Source of the DNA: a virus
Lineage: Duplodnaviria; Caudoviricetes
IMG/VR virus record: IMGVR_UViG_2772190778_000001
Strand: one strand, 5' to 3'
Length of the DNA stretch: 64,000 bases
Shown: piece by piece, positions 1 to 64,000 of the stretch
Position numbering within the stretch: position 1 is the stretch's first letter
Layout: every line of letters starts with the position of its first letter
Program-made: the position numbers and the translations under genes
Notes under the pieces: generated by a model
Told to the model about the DNA's origin: nothing
What the model saw: the letters and a program-made list of their open reading frames with translations, nothing else
The model's database searches: none

Positions 1-48
1 CTTTTGAACGTCTCTGACATGGGATGCGCCTCCGGCTCAGGGTGTTTC

Positions 49-74
49 GGTGCCGGTCTCTCCCGGCTGTCACG
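49..74 (-). other. Conserved hairpin element CGTGACA-GCCGG-GAGAGA-CCGGC-ACC downstream of the capsid genes
   Basis: 26 nt identical to 41116-41141 in otherwise divergent intergenic DNA; 5-bp stem. Confidence 0.5.
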
Positions 75-200
75 TCCATTTCTCAGACGTTGCAGGCTCC
101 AACTCGCGTGGGCCGCGCCTACTCGGATCGCCTCCGGCGGGGTCTGGTTGTCGCCCGATGTGCCCGTGAGGTTCGCGATTGATCCTTTCGCTCTGGAATT

Positions 201-557
201 TCAGGAAGCCGCGCCTGCGGCGGCCTGCATCTCGGCCCAGACAGTGTCCCGCACGGCGGCGGTGATCTGGTCGGCAAGGCCGGGGAGCGCGTCTTGCAGC
301 GCCTTGACCTTGGGCTTGCCGCCTTTGTCGAAGGCGTCGCCCGGCAGGGCGTTGATGGCATTGGTCAAGGCCACGCGCAGCGCGTCGTCGAGGACAGGCG
401 GCGGCGCGGTGTCGGCCCCGCCGTCGGTCTCTTCGATTGCGCCCAAGGCCAGAAGGCGCGCGATCTGCGCCGCGCTGCCGATCTCTTGCGCGGGGTGGGT
501 CGATCCCGCCTCAAGCCGCGAGGCCGCGATCACAGTGCGTTTGATGAGATAGCTCAT
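201..557 (-). CDS. Head-associated hypothetical protein (Mu gp35 position)
   Basis: Start MSYLIKRT overlaps capsid stop; homolog at 41176-41532. Confidence 0.8.
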   Translation of the reverse strand: MSYLIKRTVIAASRLEAGSTHPAQEIGSAAQIARLLALGAIEETDGGADTAPPPVLDDALRVALTNAINALPGDAFDKGGKPKVKALQDALPGLADQITAAVRDTVWAEMQAAAGAAS

Positions 558-1513
558 GCTGCGTCCTCGATCAGATAGCCGGTGGCGGGGGCGGCGATGA
601 CCTCGCGGAGCTGCTCGCCCACGCGCAGGGTGGTGGCGCCTTTGAGGCCGACCTTGGGGTCGAAGAAACGCCCCGAGACGCGGCCGTCGAATTGCGCGGT
701 CCAGCCCCATGCGGGGGCGGTGCCATCGGGTCCGGCCTGTGTGTTGCGGTGGATGAGGGCGATATTGCCGCCCCAGACCTTCTCGAAGGCGGCCGTCTGA
801 CCTTTGCGCGCCGAGTTGATGTAGCTGTCGCCCACGAGGATCTCGGAAAGCTCGAAGAGCTCCGCCACCGCCTCGCGGCTGGCGCGGCCCTTGTCGCCCG
901 AGGTCCGGTTGATGGCCTTCAGGATATCGGGATGGGTCGAGAGCGCCGTCCAGGCCTTGCGCCCCATCGCGGCCACATTGGGGCGCATGATGAAGGTCGC
1001 GTCGAGAGCGGCGGAGATCACGCCGATAGGGTCAGAGGTGGGATCGGTAAACTGGCCCGCGCCCGACAGCACCACCCGCTTGTCGGCGTCATAATTGGCC
1101 GCATCTTGCACCATGGCGGCCACGCGCTTTTCGCGGTCGAGCTGGATCAGATGGGTGAGACCCTCGACGGCACGGGCCTCGGGGTCAAAGGCCGAGTTGC
1201 CAGCGGCGCGGAGTGCCCGCGCGGCATCGATGTCGCGCTGCGGCACCACGTCGTCAAGACCGTAGTCCTTGACGGAGGAGGTGCGTTCTTCGCCGGTGAA
1301 CTCGACCTGTTGGACCAGACCTTTGCGGCCCACTTCCGTGTCCGGCACGGTGAACATCTGTTCGGGCGGATAAAAGGTCCATTTGAAATCCATCCCCATG
1401 ACCGGCACGCGGGGCATCACCTGGTCGGCAATGAAGAAGATATCGGGGTTGCGGTAGTTGACGGCGATGGCGGTCAGGACCGGATCGACGACAAAGGGGG
1501 TGGGGGTGCTCAT
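554..1513 (-). CDS. Major capsid protein
   Basis: 319 aa, DPVLTAIAVNYRN N-terminus, position after protease and cement gene; close homolog at 41529-42488. Confidence 0.9.
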   Translation of the reverse strand: MSTPTPFVVDPVLTAIAVNYRNPDIFFIADQVMPRVPVMGMDFKWTFYPPEQMFTVPDTEVGRKGLVQQVEFTGEERTSSVKDYGLDDVVPQRDIDAARALRAAGNSAFDPEARAVEGLTHLIQLDREKRVAAMVQDAANYDADKRVVLSGAGQFTDPTSDPIGVISAALDATFIMRPNVAAMGRKAWTALSTHPDILKAINRTSGDKGRASREAVAELFELSEILVGDSYINSARKGQTAAFEKVWGGNIALIHRNTQAGPDGTAPAWGWTAQFDGRVSGRFFDPKVGLKGATTLRVGEQLREVIAAPATGYLIEDAA

Positions 1514-1532
1514 GGATCAGCGCTCCTAAGGA

Positions 1533-1898
1533 TCAGGTGACAGAGTGACGGGCAATGGCCACGTCGATGATGTCGCCAGCCACGCCCGCCTGCAGCGCGT
1601 AGCCGACGGCGATGTTTCCGGCCCCGGCGACGGCAGCTATGCCAAGGCCCACGCCGTTCGACGCGACGGGCGCACCGGCGGCAACCGTGCCCGCAAGCTC
1701 AAGCTCGGCCGAGCCGGACATGATCACGTCCTGAAGGTCGCCCGGTTTTGCGTCGAGCTGGTCCGAGATACCAATCGCGAGATTGGTCGCGGAGGCGGCC
1801 ACAAGGATGCCACCGAGTGTGCCGAATTTAACGATCCGGCGGCCGGGCACCGCCGCCTCGGCGGGATAGGATTTGATGAACAGTCCGGGATTAGCCAT
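1533..1898 (-). CDS. DUF2190-like capsid cement/decoration protein
   Basis: Small Ala/Gly-rich protein (AxAAVPGRRIVKF...AGVAGDIIDV) between protease and capsid; homolog in P2. Confidence 0.75.
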   Translation of the reverse strand: MANPGLFIKSYPAEAAVPGRRIVKFGTLGGILVAASATNLAIGISDQLDAKPGDLQDVIMSGSAELELAGTVAAGAPVASNGVGLGIAAVAGAGNIAVGYALQAGVAGDIIDVAIARHSVT

Positions 1899-2367
1899 TG
1901 TCGCTCTCCATGGTTTCCTCGATCTGGCGCGCCGCCTCGGCAAAGCTCAGCGTGCGGCCCTCGGCCTCTGCGTCCTTGATCAGGCGCTTGGCGGCGGCGG
2001 TGATGTCGTCTGGCCCTTTGACCTGCGGCAGGGCATCCCCGCCCGCCCGCTCGCTGAAGTCGATCAGCGGCTTGGTCTGCTTTGAGAGCAGATCGCGGAA
2101 CCACGCGCGCGGGCTGGCGCTCTTGCCTTCGGCAAAGGCCACCTCGTCTTGCGCGTCGAGGCTTTCCATGAACGCGGCCATCTCGTCCTTGAGGCCGGGG
2201 GCGATGCGCCCGTCCTTGACCAGGGCCTCGACCAGGGCGGCGTCCTCGGCGCGGCGCGTCTTGCTCAGGGCCTCGGCGAAGGCGGCTTCCTTAGCCTCAA
2301 GCGCGGCTGCGCGCGCATCGAGCGCGGCTTGGCGGTCTTCGGGGGTTTGCGTGTCCTTGCCGGACAT
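1891..2367 (-). CDS. Internal in-frame scaffold protein (gpZ-like)
   Basis: AAAGGAGAGACCGCC-ATG inside the protease gene, conserved in P2 at 43342; helical Ala/Glu-rich product. Confidence 0.65.
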   Translation of the reverse strand: MSGKDTQTPEDRQAALDARAAALEAKEAAFAEALSKTRRAEDAALVEALVKDGRIAPGLKDEMAAFMESLDAQDEVAFAEGKSASPRAWFRDLLSKQTKPLIDFSERAGGDALPQVKGPDDITAAAKRLIKDAEAEGRTLSFAEAARQIEETMESDNG

Positions 2368-2976
2368 GGCGGTCTCTCCTTTTTGGGGTTCGGCGAATGG
2401 GATTTGTGTGGTCTCGGGCGCGCCTGTGGCGTCGCGGAGTGCCTCTTGGCCTGCGGGGGTGCGTGCCCAGGACAGGACGGCGGCAATCGCGCCTTTCAGC
2501 GTGTCCGCGAAACTGGCGGCGGGCGCTCCCTCTTCCGAGAAGGCGATCTCCAAGGTCACAGCCTCGGCGTCCTCGGCGAACTCGGCCGCCTTGAGGCCCT
2601 TCACGGCGGGGGGCTGCGCGCCCAGAAAGCCCACGTGCTTCAGGTAATAGGTGCCGGGGGTCGGGTTTGCGGCAGACTGGGGAGGATAGAAGGAGGCGCT
2701 GATCCGCTTGAAGCGGCCCGCGCGCACCATCTCGGCGAAGGCAGGCTCCACCTGGTCGGGCTCGGCAAAAAGCTCCGCCCCTTCGGCGCGCAAGCGTTTG
2801 ACCCAGCCGTAAGCCGGGGCATCGGTGCGAGGATGGCCCACGACAATGGGGGCCTCATGGAGGGCGGGATTATAGGCGGTGGCAATGCCCTCGACCTCGG
2901 CTTCGGAAAACTCGAAGCTCTGCCCGGAATGGGCGGTGTGGCGACCAGCGCGGAAGATGTGAAGCGGTTTTGTCAT
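1891..2976 (-). CDS. Mu gpI-like prohead protease/scaffold
   Basis: LHIFRAGRH, APIVVGHP, AYGWV, FKRISASFY, YLKHVGFLGAQPPAVKGL motifs. Confidence 0.92.
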   Translation of the reverse strand: MTKPLHIFRAGRHTAHSGQSFEFSEAEVEGIATAYNPALHEAPIVVGHPRTDAPAYGWVKRLRAEGAELFAEPDQVEPAFAEMVRAGRFKRISASFYPPQSAANPTPGTYYLKHVGFLGAQPPAVKGLKAAEFAEDAEAVTLEIAFSEEGAPAASFADTLKGAIAAVLSWARTPAGQEALRDATGAPETTQIPFAEPQKGETAMSGKDTQTPEDRQAALDARAAALEAKEAAFAEALSKTRRAEDAALVEALVKDGRIAPGLKDEMAAFMESLDAQDEVAFAEGKSASPRAWFRDLLSKQTKPLIDFSERAGGDALPQVKGPDDITAAAKRLIKDAEAEGRTLSFAEAARQIEETMESDNG

Positions 2977-3179
2977 GACCCGACATTAAGCCGGGGCGAC
3001 GGGCCAGATCAGATGAAGGGCTTCAGGGGAAGGGGGGCGCGCTGCGCGTGCCACCTTGGGTCAGACTAGCGCCCTCTAAGGGCATGCGGCAAGCCCGGAA
3101 TGCAAACGGCCCCAGAACGGCCCGCTGAGTGCGCTTCTGGCTCTGGCGGGGGTTGGGTCGCAAAATCCCCGATGGGGGT

Positions 3180-3197
3180 ATTAAATGGGTATTTAAT
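3180..3197. promoter_or_regulatory. AT-rich palindrome ATTAAAT-GGGT-ATTTAAT upstream of the head operon
   Basis: Perfect inverted repeat in a roughly 300-bp intergenic region strongly conserved in P2. Confidence 0.4.
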
Positions 3198-3273
3198 GAG
3201 GCGCTGAGAGGCCATTGCGTCTGGTGGGGTCGGTTGCAGGTGCACCTGCGGGGTCAAATAACCCCAAATTGCC

Positions 3274-3495
3274 TCAGGATGCCGATTTGTCGATGAAGGA
3301 CCGGAGAAGTGCGCGGCGCTCTTCGGGCGTCCTCTTGGGGCGGTCGAAATAGACCCGAAGGTCTTCGCGGCGGACCGCGACCAGCTCTTCCTTGTCCGGA
3401 TCTTCGTCGGGCAAGGCTTCGGCTTCACGCAATGCGGCCTCATAGGCCTCGCGGCTCCATTCGTCGGGGGGCTCAACCAGCAACGTTCGCATCAC
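3274..3495 (-). CDS. Small acidic protein, putative immunity partner of the MuF C-terminal domain
   Basis: ATGA overlap with MuF; homolog at 44250-44468. Confidence 0.7.
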   Translation of the reverse strand: MMRTLLVEPPDEWSREAYEAALREAEALPDEDPDKEELVAVRREDLRVYFDRPKRTPEERRALLRSFIDKSAS

Positions 3496-4823
3496 GCATC
3501 TCCGTTCATGGTCCTGACAATGGCGGCGGCAACAGCCCGGGCGGTCTCTTCTATGCGTTGGCGAATTGCTCGTGTCCGCGCGCCAAGGCTCTCTTGATAT
3601 AAGATCAGGCCCTGAGACTGCAAGACGTCGAGGACCGCGAGGCGCACCGCATGGTCGCGCTCTGTGTTGGTCAAGCCCGGGGCAAACTCGTCAATGAGTT
3701 CGGCCGCGACCTCCGCAAGTTCGCGCATGTTGCCACGGCTGGGCCTCAGCATCTGTGCCCGGAAAAGCGAGCCGTCGTGACCAACGGCAACGATTGATCG
3801 AACTTGGCGCTGGAACATGACCGCCATGTCATCCGGGCTGAGCGGTGCGGAACTGGGGTGATTGTGCACGAGGCCGACACCCGTGCCGCTCTCCAGCCGC
3901 CCGATTATGGAGGAGGTCAGTCTGACGCGCTTAGGCTTACCCACGCTCCAGTCGATTTCTTCGCCGGTCCCCAGGTCGAACGCGCCAAGATGCTCACGCC
4001 CGTCGCCAAGGCCCATGAGCCGGGCGCGCATGGCAAAGCCAAGCTCGGTCGCTGCCGCCTGGGCTGAAAGCCCGGCCGATAGCCTCGCGTGGCGCGCGCC
4101 GAGGTCAAGCCACGCATGGCCCGGGTTGCCGTCCCACGCGGGATCGACCCCGAGTGCCGTGGCTTCGATCTCGCCGGTGCGACGGTTCAGGACCCCGCGC
4201 TCCTCCAGCTCGAAATCCTCTGTCACCTTGAGGCCGCGCCGCTCCAGCATGCCTTGCGAGAGTTGCTGGACCGTGCAGCCGCAGCGCCAGCCGTTGGGGG
4301 GAAAGATACGAAGCCATGCCGGGTGATCGACGGGCAGGATCACCTCGTGATAGATCGCGTGTTCCTCGCGCTTGGTGTCGCGCTGGATCTGCACGTAGCG
4401 CAGGAAGGGAAAGGCGGCCTTGGTGCGTTGGATACGCGCCCATTTACCCGCAGCATGGGCCGCGCGCATATTGGCGTCGAAGATCACCCGCAGGCGGCGC
4501 GGCGAGCCAAGCCGGACATTCTTCATCTCGCCGGTCAGGGGATCGCGCTCCATTCCGCTGCCCCACCAGCCGAGCCGTTTCAACTCGGGCTCGAGGTCAT
4601 CCATGAAGCTGCCCATCGTGCCGCCATTGGCCAGCGCACGGTCGAGTGCCGCCCGGATCGTCTCCAGAACATCAGTCCGCATCGCCTTGGCGACAACGAA
4701 GTTGCTGGCATGTTCATTGCGCCAGACATCGCGGAAATCAAACCGCGCATCAGGCGGGGCGAGGCCCTTGGAGCGAAAGAACGACAGCGCGTCCTCAGGG
4801 CGCAGGCGCTGCAGGTCGATCAT
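3492..4823 (-). CDS. MuF minor head protein with C-terminal JAB/MPN-like domain
   Basis: RLRVIFDANMRAAHAAG, FPFLRY, PPNGWRCGC (MuF); GREHL...HNHPSSAPLSPDD in the extension. Confidence 0.88.
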   Translation of the reverse strand: MIDLQRLRPEDALSFFRSKGLAPPDARFDFRDVWRNEHASNFVVAKAMRTDVLETIRAALDRALANGGTMGSFMDDLEPELKRLGWWGSGMERDPLTGEMKNVRLGSPRRLRVIFDANMRAAHAAGKWARIQRTKAAFPFLRYVQIQRDTKREEHAIYHEVILPVDHPAWLRIFPPNGWRCGCTVQQLSQGMLERRGLKVTEDFELEERGVLNRRTGEIEATALGVDPAWDGNPGHAWLDLGARHARLSAGLSAQAAATELGFAMRARLMGLGDGREHLGAFDLGTGEEIDWSVGKPKRVRLTSSIIGRLESGTGVGLVHNHPSSAPLSPDDMAVMFQRQVRSIVAVGHDGSLFRAQMLRPSRGNMRELAEVAAELIDEFAPGLTNTERDHAVRLAVLDVLQSQGLILYQESLGARTRAIRQRIEETARAVAAAIVRTMNGDA

Positions 4824-6370
4824 GGGGCCAAGGACCCGGGCAGGCTGTCCGACCCATCTGGTGTTTCGCTGTCATCCACCACGGCCCCCAGCTCGCCCGC
4901 GAGACGCGCGGCGAAACTGGCCTCGGTCAGTAGATCAGTCATCGCTTGTCCGTCGCTTGGTGCGGCCGCCAAGGCGTCGAGACGGGCGCGCAGCGCCTCA
5001 AGCGTGGTGCCCGGTGCGACGCCACCCAGAAGGGCCGCGATATCTGCGAATAGCGGCTCGGCGGCCGTCTCGGCATGGCCCTCGGCGATGATCTCCGCCG
5101 CGAGTGCATCGAGCGCGCTCTCATGGCGATGCTCGGCAAAACCGGCCTCGGGCGGGTTCTCACCAGGTTGTGTTGGGTCGGGAGGGGCCGCGCGCTCATA
5201 CCCGTCGCCATAGGTCTCCTTGACACGGTCCTCGGACATGCGCCAGCCCATGCGGTGCAGCTTCTCGTCGCGGTCCACGGCGGCGGTTGTATCCTCCGGG
5301 TCTTCCATCTTGCGCCAGACCCTTGGCGGCGTTACGCCGGGGAAGTTGAACTCGGAAAGCTGCGCCACCGGCCCTTCGTTGAAGGACTGGCAGACGAGAT
5401 CCGCGTCTGACTTCTTGACGGCGTCGCCCACGTCATCATGCACCTCGGCCTGCGACCGGCTGGAGCCATTGTCGGTGGTCATGGTCTGCGACAGCACGAT
5501 TTTCGAGATTGCGGCATCCATCGTGTCGTGCAGCTTCTGGTAATCCAGAGAACTGGCACCCGAGGGCGCGGACAAAAGCTCAATATCCATGCCCTCGGGG
5601 ATGATGATCCCGGCCTCCGAGCGGATGGCCATCACGGCCTCGAGCAGCTTCTTCTGTTCCGCTTCGGTGGCTTGCGAGGGATACTTGCCCCGCGCGGTCG
5701 GCATGCCGAATTTGTCGAGGGCGATCAGCCAGAGCTTCAGCCCATTGCGCTTGAACCAGACCGGCCAATAGAGCCAATGCGCGAGGCCAAGCCCATAAGG
5801 CTCGTCGTCGTGATCCGCCCCGGTCGAGAACACCCAGAACTTCTCGGGCGGCATTTCCTCTCCGGTCAGCATATTGGAGAGGGTCAAAAGGCGCAGGCCG
5901 CAATTCTCGTCAAAGCGAAACCGTACCCGGTCGCGCACGCGGATTTCCTCCCAGCCCCAGAGCCGCCCGTCGCGGCGATACATCTGCTCGGCGACGGAAT
6001 AGCCATAAAAGAGGCCCCAGAGCATCTTCTCGGTCAGGCGGTCGAACTTCATGGCCGAAAGCTCGTCGCGCAGCCAGTCGGCGGCGCGTTTGCCCGCCGC
6101 CGTGTCCTCGCCCGGCACCACCTCCCATTCCCGGCTGGTGACGGCCGAGATGCGCTGCGTCATGACCGATTTGACCTGCGGATCGGTCAGGATCGGCTTG
6201 TAGATGTCAAAACTGCCACCGCCGCGCGTGCGCAGGATCGGGTCCGTTGGTTCGAGCAGCGGGCCGATCCATGGCCGGGTGATATCGCGACCGTTCTGGA
6301 TGCCCGAAAGCTCCATCGGGTTGCGCAGCCGTACCGAGCGCAGCCGCATGGTGCTGGTCTTTCTAGCCAT
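4820..6370 (-). CDS. Portal protein (DUF935, Mu gp29-like)
   Basis: PYGLGLAHWLYWPVWFK, DKFGMP..GKYP, SKIVLSQTMTT, SRSQAEVH motifs; start MARKTS. Confidence 0.92.
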   Translation of the reverse strand: MARKTSTMRLRSVRLRNPMELSGIQNGRDITRPWIGPLLEPTDPILRTRGGGSFDIYKPILTDPQVKSVMTQRISAVTSREWEVVPGEDTAAGKRAADWLRDELSAMKFDRLTEKMLWGLFYGYSVAEQMYRRDGRLWGWEEIRVRDRVRFRFDENCGLRLLTLSNMLTGEEMPPEKFWVFSTGADHDDEPYGLGLAHWLYWPVWFKRNGLKLWLIALDKFGMPTARGKYPSQATEAEQKKLLEAVMAIRSEAGIIIPEGMDIELLSAPSGASSLDYQKLHDTMDAAISKIVLSQTMTTDNGSSRSQAEVHDDVGDAVKKSDADLVCQSFNEGPVAQLSEFNFPGVTPPRVWRKMEDPEDTTAAVDRDEKLHRMGWRMSEDRVKETYGDGYERAAPPDPTQPGENPPEAGFAEHRHESALDALAAEIIAEGHAETAAEPLFADIAALLGGVAPGTTLEALRARLDALAAAPSDGQAMTDLLTEASFAARLAGELGAVVDDSETPDGSDSLPGSLAP

Positions 6371-8012
6371 CCGGGAACCCTCCAAAATCCAGAACTCCGC
6401 CACCTCGGGCAAAGCCCATGCGCCGCCCGCCCAAAGGGCTGATGAAGTCCTCGGCCGTCAGAGCGGTGCGCCGCCCGGTCGATTGAAACTCCATGGGCAC
6501 CACGTCCTGATTGCTCGCATGCCAGGCGAGCGCGCCTGCGATGGCGCTGTCGCCATGCCGGTCGAGACCGTCCGAGCCTTTGAAGCGGAAGTTCTCGGGC
6601 ACGCGAATGATGCCGTTTGTGTATTGCAGCGCCTGATGGTCGCGCAGCACGTCCTCATGGGCGGGCAGAACGATGGTGCGATCCGAGAAGGCTTCGATAT
6701 AGGGCGGCATCTCCAGCTCGTACCATGCCCTCGTGAATGAGACCTCGACGATCCGCGCGCCGTAGCGTTGGGCCGCGACCTCGGCGAGATAGGCCCCGTT
6801 GCCGGTGCGGTCCATCGCGCCCTTTTGGAAATTGGGCAGGCGGTCGAGCAGCCAGAAGAGCACGTCGCGCTGCTGGTCAAAGGGGATATTGCGCAGCTCG
6901 ACAATGAGCTTGGTGCGCCGGGTGAGATCGACGCCCTGCTCGAGAATGATGATGTCGGTGGCATCGCCCGAGCGCGCAAAGTCCTCGCCCATGAAATGCG
7001 GGCGCGTTCGGTCGAGGGTTTTAAGCACCGGTTCAAGGTGGGTTTTACACCAGGCTTCAGCGGCGGCCTTGCGGACGGGTTCGTCGGCATTCTTGAAGCT
7101 GTCGGGCTGCGTCCAGCGATGGAACGGGATGCCCTGCGCCATGCAGGCCTCGATTTGGACGCGGGTCAGGGCCGCGCCTTCCATCTCGGCGGGTTCCGCA
7201 TCAAGCTCTTGGCGCATCGCGGCCTCGCGCGCGCCGTAAGCCCGGCGCACAGTGGCCTCCCACGCGGCCTCGGCCTCTGGCGTCCAGGTCTTGCCCTGCA
7301 TCATGCAGACGCGTTTATAAAGCCCGTTGGCGACCGCGTCGCTGAATGTGTAGCGATGCACCGCAAAGCCGTTCTTGCCCGCGCGCGCCTCGCGGATCAG
7401 CTCGTTGAAGGCATTGAGATAACCGTTATGGGTCGAGATGATCCGGACCTTGCCGCCCCAGATCAGCATTGCGTTCACGGCGTCGATCACCTCGCGCACG
7501 TCCTTGTGGAACGCGGCCTCGTCGATCACCACGGTGCCCTGAAGGCCCCGGATATTGGCGGGGTTGGAGCTGAGCGCCTCGACGCGGAACCCGGAGGCAA
7601 AGCGCACGCGGTAGGCCGAGATGAACTTGGTGGTGCCGTCGGGCTGTTGATCCTCGAAGAGAAACTCCTCGATAGGGTGCGCCGCCCCCGCGATCACCCG
7701 CGCGAAATGCGCCACATAGCCAATGGCCTCGCGGCCCTTATCCTTGGTGTCGCCGATGTAAAAGCAGTTCTGCCCGCCCGCACCGCGCGCGGCGGCGGCA
7801 ATGAGGGCGCAGCCCAGCATCTCGGCAAAGGTGATGCCGGTGCGGCGACCCTTCTCGCAGACCTTGAGATCGCTCTCGTCGGCCAGCCAAGAGCGTTGAT
7901 GTTCCATCAGGATGCCGTCTGCCAGCGGATCGAGGCTCTCGGGGATCTCCGAGCCGCGCGGCAATTCCTCGGGGAGCGCGTCCGGGTCGCGGGTGAGGAC
8001 GGGGGCGGTCAC
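6363..8012 (-). CDS. terL: Terminase large subunit (Mu gp28-like)
   Basis: EKGRRTGIT Walker A-like, VVIDEAAFH Walker B, ISTHNG, GEDFARSGD, HGDSAIA nuclease motifs; GTG start at 8012. Confidence 0.93.
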   Translation of the reverse strand: MTAPVLTRDPDALPEELPRGSEIPESLDPLADGILMEHQRSWLADESDLKVCEKGRRTGITFAEMLGCALIAAAARGAGGQNCFYIGDTKDKGREAIGYVAHFARVIAGAAHPIEEFLFEDQQPDGTTKFISAYRVRFASGFRVEALSSNPANIRGLQGTVVIDEAAFHKDVREVIDAVNAMLIWGGKVRIISTHNGYLNAFNELIREARAGKNGFAVHRYTFSDAVANGLYKRVCMMQGKTWTPEAEAAWEATVRRAYGAREAAMRQELDAEPAEMEGAALTRVQIEACMAQGIPFHRWTQPDSFKNADEPVRKAAAEAWCKTHLEPVLKTLDRTRPHFMGEDFARSGDATDIIILEQGVDLTRRTKLIVELRNIPFDQQRDVLFWLLDRLPNFQKGAMDRTGNGAYLAEVAAQRYGARIVEVSFTRAWYELEMPPYIEAFSDRTIVLPAHEDVLRDHQALQYTNGIIRVPENFRFKGSDGLDRHGDSAIAGALAWHASNQDVVPMEFQSTGRRTALTAEDFISPLGGRRMGFARGGGVLDFGGFPDG

Positions 8013-8203
8013 GGCTGGCCCTGCTCGATTTGCCAACCTTTACCGGCGAGCGATTTGAACAGCAGCACTGCGATCTGAAGATCGACAGTGAGCCGGAGGC
8101 CCGGCGACGAACTTTTTTTCTGAACCGCGTCACGCATTGCAGCCGCTTCGGTTGCAACCCAGCTCCCGGTTTTGCCGTCCGGGCTTTTCCATCGAAAGGC
8201 CAT
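8009..8203 (-). CDS. Hypothetical protein (64 aa), P1-specific insert
   Basis: Overlapping stop/start junctions on both sides. Confidence 0.6.
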   Translation of the reverse strand: MAFRWKSPDGKTGSWVATEAAAMRDAVQKKSSSPGLRLTVDLQIAVLLFKSLAGKGWQIEQGQP

Positions 8204-8493
8204 TAGCGCCGCTCCCGTTCTTTCCTGAGCAGGCGCCAATTGTTCAGGGCCACGCCGCCGGTGATCGCGGCGAGCAGCATGATCCAGTGCTCTTGTCCCA
8301 GCCACGTGAGCAGAATGCCAGCGGCCAGCGCCACGCCGAGTTTGACGGCCCACCAGTTGCCGGTCAGCCCCATGAGGCGGGCCATGAGCGGGTTGGCCTC
8401 GACCAGCCCGCCGCGCAGGGCCGCGCGCGTGGTCGCCACGTCGGCGAATTGCGCCAGCAGATAAACAGCCCAGATGAAAACCAGATCAGACAT
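8203..8493 (-). CDS. DUF5658-like small membrane protein
   Basis: DVATT..AL.GG.VEANPLM motif and three hydrophobic segments. Confidence 0.7.
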   Translation of the reverse strand: MSDLVFIWAVYLLAQFADVATTRAALRGGLVEANPLMARLMGLTGNWWAVKLGVALAAGILLTWLGQEHWIMLLAAITGGVALNNWRLLRKERERR

Positions 8494-8789
8494 CAGGCAA
8501 CCTCCCAGTAGCCATCGCGCAGCCAGCCATGCCAGCCGCAACGCAGTTGATTGACCGACGGTGTGAGCGTCGGCTCGGACAAGGACCCGTCCCATTCCCA
8601 GCTCGGGCTGGACGCGGGCTTGCCGCGCAGGCCGATGATGATCCGGCTCGGACCTTCGCAGCCGCAGGGGCAGTAAAACCAAAAGGACGCGGCGTCGGGG
8701 CCACCTTGGGTCAGGTCGATGTGGAAACTGCCCGGCAGCTTTTGCCGCCGGAACTCGGCCGGGTTGGGGAATTCGATGGCGCGGATCAT
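8493..8789 (-). CDS. DUF6527-family protein
   Basis: CPCGC...W.W....PTLTPSVN...CGWHGWLRDG.W motif. Confidence 0.75.
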   Translation of the reverse strand: MIRAIEFPNPAEFRRQKLPGSFHIDLTQGGPDAASFWFYCPCGCEGPSRIIIGLRGKPASSPSWEWDGSLSEPTLTPSVNQLRCGWHGWLRDGYWEVA

Positions 8790-9025
8790 GGGCGCGCCTC
8801 GGCAATCCAGACCAGATAGGGCTGATCCCGCCACCATGCGACGGTGCAGTGAAGGCCCAGATGCGTGATGCGCTCCCTGCGCCCGAACAGGAATATCCGC
8901 ACACGGCGGGACAAGGGCGCGCGACGCCAGTTGTGGTCACCAACCATCACCTTCCCTCCGGTCGAGAGGTCCTTGGACGGTATTCCCGCGAGGTCATCCA
9001 TTGCTGTCGGTATCAATTCATCCAC
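8786..9025 (-). CDS. Hypothetical protein (79 aa), P1-specific insert
   Basis: GTG start overlapping TerS end; ATGA overlap with the next gene. Confidence 0.55.
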   Translation of the reverse strand: MDELIPTAMDDLAGIPSKDLSTGGKVMVGDHNWRRAPLSRRVRIFLFGRRERITHLGLHCTVAWWRDQPYLVWIAEARP

Positions 9026-9590
9026 CGCGCACCCCCAGAAACTCGCGCTTGAGCTTGTCGATGATGCCGCTGCTTAGGCCCAGCTCATCGCGGGCGCTGT
9101 CCAGTGCCTCGACGGCATTGGCGCGCTCTTCGGCGGCGATGCGGGCGCGTTCCTTGACCATCAGCTGCTCGCGGATGCCCGCGCTCGACATGATGTCCTT
9201 CATCATCTTTCCGAGGAAATGCAGCTCGCGCGGGTCGATGTCCTCGCCCTCCTTGGTCATCTGCGATTTCAGGACCTTGAAGGCCACGCTTGTCATCATC
9301 TGGAAAAGAACGCGGTGCCGGTCGGCCTCCTCCGAGAGGTCATTGTCGGCCAGCCATTGCTGCGCCCAGGCACCGGCCTCGTCCTGGAGTTTGACGAATT
9401 GCTCATACTCCTGCCCATAGGCATGCAGGGCGCTCTTGCCGATGCGCAGCTCGAGCCCGTCTTCCGCGAGGCGGAAGTTCAATTCCTCGGCCAGCTCCTC
9501 GTAGCCGTGAAAACCCTTGGCTTTCCACCAGTCATGCAGCCACTGGCGCAACTCGGGCGGCAAGAGCTCAACCTTACGGGGCGGGGGCAT
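9018..9590 (-). CDS. DUF3486 protein (Mu gp27-like, putative small terminase)
   Basis: MPPPRKVELLP.ELR.WL, IGKSALHAYG motifs; upstream of TerL. Confidence 0.85.
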   Translation of the reverse strand: MPPPRKVELLPPELRQWLHDWWKAKGFHGYEELAEELNFRLAEDGLELRIGKSALHAYGQEYEQFVKLQDEAGAWAQQWLADNDLSEEADRHRVLFQMMTSVAFKVLKSQMTKEGEDIDPRELHFLGKMMKDIMSSAGIREQLMVKERARIAAEERANAVEALDSARDELGLSSGIIDKLKREFLGVRGG

Positions 9591-9591
9591 G

Positions 9592-9894
9592 TCAGAGCCT
9601 CCGCGCGCTTGGACGCTGGATATCCGGATGAACGGCCTCGCCGCGCGCGACCTCGATGCCGCGCCGGGTGGCCTCGGCAATGACAAAGTCGCCATGGTCG
9701 GCGACGGTGACCATGCCCACTTCCTGCAGCCATGCCAGTTCGGTGGTCACCTGGTCGAAGGTGGAGCCCACGCCCACGCCATTGAGCACGTCGCGCAGGA
9801 TCGAGGCATTGGCCGTATAGCCCGAAACCTGCTCGAGATGGCGCAGGATCGCGAGGCGGCGGTGTTTGCGCAAGGTTGCCTGATAATCGCTCAC
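9592..9894 (-). CDS. Conserved winged-helix-like protein (Mu gp26 position)
   Basis: RRLAILRHL...ELAWLQEVG...T.RG.EVARG; same protein sequence as the P2 copy apart from minor changes. Confidence 0.8.
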   Translation of the reverse strand: MSDYQATLRKHRRLAILRHLEQVSGYTANASILRDVLNGVGVGSTFDQVTTELAWLQEVGMVTVADHGDFVIAEATRRGIEVARGEAVHPDIQRPSARRL

Positions 9895-10235
9895 TTCTTG
9901 CCTCCATCGAGCAGGTGTTGTTCGTGGCGGGATACGATGGCCTCCAGCCGCGCGGTGATCATGGCGTTGCCCTCCATGACGGCGGCCATCTTCTCCATCG
10001 ATCCGGTTTGTCGGACCAGCTCGAGCTGGAGCGCGTGCATGTCATCCTTGCCCGGCATGTTCTGCACCGCCTGTTCGAGCCGCGAGATGCGCGCCTCGTG
10101 TCGGTCCATGCGCTCGTGACCCGCCTCGAGCTTTTTATCGAGGTCTTTGCGGCGGGTGGCCACGAAGGTGTAGAAGGCGACCAGCATCGGGAAGATGACG
10201 CCGAGCCCTTTCCAGAAGAGGTCCCAATCCATCAT
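9891..10235 (-). CDS. DUF2730-like protein (Mu gp25 position)
   Basis: N-terminal TM plus coiled coil, RISRLEQAV..MP.KDD.H.L. Confidence 0.75.
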   Translation of the reverse strand: MMDWDLFWKGLGVIFPMLVAFYTFVATRRKDLDKKLEAGHERMDRHEARISRLEQAVQNMPGKDDMHALQLELVRQTGSMEKMAAVMEGNAMITARLEAIVSRHEQHLLDGGKK

Positions 10236-10804
10236 GCCGTGCGCTTCCAGTCGTCGAGCGCTGGATTGTCTGTCACGTCCACGGCGGCCAAGGTGATCTC
10301 GGCATCCGGCCCTGTATCGGCCGCCCCCGGGCTGTCGGCGCGCAGCGCCCGCAATTGGGCGACGCTGTGCGCCACTTGTGGGGCCTGTGCGATGATCCGC
10401 GCGGCCTCTTTTTGCATCGCGGTTCCCCGGAACTTATGCAGCTCGCGCGCGCCGAAGTAGAAGGCAACAATGGCCCCCATCAGCGCCCAGAGCGGTTCGG
10501 GCACGAGGGCGAGGCCGGTCATCCGCTCCGCAAACCAGATCGGGTCGGACATGGCCGACCAGAAGAGGAAAATGCAGCCAAAGGCCATGGCCGGGCGCGG
10601 CAAGCGGTTGAGACCGTCCACGAACTGGCCCCAAAGGCCCTGCGCGCCGGTGAACTCAGCCGCCATCTGGCTCAGCGCCGCCTGCTGAAACGCGGCCTCG
10701 CGCATATCCGCCTTTTCGGCATTGGGCCGAAAGACCTCTGCCGTCTCGGCAATGACATTGCGCCCGCCGCCAAAGAGCGCGCCCAGAAATCGGATCAGCC
10801 CCAT
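10232..10804 (-). CDS. 3-TM holin family protein
   Basis: DGLNRLPRP...W.LMGAIVAFYFGAR motif; follows endolysin. Confidence 0.8.
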   Translation of the reverse strand: MGLIRFLGALFGGGRNVIAETAEVFRPNAEKADMREAAFQQAALSQMAAEFTGAQGLWGQFVDGLNRLPRPAMAFGCIFLFWSAMSDPIWFAERMTGLALVPEPLWALMGAIVAFYFGARELHKFRGTAMQKEAARIIAQAPQVAHSVAQLRALRADSPGAADTGPDAEITLAAVDVTDNPALDDWKRTA

Positions 10805-11406
10805 GATGCCACCCTCTCTTTGAAATCTGCGTCCGTCATGCGGTAGCGCGCTGACATGAATTCCTCGGCGCGCCTGATCCAGCCGCCTTTGCCGCCTGAG
10901 CGGGCGCGTGCGAACTTGCGGCTTGCAGGCCGCGCATCGGCGAGGCGGAAATAGTAGTTGCGCCGGGCAATCGCGTAGGCGTCGGCGATATGGGCGGGGG
11001 CCGCGTCATGGGCGGCCTCAACCGCGCGCAAGGTGGCCGGGCCAATCACGCCGTCGACAGTCGCCGGGAAACCCATTTCGGTGACGAGGCGCTGCAGGAT
11101 TTTCACGGCATTGGAGCCTGCGTTGACCTGCATGTCAAAGACGCTCGCCTGCAGCGCCTCGGGCAGTTCCGCGATGCGGGGCCGCACGAAATAGTGCTCG
11201 ATGAAGATCTCGACGGCGCGGGCGCGGGTCATGAGGCGCACGTCGGCCACGTCCACGTCGCCATCCCGGTCGAGATCAAGGCCCAAGCTGCGCATGGTGT
11301 GGATCGTGATGCCAAAATTGGTGGCCCCGCCGGGATCAGCGGGGTCATTCACAAAGCCGCCTTCGCGGGCGACAATCTCTTCGGCAATGGTTCGGACTGT
11401 TTGCAT
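10795..11406 (-). CDS. Endolysin, glycoside hydrolase family 108 with PG-binding region
   Basis: IVAREGGFVNDPADPGGATNFGIT, FDMQVNAG, DGVIGP.T. Confidence 0.9.
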   Translation of the reverse strand: MQTVRTIAEEIVAREGGFVNDPADPGGATNFGITIHTMRSLGLDLDRDGDVDVADVRLMTRARAVEIFIEHYFVRPRIAELPEALQASVFDMQVNAGSNAVKILQRLVTEMGFPATVDGVIGPATLRAVEAAHDAAPAHIADAYAIARRNYYFRLADARPASRKFARARSGGKGGWIRRAEEFMSARYRMTDADFKERVASWG

Positions 11407-11412
11407 GGGTGC

Positions 11413-11439
11413 CCCCCTTTCCCGTCAGGATAAAGGGGG
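11413..11439 (-). promoter_or_regulatory. Hairpin sequestering the endolysin ribosome-binding site
   Basis: mRNA CCCCCTTT-11 nt-AAAGGGGG just before ATG; conserved at 51374-51400. Confidence 0.55.
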
Positions 11440-11448
11440 CGGCATGGC

Positions 11449-11838
11449 TTATTCAGATGAAGCCTTTCGCATGACCTGGAGGAGGGGTGGTTCTTCCTCC
11501 TCTGCCAGCTCTGCCTTGACCTGCAAAACGCGGCGGGCGGTCACGCCGAAACGGTTGGCCAGTTCATTGACCGGCGTATCCGGGGCCTCGCGCAGGGCTT
11601 GTTTGAGGCCCTCCCGGGCCTGAGCGCGCCCCGAGGGCACGTCCAGATATTCGCCAGCGTAGCGGGCGGAAATCCATCTGGCAATATCCCGGCCCGCCAG
11701 CGTCACGAGGAGGCTGTCGGCAAGGCGAGTGCCGGGCACATAAAGCCGCATGCCGCCTGCGCGAGACAGGAAACGCTCGACCGGGGCCTCGCCCAGATCG
11801 GCGCGTATCTCGTCGATCCAAGACGGCTCACGCTCCAT
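11449..11838 (-). CDS. Mor/C-family transcription activator
   Basis: GGMRLYVP and C-terminal HTH ELANRFGVTARRVLQV; immediately upstream of lysis genes. Confidence 0.8.
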   Translation of the reverse strand: MEREPSWIDEIRADLGEAPVERFLSRAGGMRLYVPGTRLADSLLVTLAGRDIARWISARYAGEYLDVPSGRAQAREGLKQALREAPDTPVNELANRFGVTARRVLQVKAELAEEEEPPLLQVMRKASSE

Positions 11839-12079
11839 GGGGAGGCTTCCTGCGTCGCCGCCCCGGAGGCGGCGTGTGCTGCCGGGTCACGGTCACAACG
11901 CAACCGCCCTCGATCCTGTAGACGAACCCGCCGCTGATCACGCCGCAGGCTCCGGCCTCGAGACCTTGATCCACCACGCGCCCGATCTCGCGGCGCACCG
12001 CGTCGATATCCACGCCCTTGACCCGCTCGAGATAGCGGATCACGGCATGGTCAGAGGCGGGGTGGCGGGGCTTTTTCAC
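11828..12079 (-). CDS. Hypothetical phage protein (83 aa)
   Basis: SDHAVIRYLERVKG.D motif; GTGA overlap; deleted in P2. Confidence 0.7.
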   Translation of the reverse strand: MKKPRHPASDHAVIRYLERVKGVDIDAVRREIGRVVDQGLEAGACGVISGGFVYRIEGGCVVTVTRQHTPPPGRRRRKPPHGA

Positions 12080-12528
12080 CGGCGGTGATCCTCCCAGTCG
12101 AAGTCGATGTTCTGCCGATGGCCCCACGTTTTGAGGGCCTGAATGACAGCGTCGATCTGTTCCCACTCGCGCAGCATGTCGACATCGGCAGGGACCGATC
12201 CCCAGACAGCGCCGAACCGCGCGCGGATGAACTTGTTGAGCCCGGCGCGAGAAGGATCGCGCAGCGCGCCCGACTGGCCGAGCTTGCGCCAAAGCACATG
12301 GATCATGCGCAGATCGGCGCGCGGTGCGGACTTGTGGCGCGGGTTGTGGGGCTTGTCCTCGAACCCGGCTTGCTTCAGCCGGTTGACGATCAGCCGCAAC
12401 TCGCCGTCGTTCATGTCGCGCAAAGACGCCTTGCCGGTGACGCTGACCTGCAAGTCGCGGCGCGCGTCCTCGTCGAGGCCCAACTGGCGGCAGGCCGCGA
12501 AGATGAGCTTGTGAAGTGCGTGGTTCAT
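12076..12528 (-). CDS. Mu gp16/GemA (DUF1018)-like protein
   Basis: RQLGLDED..RD....TGK.SL, I..LW..L, I.ALK.W motifs. Confidence 0.85.
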   Translation of the reverse strand: MNHALHKLIFAACRQLGLDEDARRDLQVSVTGKASLRDMNDGELRLIVNRLKQAGFEDKPHNPRHKSAPRADLRMIHVLWRKLGQSGALRDPSRAGLNKFIRARFGAVWGSVPADVDMLREWEQIDAVIQALKTWGHRQNIDFDWEDHRR

Positions 12529-12941
12529 GCGGTGGCCTCCGCACTCTCGTCCGGGTACCAACAGATCAGCGCCCCGTTGAAATACTCGACGTCACCATGG
12601 GCGCGTGCCCAGAACCCCGACATGTCCGCAATGTCCGAGAACCCGTCCTGACGCGCAAACTTGTCCAGATCCGCGACCTGCGTCCAACGTCCGGATGACC
12701 AAGTGCCAATCTCGACCTCGACAATACTGCGCGCGCTCAGACGGATCGAGATTGGCAGCACCACCGTGCAGAACGGGTCAGGGATGATTTTCATGCAATG
12801 GCGCGTCCGCATGCCCGTGAACAGCTGGAGTTTCTCACCCGGGCGCGCATGCCGTTTGCGCGGCAGTCGGATGGTCTGGCGCTTGGTGCCCGCGAGGATC
12901 TGCGGTGCAAAGCGCTTCTGGAAGGAGTAGGCGACCATCAT
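12525..12941 (-). CDS. ASCH-like domain protein
   Basis: YSFQKRF...ILAGTKRQTIR...RPGE.LQLFTGMR...FARQDGF. Confidence 0.75.
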   Translation of the reverse strand: MMVAYSFQKRFAPQILAGTKRQTIRLPRKRHARPGEKLQLFTGMRTRHCMKIIPDPFCTVVLPISIRLSARSIVEVEIGTWSSGRWTQVADLDKFARQDGFSDIADMSGFWARAHGDVEYFNGALICWYPDESAEATA

Positions 12942-12966
12942 GGCAACCTTTCTTGCAGGGCGCGGT

Positions 12967-13227
12967 TCATGCCAGCGTCATCCCGAGCGCTTGCGCGTAC
13001 ATCTCAAGAACCGCCTGTTCCTCGGCGACGTCGTTGATGTCGCGCTTGCGCAGGGCGATGATCTTGCGCATCACGGCGGTGTCGTAGCCGCGCCCTTTGG
13101 CCTCGGCCATCAGCTCTTTTTGCTGCTCCGAAAGATCCTTCTTCTCCGCTTCAAGGTGCTCCCACCGCTCGATAAACTGGCGCAACTCTTCTGCCGTGAC
13201 GCGGTAATTCTGATCATTGGTCGTCAT
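12967..13227 (-). CDS. GapR-like (DUF2312) nucleoid-associated protein
   Basis: ELRQFIERWEHLEAEKKD...EAKGRGYD...RKIIALRK...EEQAVLEMY..ALGM. Confidence 0.88.
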   Translation of the reverse strand: MTTNDQNYRVTAEELRQFIERWEHLEAEKKDLSEQQKELMAEAKGRGYDTAVMRKIIALRKRDINDVAEEQAVLEMYAQALGMTLA

Positions 13228-13230
13228 GGG

Positions 13231-13440
13231 TCACTCCTCCTCTTCTGCGTCAACAAGCGACGTCACGCAGACGGGTTGATGGTCGATCTCGCATTCAATG
13301 GCGCGCTCGCACTCGGGGCAGGTATGACGGCCGGACCCGATATTGCCCAAATCGTGATAGCAGCCCGGGCAGGTCCAATAGTCATCCCTCCCCGCGTTGG
13401 CGCATGTGTCGGCAAAAGGCTCATAGCTCGGACGGCTCAT
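13231..13440 (-). CDS. Small zinc-finger protein
   Basis: CPGC and CPEC pairs; ATGA overlap with upstream gene. Confidence 0.65.
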   Translation of the reverse strand: MSRPSYEPFADTCANAGRDDYWTCPGCYHDLGNIGSGRHTCPECERAIECEIDHQPVCVTSLVDAEEEE

Positions 13441-13676
13441 AGCGCGCTCTCCAGATAGCGGGTGACCGCGCCGTGAAGCTGGGTGCGGTCCTCATCCTCG
13501 CCGGGCATGGCCTCGATCAGGAGCCGCATGGCGTCGGCCAAGATCGAGAGCGTGTCGCCCGTCACAATGTTACCATGGGGGAACGGTCCGCCCTCCCGCG
13601 CAGCCTCGATCAAATCGAAGGTGGCGCTGGCGGTATGTTCCGCTGCGGCGAGCAGCTTGTTGACGATCTCTTCCAT
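13437..13676 (-). CDS. Hypothetical protein (79 aa)
   Basis: AGAGAG RBS; coupled to next gene. Confidence 0.6.
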   Translation of the reverse strand: MEEIVNKLLAAAEHTASATFDLIEAAREGGPFPHGNIVTGDTLSILADAMRLLIEAMPGEDEDRTQLHGAVTRYLESAL

Positions 13677-13688
13677 CTCTCTGAACTC

Positions 13689-13868
13689 CTATTGAAGCGC
13701 TAAGACGACAAGGGCCGTGCCCAGCAGGCTGAAAAATGGTGCGGCAATGGAGGTCGCCGTCGCCTTATCTAACTCGCCCTTGTCAAGCTGCTGGCCGCAC
13801 AATGCGGCGACCATCAGCGCCAGCAGACGGAAGACGACCCCGGCCATAATGATTAGAACGGCGCTCAT
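13689..13868 (-). CDS. Small membrane protein
   Basis: GAGGGG RBS, two hydrophobic segments. Confidence 0.55.
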   Translation of the reverse strand: MSAVLIIMAGVVFRLLALMVAALCGQQLDKGELDKATATSIAAPFFSLLGTALVVLALQ

Positions 13869-13872
13869 CCCC

Positions 13873-14523
13873 TCACACCTTCGCAAGATCGAGAACCACC
13901 GTCTGCCACGGGGCCTCTGTGTTGGGGCGGTGCTTGACGCGCACATACGTAGCCTTGCCCACTACCCGCATGGCGTCGCGGATGGCGTCCATCGCCCGGT
14001 TCCACCGCGCGTCGGCGATGTCGAGCCGCAGGAGCATGAAGATTTCGGCGCGGTTGATCTGGCCTTCTTTGTCGGTGTTGAAGGCGCGCGTCACGATGGC
14101 CTGAATTTCCGGGCGACTGTCAGCGGACCATTCATTGAGGCATTCGTCGATGAGGCCCTTGGCGATCTGCAACTCGGGGCCGAAGTCCACCCGGTCCTGC
14201 ACTTGGACCTGCACCTGAAAGAGCCCGTCATAGGTGGTCAGCGTCTTGTTGCCCTTGGCCCCGCCGACGGTGGTCCCATACTCCTGCGCGAGGATTGCCT
14301 CGAAATCCGAAATGTCGTCGAAGGTGTGTTCCTTGAAGCGGCGGAGCTGGTCGCTGAGGGCCAGCGCATATCCGGCGATCTTGCGCACCTGTTCGTCTTG
14401 CAACTGGTCTTGCGGGCGCACGAGATCAAGCGGCACTTCGCGGCCCTTGGCGTCGACCATCTTGCGGCGGCCGTTCTCCTCTATGATGCCTGACGGCACC
14501 GGATGGGGGGTGAATGCAGACAT
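13873..14523 (-). CDS. DUF3164 family protein
   Basis: GG.KGN.TL...DG, F.PELQ.AK.LIDECL.EW, AF..DKEG.IN, W..AM.AI motifs. Confidence 0.88.
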   Translation of the reverse strand: MSAFTPHPVPSGIIEENGRRKMVDAKGREVPLDLVRPQDQLQDEQVRKIAGYALALSDQLRRFKEHTFDDISDFEAILAQEYGTTVGGAKGNKTLTTYDGLFQVQVQVQDRVDFGPELQIAKGLIDECLNEWSADSRPEIQAIVTRAFNTDKEGQINRAEIFMLLRLDIADARWNRAMDAIRDAMRVVGKATYVRVKHRPNTEAPWQTVVLDLAKV

Positions 14524-14524
14524 T

Positions 14525-14725
14525 TTACTCTCCTGTTGAAGGGGGTGTTGAAAGCAGGCTTGGACCCACACCATGGAGCGCGCAGACGGCGGCCATGGCG
14601 GCGATCTCGTCCATTGAGCAAAGCGTGCTGCCGCGCGGGCCAAGCAGGTCCACCTTAGCTACTCCCGAGGCTGCAAGGCGCAGCATCTCGTCGGGACTCC
14701 AGCGGCAGATTTCGGGGGCGTTCAT
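14525..14725 (-). CDS. Hypothetical early protein (66 aa)
   Basis: LRLAASGVAKVDLLGPRG; conserved in P2. Confidence 0.7.
   Translation of the reverse strand: MNAPEICRWSPDEMLRLAASGVAKVDLLGPRGSTLCSMDEIAAMAAVCALHGVGPSLLSTPPSTGE
14536..14552. repeat. Dispersed motif TTGAAGGGGGTGTT(G/T)(A/C)A
   Basis: Copies at 14536, 20648, 38666-38694, 52929, 58379; reverse-type copies at 25214 and 26718. Confidence 0.7.
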
Positions 14726-15072
14726 TGTCCTGTCTCCTTGTCGTCGAGAATGGCGTCGATCAGATTGTCGCGGATCACGACGTCGAGGATGCGGACGGCG
14801 AGCGCCTTGGTTTCCATCCCGCGCGCGATGGCATGCGGCTCGAGCGCGGCGCGGGTCTCGGCGTTGAGCCTTGTCAGCTGTGCACCTTGAGGCCCGCAGG
14901 GTTTGCCCGGCCGAACCGGTGGAAAAGTGACCCCGTGGCGGCGCAGGTAGTGCAGCACGGAGTGGACGCGCTGCGTCGTGACCCCGAGGCGGCGCGCGAT
15001 CTCTGAGGCCGGTACCGCCTGCGCCGCAAGCTCCGTCACCGGTACATCAAGGCTGTCGTCATGCCGCGTCAT
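14722..15072 (-). CDS. HTH-containing early protein
   Basis: SEIARRLGVTTQRVHSVL helix-turn-helix; conserved in P2. Confidence 0.75.
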   Translation of the reverse strand: MTRHDDSLDVPVTELAAQAVPASEIARRLGVTTQRVHSVLHYLRRHGVTFPPVRPGKPCGPQGAQLTRLNAETRAALEPHAIARGMETKALAVRILDVVIRDNLIDAILDDKETGQ

Positions 15073-15433
15073 CGTCGGCCCCCTTGTGGATGGGGCAGCG
15101 ATTGCAGGCGCGGTACATGGAGACGCTGAGCGAGTTCACATTCTCGAACTGCGCCGCCTTGCCGCGCCAGCGCCGGCAGACCTGTTTGCCGATCTCGCCC
15201 AAGGCGGGGCAGTCGACCACTTCGCGCATGAAATGCCCGCGCACGAGGTCCTCGACGATGCCGGTATCGGCGGGATAGCGGTTGCGCAGAATGTTCGACA
15301 CGAGGGTCGCGCTGCGCTCCATCTTGACCGCGACCTTGTTCTGGCTGGTCTCGTCGCAGGCCCGCGCCAAGGCGGCCACCCAATCGGGCAGGTCCTCGCC
15401 CCAGAAGGTGCGGGCGGTGTCGAGCGCACTCAT
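15059..15433 (-). CDS. Conserved Mu-like early protein (HTH plus Cys cluster)
   Basis: WG...PDWV..LA..C..TSQ..VA, V.CPALG, C..W, C..CP. Confidence 0.8.
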   Translation of the reverse strand: MSALDTARTFWGEDLPDWVAALARACDETSQNKVAVKMERSATLVSNILRNRYPADTGIVEDLVRGHFMREVVDCPALGEIGKQVCRRWRGKAAQFENVNSLSVSMYRACNRCPIHKGADDDAA

Positions 15434-15960
15434 GCCGCACCGCCTTTCGCCGGGCTGAAATCGCCGGTGTTGGGATCGAGAATGCCCGCCAGGCGCACCG
15501 GCTTGGGCGCGCGCGGGCCGGTATCCTCGACAATCTGGTAAAGCGCTTCACGGCGGCCGGGAATGGCAGTCTGCCTCACTTTCAAGTGGTTTGAGGCCAA
15601 GAGTTGGCGGCAATATGCGCGGGCCTTTTCGACAGTCACTTCGACGCCTCCAGCATTGGCATGCGCGGCAACGTCTGTCGGGTTGAAGTGGCGCAGAAGG
15701 CGCATGGCGCGCCACATATTGCCCTCGGGTGTTGCCTCGCCAGAGACAGGCTGGGGGCCGGGCAGGGGTAGGTGGCAGGGGCTATACCAGCGCTTGCCGT
15801 TGCGCCCGATCCGCGACACGCGGATTTGTCCTGCATCCGCCCAGTGTCGGATATAGCGAACGGCAGTCTCGCGGCTGCAGCCAAGTCGAGAGACTTCGGC
15901 CCAGTCGAACTCCTCGAGGTTTTTAACCTCGGCCCACATCTGCGCAAAAAGATCGCTCAT
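15430..15960 (-). CDS. Putative DNA-binding (winged-helix) early protein
   Basis: MWRAMR.L..F...D, Y...L...LV..TGP.AP, DPN motifs; follows MuB. Confidence 0.75.
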   Translation of the reverse strand: MSDLFAQMWAEVKNLEEFDWAEVSRLGCSRETAVRYIRHWADAGQIRVSRIGRNGKRWYSPCHLPLPGPQPVSGEATPEGNMWRAMRLLRHFNPTDVAAHANAGGVEVTVEKARAYCRQLLASNHLKVRQTAIPGRREALYQIVEDTGPRAPKPVRLAGILDPNTGDFSPAKGGAA

Positions 15961-16754
15961 GCCCGCGCCGCCTTTCCTGCTGGCCCAAGTGGCACAACAG
16001 TCTCAGGACTGCGCGCCGCCGCCGGGCGAAAATCATCAACCCGCCGGACGGCTGGGGGCTGCCCTGTGTCGAAGGCTCGATTAGCCCAAAGCTGGAGGTC
16101 GACAGAGCGCTGCCCTCGGCCCTTGGCCAACTCCTTGGCACGGGCGAGGTTGGTGGCTACCCGCCGCATCGAGCCGCCCGACGCTTCCACAATGGCCTCG
16201 AGCAGATCAGAGGCCACGTCGACACCTGAAGCGTAGATCGGGACGAGTTTCTGTGCGTCCGTAAGGTTGCAGGCGAGGGCAGGTTCCCATGCGAGCTGCA
16301 AACTGTGGATGTTCTCCCAGCGGGTCAGGTCTTGTGGCAATTTTTCCTCGCCGACGAGGATCAGCGTACCTTGCGAGCCTTTGTAGATATCGCGCACCAG
16401 CTCAATCATTCGCTTTCGCAGGAGGTTCTGCGCATCGTCGATAATGAGCGGACGGTCGGTTCGTGCCAAATGCGCGGAGATCGCATCGGCCATGTGCGTG
16501 ACCCGTCGCATTGGTGGCAGGCCAATCTCATGCATTATTTTTTGCACAAGGTCTGTCGGCGTCCAGTAGTCTTTCACTTCAACGAAATATGCCTGATACT
16601 CGTTGGCCGCGACCGTCACGGCGGTGGTCTTGCCCCAGCCGGAGGGTCCATAGAACGTGGCCATGCCGGGTAGGCCAAAGGCGCGGGACTGGACGCGCTC
16701 GACGAGGCCGATCAGCGCTGCGACGTTTCGCAGGGGCGCAATGGAAGGTGTCAT
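15957..16754 (-). CDS. MuB-like AAA+ transposition ATPase
   Basis: Walker A GPSGWGKT, Walker B LIIDDA, ILVGEE. Confidence 0.93.
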   Translation of the reverse strand: MTPSIAPLRNVAALIGLVERVQSRAFGLPGMATFYGPSGWGKTTAVTVAANEYQAYFVEVKDYWTPTDLVQKIMHEIGLPPMRRVTHMADAISAHLARTDRPLIIDDAQNLLRKRMIELVRDIYKGSQGTLILVGEEKLPQDLTRWENIHSLQLAWEPALACNLTDAQKLVPIYASGVDVASDLLEAIVEASGGSMRRVATNLARAKELAKGRGQRSVDLQLWANRAFDTGQPPAVRRVDDFRPAAARSPETVVPLGPAGKAARA

Positions 16755-16772
16755 GCTGCTCTCCTTTTCTTG

Positions 16773-18896
16773 TTACTCTTGGGCACCGAAGCGGCGCTCC
16801 ATGCGCAGCTGGGTGCGGTAGTCGGAACTCTGTTGGTAGTCGGCCAGCCAATCGGCCTGCGCCTGCGTCAGCGTCTCGCCCTCCGCCTGCGCGGTCTCGA
16901 GGGCGCGGGCACGCAGAAAAAGGGCCTTGGGATCGTCTTCATCGACCTCAACGGGGCGGGCGCGATGCTCGGCGAGGCGCGTCACGCGGGCCTCAAGCGC
17001 TGCTTCGCGCTCTTTCTCCTCGGCGCTCTGCGCGCGCCGCCGTTTGGGGGCGGCCTTGTGCGGCGTCACAAGCTGATGAACTTGCGCCTCGGGCAGGGGG
17101 TCGTCTGCCGCCAGCCCCGAGGCTGCGCGCACCCGGGCGGCCACCTCGGCCGCCGTCAACTCGCGCGCGGCCTTGGCCTCATCGCGCTGCGCACGCATCC
17201 ATGTCTTGCGCTTTCGGTTGTGATCGCGTGCGGCCTCAACGTCGCGGAACTTGGCGTCCTTGAGACATTTGGCATGGCCGAGGTACCGGCCCGCCAGATC
17301 ATAAACCTCGAGACCGGCTGTCAAATCATCCGCGTCGAACCGCGCAACCACCTTCTCGCCTGCGATCCGGTACATCCACTCTGACCAGTATTCCGTGTCG
17401 TAGAGCTTCAGAGCGCCGTTGCTGGTCTTGGCCCGCACACCCTCGGCGCGCAGGAGCCAGAGACGCAGTTGTTCGTCCGTCGCGCGCTTGATCGTGGCGC
17501 GCGCATAGCCCTCGTTGAACACCTCATTAAACGACCGTCCCATGGCCACTTCGCTGCGCCGCCCGGGGCGGGCGTTGTGATGCGCGAGTTCGTCCTCTAA
17601 GACGAGGCGGAACTCCTCGAGCGGGATGGCGCGGGTGCCGTAATCCTCGGGCTTGGCGTCCGGTTTGTTGCCGGTATAGGCCCCGTCAAAGGCGGGATGC
17701 TTGGCCACCCGGTCGCAGAGGTCGCGAAACGCGCGCTCGATGGGCTTGGATTGCCCCGAATAGGGTGTGGCCCAATGTATTTCGACGCCCAAGAGCGGAA
17801 GGAGGCCGGGAATATCCTCGTCGGTGATCTTGAAGCGGAACCGGGTCGGCGTGCCGCCTGTCATCGCCTTGGCCGCGAACTCCCGGCCGTTGTCGATCAG
17901 AACCGACTGTGGGATGCCATAGGTCCGGATCAGGTCGCCGGTGACCAGCTGCACCGTGTGGCTGTTCGCCGTCGGCGACAGGCGCCAAGCCAAGAGCTTG
18001 CCGGAATAGACGTCCGACCAGACCATCATCTGCGGTCGCACGGGCTTGTCGTAGCCCGGCCACGACACAAAGACGTCGAACTTGTGATAGTCGCCCTGGA
18101 CGCATTCGAGCGGGGCCATGAACGCCTTGCTGCGAACCTGCGCAGGATAAAGGCGGCGCAGCGCTTCCTCGCCCTTGCGCATGAAAATCTCCGTGGGTAC
18201 CGAGACGCTGGCCTTGAGCCAACGGCGCACCTGATGGAGAGGCGGCACGGCGCTGTTGCGCCGCTCTGAGGTCCAGACGCGCACGGCACGGTCATAGCAA
18301 CTGGTGAGAGAGGGTTGCGACAGGCGCAGCCAGTCGCTGCGCACAAGTGACAGAAACGCAGGGTCTATGTCATCCCGCCGGGCGGGGGAGCGCCGCAGCG
18401 CGCGCCCGTCGATCAGGTAAGCCAGCCGGTCGGCCCGGGCGACGCCCTCGACCTGCCCGAGGTAATTCCAGAGGGATTTGTCAGACCGCTCCAGCTTGCG
18501 CGCGACCTCGCGCACGGCCGCCGAGCGGGTCAGCCCGGCCCCTTCCAGCAATTCGACCTCGGCAATAGCCCCAAGCCGCGCCTCGGCCTCGGCGCGCGCC
18601 TTGTCGCCCGCCGCCGCATAGCGCTCCCATGCCTCGCCAGTCCCGGGCTTATCCGCCGGAGCCGCGACCAGACCGGCGCTGAGCCGCATCCGGGCGCGCA
18701 GAGGCAAGATGCTCCAGTGATACTCGACGCCGCCGCCGACCCCCTTACGCCGCCGGACCTTTCCGGGGTGCCGTGCCCAGCCCTCGCGCACCGCCAGATC
18801 GTTGACCTTGCGCTTTGTGCCGGGCAGGTCGGGCAATCCGGCCTCGGCCAGCTCGGCGGCAGACCACCACTCTTGCGCAGGGGCGGGTCCAGTCAT
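16773..18896 (-). CDS. MuA-like DDE transposase
   Basis: N-terminal Mu HTH; catalytic GDYHKFD / IDNGREF / SKPIERAF. Confidence 0.95.
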   Translation of the reverse strand: MTGPAPAQEWWSAAELAEAGLPDLPGTKRKVNDLAVREGWARHPGKVRRRKGVGGGVEYHWSILPLRARMRLSAGLVAAPADKPGTGEAWERYAAAGDKARAEAEARLGAIAEVELLEGAGLTRSAAVREVARKLERSDKSLWNYLGQVEGVARADRLAYLIDGRALRRSPARRDDIDPAFLSLVRSDWLRLSQPSLTSCYDRAVRVWTSERRNSAVPPLHQVRRWLKASVSVPTEIFMRKGEEALRRLYPAQVRSKAFMAPLECVQGDYHKFDVFVSWPGYDKPVRPQMMVWSDVYSGKLLAWRLSPTANSHTVQLVTGDLIRTYGIPQSVLIDNGREFAAKAMTGGTPTRFRFKITDEDIPGLLPLLGVEIHWATPYSGQSKPIERAFRDLCDRVAKHPAFDGAYTGNKPDAKPEDYGTRAIPLEEFRLVLEDELAHHNARPGRRSEVAMGRSFNEVFNEGYARATIKRATDEQLRLWLLRAEGVRAKTSNGALKLYDTEYWSEWMYRIAGEKVVARFDADDLTAGLEVYDLAGRYLGHAKCLKDAKFRDVEAARDHNRKRKTWMRAQRDEAKAARELTAAEVAARVRAASGLAADDPLPEAQVHQLVTPHKAAPKRRRAQSAEEKEREAALEARVTRLAEHRARPVEVDEDDPKALFLRARALETAQAEGETLTQAQADWLADYQQSSDYRTQLRMERRFGAQE

Positions 18897-19747
18897 GCCG
18901 CGTCCCCTTGGTCAATCTCGCCGAACAGCGCCGCAACCTCTGCGCCGCGCTCCTCGAGAAACGCCATGCGCTCCCGCTTGCCCGCACGGTCCCATGCGTC
19001 CATGAGGCGCGCGAGGGTGGCGTCTTTTGGGCTGGCCGGGGCCGGTGCCTCACCGCGCGCGGCGCGGTACGCCTCGCGTGCGGCTTTGACCGTTTTTGCC
19101 CGCCCGGCTGATAGTTCTTCTACAACGAAACCTCGTTCCTCGGCCTCGCCCATTTTGCCGATATCAATCAGGTCCATCACCTCGACCCGCTTTGGAGCGG
19201 CACGAAGGCGCTCTATCTCTTTGCGCCGTAGGAGACTGCCTGCGCGCACGAAGTTGCGAACGTGGCGCTCGCTGAGGCCGAGATTTTCCGCAACGCTTTC
19301 GGCAAAGGATGCGACGGAAATCATTTCCGCCGTATCCCATCGCTTGGATGCAAGGCCCGCCCCGGTCGCCGCTTTAGCCTCCGGGTGCAGCCGTTCATAG
19401 GCCGACTTGCGTTCAGCCAAAAACAACGCCAGATCGACCGGGATAAGGGGCTGACTGGCAAGGTTGCCGTCGATCTCCATCATTCTGGCTTCGGCGTCGT
19501 TGCAGCGAAAGAGATCAACGGGGACCACCGTCTCGCCAAGTTCTTGCATCGCGGTCAAACGGTGCAGTCCCTCGACTAGATAATCGCCGTCCTTCTTACG
19601 CCGCACCCATATTTTGCCACGAAAACCGCTCTGGCGGATCGACGCCTTCAGGCTCTCGACATGCTTGCGCGACACATTCCGCAACCGGTCTTCGACCTTG
19701 ATCGCTTCAATCGGCAGTTCGGTGATTGTGGAAAGGTGCTCAATCAT
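18893..19747 (-). CDS. ParB N-terminal-like domain protein
   Basis: L..SI.Q.G....I.VR....Y.L..G.HRL.A, EID.NL motifs; coupled to MuA. Confidence 0.82.
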   Translation of the reverse strand: MIEHLSTITELPIEAIKVEDRLRNVSRKHVESLKASIRQSGFRGKIWVRRKKDGDYLVEGLHRLTAMQELGETVVPVDLFRCNDAEARMMEIDGNLASQPLIPVDLALFLAERKSAYERLHPEAKAATGAGLASKRWDTAEMISVASFAESVAENLGLSERHVRNFVRAGSLLRRKEIERLRAAPKRVEVMDLIDIGKMGEAEERGFVVEELSAGRAKTVKAAREAYRAARGEAPAPASPKDATLARLMDAWDRAGKRERMAFLEERGAEVAALFGEIDQGDAA

Positions 19748-19968
19748 TCTGGGGCCTTCGTCATTGTGTAGCGGCAGATCAGCCGGTCGGCTTTGCGCTC
19801 GCGGGTGCAGAGGATCTCCGCCCCGTTGGCGCGCAATTCGGAAATGCAGCTGTTCACCGCCACCACATGCGCCCGCCGCACGATCTCGCGCGTGGTGTGC
19901 GGGCGGCCATCCTTGAGGACGGCAAGCACCCGTTGCAGGCGGGGCGAGGTGAGCGGCGCGTGATGCAT
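19744..19968 (-). CDS. Small HTH protein
   Basis: RLQRVLAVLKDGRPHTTREI...VNSCISELRANG; absent from P2. Confidence 0.7.
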   Translation of the reverse strand: MHHAPLTSPRLQRVLAVLKDGRPHTTREIVRRAHVVAVNSCISELRANGAEILCTRERKADRLICRYTMTKAPE

Positions 19969-20228
19969 CAGCCCACCATCTGGGCGTCGAGCCCGGCGCA
20001 ATTGGTGCGGCAGTTGCCGCACATGCGGTGCCCGGGTCCCGTTGACCAGAACTCGGTGCCGCAGGTCAGGCAGGGGCGGTTGCGAGCGTGCTTGGCCTTG
20101 AGAGCCTCGTCCTGCATTCGGTCTTGGGCGCGCAGCGCGATATCACGATTGCTGAACGCGCCGGACACGCGCTCCTTGCCACGGAAAACGGCGTAGCCGT
20201 CGCCCCATCTTTGAACATGCAGGTCCAT
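19968..20228 (-). CDS. Small zinc-finger protein
   Basis: RPCLTCG.EFWSTGPGHRMC.NC; absent from P2. Confidence 0.7.
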   Translation of the reverse strand: MDLHVQRWGDGYAVFRGKERVSGAFSNRDIALRAQDRMQDEALKAKHARNRPCLTCGTEFWSTGPGHRMCGNCRTNCAGLDAQMVG

Positions 20229-20233
20229 TTCGC

Positions 20234-20422
20234 TCACCTCCCGAAACTCGCGACGGCGAAGAGCAGGACGAACAGCGCCACAGCCCCCACCACATCGCCG
20301 ATGACAGAAAAAACGCCCCGGCCGGAGCAAGCAGACTGGGCACAGCCGGGGCGCAGGAGCCGCGCAGCGCACAGGCCAGCACGCGCGCGGAGACGAAACT
20401 TATGGGCAAGGCGGCGGATCAT
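20234..20422 (-). CDS. Small membrane-anchored protein
   Basis: C-terminal TM; C-half retained in the P2 fusion gene. Confidence 0.6.
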   Translation of the reverse strand: MIRRLAHKFRLRARAGLCAARLLRPGCAQSACSGRGVFSVIGDVVGAVALFVLLFAVASFGR

Positions 20423-20634
20423 CGCGAACGCTCCCGGATGAAATCCGCCTTGCGGATCGACAGGTGATGATCCGCAGCCAAGCGGCTCAGGCGCATCAGC
20501 GGCAACGCGCAGCGCGGTTCGTCGATGTCGCGCACCAACTGCAGGGCCAGCGCGACGCGCAGCGCCTGCGGAATGGCCGCGATCTCGTCCTGCAACTGCC
20601 CGGCGTCGGGAATGAGATCGGATAACCGCATCAC
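20419..20634 (-). CDS. Hypothetical early protein (71 aa)
   Basis: N-half retained in the P2 fusion gene. Confidence 0.65.
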   Translation of the reverse strand: MMRLSDLIPDAGQLQDEIAAIPQALRVALALQLVRDIDEPRCALPLMRLSRLAADHHLSIRKADFIRERSR

Positions 20635-20801
20635 ATTGAATCCTGTGTTGAAGGGGGTGTTTCAGGGGCGGCACCTCGGCCCAGAACAGCGACGGACAGG
20701 CCTGCGGCGACCACGGCCCAGAAGATGAGGGCAAAGAGGAAGGCTATGGCGAGGCCGCTACCCGGAGGCAGGCGACGTTCGGGTGCGGGGCGCGGGCTCA
20801 T
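20631..20801 (-). CDS. Small membrane protein (56 aa, MSPRPAPERRLPPGSG...)
   Basis: Translated by hand; homolog of P2 58362-58532; ATGA overlaps. Confidence 0.7.
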   Translation of the reverse strand: MSPRPAPERRLPPGSGLAIAFLFALIFWAVVAAGLSVAVLGRGAAPETPPSTQDSM

Positions 20802-21064
20802 GCGGCACCCCCGGTTGCGCGGACGAGGCTCGACACCCCGCCCGCGCGCGCCCTACCATCGTCGCTACCAACAAACCGACGGAGGGAACCCTTGGAAAAC
20901 GAATGGATGACGCAGGACATATTCGACGGACAGCCGCTGATACTCATGCCGGTCGCGCGCTTCGCCTCAGACCTTGAATTAATCTGGAGAAGCGTCGGCA
21001 CTACGCGCTTACCGCACCCGGCACCCGACGACGTTGAATGGGAGGACATCGTCAAGCGGCTCAT
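20798..21064 (-). CDS. Possible coupled ORF (88 aa), antisense to 20892-21311
   Basis: ATGA overlaps at both ends; composition unconvincing. Confidence 0.35.
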   Translation of the reverse strand: MSRLTMSSHSTSSGAGCGKRVVPTLLQINSRSEAKRATGMSISGCPSNMSCVIHSFSKGSLRRFVGSDDGRARAGGVSSLVRATGGAA

Positions 21065-21311
21065 TCCTGACCACCCGTCATATATCGGAAGCCGAGATTG
21101 GCTCCGCTCATACTCCGAGCGGGACCGGGCGGCTCTGGGTTACACAGCCAACAGGCTTTGGCATCTGACCCAGCGGCTGGGCATTCACCCGAACGGTGCG
21201 CCTGACCCAGAATGGGTGTTGGCACATTCTGATTGGAGAGCGCGAATGAGCCTGTGTCTTGGTGCAGGAGTGATCCCATTTGCGTGGGTTCGTCTGACTG
21301 ACGCTCTTTGA
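20892..21311 (+). CDS. Trp-rich hypothetical protein, antisense to the early operon
   Basis: GGAGGG RBS, globular-protein-like composition. Confidence 0.55.
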   Translation: MENEWMTQDIFDGQPLILMPVARFASDLELIWRSVGTTRLPHPAPDDVEWEDIVKRLIPDHPSYIGSRDWLRSYSERDRAALGYTANRLWHLTQRLGIHPNGAPDPEWVLAHSDWRARMSLCLGAGVIPFAWVRLTDAL

Positions 21312-21507
21312 CCCGGACGGAGCGGAAGACTGGTGTCACCTCGGCACCCTGCGGGAGCCGTGACGCCTTGAACTCGCGCGCAATCCGGCGCACGGCCCCG
21401 ACGTCGTAAAACTCGAAGGCCTCACAGCCAAGCTCCTCGCGCGTGGGGCGCGCAGGACGCCCAAGCTCCGGGCAGATCATCAGGGCAAGGCGGCGGCGGA
21501 TGCTCAT
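21061..21507 (-). CDS. Hypothetical protein (start MSIRRRLAL)
   Basis: GGAGG RBS and ATGA overlap with Ner-like gene; 3' half overlaps the + strand ORF. Confidence 0.5.
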   Translation of the reverse strand: MSIRRRLALMICPELGRPARPTREELGCEAFEFYDVGAVRRIAREFKASRLPQGAEVTPVFRSVRVKERQSDEPTQMGSLLHQDTGSFALSNQNVPTPILGQAHRSGECPAAGSDAKACWLCNPEPPGPARSMSGANLGFRYMTGGQE

Positions 21508-21749
21508 GCGGCGTCCTCCTGATTGGCGGAAGGTCGAGGGATGTCGCGGGGCCATTCAAGGTCGGTGGGCCAGTTGTCAGAGAACCATTCCGCGACTTTT
21601 TGGGCGGTCTTTGTGCGGCAGTCGTAGCCCCCGATTAGCCGCAAGAAGAACTTGCCGTCGTTCACTGCGTAAACGCCTAGCGTCGAAACCTTGAGGCCAG
21701 TGTGGCTCGAATAGCTACTGGCCAGTGCCTGGATTTGTTCGGAATTCAT
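21504..21749 (-). CDS. Ner/Cro-like regulator
   Basis: Divergent from repressor; DGKFF.RL..G.DC.T.TA...WF..NWP.DLEWP.DIPRP; homolog in P2. Confidence 0.75.
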   Translation of the reverse strand: MNSEQIQALASSYSSHTGLKVSTLGVYAVNDGKFFLRLIGGYDCRTKTAQKVAEWFSDNWPTDLEWPRDIPRPSANQEDAA

Positions 21750-21763
21750 GCTCGCGCCCTTAT

Positions 21764-21835
21764 TTGGCATTTGCCCAACTATAATTTAGGGAAATGCCAA
21801 ATTGCAAGCATTTTTTTATTAGGGCATTTGCCCAA
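21764..21835. promoter_or_regulatory. Three operator-like sites, consensus GGGCA(TT/AA)TGCCC, in the divergent promoter region
   Basis: 21764-21778, 21787-21801 (inverted), 21820-21835. Confidence 0.7.
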
Positions 21836-21854
21836 AATGGATTAAGGGAGCGTT

Positions 21855-22511
21855 ATGGACTTTGGATCTCTAGTGCTTGCACGGCTCGAGGAGCTGGGAG
21901 AAAATGTGAATAGCTTTGAGGCCAAGTGCGGCTGGCCTCAAGGCTACCTCCGGGCTGTTGTCAGAAACGACGAGAAGCGAACAAGGCCCAATCTGGAGCG
22001 GGCTAAGGAGATCGCCGAGGCGCTCGACCTTGACTTCTACATTGGGCCAAAGCGGGAGACCGGAACGGTCTACACCACCCAGATCGACCACGAAGATTTC
22101 GCGGCGATCCCGCGCGTCGATGCGCGGCTTGCGGCAGGGGCCGGGGCTTTAAACGGAGAAGTCAGCCTTCAGGGCGCACTTGCGTTTCGCCAGGACTGGC
22201 TGCGCGAGCGGGGCATCTCCCCGGCACAAGCTTGCCTTCTTACCGTTGCCGGTGACAGCATGTCGCCCACTCTGCACGACGGCGACCTCGTCATGATCGA
22301 CGAGCGCCGCACCACAGTTCGAAATCGCCACGTCTACGCCTTCGTCGACGTCGACGGCAGCGCCCGCGTCAAGCGCGTCGAATTGGTACCCGACCAGCTG
22401 ATCATCCTGACATCTGACAATGCCGCCCACCCGACCGAAACACGAACCGGCCCGGACATGAACCGCCTGCGCATCCTCGGCGAGATTGTCTGGTCGGCGC
22501 ATGCCTGGTAG
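21855..22511 (+). CDS. CI-like repressor with S24 self-cleaving peptidase domain
   Basis: N-terminal HTH, LAAGAG cleavage site, VAGDSM (Ser), RVKRV (Lys). Confidence 0.92.
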   Translation: MDFGSLVLARLEELGENVNSFEAKCGWPQGYLRAVVRNDEKRTRPNLERAKEIAEALDLDFYIGPKRETGTVYTTQIDHEDFAAIPRVDARLAAGAGALNGEVSLQGALAFRQDWLRERGISPAQACLLTVAGDSMSPTLHDGDLVMIDERRTTVRNRHVYAFVDVDGSARVKRVELVPDQLIILTSDNAAHPTETRTGPDMNRLRILGEIVWSAHAW

Positions 22512-22565
22512 GCCAATCCCTTTAGGCACCGGCCTCGCACGAAGATCCTGAATAGGAGGTTTACG

Positions 22566-23048
22566 ATGAAAGCTCCCACTATGCCTGCCGCGCTCATCGC
22601 TACTTTTACATTGGCCTGCTTTGGCTGCGGCCCTTTTTTTAGTGTCGCCACGCCAGCTCTAGCCCAGAGCGCCGCGAGCCAACAAGAAAGTTACAGTGAC
22701 ATCCAGAAGCGGCTGAAGACCCAACGCCAAGAGCACCAGATGAACGAGCAACGAAGGCTCTTTAAAGAAAGACAGGATCGATTTTGTAAAGAGGTCGACC
22801 TAAGGGCGAGCCTTTCCATTTCTGCTCGGCAGTTCGGAAAGATGACCGTTGAGCAGGCGTTGGAGGAGTACGTCGGCCCAAGCTACGCTTATAACAAAGG
22901 GCAGCGCAGCGTTCATGAGGCTATCATTTGGGACGCGTTTAGTGTTCCCGTGGCTTATCAGAACGGCTCGGTTCCTTCGCATGTTTTGAGCGACTTTACC
23001 GACAAGTGGGTTGGGTTATGCGAGCGCGGCGAGCTTGGCTGGCCCTGA
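22566..23048 (+). CDS. Putative exported protein downstream of the repressor
   Basis: AGGAGG RBS, hydrophobic N-terminus ending ALA-Q. Confidence 0.7.
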   Translation: MKAPTMPAALIATFTLACFGCGPFFSVATPALAQSAASQQESYSDIQKRLKTQRQEHQMNEQRRLFKERQDRFCKEVDLRASLSISARQFGKMTVEQALEEYVGPSYAYNKGQRSVHEAIIWDAFSVPVAYQNGSVPSHVLSDFTDKWVGLCERGELGWP

Positions 23049-23063
23049 TACCACGCCAAAAAA

Positions 23064-23183
23064 CGCGTCCCACTTCCCTTTGCTCTTCAGCCTAGGCCGA
23101 GAATGGCTATATTATTGATATTAATAGATTAAACATGTAAGTGGGACGCGGAATAAGAACTGGGCGGACTTGGTCCCAGTTCC
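23064..23183. repeat. Cluster of (G)AA(G/C)TGGG(AC) motifs around an AT-rich core
   Basis: Perfect 12-bp inverted repeat 23064-23075/23139-23150; further copies at 23158 and 23173-23183. Confidence 0.6.
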
Positions 23184-23334
23184 GGACCCCTCAAGTGCCT
23201 TGATATGGCCTTCTGAACACCCCTGAAAGGGCCGTTTAAACCCTGTTTTAATGGGGTTTGGCCGCTTTCTGGCGCTTCCCTCGCCCGCGCCCCTCGTCAG
23301 CGCCTTTTTTGCCCTATCGGCCCTATTTTGCCCT

Positions 23335-23472
23335 TTCACTGCAAACTTCGCGTACCGCCGAGTTGTCCGCCCGATTATCCCGCCAAAGCCCTTATTTCAT
23401 TGGCCTATCCGGCAAAGTCCGGCGTCAGTTCGGTTCTTCCGGCATCACTGTAAACTAATGTGTAACCCTACA
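23335..23472 (-). other. Left end of prophage 1 (L2-like and L1-like transposase sites, terminal TG/CA)
   Basis: L1 23444-23465, L2 23335-23356 (87-bp gap), terminus TGTAGGG read inward from 23472. Confidence 0.8.
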
Positions 23473-23475
23473 GCG

Positions 23476-23519
23476 TGACAGCGAAGTTTGCAGTGAATTA
23501 CAGTGAAGTTTACAGCAAC
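23476..23519 (+). other. Right end of prophage 2 (tandem R1/R2-like 22-bp sites)
   Basis: TGACAGCGAAGTTTGCAGTGAA and TTACAGTGAAGTTTACAGCAAC; 17 bp identical to the reverse complement of 23335-23351. Confidence 0.8.
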
Positions 23520-23737
23520 GCGATTTTGGAAATGACCGAGTCGAGCGTCACTTTGGACATTAGCTCTAGCCTGGCCCTTTGATTTCGTCACGGTTTGTTC
23601 GGGATTCAGAGGTCACGGTCAAAAGACAATTGTCGCCATTGATCTTGCGCTAAAGTGAAGCCCCCGCCCAAATCCCACTATTGCGTCAACGAACTGCTCT
23701 TCTTAGGCTACCGGTGATAGCAGCAGGTGATACCCGA

Positions 23738-25114
23738 ATGGATTATTACACAATTGGCGTGCTGGTTTGGTTTTTATCAGCACCGCTTTTTTTCATCCTC
23801 TTCCTTATTTTCAGATCGAAGCTCCGGTCGACACGTAAGCAGATGATTGACCTTGAGGCGTCGACCCAGCGCGTTCGGGAACAGGCCGACGCAAATGTGA
23901 AGGCGTCTGACGAAAAATACAGCTGGATAACCTCGCGAGAAAAAGAAATTGAACGCTTAGAGGCCAGTGCATCGCAACTGCGCAAAGACATTGATGAGTT
24001 GCGCACCTCATACAAGGATAAGAAGTCGACTTTTGATCGGCTACGGCAAGAGGTCGCCTTATACGACGAACGGATAGCTTTCGCGGAACTTGGCGTCTAT
24101 GAGCCCCATTTCGACTTCGGAGATTCTGAGGTTTTCAGGACCGCAATCAACGAAGTCCGTGAAAAGCAGAAGGCCATGGTATCAGCCAAAATGGCGACGG
24201 CCTGTCCGACTGATTGGACCGTGGACGGTAGCAAGTCCAAGGGAGCCGCGATGATCAATCGTCAGACTCGATTGACCCTGCGCGCGTTCAACAGTGAATG
24301 CGACGCCGCAATAGCGAACGCTCGCTGGAACAACGTAAACGCCATGGAGAAGCGTATCTTGAACGCGGAGAAGCAAATCAACGCGGCCAATGCCTCTATG
24401 AACCTGACCATTCGCGGGGAGTATGTTGCTTTGAAGCTTGATGAGCTGCATCTGACCCACGAGTACCGCGAACAGCAGAAGCGCGAGAGGGACGAGCGGG
24501 CAGAAAGTGCGCGGCTGGACCGAGAGGAGAAAAAGCTCCAAGCTGAAGCCGCCGCCGCAGCCGCCGAAGAGAAAAAGTACCAAGAGATGCTTGATAAGGC
24601 ACGGCAGGAAGTAGGCGTTGATGAGGAAAGAATCGTAGAACTAGAGCGCGCATTGGCTGAGGCCCACGAGAAGACAGAACGGGCAAAATCCATGGCGGAA
24701 ATGACGAAGTCTGGGTATGTCTACATCATCTCGAACGTCGGTAGCTTTGGTGAAGACGTTGTCAAAATCGGATTGACCAGAAGGCTCGATCCAGACGACC
24801 GGGTGCGTGAGCTTGGAGATGCAAGCGTACCGTTTCTGTTTGACACTCATGCCATGATTTATTCTGAAGAAGCTCCGGCTCTCGAGGCCGCTTTGCATCG
24901 GGAATTTGAAGAAAGACGTGTAAACGCCGCAAACATGCGCAAAGAGTTCTTCCGGGTTTCTCTCGAGGAGGTCGAAGAGGCGGTGAAGCGCCTTGCCACG
25001 GGCGCAGAGTTTTTCAAGGATCGCGAGGCACAGGAGTGGCACGAGACCTTGTGGCGCAGGAAGCAGCTATTGTCTGCCCAAGGAACCGCCGAGGCGTTGC
25101 CTGATAATATCTAA
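23738..25114 (+). CDS. DUF4041 protein with N-terminal TM, coiled coil and C-terminal T5orf172/GIY-YIG-like domain
   Basis: LRAFNSECD, GYVYIISNVGSFGEDVVKIGLTRRLDP.DRV.ELGDASVPF.FD.HA. Confidence 0.88.
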   Translation: MDYYTIGVLVWFLSAPLFFILFLIFRSKLRSTRKQMIDLEASTQRVREQADANVKASDEKYSWITSREKEIERLEASASQLRKDIDELRTSYKDKKSTFDRLRQEVALYDERIAFAELGVYEPHFDFGDSEVFRTAINEVREKQKAMVSAKMATACPTDWTVDGSKSKGAAMINRQTRLTLRAFNSECDAAIANARWNNVNAMEKRILNAEKQINAANASMNLTIRGEYVALKLDELHLTHEYREQQKRERDERAESARLDREEKKLQAEAAAAAAEEKKYQEMLDKARQEVGVDEERIVELERALAEAHEKTERAKSMAEMTKSGYVYIISNVGSFGEDVVKIGLTRRLDPDDRVRELGDASVPFLFDTHAMIYSEEAPALEAALHREFEERRVNAANMRKEFFRVSLEEVEEAVKRLATGAEFFKDREAQEWHETLWRRKQLLSAQGTAEALPDNI

Positions 25115-25213
25115 CGAGAACCATTAAAAAAATCGAAGTCAACCGTGACCGCGTCTAAAGAAATTCCTTGAGGTATCCTAATTCGCCAACGTTCGACGGC
25201 CGAACCTCATCTT

Positions 25214-25345
25214 TTCAACGCCCCTTTAACACCCCGCTAAACACCTCCCTCACTCCACATACCGAAACCCCTGCACGGCGCGGGAATGTCCCATATGCGC
25301 AGGAGGCGGGCTTTGCAAAGGTGGGATCTTGGCACCGAAGCCGAC
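25214..25345 (-). pseudogene. Relic 3' end of an ABC-GNAT allele plus its downstream motif
   Basis: AAGCCCGCC...TATGG...CATT(C/T)CCGCGCCGTGCAGGGGTTTCGGTATGTGGAGTGAGG matches the end of 26741-27850 with a 2-nt frameshift. Confidence 0.75.
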
Positions 25346-25356
25346 CTTCGTGACAG

Positions 25357-25399
25357 CGCAGCGAATGACGGGTCGGAGCCCATTGTGCTGGATGCTGCG
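25357..25399. repeat. Imperfect palindrome flanking cassette
   Basis: CGCAGC...GCTGCG ends with inner AATG/CATT pairing. Confidence 0.45.
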
Positions 25400-25475
25400 T
25401 TTTGCACCAACGACTGTTTTCGCAACAACAATTGAGAAGCAGGTGCGTAACGGACAAGAAAACTCCGGAAACACA

Positions 25476-26369
25476 TTAAAAGCGGAAGTCACGTCCCTTT
25501 TTCTTTGCCTTCTGACGAAGATCGGATACTCTTTTGCGGCTCTCTTCTGTTAATTCATTGTCAACTTCTGTGAGAGCGGCATTGATCGTTTTCTTCTCGA
25601 TCAGTAACTCTTTTAGTAAATTGTTTAATGCGATATCGATTTCGTGAAAGCACGCGAAGACCGACTGATAGCATTCCGAAGCTGGATCTGAATAGTATTG
25701 ATATTCAACTCCATCAACTTCAATGCTCTCCACCGTTATCTCGGGTTTATCGAGCTTTTCGAGCTCAACGCTCTCCTTCCAGGTTGCATTGTCGTAAAGA
25801 GCAGACGTAGTGCCAGGAAAAAATGTGTAAGGATTGAATTTTGCGGCATCTTCCAGCTCGAACATCAAGGCTTCGAGCTTCAGTGGAAGATTAGTGGTAC
25901 TTCTGAGTTTCATGATCTCGTAGTGGAAGTTCTTCCTAGTCAGAATATTCTCTATGAATTGCCTCTCAAAACCAAAGGGCGATGGATAGTATTCAACAAA
26001 TCTAGGTATATAGTCACCATGATCGCCTGCCCACTTTTCTTGGAAAAACGGAACTCTTGAATAAAGCTCATCTTTAATTTGGAGGACTGGAATCAACGCA
26101 TTTTCCAAATCGCTTCTCATTAAAACCAAACTCTCTCTAGTCGCGGCCAAAGACTGGCGTCGGGTCTCAATGACCTGCCGAGCAGCGTACCAAATTGCAA
26201 TCACGGTAAATATGGCTGCAAGGGGATTTATCCAACTTCGCAGGCAGATAACTGGGCTCTCGTCGGCAACACAGAAATAGCTATGGAGAGAAGACGCGTA
26301 AAGCCAGGCCGCAAACAAAAGTACTACGCTGCCCAACGAAACAGCGCATAGGATGAAAAGTTGTTTCAT
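25476..26369 (-). CDS. AT-rich membrane-anchored hypothetical cargo protein
   Basis: Two N-terminal hydrophobic segments, acidic soluble domain; start MKQLFIL. Confidence 0.75.
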   Translation of the reverse strand: MKQLFILCAVSLGSVVLLFAAWLYASSLHSYFCVADESPVICLRSWINPLAAIFTVIAIWYAARQVIETRRQSLAATRESLVLMRSDLENALIPVLQIKDELYSRVPFFQEKWAGDHGDYIPRFVEYYPSPFGFERQFIENILTRKNFHYEIMKLRSTTNLPLKLEALMFELEDAAKFNPYTFFPGTTSALYDNATWKESVELEKLDKPEITVESIEVDGVEYQYYSDPASECYQSVFACFHEIDIALNNLLKELLIEKKTINAALTEVDNELTEESRKRVSDLRQKAKKKGRDFRF

Positions 26370-26632
26370 ACGTTTAGAGTCCCTTTTGCCTTCCACCAAC
26401 CGTTGGCCAGAGTTGCCGATGGATACTGAGACGTCAATTGCTTGGTGTGCATTCCTCTGCAGGATCGCCTCGGGCAGCCAATGCTGCCATCAACTAACTC
26501 CCCGAAGTGTCCTAGGGCTTTCAATGGATGCCGTTCACCATTGCCGGGTAGCAATTTACGAGCGGTCATTGTTCTTAACAAGATCAGCGACCTCATCGTC
26601 CGCATCCTACCAGTTCGTGGCCCCCGCGGTGA

Positions 26633-26687
26633 ATGTCAGCTATCGCAAATTCGCGTCTGGGACCGTGGGTCCGCTTCGGGCTGACAT
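26633..26687. repeat. Imperfect palindrome flanking cassette
   Basis: ATGTCAGC/GCTGACAT outer arms, GGACC/GGTCC inner arms. Confidence 0.5.
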
Positions 26688-26740
26688 CGGTCATTAACTA
26701 GGAACATGAGGGGCAGGTTTAACCCCCCTTAAACACCCCC

Positions 26741-27850
26741 TCACTCCACATACCGAAACCCCTGCACGGCGCGGAAATGGCCGCCATAGCCAGTCCCGGC
26801 GGGCTTCAGGCCGCGACGCGCCCGGGCAGCGGCGAGGGTCTTCATGCTGCGTTCCTTGGACTGGGCGTAGAGGATGGCGGAGACCTGCGCCCAGAGGGGA
26901 TCGCGGCGGAGCGCTGCGGCGAGGCCGGGGTGCGAGGTGTGAAAGAGCATCGGCATCGGTTTGTCGTAGCGGTTCACGCCGCGCCGCCAGAGGGCGCAGA
27001 CCTCGTTGAGAAAGCGCAGGCCCAGCCCCGCGCCTTGCCACTCGGGCATGACGACAAGGCGACAGGCGCGGCCCTCGACCAGCCCCGGCCGGGTCGAGAC
27101 GGCGAGATGCGCCACGGGCGCGCCATCGACGAAACCCACGTAGTAATTGGCCGCGATCATGCGGGGCAGCTTCAGGTAGTGATGCGGCTCAAAGGCGGGC
27201 CAGAAGGAGCCGTCCGTCTGGTGAATGTCCATGGCAATGCGCGGTGCCCGTCGAAGACGCCTCCAGCGGAACTCGGCGCGGCGGGTGTCGATCACCCAAT
27301 CGGGCTGTAGCCATGACACCACGTCCTCGTGACAGGTGACGGCGACGAACTGGCCTTTGCCGCGCCGCCACGCCTTGGCAAACGCGGCGGCCCCGATCTG
27401 GGCCACGCGCCGGTCGATGGTCGAGGTGAACTCGTCGAGAATGGCAAAGCTCGGCCGCTCTGCCAGAATGCGCGCCAACTCAGCCCGGAATTGCTCGCCG
27501 GTCGAGAGATGGTGGAAGGGGCGCAGCCAGCTCGGCACGGTGCCAAGGCCCACGGCGGAGAGGGCCGCCGCGACGGCATCGAATGCGCCCTCGGGATCAA
27601 TCGCGTCGATCAGCGCGCCCTCGGGCCACGGACGTGGATCAAGCTGCGCGCCAAAGGCCGCGCGGGCAAGCGAGGATTTGCCGCTGCCCGAGGGGCCGAC
27701 AATGAGGCCGATCTGCCACGGCCGGGCCAAGAGATCGGCCTCGACCTCGAGGCGGAAATCCGCGTCGCCCTCGACGTTGAAGAGGCTGGAGACCCGGGCC
27801 GCGCGGTAGGTGTCCGGGATGGGGCTAGGGTGGTGGATGGCGAGCTTCAT
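26741..27850 (-). CDS. ABC-type ATPase fused to GNAT acetyltransferase (mom position)
   Basis: GPSGSGKS, LSTGEQFR, ILDEFTS, VTCHED; HHYL and RLVVMPEWQGAGLG. Confidence 0.88.
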   Translation of the reverse strand: MKLAIHHPSPIPDTYRAARVSSLFNVEGDADFRLEVEADLLARPWQIGLIVGPSGSGKSSLARAAFGAQLDPRPWPEGALIDAIDPEGAFDAVAAALSAVGLGTVPSWLRPFHHLSTGEQFRAELARILAERPSFAILDEFTSTIDRRVAQIGAAAFAKAWRRGKGQFVAVTCHEDVVSWLQPDWVIDTRRAEFRWRRLRRAPRIAMDIHQTDGSFWPAFEPHHYLKLPRMIAANYYVGFVDGAPVAHLAVSTRPGLVEGRACRLVVMPEWQGAGLGLRFLNEVCALWRRGVNRYDKPMPMLFHTSHPGLAAALRRDPLWAQVSAILYAQSKERSMKTLAAARARRGLKPAGTGYGGHFRAVQGFRYVE

Positions 27851-28029
27851 GTCACCACCACGCGGCATTTGAAGCCCTGACGGCGCAGGCGGCCAAAGGC
27901 ATCCACTTGGGCGGCCTCGTCCTCGAGCAGGACAATGACGCCATATTGCCGCCGGTAGCGGGTGCCCTTGGGCAGGCCCGGCGCACCGGGCGGCAGCTCA
28001 GGTTTCGGGAGGGTGGACGATCTTGCCAA
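27847..28029 (-). CDS. Small protein coupled to ABC-GNAT
   Basis: AAGGAG RBS plus TTG; YGVIVLLEDEAAQ...GFKCRVV; ATGA overlap. Confidence 0.7.
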   Translation of the reverse strand: MARSSTLPKPELPPGAPGLPKGTRYRRQYGVIVLLEDEAAQVDAFGRLRRQGFKCRVVVT

Positions 28030-28201
28030 GTTTGGCTCCTTCTCTTAGCGCATCGCGCTTTGGGGGAAGGGCTCTTGGCCTCGGTGTGTTCATGGCCCGG
28101 CATCTTGGGCACTTGATCGAGATGCCGGATATCCGCGCGCCTCTCGAAAACTTGAATAACAAACGGCCACATGCGCAGCAACGGGCATCTCGATCTTCCA
28201 C
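27998..28201 (-). CDS. com: Com-like zinc-finger translational regulator
   Basis: RC.ACGRLL...IKCPRC..N; GAGGTG RBS plus GTG; overlaps the next gene as in Mu com-mom. Confidence 0.85.
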   Translation of the reverse strand: MEDRDARCCACGRLLFKFSRGARISGISIKCPRCRAMNTPRPRALPPKRDALREGAKLGKIVHPPET

Positions 28202-28776
28202 TTAGAATCACCTCATAAGATCACCGCCCCCTTGGGGCAGGGAGCGGCCATGAGGTCTGTCTGGTCGGCGGGGTTTCTGTTTGGTGACGTGGCCCCGTGC
28301 CCTAGGGCGCGTTCCAGAAGCGCGCGCCCTAGGGTCTCTCTCTAGCGCCACAGTGGGGCCAGCGGCCGGTGTGGTTCGCCAGTTTCGCGCGGGGCAATCG
28401 GCCATTCCAGATGAAGGATTTCCGAGGGTCCCACGGCCCCTTGTGCTGTTTGAGCCCTTTGGCGCTGCCAATCTCTGAGCGGGCCGCCGGAGACACACGT
28501 ATCTCGCCACGATGTGAACGGGAGTGAGGCCTTATGCGGCCCCGCGGACCTCGACCCTGACCACAGAATCGCCCATTGGTGCCGCGGCTCTCCTCCGAGC
28601 TTGGGGCGATGATTTGTTGTGTTGGTCGGCGGGGCCCTGCGTTTTGCATCCCCGTGCCTCGGGACGTGCCCTCCCTGCGTCCCGAGGCCCCCATGGAGGC
28701 AGGCCTATAAGGGTCACCAATGGTCTGCGGCATAATCCGCCTGCATCGGGTCCATGGCCAGCAGCGCAGTCAGGAC
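28202..28776 (-). ncRNA. Candidate structured RNA/leader with two copies of a conserved module
   Basis: TGGTCGGCGGGG...CCCCGTGCC followed by a perfect 11-12 bp hairpin at 28262-28334 and 28623-28688; no convincing ORF. Confidence 0.45.
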
Positions 28777-29220
28777 TTAGCTGTCGAACTCTGCTATTTC
28801 AGCCTCGAACTGCCCGAGCGCATCGTCAGTATCCGTTACAGATTGCGACAGGCTAATGGCCTGGATCGTTTCGATCCGCGCCTTTTCCAATTGAGCGCCA
28901 ATGTCTCTCCACTGGGCCGCCAGATTCAGAAACACTTGGGCCACTTCGTATGCGCTGCTGCCTGTAGATCCGACTTCTCCGGCAATAAATGGATAGTCTT
29001 GTTCCCAGCCTGCCACCGTGTTTGGTTCGGGTGTTGCTGCGACGTACGCCAAGGCCTCGGCTTCCTTGGCCATGTAGATCATGGATTGACCCGCAATCGA
29101 CGTGATGAACCTCGACCTGATCTGATCCATTCTCTTGTTGACGGCATCCTTGGCTTTAGCCTTGCAAACGTTCAGTTCGCGCGCTTTGCTCACATCGGAG
29201 CGGGACAATATGCGTGTCAT
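28777..29220 (-). CDS. Tail fibre-associated/assembly protein (DUF4376-like)
   Basis: IR.RFIT...GQ.MIY.AK..EA, YPF...EVG, LE..R motifs; follows tail tip genes. Confidence 0.7.
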   Translation of the reverse strand: MTRILSRSDVSKARELNVCKAKAKDAVNKRMDQIRSRFITSIAGQSMIYMAKEAEALAYVAATPEPNTVAGWEQDYPFIAGEVGSTGSSAYEVAQVFLNLAAQWRDIGAQLEKARIETIQAISLSQSVTDTDDALGQFEAEIAEFDS

Positions 29221-29639
29221 TCAATCATTACCTCGGCAAATGTTGGAACATGGGGAAATGGTGCTTCGACCTCGACCCGGTATGTTCCGGGGTCAATAAA
29301 TTCAAATGCCTCCTCGTGATCATCGGTTTCGGCAATGATTGTTGCCATGACTTCTTGACCAGTTTGATCAAATACATTGATCGTCGTTCCTTCGGAGCAT
29401 GACGGAACAATTATCTTGCCATCACTTGAATAAGGTTGGGGCGACTTTGGTCTTGAAACAAGGATACCTTCGACAAGCATCATGTTACTCAGCTCATAAA
29501 GGGTCACCGGAACGGGTGTTTGAATCTCGCCGTCGCTTGGCTGATCGACCACAACCCTCATAAATCCCTCGGGTTGACCGCTGGTAGAAACTGCTTCCTG
29601 GACAATGCCCTGTTCGTTCAATTTCACAAAATATCCCAT
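29217..29639 (-). CDS. Hypothetical tail-associated protein
   Basis: Coupled between tail tip and fibre-associated gene; AT-richer. Confidence 0.7.
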   Translation of the reverse strand: MGYFVKLNEQGIVQEAVSTSGQPEGFMRVVVDQPSDGEIQTPVPVTLYELSNMMLVEGILVSRPKSPQPYSSDGKIIVPSCSEGTTINVFDQTGQEVMATIIAETDDHEEAFEFIDPGTYRVEVEAPFPHVPTFAEVMIE

Positions 29640-29640
29640 G

Positions 29641-32600
29641 TTACCTCCTTACTGCCCTTAGACTAATAGCTGCGTTTCTCAGGCAGTTTTGGGTTGTTGA
29701 CAAACCTCCAGTCGGAAAATCATAGGCCGTCAAAAGACGAAGCTGGACGCTGTCCGCATTGTAAATGCGATTGGTTACAAAGTGTCTTTGAGTGTAAGTT
29801 GCCCCAATACCGCCGATAGCATAGCCACTATTGTAAAGGTTCGCCCAAGCGCTCCAAGAGCCCGCAAAGTTGATCCGTTCTTGTAACAGGAATGCGGTGT
29901 TCACAACCCGGCCATCAAAAGCCGATGTTCCTGCTGGCCTATGTTCAAAGAAGGTACCAATTGTGTACATTGACTCTGGTGTGGCGTCTCCGGACGAAAG
30001 TGTGGTCAGGCAGTGAACTGAGTTATGTGCAACGTGCTGAGCGGCCGTGCTAAGTGCAGTTCCCCCATCAGAAACAGAGCCTTCGACAAGCGAAGATCGA
30101 ACGATCAGACTGTTGAACTCGGCATTACCGTTTTTGTTGATCTGCCATCCCATAGAACCGGCAGAAAAATCATCAGATTGAAGAGCATCACCAAAGAGAG
30201 CCAGACCAGCGGCCGCGAAACTTCCAGTGTTGATATGATTGGATTGAATTTCGCCATCAACAATCAGCTTTCCAGTATTCATGCGGCGCACCATGACGCC
30301 ACCTATGTAGCAGTTGGTGGTGCCGTTGTTGCCTTTGATCAGACGAATGCGCGCGAACTTGAAGCCCGCCGGAACATTGATCGCGCCCTCGACCTTCGTG
30401 ATGGAGGTAGAGGAGACGGCCCCAATATTCGCGAAGATGTAGTCGGTTCCGTTCACGCCGGAAAAGGTCGGGTTTCTGGACAACTGCAGGTCCGCATAAA
30501 CGTTGCCTGTTCCGGCGACGATCCGTGCAAAATAACGGAAATAGAGGGCTTCCCCTTCACCGTTCAACTCAATCGTAAAGAGGCTGTTGGATACGGTGTA
30601 GGTCGTGCCCACCCCTTGCAAGCGCGCAAGGTTGGTGGATCCCCAGCTCGTGATGGCAGAGGTCGTGATCCAGTCGACGCCAGCAGGGTTGGACCATGCG
30701 GAATGATCATCAAAATTGGCGTCGACATTCAGGTTGTCGAAGGACCCGATGGCCATATTCCGCGCGCGCACGGCGTTGGCCGCCAATTGATCCGCGCCAA
30801 TGGCGCCTGCCGCGATGGAGGCGGCCGTGAATTGCCCCACCACGTCGGTGCTGGCAACCGAGGCGACATAGGCCGTACCGTTCCAGCGATAGATTTTGCC
30901 GCCAAACGCGACCAGCTCAGTCGATTTGACCGTGGGCAGAGACCCCACAACCGTGACCGGCTCCAGACCCGCCGCAAAGCTCGTCGCGTCAATCAGCCCT
31001 TGAAGTGCCTCCTGATTGATCACGTCGCCCGCCGCGCGCGCGGTGGCCGTCACCCTCGCAGACCAGCCTGATTTGTTGCCCGAGGTGTCGACCGCGCGCA
31101 CCCAATAGTTCAGGGTCTGGCCCCCTGTCAGGTTCTGGCTGATAAATTGCGGCGTGGTGGTGATATAGGTCGGCACAGTGCTGACGCCCGGAGCCGTGGC
31201 CGACACCCGCTCGACGATCTCATAGCGCGACAGATCGCTTTCGGTGTTGGCGGTCCACTTGACCCAGATGCCCTCGAACATCCCCTCGGCAGAGATGCCG
31301 CTCGGGACGGCGGGCGGTATCGTATCGACAGCCGCCGTGATGCCAACCGCTGCCGACCAAGCCGACTTGGTGCCAATCGCCGACACCGCGCGCACGCGCA
31401 TCGAAAACACCGATCCCGGCACCCCATCGCGAGACCACGCAGGCCCTCCGGCCGGAAAGATCGTCTCGGTCCCGCCCGTGGTGACCCCCACCTCGTAACT
31501 GGCCGCATTCGCAACAGCACCCCAGACTGCGGAGACCCGCGAGAGGGCGTCGGCGACCAGCACCGTTGCCAGTGCCAGCCCCGTCGGCACAGTCACGGTG
31601 GTGAGTGCGGGATCAAGATCGACGCCGGTCATGCGCAGGTCGGGCGTGGTCACGCTCAGCCATGGCGACCAGGCGGTCGGGGCATCCGCCACGTAGCGGG
31701 CGCGCACCTCGTATTCCGTGGCGGCGATCAGATCGCCGCGCACCAGCACGCGGCCACCTTCCACCGGCTTGATCCCCTCGGCGATGAGCTCCTGCGTGGC
31801 CCGGACGCGGACCTCATAGCGCAGGTTTCGGATCGACGGGAACGCATCGTCAACCGTCCAGGTCAGCAGGATTGCCGGGCGGCGAGCATTGCCCGCATCG
31901 TCAGACAGATCAAAGGCCGCAACAGACAGCGCCACGACCGCAGGGGTGGGCGGCGTTTGCCCGTTGGTCGGCAGAGGGGCTGCGACTTCAAGCTCCGGCT
32001 TGATCGCAACGTCGCCCGCCTCGCGCTCGCGCACGGTCACGACCTGCAAGAGCGTGTCGGGTCGGTCCTCGACCTCGATCACCTCGAACATTTTGCTGGT
32101 GTAACCAAAGGTCTCGGAGGTGAAGCTGATCGAATCCAGCGGCTCAACTAGGGCAAAGGACGGCGGCAGCGTCATCTGATGGGTGCGAAACCGTCGCCCG
32201 TCCAGCAGATAGGCGTTCAAGAGTTGCTGCGCCTGCGCCTTGACGCTTACGGCTGGCAGGCCAAGGCTGGATACGCGCTGACGGCCATCCTCGGCCACCC
32301 AATCCTCATTGAGGATCAGATCGGCGTCCCGACCTTCCCAAATGTCGTTTGGCTCAACATAGGTGCCGGTGATGCCGTTGGTCACGGTGTCGAACGCCGG
32401 GAACGGTGTCAGCACAGACCCTTCCGTGATTACGAAATCCGCGTCGGTCACATGCAGGACCGGGGCGGCGGGCGCACCCACGCGCACCCGGAACACCCCA
32501 CCAAACTCGCTCATCTGGGCAAAGCTGGCGCGGTTCATTTCCTCGATCACATCGACGGGCTCCATTTCCTCGACGTTGATCTCGAACCCGGCCACGTATT

Positions 32601-33579
32601 GCTTGCGCCCGCCGACATCGACGTCGCACTCGTTCATGGCGGCGAACCAGTTATCAAGCGGCAAATCCTCTGCGTCGACCCGCCCGCCCCAGATATCGCC
32701 GGTGGGCAGGGTGATGCCGCGCATAACGTTGTAATTGATCACTATCGGGTTTTCGGTCCACTCCCACGTGGTCGGATCATCCCAACGATGCGCGCCAGAG
32801 CCGCCCACGGTCGTATCCTTGCGCGGATCATAGAGCTTGATGCCCTGCACCTCGAAACGCACCGAGGGCAGGCCCTGATAGATCTCGGGATCAAGCGCGA
32901 ACTCCAGCACAGCATAGGCCGTGCCGCGCAGGACGTGATCGGTTGTCCAAGGGCGATCAACGTGGTGTTCGTAATAGTGCACCAGAGGCTCGGCGGCGGT
33001 GGTCTGGGTGCCGTCATAGAACCACAGCCACGCGGTCGGATCGGTATCATCCTGCCGGAACGCTGTCAGGATGCGGCGGCCAGACCCGGTAAACACTTCA
33101 TTGAATGGCCCCGCGCTATCTGCGGGCGCTTCGATGTCGGAGTATTTCCCGTTGATCACGATCCGCCCGGTCAGGCCAGTGACGGGAACATTCGAGACCT
33201 CAAGAATGTAAGTCAGGATGCCGTTGTTCTTGAACCGGGAATAGGCGGGTGCGACCGCGTGACCCTCGACGGCGTAGGTGCCCACCACGAACTTGGCGGG
33301 CGTGACATCGCCGGTGGTGGTCTGCTCTGTCTGGATGCCCTGGCCGTTCACCTTCGGCTTCTTGGCGAAGGCTTGGCTCAGCAGCGACAGGCCCGCGCCG
33401 ACGATGATCCGCGTCGCAAAAGCCCCGAGCGCGCCGAACCCGGCCGCAATTGCAGCAAAGGTGCCAGCTCCCGCGCTCGATGCGGCCAGAGCGATGGCAA
33501 TCGCAGACGAAATCGGCTCGGCCAAAGCTCCGCTCGGCGCTGCGATGAATGCCGCGAGGATCGCAAAGAAGAGGATCAT
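29641..33579 (-). CDS. Tail tip/central fibre (host specificity, gpJ-like) with FN3-like repeats
   Basis: 1312 aa; LRGTAYAV, VQGIKLYDPR, YEVRARY / YWVRAVDTSGNKSGWS, QSDDF.AG..GWQINKNG.AEFN. Confidence 0.85.
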   Translation of the reverse strand: MILFFAILAAFIAAPSGALAEPISSAIAIALAASSAGAGTFAAIAAGFGALGAFATRIIVGAGLSLLSQAFAKKPKVNGQGIQTEQTTTGDVTPAKFVVGTYAVEGHAVAPAYSRFKNNGILTYILEVSNVPVTGLTGRIVINGKYSDIEAPADSAGPFNEVFTGSGRRILTAFRQDDTDPTAWLWFYDGTQTTAAEPLVHYYEHHVDRPWTTDHVLRGTAYAVLEFALDPEIYQGLPSVRFEVQGIKLYDPRKDTTVGGSGAHRWDDPTTWEWTENPIVINYNVMRGITLPTGDIWGGRVDAEDLPLDNWFAAMNECDVDVGGRKQYVAGFEINVEEMEPVDVIEEMNRASFAQMSEFGGVFRVRVGAPAAPVLHVTDADFVITEGSVLTPFPAFDTVTNGITGTYVEPNDIWEGRDADLILNEDWVAEDGRQRVSSLGLPAVSVKAQAQQLLNAYLLDGRRFRTHQMTLPPSFALVEPLDSISFTSETFGYTSKMFEVIEVEDRPDTLLQVVTVREREAGDVAIKPELEVAAPLPTNGQTPPTPAVVALSVAAFDLSDDAGNARRPAILLTWTVDDAFPSIRNLRYEVRVRATQELIAEGIKPVEGGRVLVRGDLIAATEYEVRARYVADAPTAWSPWLSVTTPDLRMTGVDLDPALTTVTVPTGLALATVLVADALSRVSAVWGAVANAASYEVGVTTGGTETIFPAGGPAWSRDGVPGSVFSMRVRAVSAIGTKSAWSAAVGITAAVDTIPPAVPSGISAEGMFEGIWVKWTANTESDLSRYEIVERVSATAPGVSTVPTYITTTPQFISQNLTGGQTLNYWVRAVDTSGNKSGWSARVTATARAAGDVINQEALQGLIDATSFAAGLEPVTVVGSLPTVKSTELVAFGGKIYRWNGTAYVASVASTDVVGQFTAASIAAGAIGADQLAANAVRARNMAIGSFDNLNVDANFDDHSAWSNPAGVDWITTSAITSWGSTNLARLQGVGTTYTVSNSLFTIELNGEGEALYFRYFARIVAGTGNVYADLQLSRNPTFSGVNGTDYIFANIGAVSSTSITKVEGAINVPAGFKFARIRLIKGNNGTTNCYIGGVMVRRMNTGKLIVDGEIQSNHINTGSFAAAGLALFGDALQSDDFSAGSMGWQINKNGNAEFNSLIVRSSLVEGSVSDGGTALSTAAQHVAHNSVHCLTTLSSGDATPESMYTIGTFFEHRPAGTSAFDGRVVNTAFLLQERINFAGSWSAWANLYNSGYAIGGIGATYTQRHFVTNRIYNADSVQLRLLTAYDFPTGGLSTTQNCLRNAAISLRAVRR

Positions 33580-33959
33580 ATCTGGAAGGCCCTCTCCGCT
33601 TTGAGGCGGGACAGATGCCCCAGCCCGTCAGGCCGCAGCACGAACACGCGGTCACTGGCAAAGATGCCCATGGCGCTGCCCTCGCACACCGCCAGATCGC
33701 CGACCTGTGCCATGGCGGGCGGGATCTCCGGGAAGAGGCTCGCGATGTAATCGACATGGCTGGCAAAGCCGTCTTGGGCCATCACGCGGGTGAGGCCTGC
33801 CATGCTGCGATAGCGCCCGCGCCACCGCTCGCCGTGATCGACGCCGGTCGCGACCTTCACCCACCCGGCCACATACATGCCGCAGTCGTGGCTGCCGGGC
33901 CGAAACCGCTTGGCCCGCACGGCGTCGAGATAATCGATCAATCGTATTGCCCGGCTCAT
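33576..33959 (-). CDS. NlpC/P60-like tail protein (DUF6950-like)
   Basis: F.PGSHDCG...AGWV...TG.D, A..GDLAV. Confidence 0.75.
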   Translation of the reverse strand: MSRAIRLIDYLDAVRAKRFRPGSHDCGMYVAGWVKVATGVDHGERWRGRYRSMAGLTRVMAQDGFASHVDYIASLFPEIPPAMAQVGDLAVCEGSAMGIFASDRVFVLRPDGLGHLSRLKAERAFQI

Positions 33960-34657
33960 CCGCGATTGTCTCCGCTGCCCGAAAAGCCGCCTGTGCGGTC
34001 ATCTGCCGTTGGCGTGGCAGGCACGGTTGCCGTCGGCGGCGGTGTTCCGTTCTGTGATTTGCCAGCCCCCCAGAACACCGGCACCGCACCGGAGACGGCC
34101 GCATATTCCCGGCCCCGATCCGCCGGGTTGATGCGCCGTTGTGCCGAGTCCGATTTCTTGAGGGCTAGCGTGCGGGTCAGGGCGCGGGCGGCGCTGGCCA
34201 CGGTCATTTCGATTTCGGCGCTCTGGCCCTCGGCCGCGCGCGGCAAGGGCATCTCCTCGACCGACCCCTTGATCACGCGCACAGGCACGCCCACCTGCAC
34301 GGCCTTGACCGGATCGAAGAACACGCGATGCACCTCAACGGGTGCGCCAAGCAGATGATAGGTGTTCAACAGGTTCAGAACCGTGGCCGGGATGCCCGAA
34401 AACCGGATCGTGTGCATGCGCACGTTCAGACCCACCTCGCCCCGGATCGGATCAAGCCCCAGCAGCGACCCGGCAGCGGCATAGCTGCGCGCCTCTGCGC
34501 CCACCGTGAACTGGCGCACATCGAGGCCGTTCCAAAACCCTGCCGCCTCGATCAGTCCCGTGTCGCGTCGCCGGGGCTGGACCCAGACCAGATGCCGGGT
34601 AATGACGCCGGTGAGGCTGGCGAGCATGGCCTCCGTGGCGGTGCCGTAGTCGCGCAT
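33956..34657 (-). CDS. Tail tip/hub-associated protein
   Basis: FWNG, KKSDSAQRR..P.D motifs; position between distal tail and NlpC/P60 genes. Confidence 0.7.
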   Translation of the reverse strand: MRDYGTATEAMLASLTGVITRHLVWVQPRRRDTGLIEAAGFWNGLDVRQFTVGAEARSYAAAGSLLGLDPIRGEVGLNVRMHTIRFSGIPATVLNLLNTYHLLGAPVEVHRVFFDPVKAVQVGVPVRVIKGSVEEMPLPRAAEGQSAEIEMTVASAARALTRTLALKKSDSAQRRINPADRGREYAAVSGAVPVFWGAGKSQNGTPPPTATVPATPTADDRTGGFSGSGDNRG

Positions 34658-34658
34658 C

Positions 34659-35327
34659 TCAAACCCCCACGATCTGCACGAAAGAAAACTGCGCGCCTTC
34701 GGCCCTGCCAGAGCGATGCGCGCCGTAGGCCGGATTTGGTTCAAGCCGCGCCTTGATCACGGGCTTGATCAGCGTCACGGGGTCACTGACGACAACGCCG
34801 GGCTGAATGGGCGGCGTCACCTGAAGCCAGTCGGTCGTGCCGAGCGGGCCCGACTGAATATCGCTCACAACGCGGTGCAGGGCATAGCGGGTGGGGTTGC
34901 TGCCATATTGCCAGCCAATGAAATCGCCGCCGCGAAGCCAGTATTGGCTCGGCATGCCTTGCAGCTTGACCATCCGCGCATCGTTCGCGTCGAGCTGCGC
35001 AATCGTTGGCGTGGCCGCGCCGAGGATTGTCCCGGCCGGATCATCTGCCGGGTGCGTCTTGACCGGATCATGAACGAGAAACGATGCGCCCGGGGTATTG
35101 AGCACGGACAAGAGCGCGTCGATCCGGGCTGCGTCCGAGCGGTTGTTGGTGGGGGGAAGAGAAAACGATCCGCGCCAGTTGCTCTCGCCTGTCTGGGCAG
35201 GGAGCGGCACACCGCCCGCCGTGCGGTCGATCTGCATGGGCGTGTTGATATAAAATTCCGAGACCGAGATTTTCAATCTGGCCTGAAACTCCGCGAATGA
35301 AAGCGGGAATGCGAGCGGGTCTGCCAT
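34659..35327 (-). CDS. Distal tail-like protein
   Basis: Immediately after tape measure; TAATG overlap. Confidence 0.7.
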   Translation of the reverse strand: MADPLAFPLSFAEFQARLKISVSEFYINTPMQIDRTAGGVPLPAQTGESNWRGSFSLPPTNNRSDAARIDALLSVLNTPGASFLVHDPVKTHPADDPAGTILGAATPTIAQLDANDARMVKLQGMPSQYWLRGGDFIGWQYGSNPTRYALHRVVSDIQSGPLGTTDWLQVTPPIQPGVVVSDPVTLIKPVIKARLEPNPAYGAHRSGRAEGAQFSFVQIVGV

Positions 35328-37966
35328 TAGCCGCGCCTCTTGGGGTCTTTGTTGATCCGGTCGACGGCTTGCGGCAGGCCGTCGCGCATGAATTGCTTTA
35401 TGCCCATCTTCGTGACTTCAATCGCCATGTCGCGCGCGCGCTCTTCGATCACGGCGTGGAAAAGCTCGGATGGCTCGATGCGCAGGCGCGTAACGCCATT
35501 GCCCTGCGCGCCCGCACCGCCCGCCGCCGAGGCAGCACCCCCGGCCCGCGCGGCCAAGGGCAGGCCGCCTCCGGCGAAGCCCGGGATGATGGCCCCGGCA
35601 TTCATGGCCTCGAGCAGCGTGCGGTTGCGGGCTGTAGCCTCGGCCGTCATGATGAATTCCCCGGCGCTGACCAGAGCGGGGATCTTGTCGCCCCGGCCCG
35701 TGCCCGCACCCAAAAGGATGCCAGGGCGGCTGACGAGAGGATCGCCGCCGCTGGCAAAGCCGGGCAGGGCGGCGGCGGGCAGGCCGCCGTTTGCGAAGGG
35801 CAGGGACGAGCTGCCGGAAAAGAGGCCAAAGAGACCGCCGAGCGCGCCGCCATTGCCGCCGCCGAAGATCCCGCTCAGGAATCCTCCGCCGCCGCTGCCG
35901 CCAAAGAGGCCCGAGAGTGGACCGGTGCCGAGGATCAGAGCTTCCTTGGCCGCGCGGATGATCATGTCGCCAATGCCCTCCCAGACATCCCGCAGGCTTT
36001 CGGCCTCGAGCAGTACGTCGTCGACGGAGCGGCCGAATTCCTCCTTGCGCTCCAAGGCCACGCGCTCGTTTTCATGGGCCGCGATAAGGGCCTCGATCTC
36101 TTCGCGCTGCTTTGGCGTCGCGGCGGTCAGGCGTTCGCGCAGGCGGATCAACTCGCGCTGCACCGGGTCGCTCTCGCGCAGGGCCTCGATCTCGCGCCGC
36201 TTGCTCTCGATCAGGCGGTCGAGCGCCTGCTGTTCGCGCAGGGTCTCGTTGGTCGATCCGCCCCGCGCGCCGCTGGTGGAGCGCACGGGCCGGGCGAGTT
36301 CATTGAGACGCGCGGTTTCCCGGGCCAGTTCGACCACGGCGTCCCGGCGCGCGTTGAGGGCGTCGACCGTCGCCAGATCCCCGCTGGCCTCGCCCCTTAT
36401 GACGGCGGTTTCCCGGTCGAACCGCGCCCCTGCCAAGGCTCCGGCGCGGCCAATCGGATCGTCGCGGAACTCTGCCCGGATGCGGGCGTTCTCAAGCCCC
36501 ACTTCGCCCTGGGACTGTAGGTCAGCCATCGCGTCGACCGCGCCGCGCACTTCGGCCGCAAGGCGCGAGGCTTCGTCGGCGGCCGCGCGGATGCCGCCGG
36601 AAATGTCGCTCGTGGCGATCTCGAATGCGGCTTGTGCCGCCTCGCGCAGGGCGTCTTTGGTCTCCACGCTTGCGTCCGAGGCATCGGCCTCCGCAAGTGC
36701 GGCATTGAGGGCGAACTGGGCGCGCAGGCGTGTCACGGCGGCGCTGTCCGCGCCATGCTGTGCGATGGCCTCTGCAATCGCATTCTGCTCAAGCATCGTC
36801 GAGAGCAAGGCCTGCGCGGCGGCCTCGGCCTTCAATTGCTCGCCGGTGGCCTTGGTTACCAGTTCGAGGAAGGCAAGCATTTCCTCATTCTGGCGGTTTT
36901 GCGCCGGGTCTTGGGATTGAAGCTCGGCGACCTCGGCCAGCCGAAGGCGCATCTGATCCAGCGTGTCGAGGCGCGCCTGCTCCGCCTCCGAGATCTCGCC
37001 CGAGGCCTCTGCCGCGCGCGTGTAGCTTTCGATCAACGCGTCAACGGCGGCGGCTTGTTCTTCGACCGTGCCTTGGGCCGCTTCTTGTAACCCGACGAGG
37101 TCGGCCAGAACGTCATTGATCAGGCTTCGGCTCTCTCGGCGCGCACGGCCGAAGAAGATGTTACCCAGGTCGAATTCCTGCGCAAGCCGCACTTGGTCGC
37201 CGCTGTCCGGGCGGGGCAGGTTGATATTGCCCTCTTCAAGAAAGCTGGTGATCCCAGCCGCCGCCTCACGCTGCGCCGCGCGCTTTTCGGCCTCGACGAT
37301 CCGATCGAGGATGTTTTGCGCGCGCTCGACGAAGCCTTCGCCGAAGCGCTCGGCCAATTCGAGGCGCGTGGCCGAGGCCTCCGTGATCTTGTCGCGCAGG
37401 CTGTCGATGCGGGTCTCGAGCGCCTCGACGGTATCGGCAAAACTCTCGCCCTCGTCAGAAGCGGAGGTGAACCAGTTGACCAAGGCCGCCGTTGCCGCCA
37501 GCGCGCCGATGGTGATCAGATTGATCGGGCTCAGCATCGACAAGACAGCGCCGCGTAAGGCCCGGAACGCCCCCGCAGCCCCAAGCGGCCCGATCACCTG
37601 AGTGATTTGCGTGCCCTGCTGAATGGCGAGCTGAAATGGGTTTTGTCCCGCAGCCAGCATGACAAGCACATCATTGCCCTGCGAGACGAGATTGCCCATC
37701 GATCCGGCGGCGAGGCGGGTTGCGCCGGACAATTTCTGGGTTGCAGCAGCGTTGACATCCGCGGCGGCGCTGGCCGTCGTGAGACCCGTCGCCGAGGTCC
37801 GCGCTGCGGTCCCGAGTTGCCCCACCCCGCGCGCGGCCGCAGCACCTTGGGTGCCCACGCCGCGAATGTCTTGAGCCGCCCCCTTGGCGGCGGTGCCGGT
37901 GGCCTGCAGCTCCGCCTTCGCCTGATCGGCGTCCATCAGGATTTCGCCCTGGACACGCAATGTCAT
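35327..37966 (-). CDS. Tape measure protein
   Basis: 879 aa Ala-rich; LAAGQNPFQLAIQQGTQI; FA.GG repeats near C-terminus. Confidence 0.9.
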   Translation of the reverse strand: MTLRVQGEILMDADQAKAELQATGTAAKGAAQDIRGVGTQGAAAARGVGQLGTAARTSATGLTTASAAADVNAAATQKLSGATRLAAGSMGNLVSQGNDVLVMLAAGQNPFQLAIQQGTQITQVIGPLGAAGAFRALRGAVLSMLSPINLITIGALAATAALVNWFTSASDEGESFADTVEALETRIDSLRDKITEASATRLELAERFGEGFVERAQNILDRIVEAEKRAAQREAAAGITSFLEEGNINLPRPDSGDQVRLAQEFDLGNIFFGRARRESRSLINDVLADLVGLQEAAQGTVEEQAAAVDALIESYTRAAEASGEISEAEQARLDTLDQMRLRLAEVAELQSQDPAQNRQNEEMLAFLELVTKATGEQLKAEAAAQALLSTMLEQNAIAEAIAQHGADSAAVTRLRAQFALNAALAEADASDASVETKDALREAAQAAFEIATSDISGGIRAAADEASRLAAEVRGAVDAMADLQSQGEVGLENARIRAEFRDDPIGRAGALAGARFDRETAVIRGEASGDLATVDALNARRDAVVELARETARLNELARPVRSTSGARGGSTNETLREQQALDRLIESKRREIEALRESDPVQRELIRLRERLTAATPKQREEIEALIAAHENERVALERKEEFGRSVDDVLLEAESLRDVWEGIGDMIIRAAKEALILGTGPLSGLFGGSGGGGFLSGIFGGGNGGALGGLFGLFSGSSSLPFANGGLPAAALPGFASGGDPLVSRPGILLGAGTGRGDKIPALVSAGEFIMTAEATARNRTLLEAMNAGAIIPGFAGGGLPLAARAGGAASAAGGAGAQGNGVTRLRIEPSELFHAVIEERARDMAIEVTKMGIKQFMRDGLPQAVDRINKDPKRRG

Positions 37967-37967
37967 C

Positions 37968-38650
37968 TCAGCTCTCCCGCATCGCGGCCACGGCCGCGCC
38001 TTCGATCACCTGCACCTCGGCCCAAAGCTCGGGCGTGATCCGGACGCCGCTCATGCGCAGCCCCGCCCGTGCGGCCGTGTAGTCGAGGCCCACCACGCGG
38101 AACCCTGCGAGCCCGGCCGAGACGGTGCGCCACTGGTTGCAGACCGCGAGGAAGGCGCGCACGGCAGGGACATTCTGCGGCCAAACGCCAGAGCCGGGGC
38201 CGGACGGATCACGACTGAGCTGGCCCGGGTCGATCCCCCAGAAGGCTGCCTCGTCGTCATGGTCGCGCCCCTCGTCATCGCCGATCAGGTCGCCGCGCGC
38301 CCATGCCCGCCCGGCCCATTTCAGTTTTTTACCCGCTTCCCCATGATCGCCGCGTAATAGGCGTTGATCATCGCCACGCGGACGTAAGCCAGACCAATCA
38401 ACCGGTCGCGCAGGGCGTGGCTGTAGGGCAGCTTCGCGCCTTTCTCGTCCTCGACGTCGTCAAAGTCTTGAACCACGGCCCCCAGAAACTCCCGCTCGCC
38501 GCGCGCGGTGCGCATGTCGAAGCCTTCGACCTCCGCGTCGGGCAGCACACGGAAGGTGACCTGCATATCCTGCACCTCGTGGCCGCCGTCGGAGGGCACC
38601 TTGATCTCCACGCGGTGCGTGAAGGTCGGGGTTTGGTCGATCTTGAACAT
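37968..38650 (-). CDS. Tail assembly chaperone extended (gpGT-like) product via -1 frameshift; C-part DUF1799-like
   Basis: A AAA AAC before stop; -1 frame open to 37968 with VWPQN...F...NQWR...GLDY. Confidence 0.8.
38321..38650 (-). CDS. Tail assembly chaperone (gpG-like)
   Basis: Between tail tube and tape measure; ends at the slippery site. Confidence 0.85.
   Translation of the reverse strand: MFKIDQTPTFTHRVEIKVPSDGGHEVQDMQVTFRVLPDAEVEGFDMRTARGEREFLGAVVQDFDDVEDEKGAKLPYSHALRDRLIGLAYVRVAMINAYYAAIMGKRVKN
38324..38330 (-). other. -1 ribosomal frameshift heptamer A AAA AAC
   Basis: X XXY YYZ pattern in frame (GTA AAA AAC TGA). Confidence 0.8.
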
Positions 38651-38699
38651 GGGCGTGATCTCTCTTTCAAAGGGGTGTTGAAGGGGGCGTTGAACTGGC

Positions 38700-39635
38700 T
38701 CAGGTGAGGGTCATCACCCACTGGTCGGCGGCGGTGGCGGTGGTGGGCAGCGGCACGAGGCGCAGCGGCCATTCCTTGCGACCCTGTCCATCCTCGAGAC
38801 CTTCGGGGCGCTGCATCTGCGCATTGGGGGCCGCGATGTTGACGATGTTTCCGGCGGCCTTGCCGTGCTCGATCTCGACGGGCACCTTGGCTTGGGTGGC
38901 GGCCATGGCGAAGGGATCGAACGCGGCCAGCGCCACGGCCCGCACCCGCGCCTCGATGGTGTTCTCGTGCCCGTCGAGGATCACTTCCTCCTCGCCGATC
39001 AGAAACTGCGGCTCGATGCGGTTGGCGAGGGTCAGCTTGAAACTGCGCATCACCAGCGCGGTGCCGCCAATTGTGAAGACCGGCGTGTTGGTGGTGGAGG
39101 CGGCCAGCGGATCGGGAATGCCGGTGAAATCCGCCGTGGGCACCGCCACGTCGGCCGGGGCCACGTAGAGCGCGGTGAACTCGAACTCGATATAGGGAAT
39201 GCCCGAGGCCGAGACGTCAAAGGCGGCGGTACCCCGCACGCCCACCATGGCATAGAGCGTGCCGCCGATATTGAGGTGTAGCGTGACGCTCTCGAGGTTC
39301 GAATAGACGCGGTTGTAGACCACGGAGGTGCCCGGCGTCACGGTCTCGGCGCTACCACAAGCGCGCAGGAGGCATCCCCAACGGGGCGCGGTCCCGGCTG
39401 TGCCGGAGCCTGCCAGTTCGACCTTGAACGAGATCGTGCGGTGCAGATCGACCGGGATCGTGCCGGTGGGGCCGCCATGAGGCGTGTCGAGATTGCGGTC
39501 GAGGTCCTGACCCTGCATGGGCGACAGGCGCACATCGTTGGCGAGGATTGCGTCGCCGCCGGTGGGGGCAGCATCGGTGCCATAGGTGGCCTCGAGCTTC
39601 GCGAGCAAGACCTTGCGTCTCCAGAGCAGGCTCAT
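38700..39635 (-). CDS. Major tail tube protein
   Basis: 311 aa, LLAKLEATYG.D, GTAPRWG.LLRACG; no sheath gene present. Confidence 0.85.
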   Translation of the reverse strand: MSLLWRRKVLLAKLEATYGTDAAPTGGDAILANDVRLSPMQGQDLDRNLDTPHGGPTGTIPVDLHRTISFKVELAGSGTAGTAPRWGCLLRACGSAETVTPGTSVVYNRVYSNLESVTLHLNIGGTLYAMVGVRGTAAFDVSASGIPYIEFEFTALYVAPADVAVPTADFTGIPDPLAASTTNTPVFTIGGTALVMRSFKLTLANRIEPQFLIGEEEVILDGHENTIEARVRAVALAAFDPFAMAATQAKVPVEIEHGKAAGNIVNIAAPNAQMQRPEGLEDGQGRKEWPLRLVPLPTTATAADQWVMTLT

Positions 39636-39739
39636 TTCTCGGCATCCTTTTTCTGGGGTTTCGGGGTGGGCGCGGCCCGCTTCAGCGCGCCCTTGTCGTC
39701 GCGGGTGTAAGACCCGCCGGAGGTGGGGAGATTGGTCAT
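39632..39739 (-). CDS. 35-aa protein (MTNLPTSGGSYTRD...)
   Basis: Translated by hand; GAGG RBS, ATGA overlap with tail tube. Confidence 0.55.
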   Translation of the reverse strand: MTNLPTSGGSYTRDDKGALKRAAPTPKPQKKDAEK

Positions 39740-40170
39740 GTGAAGATCCTCAGTTGATCGTCGATGGAGAAATCGAGCTGATAGGCGAGCACACCGGCCC
39801 CGCTGGACACGAGATGCCCGCGTTCGAACCGGAAGACGCCGACCTCGTCGCCCGGTGCCCAGCCCGCCAAGGCGCGCACCACGCGCATCAGGAACTGGTC
39901 GATCTTGTCGAGGGAGGCGGCCCCGGTGCGGTCAAAGCTCTGCGCGAAGATCACCACGCTCGTGCGGTGGGTCAGCATCTGGCTGAAGACGCCCGAGGCG
40001 GCGTCGGGGCGGCTGCCCTGAATGCCGGAGGGAAAGACATAGGCCGCGACCGATTGCGCGGGCAGCTTCTTGGAGCGGATCAGATCGACAAAGGCGCGGC
40101 CCCCGTCGATACGACCGCCAAGCTCGGGCACCTGCGCCTCGATCCGGGTCATGACATCGTTGATGGTCAT
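39736..40170 (-). CDS. Tail terminator-like protein (Mu gp37 position)
   Basis: AL.GW.P, G.L.YQ..F motifs; position before tail tube. Confidence 0.75.
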   Translation of the reverse strand: MTINDVMTRIEAQVPELGGRIDGGRAFVDLIRSKKLPAQSVAAYVFPSGIQGSRPDAASGVFSQMLTHRTSVVIFAQSFDRTGAASLDKIDQFLMRVVRALAGWAPGDEVGVFRFERGHLVSSGAGVLAYQLDFSIDDQLRIFT

Positions 40171-40664
40171 GCGAAGACCTCGCGCAGATAGGCCTCGACG
40201 GTGCCCGCGATGTCGGTCTCGTCCTTGTCGTCAAAGCCCAGAAAGGGCCGGGCCGGGATTTCGACCTGGTCGACCATGATGAATTGGCCATTGGGGAGGG
40301 TGAAGGCCAGCTTTGCGGCGGCGTCCGCGCCGGTCGGCTCGATGAAGGCTCCGAACTGATGCGTGGCGGCATAGGGCACATTGGTGCCGATGCGCGCGGA
40401 AAAGCTATCGGCCTCTGTCACGATGCTGTCGCGCAGGCGTGTGCTGTCGACCAGCGTCTTGCCGCCGGATTCGCGCGCGCGATGCGAGATGGGCCAAACG
40501 ATGCCGCCCGGACCTTCACTCTTCTCGAACCGCTCGGAGACGGAGGTTTCCAGAACGGTGCCGATGCGGCGCATCAAAGGGGTGAGGTCGGACAAATAGC
40601 GCAGGCCATTGGCGACGGCGCTGTCAAAGTCGAGACTGTCGAGGCTGACGGTGAGGGTGACCAT
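40167..40664 (-). CDS. Phage virion morphogenesis protein (Mu gpG-like)
   Basis: L.DS.RLRDSI, IGTNV.YAATHQFG, IPARPFLG. Confidence 0.9.
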   Translation of the reverse strand: MVTLTVSLDSLDFDSAVANGLRYLSDLTPLMRRIGTVLETSVSERFEKSEGPGGIVWPISHRARESGGKTLVDSTRLRDSIVTEADSFSARIGTNVPYAATHQFGAFIEPTGADAAAKLAFTLPNGQFIMVDQVEIPARPFLGFDDKDETDIAGTVEAYLREVFA

Positions 40665-40665
40665 C

Positions 40666-41091
40666 TCAGAACCCCTTGAGGCTGTCGCGGCTGAAGGTGG
40701 CCTGCGGCGCGCTGATCTGCGGCAGCTGTGGATTGCCGGGGCCGGTATCGGCGGGCGTCTCGTCGCCGAGCGAGGCCTCGCCCCGGCGCACCTCGCGCAA
40801 GAAGCTGAGGGCGGCGTCATAGCCTTCCTTGGCCCCGTCATAGGCGGCGGCCCGCGCGCCCAAGAGGCGATGCCAGGCAATCGCGGCGGCGTGCATCGTG
40901 AGCGCGCGCGGGGGGGTGTCTGCGTTGTAAAGCCCCGCGACATAGCTTTCGGTGACCGACACGGCATCGTCGATGGCCACTTGCAGAACGCCCATATCCA
41001 CGACGCCGGGCGCTGCGCCCTGTGCCGTGATCTCAGCCAAAAAGCCCTCGCCGTAGCGGTCGATCATATCCTGTGCGCTGAGATAGGGCAT
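40666..41091 (-). CDS. Mu gp36-like head-tail connector (DUF1320)
   Basis: Y.S..DM..RYG, AI.DA....SY, Y..A..FL..V..G...LG. Confidence 0.88.
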   Translation of the reverse strand: MPYLSAQDMIDRYGEGFLAEITAQGAAPGVVDMGVLQVAIDDAVSVTESYVAGLYNADTPPRALTMHAAAIAWHRLLGARAAAYDGAKEGYDAALSFLREVRRGEASLGDETPADTGPGNPQLPQISAPQATFSRDSLKGF

Positions 41092-41115
41092 GTCCGCCTC
41101 CGGCTTGGGTGTAGG

Positions 41116-41141
41116 GGTGCCGGTCTCTCCCGGCTGTCACG
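41116..41141 (-). other. Second copy of the conserved hairpin element
   Basis: Identical to 49-74. Confidence 0.5.
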
Positions 41142-41175
41142 CCTGATCCTTGGCGGCGTCCCCTTGGGGGTATTC

Positions 41176-41532
41176 TCAGGAACCCGCGCCAGCGGCGGCC
41201 TGCATCTCGGCCCAGACCGCATCCCGCACACCGGCGGTGATCTGGTCGCCGAGGCCCGGGGCTGCGTCCTGCAACGCCTTGACGCGTGGCTTGCCGCTCT
41301 TGTCGAAGGCGTCGCCCGGCAGGGCTTTGACGGCCTCGCTCAAGGCCACGCGCAGCGCGTCGTCGAGGACAGGCGGCGGCGCGGTGTCAGCCCCTCCGTC
41401 AGTCTCTTCGATTGCGCCCAGGGCCAGAAGGCGCGCGATCTGCGCCGCGCTGCCGATCTCTTGCGCGGGGTGGGTCGATCCCGCCTCAAGCCGCGAGGCC
41501 GCGATCACGGTGCGTTTGATGAGATAGCTCAT
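41176..41532 (-). CDS. Head-associated hypothetical protein (Mu gp35 position)
   Basis: Homolog of 201-557. Confidence 0.8.
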   Translation of the reverse strand: MSYLIKRTVIAASRLEAGSTHPAQEIGSAAQIARLLALGAIEETDGGADTAPPPVLDDALRVALSEAVKALPGDAFDKSGKPRVKALQDAAPGLGDQITAGVRDAVWAEMQAAAGAGS

Positions 41533-42488
41533 GCTGCGTCCTCGATCAGATACCCGGTGGCGGGGGCGGCGATGACTTCGCGGAGCTGCTCGCCCACACG
41601 CAGGGTGGTGGCGCCTTTAAGGCCCACTTTGGGATCGAAGAAACGCCCCGAGACGCGGCCGTCGAATTGCGCGGTCCAGCCCCAAGCAGGGGCGGTACCA
41701 TCCGGACCGGCCTGTGTGTTGCGGTGGAGGAGGGCGATATTGCCGCCCCAGACCTTCTCGAAGGCCGCCGTCTGACCCTTGCGGGCGGCGTTGATATAGC
41801 TGTCGCCCACGAGGATTTCCGACAGCTCGAAGAGCTCGGCCACAGCCTCGCGGCTGGCGCGGCCCTTGTCGCCCGAGGTTCGGTTGATCGCCTTCAGGAT
41901 ATCGGGATGGGTCGAGAGCGCGGTCCAGGCCTTGCGTCCCATGGCGGCCACGTTGGGGCGCATGATGAAGGTGGCATCAAGGGCGGCAGAGATCACACCG
42001 ATGGGGTCGGACGCAGAATCGGAGAACTGACCCGCGCCGGACAGCACCACCTTCTTGTCCGCGTCATAATTGGCCGCATCCTGCACCATGGCGGCCACGC
42101 GCTTTTCGCGGTCGAGCTGGATCAGATGGGTAAGGCCCTCTACGGCGCGCGCCTCGGGATCGAAGGCCGAGTTGCCAGCGGCGCGGAGCGCCCGGGCGGC
42201 CTCGATGTCACGCTGCGGCACCACGTCGTCGAGACCGTAGTCCTTGACCGAGGAGGTCTTTTCTTCGCCGGTGAACTCGACCTGTTGGACCAGACCTTTG
42301 CGGCCCACTTCCGTATTGGGCACGGTGAACATCTGTTCAGGCGGATAATAGGTCCATTTGAAATCCATCCCCATGACCGGCACGCGCGGCATGACCTGAT
42401 CGGCGATGAAGGAGATATCGGGGTTGCGGTAGTTGACGGCGATGGCGGTCAGAACCGGATCGACGACAAAGGGGGTGGGGGTGCTCAT
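41529..42488 (-). CDS. Major capsid protein
   Basis: Homolog of 554-1513. Confidence 0.9.
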   Translation of the reverse strand: MSTPTPFVVDPVLTAIAVNYRNPDISFIADQVMPRVPVMGMDFKWTYYPPEQMFTVPNTEVGRKGLVQQVEFTGEEKTSSVKDYGLDDVVPQRDIEAARALRAAGNSAFDPEARAVEGLTHLIQLDREKRVAAMVQDAANYDADKKVVLSGAGQFSDSASDPIGVISAALDATFIMRPNVAAMGRKAWTALSTHPDILKAINRTSGDKGRASREAVAELFELSEILVGDSYINAARKGQTAAFEKVWGGNIALLHRNTQAGPDGTAPAWGWTAQFDGRVSGRFFDPKVGLKGATTLRVGEQLREVIAAPATGYLIEDAA

Positions 42489-42507
42489 GGATCAGCGCTC
42501 CTAAAGA

Positions 42508-42873
42508 TCAGGTGACGGAGTGACGGGCAATCGCCACGTCGATGATGTCGCCAGCCACGCCCGCCTGCAGCGCGTAGCCGACGGCGATGTTTCCGGCCCC
42601 GGCAGCGGCGGCGACGCCAAGGCCCGAGGCGTCCGACGCGATGGGCGCACCGGCGGCAACCGTGCCCGCAAGCTCGAGCTCGGCCGAGCCGGACATGATC
42701 ACGTCCTGAAGGTCGCCCGGCTTTGCGTCGAGCTGGTCCGAGATGCCAATCGCGAGATTGGTCGCGGCGGCGGCCACGAGGATGCCGCCCGCCGCACCGA
42801 ACTTGACGATCCGGCGACCGGGCACCGCCGCTTCGGCGGTGTAGGATTTGATGAACGCTCCGGGGTTAGGCAT
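42508..42873 (-). CDS. DUF2190-like capsid cement protein
   Basis: Homolog of 1533-1898. Confidence 0.75.
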   Translation of the reverse strand: MPNPGAFIKSYTAEAAVPGRRIVKFGAAGGILVAAAATNLAIGISDQLDAKPGDLQDVIMSGSAELELAGTVAAGAPIASDASGLGVAAAAGAGNIAVGYALQAGVAGDIIDVAIARHSVT

Positions 42874-43951
42874 TGTCGGCCTCCATGGTTTCCTCGATCT
42901 GGCGCGCAGCCTCGGCAAAGCTCAGCGTGCGGCCCTCGGCCTCTGCGTCCTTGATCAGGCGCTTGGCGGCGGCGGTGATGTCGTCTGACCCTTTGACCTG
43001 CGGCGGGGTGGCACCGCCCGCCCGCTCGCTGAAGTCGATCAGCGGCTTGGTCTGCTTTGAGAGCAGATCGCGGAACCACGCGCGCGGGCTGGCGCTCTTG
43101 CCTTCGGCAAAGGCCACCTCGTCTTGCGCGTCGAGGCTTTCCATGAACGCGGCAAGCTCGTCCTTGAGGCCGGGTGCGATGCGGCCGTCCTTGACCAGGG
43201 CCTCGACCAGGGCGGCATCCTCGGCGCGGCGCGTCTTGTTCAGGGCCTCGGCGAAGGCGGCTTCCTTCGCGTCGAGTTCGGCCGCGCGCGCATCGAGCGC
43301 GGCTTGGCGGTCTTCGGGGGTTTGCGTGTCCTTGCCGGACATGGCGGTCTCTCCTTTTTGGGGTTCGGCGAATGGGGTTTGCGCGGTCTCAGGCGCGCCT
43401 GCGGCGTCGCGGAGCGCCTCTTGGCCTGCGGGGGTGCGTGCCCAGGACAGGACGGCGGCAATCGCGCCTTTCAGGGCGTCCGCGAAACTGGCGGCGGGCG
43501 CGTCCTCTTCCGAGAAGGCGATCTCGAGGGTCACGACCTCGGCGTCCTCGGCGAACTCGGCCGCCTTGAGGCCCTTCACGGCGGGGGGCTGTGCGCCCAG
43601 AAACCCCACATGCTTCAGGTAATAGGTGCCGGGGGTCGGGTTCGCGGCGGATTGAGGAGGATAGAACGAGGCGCTGATCCGCTTGAAGCGGCCCGCGCGC
43701 ACCATCTCGGCGAAGGCAGGCTCCACCTGGTCAGGCTCTGCAAAAAGCTCGGCCCCGTCGGCGCGCAAGCGTTTGACCCAGCCATAGGCCGGGGCATCGG
43801 TGCGAGGATGGCCCACGACAATGGGGGCCTCATGGAGGGCGGGATCATAGGCGGCGGCGATGCCCTCGACCTCGGCTTCGGAAAACTCGAAGCTCTGCCC
43901 GGATTGGGCGGTGTGGCGGCCAGCGCGGAAGATGTGAAGCGGTTTTGTCAT
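42866..43951 (-). CDS. Mu gpI-like prohead protease/scaffold (internal start at 43342)
   Basis: Same motifs as 1891-2976. Confidence 0.92.
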   Translation of the reverse strand: MTKPLHIFRAGRHTAQSGQSFEFSEAEVEGIAAAYDPALHEAPIVVGHPRTDAPAYGWVKRLRADGAELFAEPDQVEPAFAEMVRAGRFKRISASFYPPQSAANPTPGTYYLKHVGFLGAQPPAVKGLKAAEFAEDAEVVTLEIAFSEEDAPAASFADALKGAIAAVLSWARTPAGQEALRDAAGAPETAQTPFAEPQKGETAMSGKDTQTPEDRQAALDARAAELDAKEAAFAEALNKTRRAEDAALVEALVKDGRIAPGLKDELAAFMESLDAQDEVAFAEGKSASPRAWFRDLLSKQTKPLIDFSERAGGATPPQVKGSDDITAAAKRLIKDAEAEGRTLSFAEAARQIEETMEADNA

Positions 43952-44249
43952 GACCCGACATTAAGCCGGGGCGACGGGCCAGATCAGATGAAGGGCTTCA
44001 GGGGAAAGGGTGGGGCGCTGCGCGTGCCGCCTTGGGTGAGACTAGCGCCCTCTGAGGGCAGGCGGCAAGCCCGGAATGCAAACGGCCCCAGAACGGCCCG
44101 CTGAGTGCGCTTCCGGCTCTGGCGGGGGTTGGGTCGCAAAATCGCCGAGGGGGGTATTAAATGGGTATTTAATGAGGCGCTGAGAGGCCATTGCGTCTGG
44201 CGGGGTCGGTTGCAGGTGCGCCCGCGCGGTCAAACAGCCCCAAATTGCC

Positions 44250-44468
44250 TCAGGATGCCGGTTTGTCGATGAAGGACCGGAGGAGTGCGCGGCGCTCTTC
44301 GGGGGTGCGCCGGGGGGAGGGGCCGAACATGATTTCTAGCTGTTTTTTGCGCGCGGCGACAATCTCGGCTTTGTCCGGATCGTCGTCGGGCAGAGCCTCG
44401 GCGTCGCGCAGCGCGTCTTCGTAATCCTGGCGCGAGGAGCCTTGGGGTTCGGTCAAGAGATAAGCCAA
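44250..44468 (-). CDS. Small acidic protein, putative MuF immunity partner
   Basis: Diverged homolog of 3274-3495. Confidence 0.7.
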   Translation of the reverse strand: MAYLLTEPQGSSRQDYEDALRDAEALPDDDPDKAEIVAARKKQLEIMFGPSPRRTPEERRALLRSFIDKPAS

Positions 44469-44471
44469 GTC

Positions 44472-45797
44472 TCACTCCTCCAGCATCTCGGTGATTGCGC
44501 GGACAACCTCTGCAACCGGGCCTCCCACTCTCTGGCGAACTTCAAGGGCGCGCGCACCGGGGCTGTCCGAATATAGGATCAGCCCTTGCGCGCGCAACAC
44601 CTCGAGAACAATCAGGCGGATCGCAGTATCTCGGTCCGCCCGGTCCAGATCCGGCGCGATCTCGTCGAGCATTTCCCCCGCGACGTCCTGAAACCCCACG
44701 ACGTTAACCCGCGCGGACGACAGACGCACGGCCCTGTAGAGCGACCCGTCATGGCCCACCGCCAGAATGGAGGTGACGCGCCGCTCGAACATCGTGGCGA
44801 GGTCTTGCGGGCTGAGAGGCGCAGAACTGGGATGATTGTGCACAAGGCCAATCTCTTGCCCGTCGCGCAGGCGTTGCGTGACCTCCGGCCCGAGGCGCAC
44901 CCGGTCAGCACCCCCCACGCTCCAGTCGATTTCCTCGCCAGTCCGCAGATTGAACGCGCCAAGATGCTCGCGCCCGTCGCCAAGGCCCATAAGCCGGGCG
45001 CGCATGGCAAAGCCAAGCTCGGTTGCCGCCGCCGGGGCGGAAAGCCCGGTCGATATCCCTGCATGGCGCGCGCCGAGGTCAAGCCAAGCATGGCCCGCGT
45101 TGCTATCCCATGCCGGATCGACCCCAAGCGCCGTGGGTTCAATCTCGCCGGTGCGACGGTTCAAGACCCCGCGCTCCTCCAGCTCGAAATCCTCTGTCAC
45201 CTTCAGGCCGCCCCGGTCGATCATGCCTTGGGAGAGTTGCTGGACCGTGCAGCCGCACCGCCAGCCGTTGGGGGGAAAGATACGAAGCCATGCCGGGTGA
45301 TCGACGGGCAGGATCAGGTCGTGATAGCGCGCGTGGTCCTCGCGCTTGGTGTCGCGCTGGATCTGGACGTAGCGCAGGAAGGGGAAGGCCGCCTTGGTGC
45401 GTTGAATGCGTGCCCATTTGCCCGCAGCATGGGCTGCGCGCATATTGGCGTCGAAGATCACCCGCAGGCGGCGGGGCGAGCCAAGCTGGACGTTCTTCAA
45501 CTCGCCGGTCAGGGGATCGCGCTCTGTGGCGCTGCCCCACCAGCCAAGCCGTTTCAACTCGGGCTCGAGGTCATCCATGAAGCTGCTGAGCGTGCCGCCA
45601 TTGGCCAGCGCCCGGTCGAGCGCCCCACGGATCGTCTCGAGCACGTCAGTTCGCATCGCCTTGGCGACAACGAAATTGCTGGCGTGCTCATTGCGCCAGA
45701 CGTCGCGGAAATCGAACCGCGCATCGGGCGGGGCGAGGCCTTTGGAGCGAAAGAAGGACAGCGCATCCTCGGGGCGCAGGCGCTGCAGGTCGATCAT
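44472..45797 (-). CDS. MuF minor head protein with C-terminal JAB/MPN-like domain
   Basis: MuF motifs; GREHL...HNHPSSAPLSPQD. Confidence 0.88.
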   Translation of the reverse strand: MIDLQRLRPEDALSFFRSKGLAPPDARFDFRDVWRNEHASNFVVAKAMRTDVLETIRGALDRALANGGTLSSFMDDLEPELKRLGWWGSATERDPLTGELKNVQLGSPRRLRVIFDANMRAAHAAGKWARIQRTKAAFPFLRYVQIQRDTKREDHARYHDLILPVDHPAWLRIFPPNGWRCGCTVQQLSQGMIDRGGLKVTEDFELEERGVLNRRTGEIEPTALGVDPAWDSNAGHAWLDLGARHAGISTGLSAPAAATELGFAMRARLMGLGDGREHLGAFNLRTGEEIDWSVGGADRVRLGPEVTQRLRDGQEIGLVHNHPSSAPLSPQDLATMFERRVTSILAVGHDGSLYRAVRLSSARVNVVGFQDVAGEMLDEIAPDLDRADRDTAIRLIVLEVLRAQGLILYSDSPGARALEVRQRVGGPVAEVVRAITEMLEE

Positions 45798-47344
45798 GGG
45801 GCCACGGAGCCGGGCAGGGTGTCCGACCCATCTGTTGCCTCGCTGTCGTCCACCACGGCCCCCAGTTCACCCGCCAGACGCGCGGCAAAACTGGCCTCGG
45901 TCAGCAGATCAGTCATCGCTTGTCCGTCGCTCGGTGCGGCCGCCAAGGCGTCGAGACGGGCGCGCAGCGCCTCAAGCGTGGTGCCCGGTGCGATGCTGCC
46001 CAGAAGGGCCGCGATATCTGCGAATAGCGGCTCGACGGCCGTCTCGGCATGACCCTCCGCGATGATCTCGGCCGCAAGCCTGTCGAGCGCGCTCTCATGG
46101 CGATGCTCGGCGAAACCGGCCTCGGGCGGGTTCTCACCAGGTGGGGTAGGGTCGGGAGGTGCTGTGCGCTCATAGCCGTCACCATAGATTTCCTTTACGC
46201 GATCCTCAGTCATCTGCCAGCCGATGCGATGCAGCTTCTCATCGCGGTCGACGGCGGCGGTTGTATCCTCCGGGTCTTCCATCTTGCGCCAGACCCTCGG
46301 CGGCGCAACACCGGGAAAGTTGAATTCACACAATCGTGCGACAGGCCCCTCGTTGAAGGATTGGCAGACGAGATCGGCATCGGATTTCTTGACCGCGTCG
46401 CCCACGTCGTCATGCACCTCGGCCTGAGACCGGCTGGAGCCATTGTCGGTGGTCATGGTCTGCGACAGCACGATTTTCGAGATGGCGGCATCCATCGTGT
46501 CGTGCAGCTTCTGGTAATCAAGAGAGCTGGCACCTGCGGGTGCAGATAAAAGCTCGATATCCATGCCCTCGGGGATGATGATCCCGGCCTCCGAGCGGAT
46601 GGCCAGAACCGCCTCGAGCAGGGTCTTTTGCTCTTCCTCCGTCGCCTGCGCGGGATATTTGCCGCGCGCGGTCGGCATGCCGAATTTGTCGAGGGCGATG
46701 AGCCAGAGCTTCAGACCGTTGCGCTTGAACCAGACCGGCCAATAGAGCCAATGCGCGAGACCCAGCCCGTAAGGCTCGTCGTCGTGATCAGCCCCTGTCG
46801 AGAAGACCCAGAACTTCTCGGGCGGCATTTCCTCGCCGGTCAGCATGTTTGAGAGGGTCAAAAGGCGCAACCCGCAATCCTCGTCAAAGCGAAACCGCAC
46901 CCGGTCGCGCACGCGGATTTCTTCCCAGCCCCAGAGCCGCCCGTCGCGCCGATACATCTGTTCGGCGACGGAATAGCCATAGAAGAGGCCCCAGAGCATT
47001 TTCTCGGTCAGGCGGTCGAATTTCAGGCCCGCGAGTTCCTCCCGCAGCCAGTCGGCCGCGCGCTTGCCTGCCGCCGTGTCCTCGCCCGGTACCACCTCCC
47101 ATTCCCGGCTGGTCACGGCCGAGATGCGTTGCGTCATCACCGATTTGACCTGCGGGTCTGTCAGGATGGGCTTGTAGATGTCGAAACTGCCGCCGCCCCG
47201 TGTGCGCAGGATCGGATCTGTCGGCTCGAGCAGCGGGCCGATCCACGGACGGGTGATGTCACGCCCGCCCTGAATGCCCGCGAGCTCCATCGGGTTGCGC
47301 ATCCGCACCGACCGCAGCCGCATGGTGCTGGTCTTTCTCGCCAT
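45794..47344 (-). CDS. Portal protein (DUF935)
   Basis: Homolog of 4820-6370. Confidence 0.92.
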   Translation of the reverse strand: MARKTSTMRLRSVRMRNPMELAGIQGGRDITRPWIGPLLEPTDPILRTRGGGSFDIYKPILTDPQVKSVMTQRISAVTSREWEVVPGEDTAAGKRAADWLREELAGLKFDRLTEKMLWGLFYGYSVAEQMYRRDGRLWGWEEIRVRDRVRFRFDEDCGLRLLTLSNMLTGEEMPPEKFWVFSTGADHDDEPYGLGLAHWLYWPVWFKRNGLKLWLIALDKFGMPTARGKYPAQATEEEQKTLLEAVLAIRSEAGIIIPEGMDIELLSAPAGASSLDYQKLHDTMDAAISKIVLSQTMTTDNGSSRSQAEVHDDVGDAVKKSDADLVCQSFNEGPVARLCEFNFPGVAPPRVWRKMEDPEDTTAAVDRDEKLHRIGWQMTEDRVKEIYGDGYERTAPPDPTPPGENPPEAGFAEHRHESALDRLAAEIIAEGHAETAVEPLFADIAALLGSIAPGTTLEALRARLDALAAAPSDGQAMTDLLTEASFAARLAGELGAVVDDSEATDGSDTLPGSVAP

Positions 47345-47345
47345 C

Positions 47346-48986
47346 TCAGAATCCTCCGAAATCCAAGCCACCCCGGCCCCGGGCAAAGCCCATGCGCCGC
47401 CCGCCCAAGGGGCTGGTGAAGTCTTGAGCCGTCAAAGCGGTGCGCGGCCCGGTCGATTGAAACTCCATCGGCACCACGTCCTGATTGCTCGCATACCAGG
47501 CGAGCGCGCCTGCAATGGCGCTGTCGCCGTGCCGGTCGAGCCCGTCTGAGCCCTTGAAGCGGAAATTCTCGGGCACGCGGATGATGCCGTTTGTGTATTG
47601 CAGCGCCTGGTGGTCGCGCAGCACGTCCTCATGGGCGGGCAGAACGATGGTGCGATCCGAGAAAGCCTCGATATAGGGGGGCATCTCGAGCTCGTACCAT
47701 TGGCGCGTGAAGGAGACTTCGACGATCCGCTCGCCGTAGCGTTGGGCCGCGACCTCGGCGAGATAGGCCCCATTGCCGGTGCGGTCCATCGCGCCCTTGT
47801 AGAAATTAGGCAGCCGGTCGAGCAGCCAGAAGAGCACATCACGCTGCTGATCGAAGGGGATGTTGCGCAGCTCGACAATGAGCTTGGTGCGCCGCGTGAG
47901 ATCGACGCCCTGCTCGAGAATGATGATGTCGGTGGCGTCGCCTGAGCGCGCAAAGTCCTCGCCCATGAAATGCGGGCGGGTTGGGTCGAGGGTTTTAAGC
48001 ACCGGTTCAAGGTGGGTTTTACACCAGGCTTCAGCAGCGGCCTTGCGCACGGGTTCGTCGGCGTTCTTGAAGCTGTCGGGCTGCGTCCAGCGATGGAACG
48101 GGATGCCCTTGGCCATGCAGGCCTCGATCTGCACGCGGGTGAGGGCCGCGCCTTCCATCTCGGCCGGTTCCGCATCAAGCTCCTGGCGCATGGCGGCCTC
48201 GCGCGCGCCGTAAGCGCGGCGCACGGTGGCCTCCCACGCGGCCTCGGCTTCCGGCGTCCAGGTCTTGCCCTGCATCATGCAGACGCGTTTATAGAGCCCG
48301 TTGGCGACCGCGTCGCCGAAGGTGTAGCGATGCACCGCAAAGCCGTTCTTGCCCGCGCGCGCCTCGCGGATGAGTTCGTTGAAGGCGTTGAGATAGCCGT
48401 TATGGGTCGAGATGATCCGGACCTTGCCACCCCAGATCAGCATCGCGTTCACGGCGTCGATCACCTCGCGCACGTCTTTGTGGAACGCGGCCTCGTCGAT
48501 CACCACGGTGCCCTGAAGGCCCCGGATATTGGCGGGGTTGGAGCTGAGCGCCTCAACCCGGAACCCGGAGGCAAAGCGCACCCGGTAGGCCGAGATGAAC
48601 TTGGTGGTGCCGTCGGGCTGTTGATCCTCGAAGAGAAACTCCTCGATAGGGTGCGCCGCCCCGGCAATCACCCGCGCGAAATGCGCCACATAGCCGATGG
48701 CCTCGCGGCCCTTGTCCTTGGTGTCGCCGATGTAAAAGCAATTCTGCCCGCCCGCGCCGCGCGCGGCGGCGGCAATCAACGCGCAGCCCAGCATCTCGGC
48801 AAAGGTGATGCCGGTGCGGCGGCCCTTTTCGCAGACCTTGAGGTCGCTCTCGTCGGCGAGCCAAGAGCGTTGATGCGCCATCAGGATGCCGTCCGCGAGC
48901 GGATCGAGGCTCTCGGGGATCTCCGAGCCGCGCGGCAATTCCTCGGGCAGGGCGTCGGGGTCGCGGGTGAGGACGGGGGCGATCAC
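47346..48986 (-). CDS. terL: Terminase large subunit
   Basis: Same motifs as 6363-8012; GTGA overlap with TerS. Confidence 0.93.
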   Translation of the reverse strand: MIAPVLTRDPDALPEELPRGSEIPESLDPLADGILMAHQRSWLADESDLKVCEKGRRTGITFAEMLGCALIAAAARGAGGQNCFYIGDTKDKGREAIGYVAHFARVIAGAAHPIEEFLFEDQQPDGTTKFISAYRVRFASGFRVEALSSNPANIRGLQGTVVIDEAAFHKDVREVIDAVNAMLIWGGKVRIISTHNGYLNAFNELIREARAGKNGFAVHRYTFGDAVANGLYKRVCMMQGKTWTPEAEAAWEATVRRAYGAREAAMRQELDAEPAEMEGAALTRVQIEACMAKGIPFHRWTQPDSFKNADEPVRKAAAEAWCKTHLEPVLKTLDPTRPHFMGEDFARSGDATDIIILEQGVDLTRRTKLIVELRNIPFDQQRDVLFWLLDRLPNFYKGAMDRTGNGAYLAEVAAQRYGERIVEVSFTRQWYELEMPPYIEAFSDRTIVLPAHEDVLRDHQALQYTNGIIRVPENFRFKGSDGLDRHGDSAIAGALAWYASNQDVVPMEFQSTGPRTALTAQDFTSPLGGRRMGFARGRGGLDFGGF

Positions 48987-49552
48987 GCGCGCACTCCCAG
49001 AAACTCCCGCCGCAGCTTGCCGATGACGTCGCTGGAAAGCCCCAGTTCATCGCGGGCGCTGTCCAGCGCCTCGACGGCATTGGCGCGTTCTTCGGCGGCG
49101 ATGCGGGCGCGTTCCTTGACCATGAGCTGCTCGCGAATGCCCGCGCTCGACATGATGTCCTTCATCATCTTGCCCAAGAAATGTAGCTCGCGCGGATCGA
49201 TATCCTCGCCCTCCTTGGTCATCTGCGATTTAAGAACCTTGAAGGCCACGCTTGTCATCATCTGGAAAAGAACGCGGTGCCGGTCGGCCTCCTCCGAGAG
49301 GTCATTGTCGGCCAGCCACTGGCTGGCCCATGCCCCGGCCTCGTTCTGCAGCTTGACGAACTGCTCGTATTCCTGACCGTAGGCATGCAGGGCGCTCTTG
49401 CCGATGCGCAGCTCGAGCCCGTCTTCCGCGAGGCGGAAGTTCAATTCTTCGGCCAGTTCCTCGTAGCCGTGAAAACCCTTGGCTTTCCACCAGTCATGCA
49501 GCCACTGGCGCAGCTCGGGCGGCAACAGCTCGACCTTGCGGGGTGGGGGCAT
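48983..49552 (-). CDS. DUF3486 putative small terminase
   Basis: Homolog of 9018-9590. Confidence 0.85.
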   Translation of the reverse strand: MPPPRKVELLPPELRQWLHDWWKAKGFHGYEELAEELNFRLAEDGLELRIGKSALHAYGQEYEQFVKLQNEAGAWASQWLADNDLSEEADRHRVLFQMMTSVAFKVLKSQMTKEGEDIDPRELHFLGKMMKDIMSSAGIREQLMVKERARIAAEERANAVEALDSARDELGLSSDVIGKLRREFLGVRA

Positions 49553-49553
49553 G

Positions 49554-49856
49554 TCAGAGCCTCCGCGCGCTTGGACGCTGGATCTCCGGATGCACGGCCT
49601 CGCCGCGCGCGACCTCGATGCCACGCCGGGTGGCCTCGGCAATGACGAAGTCGCCATGGTCGGCTACGGTGACCATGCCCACCTCCTGCAACCATGCCAG
49701 TTCGGTGGTCACCTGGTCAAAGGTGGAGCCGACGCCCACGCCATTGAGCACGTCGCGCAGGATCGACGCATTGGCAGTATAGCCCGAGACCTGTTCGAGA
49801 TGCCGCAGGATCGCGAGGCGGCGGTGTTTGCGCAGGGTTGCTTGATAATCGCTCAC
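49554..49856 (-). CDS. Conserved winged-helix-like protein (gp26 position)
   Basis: Homolog of 9592-9894. Confidence 0.8.
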   Translation of the reverse strand: MSDYQATLRKHRRLAILRHLEQVSGYTANASILRDVLNGVGVGSTFDQVTTELAWLQEVGMVTVADHGDFVIAEATRRGIEVARGEAVHPEIQRPSARRL

Positions 49857-50197
49857 TTCTTGCCTCCATCGAGCAGGTGTTGTTCGTGGCGTGACACGAT
49901 GGCCTCGAGCCGGGCGGTGATCATCGCGTTGCCCTCCATGACGGCGGCCATCTTCTCCATCGACCCGGTTTGTCTGACCAGCTCGAGTTGAAGCGCGTGC
50001 ATGTCATCCTTGCCCGGCATGTTCTGCACCGCCTGTTCGAGCCGGGAAATCCGGGCTTCGTGCCGGTCCATCCGCTCGTGGCCTTCCGCGAGGGTTTCGT
50101 CCAGGTCTTTGCGGCGCGTGGCGATGAATGTGTAAAGCGCCACGAGCATCGGGAAGACGACACCCAGCCCTTTCCAGAAGAGGTCCCAATCCATCAT
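49853..50197 (-). CDS. DUF2730-like protein
   Basis: Homolog of 9891-10235. Confidence 0.75.
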   Translation of the reverse strand: MMDWDLFWKGLGVVFPMLVALYTFIATRRKDLDETLAEGHERMDRHEARISRLEQAVQNMPGKDDMHALQLELVRQTGSMEKMAAVMEGNAMITARLEAIVSRHEQHLLDGGKK

Positions 50198-50766
50198 GCC
50201 GCGCGCTTCCAGTCGTCGAGCGCCGGGTTGTCGGTTACGTCCACGGCGGCCAAGGCGACCTCGGCATCTGGTCCGGTATCGGCCGCACCCGGACTGTCAT
50301 GGCGTAGCGCCTGCAATTGGGAGACGCTGCGCGCCACTTGCGGGGCCTGCGCGATGATCCGCGCGGCTTCCTTTTGCATCGCGGTTCCCCGGAACTTGTG
50401 CAGCTCGCGCGCGCCAAAGTAGAAGGCGACAATGGCCCCCATCAGCGCCCAGAGCGGTTCAGGCACGAGGGCGAGGCCTGTCATCCGCTCGGCAAACCAG
50501 ATCGGGTCTGACATGGCCGACCAGAAAAGGAAAAGGCAGCCAAAGGCCATGGCCGGGCGCGGCAGGCGGTTGAGACCGTCCACGAACTGCCCCCAAAGAC
50601 CGGGCGCGCCGGTGAACTCCGCCGCCATTTGGGCAAGGGCCGCTTGCTGAAACGCGGCCTCCCGCATATCCGCCTTTTCGGCATTGGGCCGAAAGATCTC
50701 GGCCGTCTCGGCAATCACATTGCGCCCGCCGCCAAAGAGCGCCCCCAGAAACTTGATCAGCCCCAT
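50194..50766 (-). CDS. 3-TM holin family protein
   Basis: DGLNRLPRP motif; homolog of 10232-10804. Confidence 0.8.
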   Translation of the reverse strand: MGLIKFLGALFGGGRNVIAETAEIFRPNAEKADMREAAFQQAALAQMAAEFTGAPGLWGQFVDGLNRLPRPAMAFGCLFLFWSAMSDPIWFAERMTGLALVPEPLWALMGAIVAFYFGARELHKFRGTAMQKEAARIIAQAPQVARSVSQLQALRHDSPGAADTGPDAEVALAAVDVTDNPALDDWKRAA

Positions 50767-51368
50767 GATGCCACCCTCTCTTTGAAATCTGCGTCCGTCA
50801 TGCGGTAGCGCGCCGACATGAATTCCTCGGCGCGCCTGATCCAGCCGCCTTTGCCGCCCGCGCGAGAGCGTGCGAACTTGCGGCTTGCGGGCCGCGCATC
50901 GGCGAGGCGCAGGTAGTAATTGCGCCGGGCGATGGCATAGGCGTCGGCGATATGGGCCGGGGCCGCGTTATGGGCGGCGCGCACCGCGCGCAAAGTGGCC
51001 GGGCCGATCACGCCGTCGACCGTCGCGGGAAACCCCATGTCAGTTACGAGGCGCTGCAGGATTTTCACGGCATTGGAGCCTGCGTTGACCTGCATGTCGA
51101 AGACGCTCGCCTGCAGCGCCTCGGGCAGTTCCGCGATGCGCGGCCGCACGAAGTAATGCTCGATGAAGATGTCGACGGCGCGGGCGCGGGTCATGAGGCG
51201 CACATCGGCCACGTCCACGTCGCCATCCCGGTCGAGATCAAGGCCCAAGCTGCGCATGGTGTGGATCGTGACGCCAAAGTTGGTGGCCCCGCCGGGGTCG
51301 GCGGGGTCATTCACGAAGCCGCCTTCGCGGGCGACAATCTCTTCGGCAATGGTTCGGACTGTTTGCAT
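50757..51368 (-). CDS. GH108 endolysin
   Basis: EGGFVNDPADPGGATNFG. Confidence 0.9.
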   Translation of the reverse strand: MQTVRTIAEEIVAREGGFVNDPADPGGATNFGVTIHTMRSLGLDLDRDGDVDVADVRLMTRARAVDIFIEHYFVRPRIAELPEALQASVFDMQVNAGSNAVKILQRLVTDMGFPATVDGVIGPATLRAVRAAHNAAPAHIADAYAIARRNYYLRLADARPASRKFARSRAGGKGGWIRRAEEFMSARYRMTDADFKERVASWG

Positions 51369-51373
51369 GGGTG

Positions 51374-51400
51374 CCCCCTTTCCCGTCAGGATAAAGGGGG
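51374..51400 (-). promoter_or_regulatory. Hairpin sequestering the endolysin RBS
   Basis: Same 8-bp stem as 11413-11439. Confidence 0.55.
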
Positions 51401-51409
51401 ACGCACAGC

Positions 51410-51799
51410 TTATTCAGATGAAGCCCTTCGCATGACCTTGAGGAGGGGTGGTTCTTCCTCCTCTGCCAGCGCTGCCTTGACCTGCAAAACGCGGCGGGCG
51501 GTCACGCCAAAGCGGTTGGCCAGTTCATTGACCGGCGTATCCGGGGCCTCGCGCAGCGCGTGTCTGAGGCCATCTCGGGTCTGCGCCCGAATGGAGGGCA
51601 CGTCCACGTAGTCACCAGCGTAGCGGTCGGAAATCCATCTGGCAATATCCGGCCCTCCGAGCGCCGTCAGCTGGCTTTTGGTCCTTGGCGTGCCGGGCAC
51701 ATAAAGGCGCATGCCGCTTGCACGGTGCAAGAAACGCTCGACCGGGGCGTCGCCCAGATCGGTGCGCATCTCGTCGACCCAGAGAGGATCATTCTCCAT
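51410..51799 (-). CDS. Mor/C-family activator
   Basis: Homolog of 11449-11838. Confidence 0.8.
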   Translation of the reverse strand: MENDPLWVDEMRTDLGDAPVERFLHRASGMRLYVPGTPRTKSQLTALGGPDIARWISDRYAGDYVDVPSIRAQTRDGLRHALREAPDTPVNELANRFGVTARRVLQVKAALAEEEEPPLLKVMRRASSE

Positions 51800-51808
51800 C
51801 GGGCTTCT

Positions 51809-52261
51809 TCACCGGCGGTGATCCTCCCAGTCGAAGTCGATGTTTTGACGATGGCCCCACGTTTTGAGGGCCTGAATGACGGCGTCGATCTGTTCCCACG
51901 CGCGCAGCATGTCGACATCGGCTGGGACCGATCCCCAGACGCCTCCGAACCGCGCGCGGATGAACTTGTTGAGCCCGGCGCGGGAGGGATCGCGCAGCGC
52001 GCCCGATTGCCCGAGCTTGCGCCAAAGCACATGGATCATGCGCAGGTCGGCGCGGGGTGCGGGCTTGTGGCGCGGATTGCGGGGTTTGTCCTCGAACCCC
52101 GCCTGCTTCAGACGGTTGACGACGAGCTTCAACTCGCCGTCGTTCATGTCGCGCAAGGAGGCCTTGCCGGTGACGCTGACCTGCAAATCCCGGCGCGCGT
52201 CCTCGTCGAGGCCCAATTGGCGGCAGGCGGCGAAGATCAGCTGTTGCAGGGCGCGGTTCAT
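51809..52261 (-). CDS. gp16/GemA-like protein
   Basis: Homolog of 12076-12528. Confidence 0.85.
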   Translation of the reverse strand: MNRALQQLIFAACRQLGLDEDARRDLQVSVTGKASLRDMNDGELKLVVNRLKQAGFEDKPRNPRHKPAPRADLRMIHVLWRKLGQSGALRDPSRAGLNKFIRARFGGVWGSVPADVDMLRAWEQIDAVIQALKTWGHRQNIDFDWEDHRR

Positions 52262-52265
52262 CGAC

Positions 52266-52916
52266 TCAGACCTTCGCCAGATCGATGGTGATCGGCTCCC
52301 AAGGTGCGTCATGCGCTGCCCGGTGCCAGCACCGCACATAGGTCTTGGAGCCGACCGTGCGCATCGCGTCGCGGATCGCGTCCTGACCGCGTTTCCAGCG
52401 CGGATCGGTGCTGTCGCGGCGCAGGAGCATGAAAATCAGCGCTCGGTTGATCTGCCCCTGCTTGTCGGTGTTGAAGGCGTCGGCCACGAGGCCGCGCAGC
52501 TCGGCGCGCGCCTCGGCAGACCACTCATTCAGGCATTCGTCAAAGAGCTGCTTTGCCGTCTGCAACTCGGGGCCGAAGTCAATCCGGTCCGACACACGCA
52601 CCTCGACCTTATAGAGCTGATCGACGCTCATCAGCGTCTTGTTGCCCTTCTTGCCGCCGATCCTGGCATCATATTCCTGCGCAAGTATCGCCTCGAATGC
52701 ACCGATATCGTCGAAGGTATGTGCCTTGAAACGCTTGACTTGATCGGACAGCGGCAGGCCGTAGCTGACAATCTTGCGGACGGTCTCATCCTCGAGCATG
52801 TGCTGCGGCTTGATGGTCTCGAGCGGCTGCCAGCCGCCCCGGCCGTCGCCCATATAGATGTTTCCGTCAATCTCGCGGCGTCCGTCTGGGATGGAAAGGG
52901 GGGTGAATTCAGACAT
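52266..52916 (-). CDS. DUF3164 family protein
   Basis: Diverged homolog of 13873-14523. Confidence 0.88.
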   Translation of the reverse strand: MSEFTPLSIPDGRREIDGNIYMGDGRGGWQPLETIKPQHMLEDETVRKIVSYGLPLSDQVKRFKAHTFDDIGAFEAILAQEYDARIGGKKGNKTLMSVDQLYKVEVRVSDRIDFGPELQTAKQLFDECLNEWSAEARAELRGLVADAFNTDKQGQINRALIFMLLRRDSTDPRWKRGQDAIRDAMRTVGSKTYVRCWHRAAHDAPWEPITIDLAKV

Positions 52917-52917
52917 T

Positions 52918-53118
52918 TTACTCTCCTGTTGAAGGGGGTGTTGAAAGGAGGCGCGGACCCACGCCATGCAGCGCGCAGACGGCGGCCATGGCGGTGATTT
53001 CGTCCATGGAGCAAAGCGTGCTACCGCGCGGGCCAAGCAGGTCCACCTTGGCCACGCCCGAGGCTGCGAGGCGCAGCATTTCGTCGGGGTTCCAGCGGGC
53101 GATTTCGGGGGCGTTCAT
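52918..53118 (-). CDS. Hypothetical early protein
   Basis: Homolog of 14525-14725. Confidence 0.7.
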   Translation of the reverse strand: MNAPEIARWNPDEMLRLAASGVAKVDLLGPRGSTLCSMDEITAMAAVCALHGVGPRLLSTPPSTGE

Positions 53119-53465
53119 GGGTTGGTCTCCTTGTCGTCGAGAATGGCGTCGATCAGATTGTCGCGGATCACGACGTCGAGGATGCGGACGGCGAGCGCCT
53201 TCGTTTCTATCCCGCGCGCGATGGCATGCGGTGCAAGCGCGGCGCGGGTCTCGGCGTTGAGCCGGGTCAGCTGTGCGCCCTGAGGCCCGCAGGGTTTGCC
53301 CGGTCGAACCGGTGGAAAAGCGGCCCCGTGACGGCGCAGGTAGTGCAGCACGGAGTGGACGCGCTGCGTCGTGACCCCGAGGCGGCGCGCGATCTCCGAG
53401 GCGGGCACCGCCTGCACCGCAAGCTCCGTCACAGGCGTATCAAGGCTGTCGTCATGCCGCGTCAT
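53115..53465 (-). CDS. HTH early protein
   Basis: Homolog of 14722-15072. Confidence 0.75.
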   Translation of the reverse strand: MTRHDDSLDTPVTELAVQAVPASEIARRLGVTTQRVHSVLHYLRRHGAAFPPVRPGKPCGPQGAQLTRLNAETRAALAPHAIARGIETKALAVRILDVVIRDNLIDAILDDKETNP

Positions 53466-53826
53466 CGTCGGCCCCTTTGTGGATGGGGCACCGATTGCAG
53501 GCGCGGTACATGGATACACTGAGCGAGTTCACGTTTTCGAACTGCGCCGCTTTTCCGCGCCAACGGCGGCAGACCTGTTTGCCGATCTCGCCCAAGGCGG
53601 GGCAGTCGACCACTTCGCGCATGAAATGCCCGCGCACGAGGTCCTCGACGATGCTGGTGTCGGCTGGGTAGCGGTTGCGCAGGATGTTCGACACAAGCGT
53701 TGCGCTGCGTTCCATCTTGACCGCAACCTTGTTCTGGCTGGTCTCGTCGCAGGCACGCGCCAAGGCGGCCACCCAATCCGGCAAGGCGTCGCCCCAGAAT
53801 TCGCGAGCGGTGTCACGCGCACTCAT
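53452..53826 (-). CDS. Conserved Mu-like early protein
   Basis: Homolog of 15059-15433. Confidence 0.8.
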   Translation of the reverse strand: MSARDTAREFWGDALPDWVAALARACDETSQNKVAVKMERSATLVSNILRNRYPADTSIVEDLVRGHFMREVVDCPALGEIGKQVCRRWRGKAAQFENVNSLSVSMYRACNRCPIHKGADDDAA

Positions 53827-54356
53827 GCTGCACCACCTTTCGCCGGGCTGAAGCCGCCGGTGTTGGGGTCAAGGATGCCCGCCAGACGCACCGGCTTGGG
53901 CGCGCGCGGGCCGGTATCCTCGACAAGGCGATAGAGCGCTTCGCGGCGACCGGGGATGGCCATTTCGACCACGCGCAGATGTTCGGAGGCCAAGAGTTGG
54001 CGGCAATAGGCGCGTGCCTTCTCGACGGTCACTTCGACGCCTCCTGCATTGGCATGGGCTGCGATGTCGACGGGGCTGAAACTATGGCGCAGCGTGCGCA
54101 TAGCGCGCCACATATTTCCCTCGGGTGTTGCCTCGCCAGAGACCGGCTGCGGGCCGGGCAGGGGGCGGCCTGTGGGGGCATACCAGCGTTTGCCATTGCG
54201 GGTGACGCGGCTCACGCGGATCTTGCCCGCGTCCCGCCAGTGGCGCAGGTAGCGCACGGCAGTCTCACGGCTGCAGCCGAGGTGGGACACGGCCTCCCAG
54301 TCAAACTCTTCAAGCTCGCGGACCTGCGTCCAAAGGCGATCAAAGAGGTCACTCAT
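53823..54356 (-). CDS. Putative DNA-binding early protein
   Basis: Homolog of 15430-15960. Confidence 0.75.
   Translation of the reverse strand: MSDLFDRLWTQVRELEEFDWEAVSHLGCSRETAVRYLRHWRDAGKIRVSRVTRNGKRWYAPTGRPLPGPQPVSGEATPEGNMWRAMRTLRHSFSPVDIAAHANAGGVEVTVEKARAYCRQLLASEHLRVVEMAIPGRREALYRLVEDTGPRAPKPVRLAGILDPNTGGFSPAKGGAA

Positions 54357-64000: not shown

What the first reader, a model, noticed from the sequence alone, without database searches (positions are those of the whole stretch)
3492..4100. MuF head protein carrying a JAB/MPN-like metalloenzyme domain in both prophages
After the MuF domain both copies carry a C-terminal extension with an upstream Glu (GREHL) and HNHPSSAPLSP(D/Q)D, the HxH...SxxD zinc motif of JAB/MPN/RadC-like proteins. 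These residues are retained while the rest of the domain is strongly diverged between P1 and P2 (44472-45080), unlike the N-terminal MuF part. MuF proteins with C-terminal toxin domains are established. Inference: this is a virion-delivered polymorphic effector, possibly an isopeptidase that reverses ubiquitin-like conjugation defences (CBASS Cap2-type or Bil-type), or a toxin.
Basis: partly seen in the sequence, partly recalled or inferred. Interest (0 to 1): 0.78.

Follow-up and report, generated by a model that had tools for sequence, protein, structure and literature searches.

The report
Phage head protein carrying RadC-like enzyme
Both Mu-like prophages encode a capsid-internal MuF (gp30) head protein ending in an intact RadC-like JAB metal enzyme. 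A tiny acidic partner gene always follows it, so it looks like an injected effector with its own keeper: a new cargo type within the known MuF-toxin design.

Summary
Both prophages encode a 443/441-aa MuF protein next to a Mu-type portal. Its last ~200 residues carry E277, H320-N-H322, S329 and D332.

These residues are near-invariant in 144 homologues. The AlphaFold model (pLDDT 97) matches only JAB/MPN folds at the top of the rankings. No Pfam or NCBIfam model recognises the domain. Profile comparison places it nearest RadC (97%, against 72% for Prok-JAB).

The domain recurs on MuF, portal, InPase and PBECR3 carriers, inside giant polyvalent proteins, and alone. In every locus I could read, a coupled 60-73-aa acidic helical gene follows it.

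Between P1 and P2 the MuF part is 93% identical, but residues 296-443 are 51% and the partner 62%. Across 11 relatives, partner identity tracks the C-terminal domain (r 0.92), not the N-terminus (0.47). One genome has four partner paralogues interleaved with an Imm33-like immunity gene.

Best reading: a capsid-carried, cassette-swapped effector with a cognate inhibitor or immunity protein, substrate unknown. The anti-ubiquitin-like isopeptidase idea is neither supported nor excluded.

This scan has already reported the same MuF-JAB-partner layout in about 30 other genomes. It is a new variant of a known kind.

The parts
3492..4823 (-). P1 gene F (Mu gp30-type MuF minor head protein, 443 aa) with C-terminal JAB domain
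   Evidence: ORF and translation. Pfam Phage_Mu_F E 1.2e-9 at residues 55-185. PHROG 220 'minor head protein and DNA pilot' E 3e-72 at residues 3-256.
4269..4661 (-). P1 MuF (PF04233) domain, residues 55-185
3495..4091 (-). P1 RadC-like JAB/MPN+ C-terminal domain, residues 245-443
   Evidence: AlphaFold2 pLDDT 97. Foldseek and VIA top hits are all JAB/MPN. 169 homologues. hhalign to RadC 97%.
3993..3995 (-). P1 codon of catalytic-type Glu277 (GREHL)
   Evidence: Conserved in 142/144 homologues.
3828..3866 (-). P1 metal-site motif H320-N-H-P-S-S-A-P-L-S329-P-D-D332
3274..3495 (-). P1 small acidic partner gene (73 aa); its GTG start overlaps the F stop as GTGA
   Evidence: Sequence. Homologous small genes follow the JAB domain in unrelated contexts. 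51 homologues, none named. Model has an extended N-terminus plus three helices, pLDDT 87.
3327..3940 (-). P1 divergent mosaic block: JAB residues ~296-443 plus the N-terminal two thirds of the partner
   Evidence: No blastn alignment to P2 here, while flanks are 92-93% identical. Identities by segment.
44472..45797 (-). P2 gene F (441 aa), MuF + JAB domain
44475..45065 (-). P2 RadC-like JAB domain, residues 245-441
44802..44840 (-). P2 motif H320-N-H-P-S-S-A-P-L-S-P-Q-D332
44250..44468 (-). P2 small acidic partner gene (72 aa, TTG start 3 nt after the F stop, GGAGGAG upstream)
   Evidence: The 81-aa ORF at 44230-44475 in another frame is Arg-rich and looks spurious.
4820..6412 (-). P1 Mu-type portal (gp29), directly upstream of F
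   Evidence: Pfam Portal_Mu E 2e-111.
45794..47386 (-). P2 portal, same layout
   Evidence: ORF of identical length and position. DNA 92% identical to P1.

Best explanation
Gene F of each Mu-like prophage encodes the portal-associated MuF minor head protein. A catalytically intact metal-hydrolase domain of the JAB/MPN+ superfamily has been grafted onto its C-terminus. The domain belongs to an uncatalogued subfamily closest to RadC.

Shown here:
- the fold and the conserved E/HxH/S/D site;
- recurrence of the domain on several capsid-cargo carriers and inside polyvalent proteins;
- a translationally coupled small acidic three-helix partner gene that always follows it;
- exchange of the domain's variable part and the partner between related phages as one cassette.

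Inferred:
- The enzyme is packaged with MuF in the capsid and leaves with the DNA into the next host cell, where it acts early on a host target.
- The partner binds and silences its cognate enzyme in the producing cell (immunity or keeper), as in MuF polymorphic toxins.
- The chemical target is unknown. My split is about 45% nucleic acid or nucleotide-linked substrate (the published prediction for RadC and Tox-JAB clades), about 35% peptide or isopeptide bond, and the rest other.
For: - Motif and conservation.
- Fold: model pLDDT 97. All top Foldseek PDB hits are JAB/MPN: CSN5, BRCC36, Rpn11, AMSH, PfJAMM1, BubC, RadC 2qlc. VIA-align top hits are Cap3 Z 7.7, PfJAMM1 7.2 and Rpn11 6.5, with RadC at 5.5, followed by deaminase-fold proteins.
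- Nearest family: profile A1 hits PDB RadC 2qlc at E 6e-4. hhalign to RadC gives 97% (E 1e-10) against 72% for Prok-JAB.
- Carriers: 32 of 47 mid-length homologues have Phage_Mu_F. Others have a portal, Phage_min_cap2, VG15 or InPase. Giant homologues carry InPase or LPD38. Many 'minor capsid proteins' in BFVD share the domain.
- Head-module context: Portal_Mu and Phage_Mu_Gp27.
- Partner: found after MuF-JAB in both prophages, in two cultured phages (Rhodovulum vB_RhkS_P1, Pelagibaca vB_PeaS-P1), in a Zavarzinia locus and in another Mu-like prophage where it sits between F and Mu G. Also found after InPase-JAB, after PBECR3-JAB and after stand-alone JAB genes.
- Cassette behaviour: partner identity tracks the C-terminal domain with r 0.92, against 0.47 for the N-domain.
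- Immunity-like array: four partner paralogues interleaved with an Imm33-like gene (E 5e-37) and a DUF4265 gene, behind a PBECR3-JAB protein and an LPD22/MuF_C polyvalent protein.
- A stand-alone JAB-plus-partner pair sits among housekeeping genes, like a two-gene toxin module.
- Literature: MuF as a capsid carrier of effectors and RadC in polyvalent proteins (PMC5512222); MuF toxins followed by small immunity ORFs (PMC5576092); JAB-type toxin domains with immunity proteins (PMC3482391).
Against: - No toxicity, binding, packaging or activity data exist for this subfamily.
- Co-variation of two adjacent genes can arise from linkage alone.
- The domain is not basic (family median pI 6.4), which does not favour a general nucleic-acid enzyme.
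- Fold Z-scores are middling (<8).
- The lysogen carries no obvious target system.
- A lethal toxin injected into the phage's own next host is hard to rationalise, so 'toxin' may be too strong a word.
Confidence: 0.68

Rival explanations
1. Counter-defence isopeptidase. The injected JAB domain removes ubiquitin-like tags or CD-NTase conjugates made by Bil, Bub or type II CBASS systems.
For: - The best structural match is Cap3 bound to its CD-NTase (Z 7.7). BilC-like and BubC peptidases are also among the hits.
- All biochemically characterised JAB enzymes are (iso)peptidases (PMC5512222; bioRxiv 10.1101/2024.11.21.623953).
- P1 also carries a solo DUF6527 gene, the BubE Ser-His isopeptidase family, so this phage lineage may meet such defences.
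Against: - The profile is closer to RadC than to Prok-JAB.
- There is no Pfam Prok-JAB hit.
- No association with E1, E2 or Ubl genes was seen in any locus read.
- A cognate, co-varying keeper and immunity-type arrays are not expected for a harmless deconjugase.
- The Z-scores of Cap3, PfJAMM1, Rpn11 and RadC lie within about 2 units of each other.
Confidence: 0.14
2. Morphogenetic or self-processing role. The JAB domain works inside the producing cell or the procapsid, for example trimming F, the portal or the partner. The small protein would then be a cofactor, chaperone or substrate rather than an inhibitor.
For: - The gene sits in the head-assembly operon.
- JAB enzymes often need a partner subunit (established for Rpn11-Rpn8).
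- The partner's extended N-terminal segment with a conserved Pro-rich motif could lie in a substrate groove.
Against: - Mu itself and most Mu-like phages lack the domain; hits cover only residues 1-237 in about 396 of 399 phage records. It is therefore accessory.
- The module also occurs away from any head genes.
- It occurs in polyvalent effector proteins with immunity-type arrays.
Confidence: 0.1
3. Catalytically irrelevant appendage, serving as a structural or portal-binding tail of MuF.
For: A few homologues have lost a His, for example an H-N-R variant.
Against: The full E/HxH/S/D set is kept in at least 97% of 144 homologues, even where the surrounding sequence is about 50% diverged.
Confidence: 0.03

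Closest known systems
MuF polymorphic toxins of temperate phages (Jamet et al. 2017, PMC5576092)
   Same: N-terminal MuF head domain beside the portal, a variable C-terminal enzymatic domain, and a small ORF directly downstream that resembles an immunity gene. Found in temperate phages and prophages.
   Different: The cargo is a RadC-like JAB domain. The text of that paper lists nucleases, metallopeptidases, ARTs and RelA-like domains, and a search for JAB, RadC and MPN found no mention. The alleles here are all of one fold at about 50% identity rather than different folds. The host is a Mu-like transposable phage of Roseovarius. Toxicity is untested.
RadC domain in polyvalent proteins of phages and conjugative elements (Iyer et al. 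2017, PMC5512222)
   Same: A RadC-clade JAB domain used as one module of virion- or conjugation-delivered multidomain proteins. Homologues here sit in 1,600-3,900-aa proteins with InPase, LPD38, LPD22 and PBECR3 domains.
   Different: This subfamily falls below the Pfam RadC threshold. Its His-to-Ser spacing is one residue shorter and it has an extra GHDGS block. It comes with a dedicated small partner gene, which I did not find mentioned in the passages of that paper I retrieved.
RadC/YicR (Pfam PF04002; PDB 2qlc)
   Same: H-N-H-P-S signature, E/HxH/S/D site and JAB fold. hhalign probability is 97%.
   Different: There is no UPF0758/HhH N-terminal region. The host's own RadC is a separate 269-aa gene. 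The biochemical function of RadC is itself unknown (PMC11981726).
[quoted passage not shown] 2012, PMC3482391)
   Same: JAB-fold C-terminal toxin domains of polymorphic toxins, paired with immunity proteins, and predicted not to be Ubl peptidases.
   Different: Those domains are delivered by RHS, T6SS or T7SS carriers rather than by a capsid protein. There is no Pfam DUF4329 match. The partner is an unrelated small three-helix protein.
Cap3 / BilC / BubC JAB deconjugases of bacterial ubiquitin-like defence systems
   Same: Fold and metal site. Cap3 is the best structural match.
   Different: There is no E1, E2 or Ubl operon context. Profile similarity is weaker than to RadC. The domain is phage-borne and fused to a head protein.

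Membership tests
JAB/MPN+ (JAMM) metalloenzyme superfamily | Conserved Glu plus HxH...S..D metal-binding and catalytic residues | tested here: met
   E277, H320, H322, S329 and D332 are present in both copies and in at least 97% of 144 homologues.
JAB/MPN+ (JAMM) metalloenzyme superfamily | Canonical spacing HxH-x7-S-x2-D | tested here: not met
   The spacing is HxH-x6-S-x2-D. The one-residue gap relative to RadC is visible. This is a subfamily peculiarity, not a loss of residues.
JAB/MPN+ (JAMM) metalloenzyme superfamily | JAB/cytidine-deaminase-like fold | tested here: met
   Model pLDDT 97. Top PDB matches are all JAB/MPN, although Z is at most 7.7.
JAB/MPN+ (JAMM) metalloenzyme superfamily | Zn2+ binding and hydrolytic activity | not testable with these tools
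   Needs purified protein.
RadC-like JAB (Pfam PF04002) | Match to the family model above its gathering score | tested here: not met
   No hit for the window's domain even at E 10. Ten of 47 relatives give weak sub-threshold hits, best 0.002.
RadC-like JAB (Pfam PF04002) | Profile-profile relatedness and the H-N-H-P-S signature | tested here: met
   hhalign 97%, E 1e-10, against 72% for Prok-JAB. PDB 2qlc E 6e-4. One of the 28 RadC rows came from the unpublished genome G040; the result does not depend on it.
RadC-like JAB (Pfam PF04002) | N-terminal UPF0758/HhH region of cellular RadC | tested here: not met
   The N-terminus is MuF. The host RadC, with UPF0758_N, is a separate gene.
MuF polymorphic toxin | N-terminal MuF domain in a phage head module | tested here: met
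   Phage_Mu_F, with Portal_Mu immediately upstream.
MuF polymorphic toxin | Variable C-terminal domain exchanged between relatives | tested here: met
   93% against 51% identity. Mosaic block. The same pattern holds in other relatives, for example N-domain 94% against C-terminal domain 52%.
MuF polymorphic toxin | Small cognate immunity gene directly downstream | tested here: inconclusive
   A conserved, coupled partner gene is present. It forms an array with an Imm33-like gene in one genome.
MuF polymorphic toxin | Toxicity of the C-terminal domain | not testable with these tools
   Needs an expression assay.
Ubl-deconjugating prokaryotic JAB (Cap3/BilC/BubC; Pfam Prok-JAB PF14464) | Family-model match or closest profile | tested here: not met
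   No Pfam hit. hhalign gives 72%, weaker than to RadC.
Ubl-deconjugating prokaryotic JAB (Cap3/BilC/BubC; Pfam Prok-JAB PF14464) | Operon with E1, E2, Ubl or CD-NTase genes | tested here: not met
   None in the window or in any related locus read. The host genome lacks SMODS, Prok-JAB (other than RadC) and any further DUF6527.
Ubl-deconjugating prokaryotic JAB (Cap3/BilC/BubC; Pfam Prok-JAB PF14464) | Groove for a Ubl C-terminal tail | not tested
Tox-JAB-2 (DUF4329, PF14220) | Family-model match | tested here: not met
   No hit. There is only a weak language-model neighbour, 0.77.

The most novel reading that the evidence does not exclude
The JAB domain and its small partner form a self-contained, widely mobile two-gene module: a RadC-type enzyme and its specific protein inhibitor. 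If the domain is growth-inhibitory and the partner neutralises it, this would be the first genetically tractable RadC-clade JAB enzyme. Its substrate could then reveal what the near-universal but enigmatic RadC family does. It would also define a new class of capsid-injected effector in Mu-like phages.
Probability: 0.3. Interest if true: 0.75.

Novelty: new variant of a known kind. Interest (0 to 1): 0.5.

Why it matters
MuF-borne cargo domains are how many temperate phages send enzymes ahead with their DNA. Only a few cargo types have been tested. This cargo is an uncatalogued RadC-like JAB enzyme, missed by Pfam and NCBIfam, and it comes with an undescribed small partner family.

RadC is present in most bacteria (55 of 61 alphaproteobacterial genomes sampled), yet its biochemical function is still unknown. 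A toxin/keeper-style pair would give a phenotype and a specific inhibitor with which to look for the substrate.

Two cultured marine phages, Rhodovulum vB_RhkS_P1 and Pelagibaca vB_PeaS-P1, carry the same arrangement and could serve as test systems.

Tried and rejected
- Direct sequence searches of the domain found nothing useful. Pfam at E 10 gave only a chance CsgE hit. PDB phmmer gave chance hits. NCBIfam gave none.
- The search for related loci with alignments A1 and A4 failed because no stretch was conserved enough. With the single protein it returned only two Roseovarius loci.
- Contexts of two stand-alone homologues were on contigs too short to use, except that one shows an overlapping 61-aa ORF.
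- The Foldseek search of the partner model had no match below E 1.
- The 136-aa ORF at 3066-3476 and the 81-aa ORF at 44230-44475 were rejected as real genes. They have odd composition, and the in-frame 73/72-aa partner is the conserved one.
- The partner is not a ubiquitin-like protein. It is predicted helical with no conserved C-terminal Gly-Gly.
- The host genome was searched for Bub, CBASS and Prok-JAB systems and none was found. A permissive lysogen is not informative either way.
- Charge analysis gave no clear hint of nucleic-acid binding.
- The literature searches found no paper describing a phage JAB enzyme that counters Bil or CBASS.

Full report
**What is there.**
The window holds two related Mu-like prophages. 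Each has the order gp27-like protein, large terminase, Mu-type portal (Pfam Portal_Mu, E 2e-111), gene F, a small ORF, a ~300-bp intergenic region, then the I-like and major head genes.

Gene F is window 3492-4823(-) in P1 (443 aa) and 44472-45797(-) in P2 (441 aa). Pfam recognises only Phage_Mu_F at residues 55-185. PHROG 220, 'minor head protein and DNA pilot', covers residues 3-256. The remaining ~190 residues match no Pfam or NCBIfam model.

Both copies contain G-R-E277-H-L and H320-N-H-P-S-S-A-P-L-S329-P-(D/Q)-D332.

A full HMMER scan of 1.8 billion representative proteins with residues 245-443 gave 169 hits at E<=1e-3. In an alignment of 144 of them, conservation was as follows:

| Residue | Conserved |
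|---|---|
| E277 | 142/144 |
| H320 | 144/145 |
| H322 | 143/145 |
| S329 | 140/145 |
| D332 | 145/145 |

A second conserved block, G-H-D-G-S, lies at 348-352. The His-to-Ser spacing is one residue shorter than the textbook JAMM motif.

**Fold.**
With 46 short homologues as the alignment, AlphaFold2 gave a model with mean pLDDT 97 and pTM 0.91. Foldseek against the PDB returned only JAB/MPN proteins at the top: CSN5, BRCC36, Rpn11, AMSH, PfJAMM1, the BubC peptidase domain and RadC 2qlc.

An independent all-against-representatives alignment ranked Cap3 (Z 7.7), PfJAMM1 (7.2), Rpn11 (6.5) and a bacterial Ubl deconjugase (6.0). AfJAMM, BubCD and RadC (5.5) followed, and then the related deaminase fold. 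The Z values are middling. Their consistency, together with the motif, makes the JAB assignment safe.

**Which JAB clade.**
- A profile of the family hits the RadC structure 2qlc at E 6e-4, aligned through H-N-H-P-S.
- Ten of 47 relatives give weak RadC hits and four give weak Prok-JAB hits.
The family against RadC gave 97% (E 1e-10). The family against Prok-JAB gave 72%. RadC against Prok-JAB gave 77%.
- One of the 28 RadC rows came from the unpublished genome G040, and nothing rests on it.

The domain is therefore an uncatalogued sister of RadC. The host's own RadC is a separate 269-aa gene. RadC's biochemical activity is still unknown (PMC11981726). The Aravind group predicts nucleic-acid or nucleotide substrates for RadC and for the Tox-JAB toxin domains (PMC5512222, PMC3482391).

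**Where else the domain occurs.**
- Of 47 homologues of 380-660 aa, 32 carry Phage_Mu_F at the N-terminus. Others carry a portal, Phage_min_cap2, VG15 or InPase.
- Giant homologues carry InPase or LPD38, both hallmarks of polyvalent proteins.
- Predicted viral structures include many 500-630-aa 'minor capsid proteins' with the same C-terminal fold, at query-normalised TM 0.52-0.66.
- About 70 hits are stand-alone proteins of up to 275 aa.
- Only 3 of 399 phage records matching F cover the C-terminal domain. These represent two cultured phages, Rhodovulum phage vB_RhkS_P1 (held as two records) and Pelagibaca phage vB_PeaS-P1. Mu itself matches only residues 2-237, and its own C-terminus is an inactive PBECR domain (PMC5512222).
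- The domain is rare, found in 10 of 400 other sampled alphaproteobacterial genomes (11 of 401 counting the window's own).

**The partner gene.**
Directly after F lies a 73-aa (P1, 3274-3495, GTGA overlap) or 72-aa (P2, 44250-44468) acidic ORF. Both cultured phages have a 60-61-aa gene in the same overlapping position.

Homologous small genes share a pattern of L-L-x-E/D-P-P...W...L...L-P-x-D-D-P. They follow the JAB domain in every other locus I could read:
- a Zavarzinia MuF-JAB locus;
- two stand-alone 200-aa JAB genes;
- a PBECR3-JAB protein;
- an InPase-JAB protein next to a portal and an ART protein;
- another Mu-like prophage, where the partner sits between F and a bona fide Mu G (Phage_tail_S) gene.

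The family has 51 detectable members, all 'hypothetical'. Its median pI is 4.65. It folds as an extended N-terminal segment plus three helices, pLDDT 87, with no structural match.

**Cassette behaviour.**
P1 and P2 DNA are 92-93% identical on both sides but cannot be aligned across 3327-3940. This block covers JAB residues ~296-443 and the first two thirds of the partner.

Across 11 related F/partner pairs, mean identities are 0.79 (N-domain), 0.57 (residues 296-443) and 0.60 (partner). Partner identity correlates with the C-terminal part at r 0.92 and with the N-domain at only 0.47. Adjacency alone could also produce this correlation.

**Immunity-type context.**
In one genome (locus L024) a 1,355-aa LPD22/MuF_C polyvalent protein is followed by a 651-aa PBECR3-JAB protein. 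After that come four tandem partner paralogues, interleaved with an Imm33-like gene (E 5e-37) and a DUF4265 gene, all on one strand. Imm33 is an established component of polyimmunity loci (PMC3482391).

In another genome the stand-alone JAB-plus-partner pair lies among DapF, a MiaB-like enzyme, FtsY and a glycosyltransferase. That arrangement looks like a solitary toxin module.

**Interpretation.**
The best-supported picture is a capsid-carried MuF cargo enzyme with a cognate keeper or immunity protein, exchanged between phages as a unit.
- Packaging and ejection are inferred from what is known of MuF proteins (PMC5512222, PMC5576092).
- Inhibition by the partner is inferred from gene arrangement.
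- The substrate is open.

DUF6527 is the BubE isopeptidase family (bioRxiv 10.1101/2024.11.21.623953). Three points count against the idea: the RadC affinity, the absence of any E1, E2 or Ubl context, and the dedicated partner.

**Relation to earlier scan notes.**
Other agents of this scan have reported the same MuF-JAB-partner layout in about 30 other genomes. First readers of this genome noted the co-diverging small gene and the DUF6527 gene. My analysis was carried out before I read the notes from other genomes, and it agrees with them.

**Verdict.**
This is a real feature with a correctly read motif. It is a new cargo-plus-partner variant of the known MuF-toxin and polyvalent-protein design. 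Its interest is moderate and comes mainly from being a possible handle on RadC-type enzymes.

Noticed in passing
window 8013-9023 (P1 only): There is a ~1-kb insertion relative to P2, between the gp27-like gene and the large terminase. It carries a 114-aa DUF6527 ORF (8493-8837(-), E 1.6e-16), the BubE Ser-His isopeptidase family of Bub ubiquitination-like operons. It has no E1, E2 or Ubl neighbours and is the only copy in the genome. A DUF5658 membrane-protein ORF lies next to it.
   Followed up: partly
window 2977-3273 and 43952-44249: This is a ~300-bp non-coding stretch between the partner gene and the I-like gene. It is conserved between the prophages and includes an AT-rich ATTAAATACCCATTTAATACCCCC segment in otherwise GC-rich DNA. 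Its position matches a Mu late (I-operon) promoter.
   Followed up: no
L024:4344-12798 (unnamed alphaproteobacterial genome G001): The locus holds an LPD22/MuF_C polyvalent protein, then a PBECR3-JAB protein. Next come four tandem partner paralogues interleaved with an Imm33-like and a DUF4265 gene. The first partner copy overlaps the 3' end of the 651-aa ORF in another frame.
   Followed up: partly
L022:9816-10634 (genome G357): A stand-alone 200-aa JAB gene plus a 71-aa partner is inserted among housekeeping genes (DapF, MiaB-like radical SAM enzyme, FtsY, glycosyltransferase), with no phage genes nearby.
   Followed up: partly
L085:1643-5041 (metagenome contig): A prophage head module encodes a 453-aa protein with an ADP-ribosyl exotoxin domain after the portal. 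It is immediately followed by an InPase-JAB protein and a 60-aa partner. That makes two putative capsid cargo enzymes in a row.
   Followed up: no
L001:3995-5308 and L002:4001-5314 (Rhodovulum and Pelagibaca phages): In these cultured phages the motif reads H-S-H-L-x-D-S-P-L-S-x-x-D and the GHDGS block is S-P-G-G. The Glu is retained. This is a diverged but probably still active variant.
   Followed up: no
window 44230-44475(-) and 3066-3476(-): These long ORFs overlap the partner gene and intergenic region in other frames. They are Arg/Pro-rich and look like artefacts of GC-rich DNA. An automatic gene caller could pick them instead of the real 72/73-aa gene.
   Followed up: yes

Follow-up and report, generated by a model that had tools for sequence, protein, structure and literature searches.

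The left end of one Mu-like prophage (P1) is joined directly to the right end of a second (P2) in the 64,000-nucleotide stretch of DNA analyzed here (the window; G000:C1:3625148-3689147), which raises the question of how two transposable phages came to abut. Three models had been offered in an earlier note: (a) P1 transposed to a position 4 bp inside the P2 right end and duplicated GCGTG, (b) the two ends form an abutted CA-GCG-TG active junction, or (c) a covalent circle of one phage recombined into a resident relative. The last two would have required a non-canonical route. A reading of the outer ends had been set beforehand as the deciding check.

Results

Two related Mu-like prophages stand in tandem

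The outer ends of the prophages were located by self-comparison of the extended region together with a whole-genome search for the end motif. The resulting extents and the main genes are as follows (window coordinates).

-17185 to 23472, minus strand: prophage P1, Mu-like, 40,658 bp in total; its right terminus lies outside the window, at G000:C1:3607962
15957-16754: MuB-like AAA+ ATPase beside the P1 transposase (Pfam and position)
16773-18896: 707-aa MuA-type transposase of P1 (Pfam)
21855-22511: S24 repressor of P1 (Pfam)
23473 to 65447, minus strand: resident prophage P2, 41,975 bp plus 4 clipped nt; its left terminus CCCTACA at 65447 lies outside the window
55169-57292: 707-aa MuA-type transposase of P2 (Pfam)
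58870-59529: S24 repressor of P2 (Pfam)
65456 and 71254: further ends, namely a third right end and a diverged left end, respectively

P1 and P2 are oriented alike, each with its genes on the minus strand, and Pfam identified Mu-type elements on both sides of the junction, each with a 707-aa transposase carrying DDE_2, HTH_Tnp_Mu_1/2 and Mu-transpos_C domains, an AAA+ ATPase beside it and an S24 repressor. The P1 transposase matches PF02914, PF09039, PF02316 and PF09299. The 265-aa protein encoded directly downstream of it matches AAA_22 and AAA_30 only, and its position fits MuB. Judged by sequence, P1 and P2 are members of the Mu-like transposable phage class (Saltovirus-type).

The two prophages are collinear over 63% of their length at 68-92% identity. 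Their longest identical run is 140 bp, so that neither reciprocal switches nor a recent conversion are indicated. The aligned parts of the two diverge throughout by 8-30%, which makes assembly collapse or a mis-join of repeats unlikely. Four other assemblies contain a junction of this kind. The transposases are 91% identical; of the repressors, the S24 domain alone aligns (67%), and the N-termini are unalignable. The differing N-termini would permit superinfection, and the two comparisons together fit a picture in which P1 was a heteroimmune newcomer with a transposase able to read the ends of the resident.

P1 and P2 are mosaics (window 201-19757 against 41176-58153): identity reaches 82-92% in the modules for head, tail and transposase, and unrelated cassettes and the diverged repressor N-terminus break up the homology. 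The cargo close to the ends looks like defense genes: DUF4041 and T5orf172 domains are encoded by the right-end gene of P2 (23681-25114, plus strand), the region near the P2 left end (59787-62990, plus strand) encodes a calcineurin-like phosphoesterase of 1067 aa that also has an nSTAND NTPase domain, and the right-end gene of P1 (L001:2949-4223, minus strand) carries a RelA/SpoT domain.

The junction joins a complete left end to an incomplete right end

The junction of the P1 left end and the P2 right end was confirmed as described before and reads ...CACTGTAAACTAATGTGTAACCCTACA|GCGTGACAGCGAAGTTTGCAGTGAATTACAGTGAAGTTTACAGCAAC. It comprises the following features, of which the repeats were assigned by repeat and motif comparison.

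23335..23356, minus strand: L2, inner repeat of the transposase-binding type, P1 left end
23444..23465, minus strand: L1, terminal repeat of the transposase-binding type, P1 left end
23466..23472, plus strand: P1 left terminus CCCTACA (inward 5'-TGTAGGG), from sequence
23473..23477, plus strand: GCGTG, right-hand copy of the 5-bp target duplication of P1, corresponding to positions 5-9 of the P2 right end
23478..23499, plus strand: R1 repeat, P2 right end
23500..23521, plus strand: R2 repeat, P2 right end
-17190..-17186: GCGTG, left-hand copy, preceded at -17194..-17191 by the TGTA clipped from P2
23336-47 (minus), 23445-56 (minus), 23485-96 (plus) and 23507-18 (plus): sites of AGTTTRCAGYRA from a motif search

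Across the 64-kb window, AGTTTRCAGYRA is confined to four sites, one each in L2, L1, R1 and R2; 0.02 copies are expected, and none of 100 shuffled windows reached four copies. R1 and R2 form a direct repeat with 22-nt spacing, and the perfect 17-nt inverted repeat noted between L2 (23335-23351) and R1 (23481-23497) was borne out. The ends show TG...CA termini, L2 and L1 separated by about 87 bp, and R1 directly followed by R2; a role in transposase binding is predicted for these repeats. The asymmetry of the ends that had been pointed out is likewise genuine: L1 is separated from its terminus by 7 nt, and R1 from the junction by only 3 nt, because the P2 right end is truncated by 4 nt. Correspondingly, the P1 left terminus ...CCCTACA, which extends to 23472 and is also found at the P2 left end, in R. 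mucosus and in Roseovarius sp. 217, directly adjoins a P2 right end without its first 4 nt.

P1 transposed into the right tip of P2

A simple R. mucosus prophage, bounded on either side by CGGGG, served to calibrate both the termini and the 5-bp duplication. This phage group has TGTAGCGTGAC as its right terminus, as borne out by P1, by the remnant E3 described below, by 70 right ends elsewhere and by a simple prophage whose CGGGG duplication is clean. At the far end of P1, 40.7 kb upstream of the junction, the right terminus TGTAGCGTGACAGCG... is preceded by TGTA-GCGTG, which is composed of the 4 nt missing from P2 and a second GCGTG. P1 (TGTAGCG...CCCTACA) thus has GCGTG on both flanks, a 5-bp target-site duplication of the kind also seen as CGGGG in R. 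mucosus and in three further tandems (see below). Excising P1 together with one GCGTG regenerates TGTAGCGTGACAGCGAAGTTTGCAGTGAATTAC, which is identical to the right ends of E3 and Roseovarius mucosus. The probability that a 5-nt repeat and the restoration of 4 nt coincide by chance is about 4e-6. The predicted TGNN-GCGTG before the P1 right end was therefore found, and of the three models it is (a) that stands, while (b), (c) and with them a non-canonical route fall away.

The flanks show P1 to be the later arrival, inserted by canonical Mu transposition 4 bp inside the P2 right end. The two 3'-OH ends of P1 attacked bonds 5 bp apart, and the staggered cut spanned GCGTG, nucleotides 5-9 as counted from the P2 right terminus. 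In this way the first 9 nt of P2 (TGTAGCGTG) were stranded 40.7 kb away, beyond P1, GCGTG was doubled, and the P1 left terminus was placed against GCGTG-ACAGCG... The junction calls for no new recombination route; the chemistry is canonical and the choice of target is unusual.

The insertion left its mark on the resident. The P2 right terminus, formerly TGTA-GCGTG, now reads TACA-GCGTG and has lost its terminal TG/CA, whereas both P1 termini are intact. In Mu, loss of the terminal TG/CA blocks cleavage and strand transfer, and by analogy the clipped terminus should have disabled P2's own transposition.

A variant of this scenario is that P1 landed outside an intact P2 right end, in a 9-nt orphan tip, and that a later 9-bp slippage deletion between GCGTG copies produced the present junction. 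GCGTG-TGTA-GCGTG would supply the 5-nt direct repeat needed, and the predicted precursor, a left end followed by GCGTG and TGTAGCGTGACAGCG, exists at the same host locus in Roseovarius sp. 217 (L060/L078). However, the sp. 217 prophage has a P2-like left end and a right end unlike that of P1 and is therefore not the same insertion, and slippage takes one event more than direct insertion to arrive at the same flanks. We regard it as improbable, and it would still amount to transposition at the right tip of a resident. Model (b), in which the ends form a reactive left-right junction with a 3-bp spacer as in IS3, IS21 or IS30 circles or dimers, can point to the adjacency of the ends and to a CA...TG readable around GCG, but it needs complete termini, a 2-3-bp spacer and ends of one element or of identical copies, whereas the P2 right end lacks 4 nt, the ends belong to distinct phages with 68-92% identity, the TG after GCG is internal (right-end positions 8-9) and not a terminus, the right terminus is TGTAGCG in P1 and in 70 of 70 relatives (which were selected solely on TGTAGCGTGAC and the R1 core), and the missing TGTA with the second GCGTG sits at the other end of P1; its probability is negligible. 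Equally negligible is model (c), homologous recombination of a circle into a resident to yield two chimeras, for which the direct tandem orientation and the long stretches of homology speak, but which is contradicted by differing outermost flanks (GCGTG on the P1 side, GTGAC on the P2 side), by a 5-bp repeat around P1 alone and by the alignment of the two prophages, which shows neither near-identical blocks nor reciprocal switches in identity.

The host locus carries a stack of elements

In three congeneric species, a gap of 90-190 bp separates the acyl-CoA dehydrogenase gene (L001:1561-2703) from the gene at L002:8216-8782, so that about 89 kb must have been inserted at this locus. The inserted DNA consists of P1, P2, E3 and about 0.9 kb with a GAD-like/Tdi1 gene (GAD-like/Tdi1_C, L002:7312-8055), which lies between E3 and the conserved host flank. 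E3 is a 5.8-kb end-bearing remnant that follows P2 outside the window (65456-71254; L002:1456-7254). It is bounded by a complete right end, the first 55 nt of which are 98% identical to those of P2, and by a diverged left end (GGGCCTACA), and it encodes a YCII protein, an ECF sigma factor with DUF6596 and proteins of unknown function. No phage genes were found in E3, and its flanks (ACTGT and AGCAT) do not match. E3 may be a non-autonomous mini element that can be mobilized in trans. A similar pair of ends, about 3.5 kb apart, occurs in R. lutimaris. The GAD-like/Tdi1_C gene is followed by CCCCCCCTACA|ACGCA (L002:8126-8136), a candidate for a fourth, still older left tip; as it lacks an L1-type repeat and nothing in sp. 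217 corresponds to it, we do not count it as one.

The DNA to the left of P1 reads ...CCAG TGTTGCGTGAC TGT TGT TGTAGCGTGAC TGT TGTA-GCGTG | TGTAGCGTGACAGCGAAG... and thus contains six abutting prefixes of the right tip, with lengths of 11 (one mismatch), 3, 3, 11, 3 and 9 nt. The last, 9-nt prefix is the piece that P1 cut off P2. P2 is flanked by the 8-bp repeat GTGACTGT rather than by a clean 5-bp duplication, and none could be reconstructed for P2 or E3. The GTGACTGT flanks could have arisen through two successive hits followed by collapse.

The intergenic site (left flank L001:2704-2790, right flank from L002:8216 onward) carries a right end in at least six Roseovarius species and is empty in three others (G007, G008, G018). 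The right ends at this site are found in:

this genome, L035, L042, L045 (R. mucosus), L074 (R. azorensis) and L078 (sp. 217)

The stack of orphan tips differs in each of these genomes, and the shared locus fits a putative long-lived landing pad. In R. azorensis (L074; NZ_FOAG01000001.1, 219089-221196), this host locus has a pair of right ends in facing orientation with 2.1 kb between them. The left end of a 43-kb prophage abuts one of the pair, and a fragment resembling a left tip (TGTAGGTTTACAAACTT) lies within the orphan stack. The facing ends may be the product of an inverted insertion or of an inversion.

Insertion at resident right ends appears to recur in related phages

The junction sequence was compared by BLAST against 400 genomes of the family. 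A second left-right junction was found in another genus, in Citreimonas salinaria (...CCCCACA TTGT TGTAGCG), and is matched 38.7 kb away by ...TTGTT|TGTAGCG, so that the duplication TTGTT takes in the first base of the resident right end. Two more tandems have matching duplications: Roseovarius sp. 217 (GCGTG, 41.6 kb), which occupies the same host locus as P1 and P2, and the MAG ES23-11 (GCTGT, 39.8 kb). In all three, the duplication coincides with the resident right terminus or is no more than 1 nt away from it. We had expected a full downstream prophage in C. salinaria and sp. 217. This was ruled out, as the sequence that the upstream phage has in common with its downstream partner is limited to about 59 bp of right end and the resident is a right-end remnant; a remnant therefore suffices as a target. 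The left-right junctions in R. azorensis (L074/L022) and Sulfitobacter DFL-14 (L021/L014) showed no matching duplications and were not counted as verified.

For a census, one genome per species was scanned with the right-end pattern, which yielded 70 right ends, nearly all from Rhodobacteraceae. A left end adjoins seven of these, and in five cases the spacer is 4-5 nt long. Exact copies of the element's own tip directly abut the right end in 21 of 70 cases when copies of at least 6 nt are counted and in 17 of 70 with at least 8 nt, the lengths being 6, 8, 9, 11, 14, 17, 20, 23, 36 and 45 nt; at random positions in the same loci, 0.19% show copies of at least 4 nt. The left-end pattern is too degenerate for a scan of the collection, and flanks were instead sampled at about 10 left ends, where no orphan tips occurred. 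Mu in complete E. coli genomes served as a second control: its 12 right ends (11 distinct sites) showed neither a tip copy of at least 5 nt nor a left-right junction (Fisher p for the census against this small control, 0.03 for at least 6 nt and 0.06 for at least 8 nt).

At 3 of the 11 distinct E. coli Mu sites (L094-L105), TGA or TGAA stands directly outside the right terminus TGAAGCG; the preferred 5-bp target thus resembles the tip itself. Tip copies of 3-4 nt (TGT, TGTA) were therefore dropped as candidate scars, since E. coli Mu shows the same through its target-site preference, and copies were counted only from 6 nt upward. Taken at the level of sequence, target choice at resident right ends appears to be recurrent in this phage group.

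Orphan right tips as probable traces of former tandems

If tandem copies later collapse by homologous recombination, short orphan right tips would remain as scars. Of the seven orphans that exceed 12 nt, five match the current right end exactly. The orphans in L061 (45 nt) and L028 (38 nt) diverge from the current end and therefore point to a different phage having landed there. Long orphans identical to the current end fit self-insertion, for example between sister chromosomes, followed by loss of a copy, but also a duplication by nick repair. Moreover, some cases of an orphan plus one prophage may be true tandems in which identical copies were collapsed by short-read assembly.

For the orphan tips, as distinct from the junctions, nick repair is the strongest competitor: tandem duplications would arise at the transposase nick site through faulty repair or strand-displacement synthesis, with no insertion of a whole phage. 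That every orphan begins at nt 1 of the terminus agrees with this, as does the predominance of orphans matching the current end. On the other hand, the 9-nt orphan beside P1 was demonstrably made by insertion, the orphans in L061 and L028 are unlike the current end, and the extant tandems represent the predicted intermediate of collapse. We therefore consider nick repair an unlikely, if serious, explanation.

A more general objection is that the tandem position reflects chance or selection, with insertions at a prophage boundary being harmless and surviving without any targeting. It is true that insertion beside a prophage disrupts no host gene and that genomes show survivors only. However, harmless sites are plentiful in intergenic DNA and prophage cargo, and yet four verified events fall at -8 to +9 nt from a right terminus; the frequencies of abutting left ends and of tip copies in the census, and the absence of the latter from the sampled left ends and the E. 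coli Mu ends, also speak against it. Its probability is very low, marginally below that of slippage at the P1-P2 junction.

Discussion

Our findings make it very probable that P1 transposed into the right tip of a resident prophage, and from the recurrence we infer that such tips are preferred targets for incoming relatives. More tentatively, and with slightly less than even credence, we propose that Mu-like phages of the Rhodobacteraceae engage in right-end homing, in which the right terminus of a relative, or even a solo right-end remnant such as persists at a single host locus in several Roseovarius species, is the preferred landing pad and resident ends exert attraction instead of immunity. 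The hit of P1 on the P2 tip would then not have been due to chance. The incoming MuA-like transposase would bind R1 and R2 of the resident and distort the terminus or present it as target DNA, a recruitment mechanism that is purely conjectural. At junctions with a 5-nt spacer, the commonest class, the bottom-strand bond hit by the incoming right end is the very bond between phage and host at which the resident's own donor cleavage would occur, which suggests that the resident end may occupy a transposase active site at the moment of attack. Together with the confinement to right ends, whose R1-R2 repeats are contiguous, this leads to the hypothesis that transposase on the resident end presents the terminus as target.

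No target immunity is apparent from these positions, with P1 lying 4 nt inside the P2 right end and the three other verified insertions 0-1 nt from the resident right terminus. Heterologous ends may fail to confer immunity. It counts against attraction that these phages carry a putative MuB-like ATPase, as MuB confers cis-immunity in Mu.

If right-end homing is true, landing there would spare host genes and could clip and disable the resident, as in P2. Recombination would then replace the resident and leave the stack of orphan tips as a readable record of successive arrivals, offering annotators a simple signature of prophage turnover. It would also explain how randomly integrating phages come to be stacked at one locus and would point to competition between phages that is fought by clipping, the newcomer trimming the terminus of the resident. 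Mu is the textbook transposon that avoids its own ends, and relatives that seek ends would provide a natural contrast for studying target choice and avoidance by MuA/MuB-type systems. A literature search with partial journal coverage returned no report of Mu-like phages inserting into the end of a resident.

Among known systems, Mu and the D3112/Ab30 and RcapMu-type phages are closest. With them, the phages described here share the MuA-type DDE transposase, the Mu N-terminal DNA-binding domains, the TG...CA termini, the L1 - about 87 bp - L2 spacing, the contiguous R1-R2 repeats and the 5-bp duplication; the adjacent AAA+ gene is MuB-like by its position. Their repressor is of the LexA/S24 type, whereas that of Mu is c-type. 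The main difference concerns target choice. In Mu, a zone of about 1.5 kb next to its own ends is free of insertions (cis-immunity), and self-insertion hardly occurs; even when MuB is deleted, none lands closer than about 98 bp to the ends (PMC7350765). For the Pseudomonas phage Ab30, the domains at the genome ends rank with the coldest regions for self-insertion (PMC5977238). Unlike in Mu and Ab30, the insertions here lie at -8 to +9 nt from the resident right terminus.

Tandem prophages of the integrase type arise by site-specific recombination at regenerated att sites. Like such tandem or polylysogenic att-site prophages, the phages here are related temperate phages arranged head to tail at one locus, where recombination yields hybrids; unlike them, they use no integrase or att site, and what serves as the 'site' is the previous occupant's transposon end. 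A further parallel is IS30, a 1.2-kb insertion sequence of another DDE family that moves by copy-out-paste-in and uses a 2-bp IR-IR junction as reactive donor. Its transposase directs insertion beside or into the terminal repeat of a resident copy, which leads to directly abutted ends (PMC9333248). End-directed insertion and abutted ends are thus shared with IR targeting and (IS30)2 dimers; unlike IS30, the element here is a 40-kb phage that makes a normal 5-bp duplication, and the abutted ends come from two different elements.

Follow-up and report, generated by a model that had tools for sequence, protein, structure and literature searches.

TmcA and NAT10 are ATPase-coupled GNAT enzymes that acetylate N4 of cytidine in RNA. 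Regarding DNA, Iyer, Zhang, Burroughs and Aravind (NAR 2013) predicted that GNAT domains joined to ABC ATPases acylate bases, a prediction restated in 2021 in PMC7824862. A literature search for experiments on this ABC-GNAT family found none. Mom of phage Mu performs a tRNA-dependent glycyl transfer to adenine N6 (PMC13219725), and phage ParB-like proteins have been experimentally shown to activate DNA thymine dioxygenases (bioRxiv 10.1101/2025.08.14.668559). Here, a cassette combining Com with an ABC-GNAT enzyme was analyzed in a window of 64,000 nucleotides, the whole stretch of viral DNA under study (IMG/VR record IMGVR_UViG_2772190778_000001). A sequence-only reading of this DNA had stated that such fusions were computationally predicted as phage modification enzymes, in line with PMC7824862. 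On sequence grounds, the fusion in the window belongs to the family of the 2013 prediction and is not new in kind.

The cassette occupies 28201-26741 on the minus strand and comprises three overlapping genes, encoding a Com zinc ribbon, a 60-aa protein, termed the adaptor below, and a 369-aa ABC-GNAT fusion. All three open reading frames that the sequence-only reading had placed at 26741-28201 were recovered on this strand. The cassette is the final unit of a Mu-like transposable prophage, the position where phage Mu has mom, and the minus strand also codes for terminase, portal, protease, capsid, tape measure and a J-like tail protein. The features that define the layout are as follows.

55169-57292, minus strand: MuA-like transposase
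54353-55150, minus strand: MuB-like protein
28202-28297, minus strand: leader, common to the cassette in related prophages (megablast)
27998-28201, minus strand: com, encoding a 67-aa Com-type zinc ribbon, C-x2-C ... C-x2-C (PF10122, phrog_6417, BLASTP to Mu Com)
27847-28029, minus strand: adaptor gene, 60 aa (phrog_28816, E 2e-9)
26741-27850, minus strand: ABC-ATPase/GNAT fusion, 369 aa (phrog_11143, E 4e-131)

Two intact copies of the cassette, 99-100% identical, are present in the genome, the second lying 42 kb away. A mosaic boundary was located by megablast at 28297, as most of 19 IMG/VR loci match the window only from this point down to approximately 26681-26741. The leader holds a long hairpin at about 28262-28218 (fold z -3.0), the 3' arm of which includes the ribosome site of com itself. 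Comparison of the two prophage ends for inverted terminal repeats gave only short chance-level matches. In a PADLOC search, the sole match was a weak one of the ABC domain to mad3 (E 6.5e-15, residues 116-194), which was attributed to ABC motifs common to both and not to a place in a defence system.

The open reading frame of the fusion was first read as 26741-27868, corresponding to 375 aa from an upstream in-frame ATG at 27868. The likely product is instead 369 aa (26741-27850), because alignment with homologues begins only near residue 7 and the adaptor stop codon overlaps the ATG at 27850 as ATGA; motif residue numbers follow this shorter product. The match to phrog_11143 (E 3.9e-131) extends over residues 9-374 of the 375-aa frame and profile positions 3-349 of 357, and a full-length match of this strength excludes a chance ORF pattern. 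The domains and motifs of the fusion are located as listed.

27251-27850, minus strand: ABC nucleotide-binding domain, residues 1-200 (PF00005, E 7e-10; fold)
27674-27697, minus strand: Walker A, GPSGSGKS, residues 52-59
27491-27508, minus strand: signature, LSTGEQ, residues 115-120
27431-27448, minus strand: Walker B with catalytic Glu, FAILDE, residues 135-140
27326-27334, minus strand: H-loop, H174
26744-27238, minus strand: GNAT domain, residues 205-369 (fold)
27020-27061, minus strand: GNAT strand 4 and motif A, R-x-V-V-x-P-x-x-Q-G-x-G-x-G

Motif A of the GNAT domain reads Q-G-A-G-L-G (residues 272-277). The Walker A, signature, Walker B, H-loop and acetyl-CoA motifs had been described as complete from the sequence, and they were indeed found invariant or nearly so in 57 diverse homologues; R264, V266, P269, Q272, G273 and G275 are invariant in the homologue alignment A1. 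The AlphaFold2 model of the fusion has a pLDDT of 90.7. Structural matches of its ABC domain (Z 13-13.6) are transporter-type and ABCE1-type domains, and its likeness is to these rather than to the DNA-clamping Rad50/SMC/MutS type. The other half displays a classical GNAT fold, with Z 15.1 to 1y9k (rmsd 2.4 over 128 residues), Z 14.8 to RimI 5isv and Z 13-13.5 to Naa50, Naa10 and Ard1; dozens of unrelated GNATs fall within one Z unit, and the similarity is generic. Pfam GNAT families remained below threshold for the fusion, and no solved structure of an ABC-GNAT relative was found.

The ABC-GNAT module ranks among the most widespread phage enzyme sets of putative function. More than 5700 homologues were obtained at E<=1e-10, and those at E<=1e-30 form 505 clusters at 50% identity. 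Between phages of Proteobacteria, Bacteroidota and Actinomycetota the proteins retain 50-60% identity, and the same layout of Com, adaptor and ABC-GNAT, with or without a formyltransferase, is observed at the ends of Mu-like prophages and of phages of alpha-, beta- and gamma-proteobacteria. A formyltransferase-like gene lies directly downstream in 61 of 80 loci and is accessory rather than defining. Its relation to Met-tRNA formyltransferase (E 1e-7 to 9e-14) is far below cut-off, and the matches to PurN and ArnA-type proteins are equally weak. This gene, present in three quarters of the family, had been missed by the sequence-only reading. It is absent here: tblastn with three family members, together with an HMM, found no formyltransferase in the window, the best chance match (E 0.007) lying elsewhere. 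The cassette in the window is the minimal, two-protein form of the enzyme, without formyltransferase and without ParB_N.

The proposed extra small subunit is real and universal in the family: of 80 species-level loci, 78 have a homologous adaptor ORF upstream of the ABC-GNAT gene, 65 of them with the exact 4-nt overlap. Judged from the sequences of these loci, the adaptor is an obligatory partner of ABC-GNAT. Its family was recovered from the DNA upstream of ABC-GNAT homologues, and the window adaptor matches the family HMM built here with E 1.6e-27. Searching for homologues with the 60-aa protein itself yielded just 7 near relatives, since small ORFs are rarely called. The conserved part is a C-terminal core of 36-40 residues, arranged as strand-helix-strand with the pattern Y-x-x-Q-Y-G-V-I-V ... 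D-E-x-x-Q ... G-F-K-C-R-V-V. Moreover, a homologue of the adaptor forms the C-terminal tail in ParB_N proteins, for instance in gp1 of Gordonia phage Axumite (E 4e-14) and in Streptococcus phage Javan141_25. It also occurs as an internal domain of single polypeptides, located between ParB_N and ABC-GNAT (P0155, P0157, P0165, P0173, P0202, P0278-80, P0296 and P0299). ParB_N (PF02195) is matched by 13 of 20 long adaptor proteins and occurs in at least 13 of the 80 loci. The adaptor domain appears in none of about 37 fusions of ParB_N with methylases or DUF4417; its absence there, together with its position in the ABC-GNAT fusions, points to contact between adaptor and enzyme. Compared with N-domains fused to the DNA methylases PF01555 and PF02086, the ParB_N domain of P0157 shows 50-56% identity. 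A structure model of P0157, a natural ParB_N-adaptor-ABC-GNAT fusion, has a pLDDT of 91 and a pTM of 0.74, and a fold search with it matched the ABC and GNAT domains only.

Upstream of the adaptor, com starts with GTG, preceded by GAGGTG. Its product scores 27.5 bits (cut-off 22.9, E 2e-6) against the Pfam family Zn_ribbon_Com, PF10122, matches the 'translational regulator' phrog_6417 with E 6e-10, and aligns with Mu Com by BLASTP (E 1e-6) at all four Cys. The assignment to the Com family rests on the four-Cys ribbon above the gathering score and on the gene overlap with structured RNA at the junction, where Com binding is predicted. The 3' end of com overlaps the adaptor gene by 32 nt. Com control of the cassette, as had been suggested before, is plausible, and a conserved RNA element at the junction of com and the adaptor gene supports it.

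28022-28091, minus strand: Com-associated two-hairpin RNA element, inside the com 3' end (covariance model R1, pair counts and folds)
28080-28070, minus strand: hairpin A, GGC / CAAGA / GCC
28058-28048, minus strand: hairpin B, GCGC / GAU / GCGC

Directly after the hairpins come the AAGGAG site of the adaptor and, 6 nt after it, the TTG start (28029). The minimum-energy fold has 28079-28074 base-paired to the start-codon region at 28030-28025, and 28072-28066 to the ribosome site at 28042-28035; hairpin A and the inhibitory fold are therefore mutually exclusive. Model R1 matches the window with 27.6 bits (E 3e-5) and finds one match per locus in 37 of 84 sources. The pairs of the element are paired in 89.9% of cases against 75.5% in shuffles (0/500), with double changes at all 8 pairs, and part of this conservation is protein-driven because the element overlaps com coding sequence. 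With the hairpins forced, accessibility of the ribosome site and start in the window increased from 0.31 to 0.46; the gain from forcing the hairpins was modest, from 0.43 to 0.51. A crude comparison of ribosome-site pairing displayed no difference between loci with and without Com (0.563 vs 0.560, p 0.29), and this simple test gives no support to a Com-specific inhibitory fold. When six relatives were aligned with MAFFT, RNAalifold found hairpin B alone, as loop lengths shift the register; the covariance model superseded the alignment. Scanning 26500-28900 against Rfam at E<=1 yielded a meaningless microRNA match and nothing else, and the covariance model has no match in Mu. A DNA adenine methylase at the end of Pseudomonas phage Bise (OR683401.1) is directly preceded by a Com-like ORF and the same two-hairpin element (51.3 bits, E 8e-13). 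The Com-like ORF of Bise lacks annotation in OR683401.1.

Taken as a whole, it appears moderately likely that the locus encodes a Com-gated, ATP-dependent acyl-CoA:DNA-base acyltransferase, acting as a late DNA-modification cassette of the Mu-like prophage. During the first stage, by analogy with Mu com-mom, an mRNA fold would bury the ribosome site and TTG start of the adaptor as long as Com is lacking. Subsequently, Com would bind or stabilize the hairpins that compete with this inhibitory fold, allowing translation of the adaptor, and ABC-GNAT would be translated next through ATGA coupling. During the third stage, the 60-aa adaptor may dock onto ABC-GNAT, as a probable free-standing version of the tail that would tether ParB_N proteins to ABC-GNAT in other phages. 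Two ABC domains, with intact Walker A, Walker B, signature and H-loop, would then close around ATP, engaging DNA or presenting a base, and the GNAT domain would move an acyl group, most likely acetyl, from acyl-CoA onto the exocyclic amine of a DNA base. Phage DNA would thereby be marked before packaging and shielded against host nucleases. An acyl-CoA donor, most likely acetyl, is suggested by the invariant CoA-pyrophosphate motif. DNA is favoured as the target because the ParB_N domains to which the adaptor is joined are in other proteins fused to DNA methylases, and because a Dam-type methylase lies behind the same Com and RNA element in Bise. The phage ParB-like proteins that activate DNA thymine dioxygenases add to this link with DNA. 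Counting against the reading, the ATPase is unlike the Rad50/SMC/MutS clamps, no ParB_N or other recognizable DNA-binding domain was found in the minimal form of the window, and the GNAT is unrelated to Mom at profile level. On the RNA side, the equal ribosome-site pairing with and without Com, the modest gain in accessibility and the protein-driven share of the conservation weigh against the switch. The nearest GNAT structures being protein N-terminal acetyltransferases is a generic likeness, but one that does not favour DNA.

It is unlikely that the enzyme acetylates a protein, for instance one of the virion or a host factor involved in defence or transcription, with the ABC domain as an ATP-gated switch and the adaptor as the specificity subunit. 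RimI 5isv, Naa50, Naa10 and Ard1 are its best GNAT neighbours, but similarity at the level of the GNAT fold is generic. Rac of phiKMV-like phages, a GNAT that acetylates host RNA polymerase, is cited in PMC7824862 and offers a precedent, and the minimal cassette is without a DNA-binding domain. Against this stand the repeated fusion of the adaptor to ParB_N domains otherwise joined to DNA methylases, and the Dam-type methylase that elsewhere follows the same Com and RNA gate. Sequences that are 50-60% identical in phages of three phyla argue, moreover, for a universal rather than a host-specific substrate.

Action on RNA or charged tRNA is quite unlikely, whether as TmcA-like acetylation of a tRNA base, acetylation or formylation of the amine of aminoacyl-tRNA, or use of a Mom-like aminoacyl-tRNA donor. 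TmcA does pair an ATPase with a GNAT, acetylating tRNA cytidine, and ABC-F and ABCE1 proteins work on ribosomes, ABCE1 being among the structural matches. Mom uses glycyl-tRNA (PMC13219725); however, CoA-binding motif A is invariant in the present family. A formyltransferase usually accompanies the family as third gene, with Met-tRNA formyltransferase among its weak best matches, but it is equally weak against PurN and ArnA-type proteins and is absent from the window. Neither a tRNA-binding domain nor a tRNA gene is present, and the contexts with ParB_N, methylases and terminase indicate DNA. That the fusion is without dedicated function, as an ordinary ABC-transporter ATPase or as an inert prophage remnant mis-joined to an acetyltransferase, is hardly credible and effectively refuted by the conservation pattern. 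Public annotations of homologues do read 'ABC transporter ATP-binding protein', and ABC_tran is the strongest Pfam match. However, the fusion, motifs and adaptor are kept across hundreds of 50%-identity clusters and many phyla, two intact 99-100% copies lie in the genome, the cassette has neither the co-conserved permease that a transporter would need nor any other membrane-protein gene, and the fusion scores only 25-38 bits against NCBIfam transporter models with cut-offs of 130-900, far below the cut-off of every curated one.

Returning to DNA base acylation, a further step is proposed tentatively, as a possibility short of probable. The adaptor and ABC-GNAT could constitute the first ATP-dependent DNA N-acyltransferase, placing an acetyl-type mark on an exocyclic amine (e.g. 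N4-acetylcytosine or N6-acetyladenine), and the Com-responsive two-hairpin element could be a portable gate for several classes of DNA-modifying cargo. To our knowledge, acetyl-type marking of the exocyclic amine of a DNA base is a chemistry not described for phage DNA. If DNA acylation holds true, it would add a chemically new class to the natural DNA marks, provide an anti-restriction strategy of a new kind and possibly yield a new tool enzyme. The RNA element, which has no Rfam match, would extend the translational switch of Mu com-mom to a broad set of phages and cargos. The window provides a compact starting point for experiments, with three genes, no formyltransferase and no ParB domain, present in two intact copies in the genome.

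In comparison with the system predicted in 2013, the protein family, domain fusion, phage context and predicted role are common to both, whereas the copy in the window is without ParB_N and formyltransferase and is placed under Com. TmcA/NAT10 shares the logic of an NTPase module with an acetyl-CoA GNAT acylating a nucleobase exocyclic amine, which is an analogy only: its ATPase is helicase-type whereas that of the window is ABC, the tRNA-binding domain is absent in the window, and Pfam and NCBIfam scans gave no match of the fusion to a TmcA-type family. The obligate partner of the thymine dioxygenases is a ParB-like protein without the usual DNA-binding domain, and in at least 13 of 80 loci the ABC-GNAT adaptor forms the tail of a ParB_N protein of this type; the dioxygenases are another enzyme class, however, and the window holds just the 60-aa tail with no ParB_N attached. 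In Bise, the cargo is a Dam-type methylase instead of adaptor and ABC-GNAT.

The description 'in place of mom' stands for position, this being the last unit of a Mu-like prophage, and fails for homology. Mom homology of the window GNAT was rejected, as hhalign of A1 against Mu Mom gave a probability of 0.2% and Pfam matches at E<=0.1 include no Mom family; the window GNAT keeps the CoA motif A, Q-x-x-G-x-G, whereas Mom is without this motif at the equivalent place. Features in common with the Mu Com-Mom system are the location as last operon at a transposable phage's right end, a homologous Com overlapping the start of the next gene, a GNAT-fold enzyme and a predicted RNA fold that hides the ribosome site and may be relieved by Com. 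Unlike Mu Com-Mom, the window has an ABC ATPase and an adaptor subunit, and Com is predicted to gate the adaptor gene directly rather than the enzyme gene.

Three mutually overlapping ORFs are located on the minus strand between 28201 and 26741, the features of which are listed below.

27998-28201, minus strand: com, 67 aa, a Com-type zinc ribbon (PF10122, 27.5 bits; cut-off 22.9)
27847-28029, minus strand: adaptor gene, 60 aa, matching phrog_28816, a family label without function
Listed ATG at 27868, alternative ATG at 27850, minus strand: ABC-GNAT fusion, third ORF of the cassette
Residues 52-59 (369-aa numbering, as below): Walker A, GPSGSGKS
Residues 115-120: signature, LSTGEQ
Residues 135-140: Walker B and catalytic Glu
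H174: H-loop
Residues 272-277: GNAT motif A, Q-G-A-G-L-G

The com product also matches phrog_6417 (“translational regulator”) and can be aligned with Mu Com (E 1e-6) such that the four cysteines coincide. The adaptor gene starts at a TTG six bases 3' of AAGGAG, within the final 32 nt of com. Since homologues of the fusion align only from residue 7 of the listed ORF, and ATG 27850 overlaps the adaptor stop as ATGA, the product is likely a 369-aa protein starting at 27850. Across 57 aligned homologues, the most distant at 30% identity, every ATPase and GNAT motif is invariant or almost invariant. In the AlphaFold2 model (pLDDT 90.7), residues 1-200 form an ABC nucleotide-binding domain (Z ~13) and residues 205-369 a classical GNAT (Z 15.1, rmsd 2.4 over 128 residues). 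The gene set and motifs proposed by the sequence-only reading agree in all particulars with the ORFs, profile matches and model.

The cassette is an ordinary representative of a large family in phages, which has already been predicted in print (PMC7824862). The match of the fusion to phrog_11143 is full-length (E 4e-131); more than 5700 proteins match the fusion at E<=1e-10, and 505 clusters (50% identity) at E<=1e-30. Identity is 61% with gp29 of Burkholderia phage phiE255, 58% with a Pseudomonas phage, 50% with Porphyromonas phages, and 48% with Gordonia phages. Across 80 species-level genome loci, spanning Proteobacteria, Planctomycetota, Verrucomicrobiota, Chloroflexota, Bacteroidota, Bacillota, Acidobacteriota and others, identity ranges from 50 to 97%, which is unusually high between hosts. 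Neither an experimental paper on the family, in a literature search, nor a solved member, in a structure search, was found. In one metagenomic homologue, P0241 (715 aa), the N-terminal ATPase part is interrupted by an intein that contains Hint and LAGLIDADG homing-endonuclease domains.

The same-strand genes upstream constitute a Mu-like transposable siphophage set: a ParB-like protein, a MuA-like transposase (phrog_310, E 3e-161) and a MuB-like protein, together with terminase, portal, Mu-F-like protein, protease, capsid, tape measure and a 1312-aa J-like tail protein. A repressor gene and operators are located near 58.8-59.5 kb, and the cassette is the final unit at the right end of the prophage. 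A second copy, 99% identical, lies 42.3 kb away in a neighbouring prophage of the same genome. A third, relic copy, comprising the last 23 ABC-GNAT codons (74% identical), is found approximately 4.3 kb past the window end, on the source-genome contig (G000:C1:3693449-3693517). The relic and the two full copies suggest a row of Mu-like prophage ends. Just beyond the cassette, in a low-GC stretch (48-55%) adjoining the prophage end, a 477-aa protein with DUF4041 and T5orf172 domains (23681-25114, plus strand) has a full-length match to the PADLOC model of the anti-phage system PD-Lambda-1 (E 1e-163). A direct repeat of 67 nt, whose copies (25225-25291 and 26718-26782) are 91% identical, contains the final 42 nt of the ABC-GNAT gene and about 23 nt 3' of it. 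Between the repeats lies a low-GC cassette of 1.4 kb, whose single ORF of 307 aa (25476-26399, minus strand) gave no match in Pfam, PHROG or PADLOC searches. A similar duplicated gene end is present in two IMG/VR contigs (L010 and L011), and the end of the ABC-GNAT gene looks like a recurrent site of insertion or recombination.

The small protein was followed with an HMM built from 7 small ORFs upstream of ABC-GNAT genes and searched against six-frame ORFs of the 80 genome loci. Its domain lies upstream of ABC-GNAT on the same strand in 78 loci, the remaining 2 being truncated; the adaptor stop and the ABC-GNAT ATG overlap by exactly four bases in 65, with a further 10 within a few codons. Judged from these comparisons, the 60-aa protein is an obligatory adaptor. 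The conserved core of about 36-40 residues reads aromatic-basic-Tyr...Gln-Phe/Tyr-Gly-Val-Ile-Val, Asp-Glu-x-x-Gln, and Gly-aromatic-x-x-Lys/Arg-Val-Val. An adaptor homologue upstream of ABC-GNAT is encoded at 2876-3004 of Porphyromonas phage phage011a_WW2952, and several Porphyromonas phage records label it “acr candidate”, which is probably wrong because the pairing with ABC-GNAT is conserved.

The same domain forms the C-terminal tail of gp1, a “ParB-like nuclease domain protein” of Gordonia phage Axumite (E 4e-14). It is also the tail of a ParB_N protein (PF02195, E 4e-11) in Streptococcus phage Javan141, encoded 5' of split ABC and GNAT genes. Long adaptor proteins number 20 among the genome loci, 13 of them with a ParB_N match, and single ParB_N-adaptor-ABC-GNAT chains occur in the metagenomic proteins P0155, P0157, P0165, P0173, P0202, P0278-80, P0296 and P0299. 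With the ParB_N-adaptor part of P0157 as query, such fusions were retrieved together with about 37 other proteins; these couple a ParB_N of 40-56% identity to a DNA methylase (PF01555, PF02086) or DUF4417, and the adaptor domain occurs in none of them. Because it is present in the ABC-GNAT fusions and absent from these proteins, the adaptor is read as a specific connector of the ParB_N module to the ABC-GNAT enzyme, and the window's small protein as a detached ParB tail. The ParB-like protein that the prophage itself encodes at its left end (57289-58143, minus strand; 284 aa; phrog_3264, E 7e-56) lacks the adaptor domain and so is no obvious candidate for the missing ParB partner.

A Formyl_trans_N protein of 160-215 aa is encoded 3' of the ABC-GNAT gene in 61 of the 80 loci, mostly overlapping it. 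It retains the His of H-P-S-L-L-P and a downstream Asp, and has Gly or Tyr at what we take to be the position of the catalytic Asn in PurN, Fmt and ArnA. Database matches were weak and did not distinguish the Fmt, PurN and ArnA types. No such gene was found in the window by tblastn and HMM searches. It is absent from a 70%-identical Phaeobacter relative and present in a 77%-identical Rhodobacter relative, so the gene is gained and lost among close relatives, the window representing the minimal two-protein form.

A Com gene lies 5' of the adaptor in 37 of the 80 loci, mostly Mu-like prophages of Proteobacteria. Between the second Cys pair of Com and the adaptor start, these loci all share two short hairpins whose loops resemble each other (C-N-N-G-A type), the ribosome site coming next. 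In the window the covariance model matches:

28080-28070, minus strand: hairpin A
28058-28048, minus strand: hairpin B

The model, built from 24 loci, matched 37 of 84 sources, exactly once per locus and in every case at the com/adaptor junction, and matched no locus without Com. Outside the build set it matches phiE255 (56.7 bits) and Pseudomonas phage Komp_PAO1_1; it also matches Pseudomonas phage Bise (51.3 bits). Of the cells in the resulting alignment, 89.9% pair; shuffles pair at 75.5%, and none of 500 comes up to the observed value. All eight pairs change on both sides (42 cells against 9.9 expected). These figures are tilted towards the element, since the alignment was fitted to the structure and overlaps coding sequence. 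Sliding the 3' partner by one to three columns reduces pairing to 14-58%. Stem variants of hairpin A (GGGC/GCCC, GCGC/GCGC, GGGU/ACCC, GGAU/GUCC, AGGC/GCCU) are hard to explain by protein constraint. No Rfam family matched. At Bise 2501-2657 (OR683401.1), an unannotated Com-like ORF and the element lie directly 5' of an annotated DNA adenine methylase, which takes the place of ABC-GNAT, and the two are closely preceded by a gene of the reverse-transcriptase family. The comparisons show a covarying RNA element tied to Com and, elsewhere, to methylase cargo.

The minimum-energy fold pairs the TTG region with the 5' arm and loop of hairpin A, and AAGGAG with its 3' arm and the next bases; hairpin A and this inhibitory fold are therefore predicted to be mutually exclusive. 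Such exclusion is the established logic of the Mu com-mom switch, and the covariance model did not match Mu. When both hairpins were imposed on the fold, the ribosome site and start were predicted to become modestly more accessible: 0.51 instead of 0.43 over the 37 loci (Wilcoxon p 0.002), and 0.46 instead of 0.31 in the window. Loci with Com and loci lacking it did not differ in a cruder test. Two strong hairpins (z -3.0) lie 5' of com at 28218-28330 (minus strand), the second burying its GAGGTG ribosome site. Since the stretch shared with relatives begins at 28297 and runs downward, this leader travels with the module.

Gene order and overlaps, intact ATPase and GNAT motifs, and a universal adaptor with its fusions are shown by sequence and comparison. 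In the full reading, which we place slightly above even, Com would unlock translation late in infection and the adaptor would dock onto the enzyme. The ABC domains would then dimerise, driven by ATP, and so engage DNA, and the GNAT domain would acylate an exocyclic amine with acyl-CoA as the source, leaving a mark that shields phage DNA. The strongest argument for a DNA substrate is contextual: phages also attach the ParB_N module of the adaptor fusions to DNA methylases, and phage ParB-like proteins without the usual DNA-binding domain are needed, experimentally, by some DNA thymine dioxygenases (bioRxiv 10.1101/2025.08.14.668559). Against DNA acylation stand the nearest GNAT structures, which are protein N-acetyltransferases, and of the alternatives protein acetylation survives best while still being improbable. 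Two further points count against a DNA substrate: the ABC domain looks like a transporter's and not Rad50/SMC-like, and no DNA-binding domain is evident in the minimal form. RNA or charged tRNA as target or donor is rated as still less probable than protein acetylation. Absence of any dedicated function is very hard to credit. The remaining probability belongs to something not yet imagined.

The sequence-only reading placed the module “in place of mom”, which holds for position, the cassette occupying the place of com-mom, and for Com control. It does not extend to descent, the family profile against Mu Mom giving a probability of 0.2%. The Q/R-x-x-G-x-G/A motif, the established role of which is binding the CoA pyrophosphate, is invariant in the ABC-GNAT family, whereas Mom has no such motif at the equivalent place. 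Given that role, acyl-CoA is the more likely donor for the ABC-GNAT enzyme. Mom is now shown to use glycyl-tRNA (PMC13219725).

Follow-up and report, generated by a model that had tools for sequence, protein, structure and literature searches.

The 575-bp gap (28202-28776) in front of com, in a 64,000-nucleotide window of viral DNA that contains two related Mu-like prophages, holds what appears to be the region that controls a late DNA-modification operon of the phage, one harmful to the host, and that acts apparently by means of RNA on both strands. The module that is repeated in this gap is almost certainly a conserved structured regulatory element, of which more than 130 distinct copies were found in Rhodobacterales prophages. 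The gap itself is very probably a tandem duplication of a unit formed by a control element of ~140 nt and com, in which the downstream unit is intact and the upstream com has decayed. The original prediction, of a conserved, structured and so far uncatalogued regulatory element heading the modification operon, is upheld by this, except for the extent that it gave the element, the link that it drew to Com and, probably, the strand for part of the structure.

The genes surrounding the gap are all on the - strand (Table 1). The 147-aa gene that closes the tail region has its stop codon 82 nt upstream of element A, the first of the two copies of the element, and the second copy, element B, is followed by com. 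The com product matched the Pfam family Zn_ribbon_Com (PF10122) with 27.5 bits, the cut-off being 22.9, and its start codon is a GTG 9 nt after GAGG. The letters ATG AGG TGA at 28209-28217 (-) make a three-codon mini-ORF, where the com of the sister prophage continues as MRRFD...; the true start in both prophages is probably the GTG or TTG 9 nt past GAGG. The com coding sequence also contains a perfect 12-nt inverted repeat, GATCGAGATGCC / GGCATCTCGATC, at 28115-28126 / 28184-28195, which brackets the first zinc-finger half and is absent from the com of the sister prophage (L002). Further downstream, the 375-aa ABC-ATPase/GNAT protein in the mom position matched phrog_11143 with an E value of 4e-131 and is homologous to gp29 of Burkholderia phage phiE255. 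A search of 300 genomes of the same family with this protein gave no match beyond its own genome, and relatives were therefore sought in viral and species-genome collections. Close relatives of the protein are also found in phages of Pseudomonas, Porphyromonas and Gordonia, and in the Gordonia phages the relative adjoins a gene with a ParB-like nuclease domain.

Table 1. Positions of genes, control elements and helices in the window, and of divergent copies of the element in cultured phages (positions within the respective locus). R1 is the covariance model.
Feature	Position	Strand	Basis or remark
Tail protein, 1312 aa	29641-33579	-	Pfam Phage-tail_3; upstream of the 28777-29220 gene
Small gene	29217-29639	-	between the 1312-aa tail protein and the 28777-29220 gene
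Last tail-region gene, 147 aa	28777-29220	-	ORF list; phrog_32459
Element A, weaker upstream copy	28557-28695	-	R1 57.9 bits, E 1e-16
Stem ATCGCCC/GGGCGAT	28568-28574/28603-28609		form of hairpin P3 in element A
Decayed com relic and filler between elements	28336-28556	-	collinear alignment with com
Stem GAGAT/GTCTC			within the com relic
Element B, intact control element, abutting com (5')	28196-28342	-	P1, P2, CCGACCA, P4/P3, ribosome-binding site, GANTC
P1 of element B	28300-28334	-	12-bp perfect hairpin, 11-nt loop
P2 of element B	28269-28297	-	CGGGG (28297-28293) pairs with CCCCG (28273-28269)
P4 of element B	28245-28267	+	CGGCCA (28245-28250) : UGGUCG (28262-28267), one G.U
P3 of element B	28211-28256	-	CCUCAU (28256-28251) : AUGAGG (28216-28211); minimum-energy fold
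Stem GCCCC/GGGGC	28226-28230/28234-28238		tip of P3 in element B
GANTC (CcrM-type) site of element B	28205-28209		between ribosome-binding site and com GTG
com, zinc-ribbon translational regulator	27998-28201	-	Pfam PF10122; PHROG 'translational regulator'
Rest of controlled operon after com (60-aa gene and 375-aa protein)	26741-28029	-	
60-aa gene of controlled operon	27847-28029	-	downstream of com
ABC-ATPase/GNAT protein, 375 aa, mom position	26741-27868	-	Pfam ABC_tran and GNAT; phrog_11143
Divergent copy, Sinorhizobium phage Aussie	L415 749-883		R1 E 6e-8
Divergent copy, Rhizobium phage RR1-B	L416 761-898		R1 E 2e-5
Divergent copy, Ochrobactrum phage POA1180	L418 736-866		R1 E 5e-3

Both of the hairpins originally predicted in this gap, and both of the GCACGGGG...CCCCGCCGACCA blocks that go with them, were found at the expected places, and chance was ruled out as their cause. 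The perfect inverted repeats measure 12 nt (28300-28311/28323-28334) and 11 nt (28656-28666/28678-28688), each with a loop of 11 nt, while TGGTCGGCGGGG is present at 28262 and 28623, a spacing of 361 bp, and CCCCGTGCC at 28293 and 28650, a spacing of 357 bp. The joint pattern CACGGGG-N10-25-CCCCGCCGACCA gave two exact matches, compared with 0.00 expected from 100 shuffles. The 4.38-Mb genome contains only three exact copies of the module, all of them before com in the two prophages, the third one preceding the com of the sister prophage, and matches with one mismatch are no commoner than a reversed-pattern control accounts for. The module is therefore a feature of the phage, and a genome-wide repeat (REP, MITE or IS end, including the IS200 type) was rejected because there are just these three copies, each before com. 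The additional stems that had been named, ATCGCCC/GGGCGAT, GCCCC/GGGGC and GAGAT/GTCTC, exist as well, two of them as parts of hairpin P3 and the last within the com relic.

Read in the mRNA sense, the element begins with a small hairpin, P0, which is often present and has GGAGG as its 3' arm, and continues with P1, an unpaired ACA, P2, CCGACCA, ~10 nt, P3 and GANTC up to the start codon. P1 is a GC-rich hairpin of 8-12 bp across the family and is followed by ACACGGGG, with no U-tract. P2 consists of CGGGG...CCCCG enclosing a loop that is C/A-rich on the mRNA strand, with a spacing of 15-19 nt and more. The long hairpin P3 starts with the motif (C)CUYAUGGCCGC, and its 3' strand closes with the ribosome-binding site, RAGG, ~9 nt ahead of the start codon. 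P4 is the pairing of CGACCA with UGGCCG (mRNA sense), and because it shares bases with P3 (5' strand), the two helices are mutually exclusive. P3 of element B covers the GAGG ribosome-binding site of com, and P4 of the same element, when read on the mRNA strand, has an A.C mismatch at the pair that is G.U on the + strand. The minimum-energy folds of element B and L002 have the ribosome-binding site paired, and in a simple hairpin model only 67 of 111 elements have at least three of its four bases paired. We also considered a pseudoknot joining the P2 loop (GUCACC/GUCGCC) to the com start (GGUGAU/GGCGAU) and rejected it, since it fails in L015 and L017; its apparent covariation between the two prophages is linkage of two sequence types. 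Likewise rejected was a tRNA-like 3' end or att fragment, for which ...GACCA had been the indication, because the P2 loop has 15-19 nt and there is no T-loop; Mu-type phages transpose, which also argues against an att fragment.

The two hairpins differ in sequence and keep full pairing, and what had looked like covariation between them proved to be true covariation when more than 100 relatives were compared. Helices P1, P2 and P4 covary, with a covariation score above those of 500 shuffles and of all slid controls in alignments A3, A5 and A7. For P1, 204 cells had changed on both sides against 70 in shuffles, and the score of 0.207 (shuffled 0.071; slid controls at most 0.062) was reached by none of the 500 shuffles. 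P2 and P4 are fixed by the search patterns and were therefore tested on protein-anchored alignments only, for which the loci had been fetched by protein alone and the RNA motif was unconstrained. The P2 variants in these alignments are ACGGG/CCCGU, ACAGG/CCUGU, UGGGG/CCCCA and GCGGG/CCCGC, four of the five pairs change on both sides (A5) and 97% of the cells are paired. At one pair of P4, U-A and G-C replace A-U, at another U-A replaces C-G, and the usual A.C position can also be A-U or G-C; compensatory changes are seen at four of the six pairs (A5 and A7 together). The unpaired ACA and CCGAC are invariant in the family. Alignment of the P3 region alone by MAFFT and RNAalifold was too poor for a formal covariation count.

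The original prediction had regarded the 575 bp as one structured non-coding region with a duplicated RNA-like module. We find instead two tandem units of element and com, the upstream com having decayed. The covariance model R1 gave element B 102 bits (E 7e-31) and also recognised the weaker element A, which keeps P1 (28656-28688) and P2 (28630-28654), has lost the 3' strand of P4, has exchanged its P3 for another stem and has a GANTC at 28566-28570. The sister prophage has a single module (R1 93 bits), in a gap of ~130 nt that separates com from the last gene of its tail region. In the phage with two modules, the intervening 287 nt do not fold better than their shuffles on either strand (z +0.25 and -0.41). 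The alignment of this stretch with com starts at GATTC after element A and is collinear; its score against the phage's own com is weak (31 versus 21.3 +/- 3.5, reached by 8 of 300 shuffles), and that against the com relics of another phage, L256, is clearer (47 versus 21 +/- 3.3, reached by none of 300). Four related prophages, among them that of Roseovarius sp. 217, share this stretch with 90-95% identity, and its substitutions among these four are spread as 12/10/9 over the three codon phases, with no 3-base periodicity. This even spread, together with one 27-nt and one 2-nt deletion in the relatives, indicates that the stretch is non-coding. No conserved ORF accounts for the region: the two candidates, at 28329-28733 (134 aa) and 28208-28510 (100 aa), were rejected as they have no Pfam match and no phase bias, and because of the deletions in relatives. 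Taken together, the R1 scores, the single module of the sister prophage and an insert that is com-like, without fold and without periodicity argue for a duplication and not for a large RNA, and the gap would owe its length only to duplication of the unit and decay of the upstream com. Among close relatives, element A is conserved no more than the relic is, which counts against this explanation.

Tandem arrays of element and com recur in other phages, as seen in L256 (IMGVR_UViG_2693429884_000001, 670-1501), where three tandem elements precede a Dam-type methylase. The units between its modules align with com at scores of 73 and 84 versus 20 +/- 3, yet are frameshifted. Each of these com relics terminates in a duplicate of the upstream gene's 3' end. 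Tandem copies such as these could mark exchange sites of modification cassettes.

The element belongs to an uncatalogued family and would be a new RNA family. The expectation that it matched no known family was confirmed with Rfam 15: cmscan of 27500-29500 on both strands, at E values up to 10, returned only chance matches to microRNAs and lncRNAs, with at most 22 bits as compared to gathering scores of 45-100. For this reason c4, ctRNA_pGA1, SAM-II/V, SAM/SAH and ribozymes were all rejected, none having an Rfam 15 match near its gathering score. The earlier suggestions of a self-cleaving ribozyme or a target of Com have found no support.

The hosts of the family are marine and soil alphaproteobacteria carrying the element in prophages, and its position is always the same, after the tail-fibre genes and before the first DNA-modification gene, be this com, a Dam-type gene or a ParB-methylase gene. 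A pattern scan of viral contigs gave ~30 distinct true copies amid chance matches. A stricter pattern applied to one genome per species gave 105 stretches in ~100 species genomes, nearly all of them Rhodobacterales (Roseovarius, Ruegeria/Tritonibacter, Cypionkella, Pseudorhodobacter, Paracoccus, Thioclava and others); the remainder were mostly Streptomyces matches that do not fit the element, along with single matches in MAGs that are unrelated and two matches ascribed to alphaproteobacteria of other groups. Each of 123 distinct copies is followed by com, by the gene of a D12 (Dam-type) adenine methylase with the motif APW/YLGGKRNLAKR (Pfam PF02086) or by that of a ParB_N-methylase fusion. The element is not tied to Com, since phages that have no com carry it in front of Dam-type and ParB-type methylase genes. 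In the protein-anchored searches, an element ending at the com start was found in 25 of 27 viral loci whose Com is at least ~44% identical, and in 0 of 33 with a more distant Com. Of 80 Dam-type loci, 25 had the element, in each case immediately 5' of the gene, and the scores drop as the methylase diverges.

No match to element B was found by blastn among deposited phage genomes, so that divergent copies had to be sought with the covariance model. With filters off, R1 detected such copies in the unannotated gap before the DNA methylase genes of three cultured phages (Table 1), and gave nothing convincing on Burkholderia phiE125, Komagataeibacter phiKM1 and Microcystis phage loci, which have the same methylase family. 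A weak R1 match within the window (35158-35219, -; 14.4 bits, E 0.0085) lies inside the tail-module coding region and is probably due to chance.

To compare the two strands, G.U and A.C pairs were scored symmetrically and then counted, an A.C in the mRNA sense being a G.U on the + strand. All counts that follow are in the mRNA sense; the sequences are related, so that the cells counted are not independent events, and a strand bias in mutation could contribute to the excess of A.C. P4 (A5 and A7 together) has 236 Watson-Crick pairs, 59 A.C, 0 G.U and 7 others, and as its A.C pairs are distributed over several pair positions, it is ~98% paired on the + strand versus 78% on the mRNA strand. The inner and middle parts of P3 have 51 A.C and 20 G.U, and the base of P1 has 123 and 7, mismatches that its overlap with the upstream hairpin P0 could account for. 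The interior of P1, with 22 of each, has no strand preference, and the outer helix of P3, which lies over the ribosome-binding site, has 24 A.C and 71 G.U. The minimum energies of 30 elements add up to -2123 kcal/mol on the opposite strand versus -1886 kcal/mol on the mRNA strand, the + strand being G/U-rich, which lowers the folding energy by itself. For element B the fold energy is -70.4 kcal/mol (z -4.9) in the mRNA sense as against -70.0 kcal/mol (z -3.1) for the opposite strand, and for element A the corresponding z values are -1.4 and -3.0. The mRNA sense had been assumed throughout in the original prediction; this agrees with the outer helix of P3, whereas the wobble pattern of two helices indicates the opposite strand, and for part of the structure the mRNA-sense reading is probably wrong. 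In our reading, the outer helix of P3, which hides the ribosome-binding site, would have been selected in the mRNA, and P4, P2 and P1 would have been selected at least as much in an RNA of the + strand.

GANTC is the recognition site of the alphaproteobacterial methylase CcrM. This site is found in the spacer between ribosome-binding site and start codon in 85 of 103, 24 of 25 and 17 of 26 aligned elements (A3, A5 and A7 respectively), its centre base varying between T, G, A and C (C in RR1-B), compared to a background of 0.0015 per base and 35 sites in the whole window. A GANTC conserved before the start codon suggests an added layer of control that would depend on methylation by the host CcrM, much as Dam and OxyR gate mom in Mu. 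A scan for sigma-70 consensus promoters, which alphaproteobacterial and activator-dependent promoters escape, found none on either strand in the window and none at a fixed place in 108 elements. U-tails after the + strand hairpins are not enriched (1.58 versus 1.53 expected), so that the putative antisense RNA has no defined ends and, with neither signal found, is inferred from structure. The element usually starts a few tens of nucleotides past the end of the upstream open frame, with a median gap of ~13 nt, a value that is rough because GC-rich DNA often contains long spurious frames. Transcription of the mRNA probably reads through from the tail genes, or else begins at a promoter requiring an activator.

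From these features we propose, with middling confidence, that control is exerted on two strands, a self-masking leader and an antisense RNA keeping the harmful modification operon silent. On the - strand, the tail-gene transcript, or one from a promoter that is unrecognisable by consensus, would enter the leader, in which P3 would pair CCUY with the GAGG of the first modification gene and so turn translation off by default. On the + strand, the adjacent hairpins P4', P2' and P1', held by G.U pairs, would form a small antisense RNA complementary to the leader, and this RNA may repress or adjust the operon in the lysogen or during early infection. P4 versus P3 would then be the switch point, and the methylation state of GANTC may feed into the control. 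Such a mechanism would explain how one element can serve com, Dam-type and ParB-type genes. It would also suit the genes in the mom position of Mu-like phages, which are harmful, tightly controlled and silent until late (PMC3299994).

Perhaps the mRNA strand acts by itself as a leader and no antisense RNA is made. P1, P2 and P4 would then be a sensor in which a late protein of the phage or a small ligand stabilises P4 (CGACCA:UGGCCG); the stabilised P4 would strip off the 5' strand of P3 and free the ribosome-binding site, and the A.C mismatch would keep 'off' as the default. This is consistent with P3 and P4 being mutually exclusive and both varying in a compensatory way, with the pairing of the ribosome-binding site in the folds and the preference of the outer P3 for mRNA-sense wobbles, and with the invariant unpaired ACA and CCGAC, which like the C/A-rich P2 loop resemble a binding surface. 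The element also abuts the upstream gene, making read-through likely, and the antisense promoter or terminator that was looked for was not found. However, P4 would carry one or two A.C in its 6 bp in most members, at varying positions and never with a G.U, and this is how a helix of the opposite strand looks. No known riboswitch class matches, and since the enzymes differ in cofactor (SAM-dependent methylases; ATPase-GNAT) a common ligand is not obvious. We consider a leader of this kind unlikely. The wobble pattern in favour of the + strand would also suit a stand-alone small RNA gene on that strand, with targets elsewhere in the host or phage and placed here by inherited gene order, and the P1 loop of the + strand does tend to begin with UU, and 48 of 103 loops have a YUNR-type start. 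A gene of this sort is nevertheless hard to reconcile with a position that never departs from the start of the first modification gene, no matter which gene that is, and that overlaps its ribosome-binding site, and with RNA ends that neither the promoter scan nor the U-tail count defines; it is thus a very improbable explanation.

We also doubt strongly that the element works at the level of DNA, as a recombination boundary for cassette swaps and/or a methylation-sensitive (GANTC) promoter or operator in which the hairpins are incidental. One element common to different downstream genes, tandem arrays in the window and in L256, and a GANTC that is conserved with its centre base free would all suit this, but the asymmetry of G.U and A.C is meaningless for duplex DNA, the spacing of the P2 loop varies (15-19 nt and more), and the stems change their sequence while keeping their pairing, unlike protein-binding palindromes, which keep their sequence. 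Stems that vary in this way likewise argue against a fixed palindromic operator for an activator of the Mor/C family. The remaining proposal, that the hairpins are just terminators separating the tail operon from the modification operon, draws on the GC-rich hairpin directly after the stop codon and on L037 and L063, in which a hairpin is followed by a U-run on the + strand. On the mRNA strand, though, P1, P2 and P3 are seen on direct reading to have no U-tract, an intrinsic-terminator scan of the window reported none at these hairpins, the + strand tails are not enriched in U, and the conservation of blocks like CCGAC or AUGGCCGC without variation would not be expected of terminators, all of which makes this proposal scarcely credible.

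In Mu, mom is controlled by the C-dependent promoter Pmom, by Dam and OxyR sites and by a translation-inhibition hairpin that Com opens. The control region of the present phage resembles that of com-mom in Mu in that it lies after the tail-fibre region and heads a late DNA-modification operon beginning with com, in that a hairpin would hide a translation start, and in having a host methylation site within the control region. Downstream of the element and its relatives lie ABC-GNAT, D12 or ParB methylases. In contrast to Mu, where the hairpin lies between com and mom, the element is upstream of com, it can be present where com is absent, and it has no relation to the Mu region in sequence or in Rfam. 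On direct reading, the family consensus has no GATC cluster like that of Pmom and has a single GANTC instead, and signals of an RNA on the opposite strand are not known to be part of the Mu scheme. As in Mu, the operon is harmful to the host (PMC3299994). Non-specific adenine methylases linked to com are found in other Mu-like prophages (Hin1523, Nma1821 and Hia5; PMC3299994). These are similar in having a D12-type methylase behind com in the mom position, for which 5' regulatory elements have been proposed, and different in that they belong to gammaproteobacterial and Neisseria prophages, for which no such structured element is described (PMC3299994).

The proposed antisense arm has its closest parallels in cis-antisense RNAs, which include P22 sar, lambda OOP, P1/P7 c4, hok/sok and the plasmid countertranscripts (Rfam ctRNA_pGA1). 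In the two-strand mechanism that we favour, a small RNA with several hairpins would likewise lie opposite the leader of a gene that is kept off, and the leader would, as in hok, fold back over its own ribosome-binding site; P4, the base of P1 and the inner part of P3 are kept by G.U pairs on the strand opposite the target gene. Unlike these RNAs, the element has no Rfam match on either strand at E values up to 10, its antisense RNA is predicted from structure, and the genes controlled are DNA-modification enzymes.

Phage DNA-modification enzymes defeat host restriction and are harmful if they are made at the wrong time, and outside Mu we know of almost nothing on how they are restrained. More tentatively than the two-strand control itself, we suggest that a leader masking the ribosome-binding site, a structured antisense RNA and a CcrM site could form a switch equivalent, in alphaproteobacteria, to the Dam/OxyR/C/Com control that Mu exerts on mom, and one that travels with any modification gene. 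A compact conserved element before three unrelated kinds of modification gene is a defined and testable handle on this control. For annotation, it explains long 'empty' gaps before com and dam genes as copies of the element and relics of genes, and through its GANTC site the element may tie the expression of phage genes to the CcrM methylation cycle of the host.
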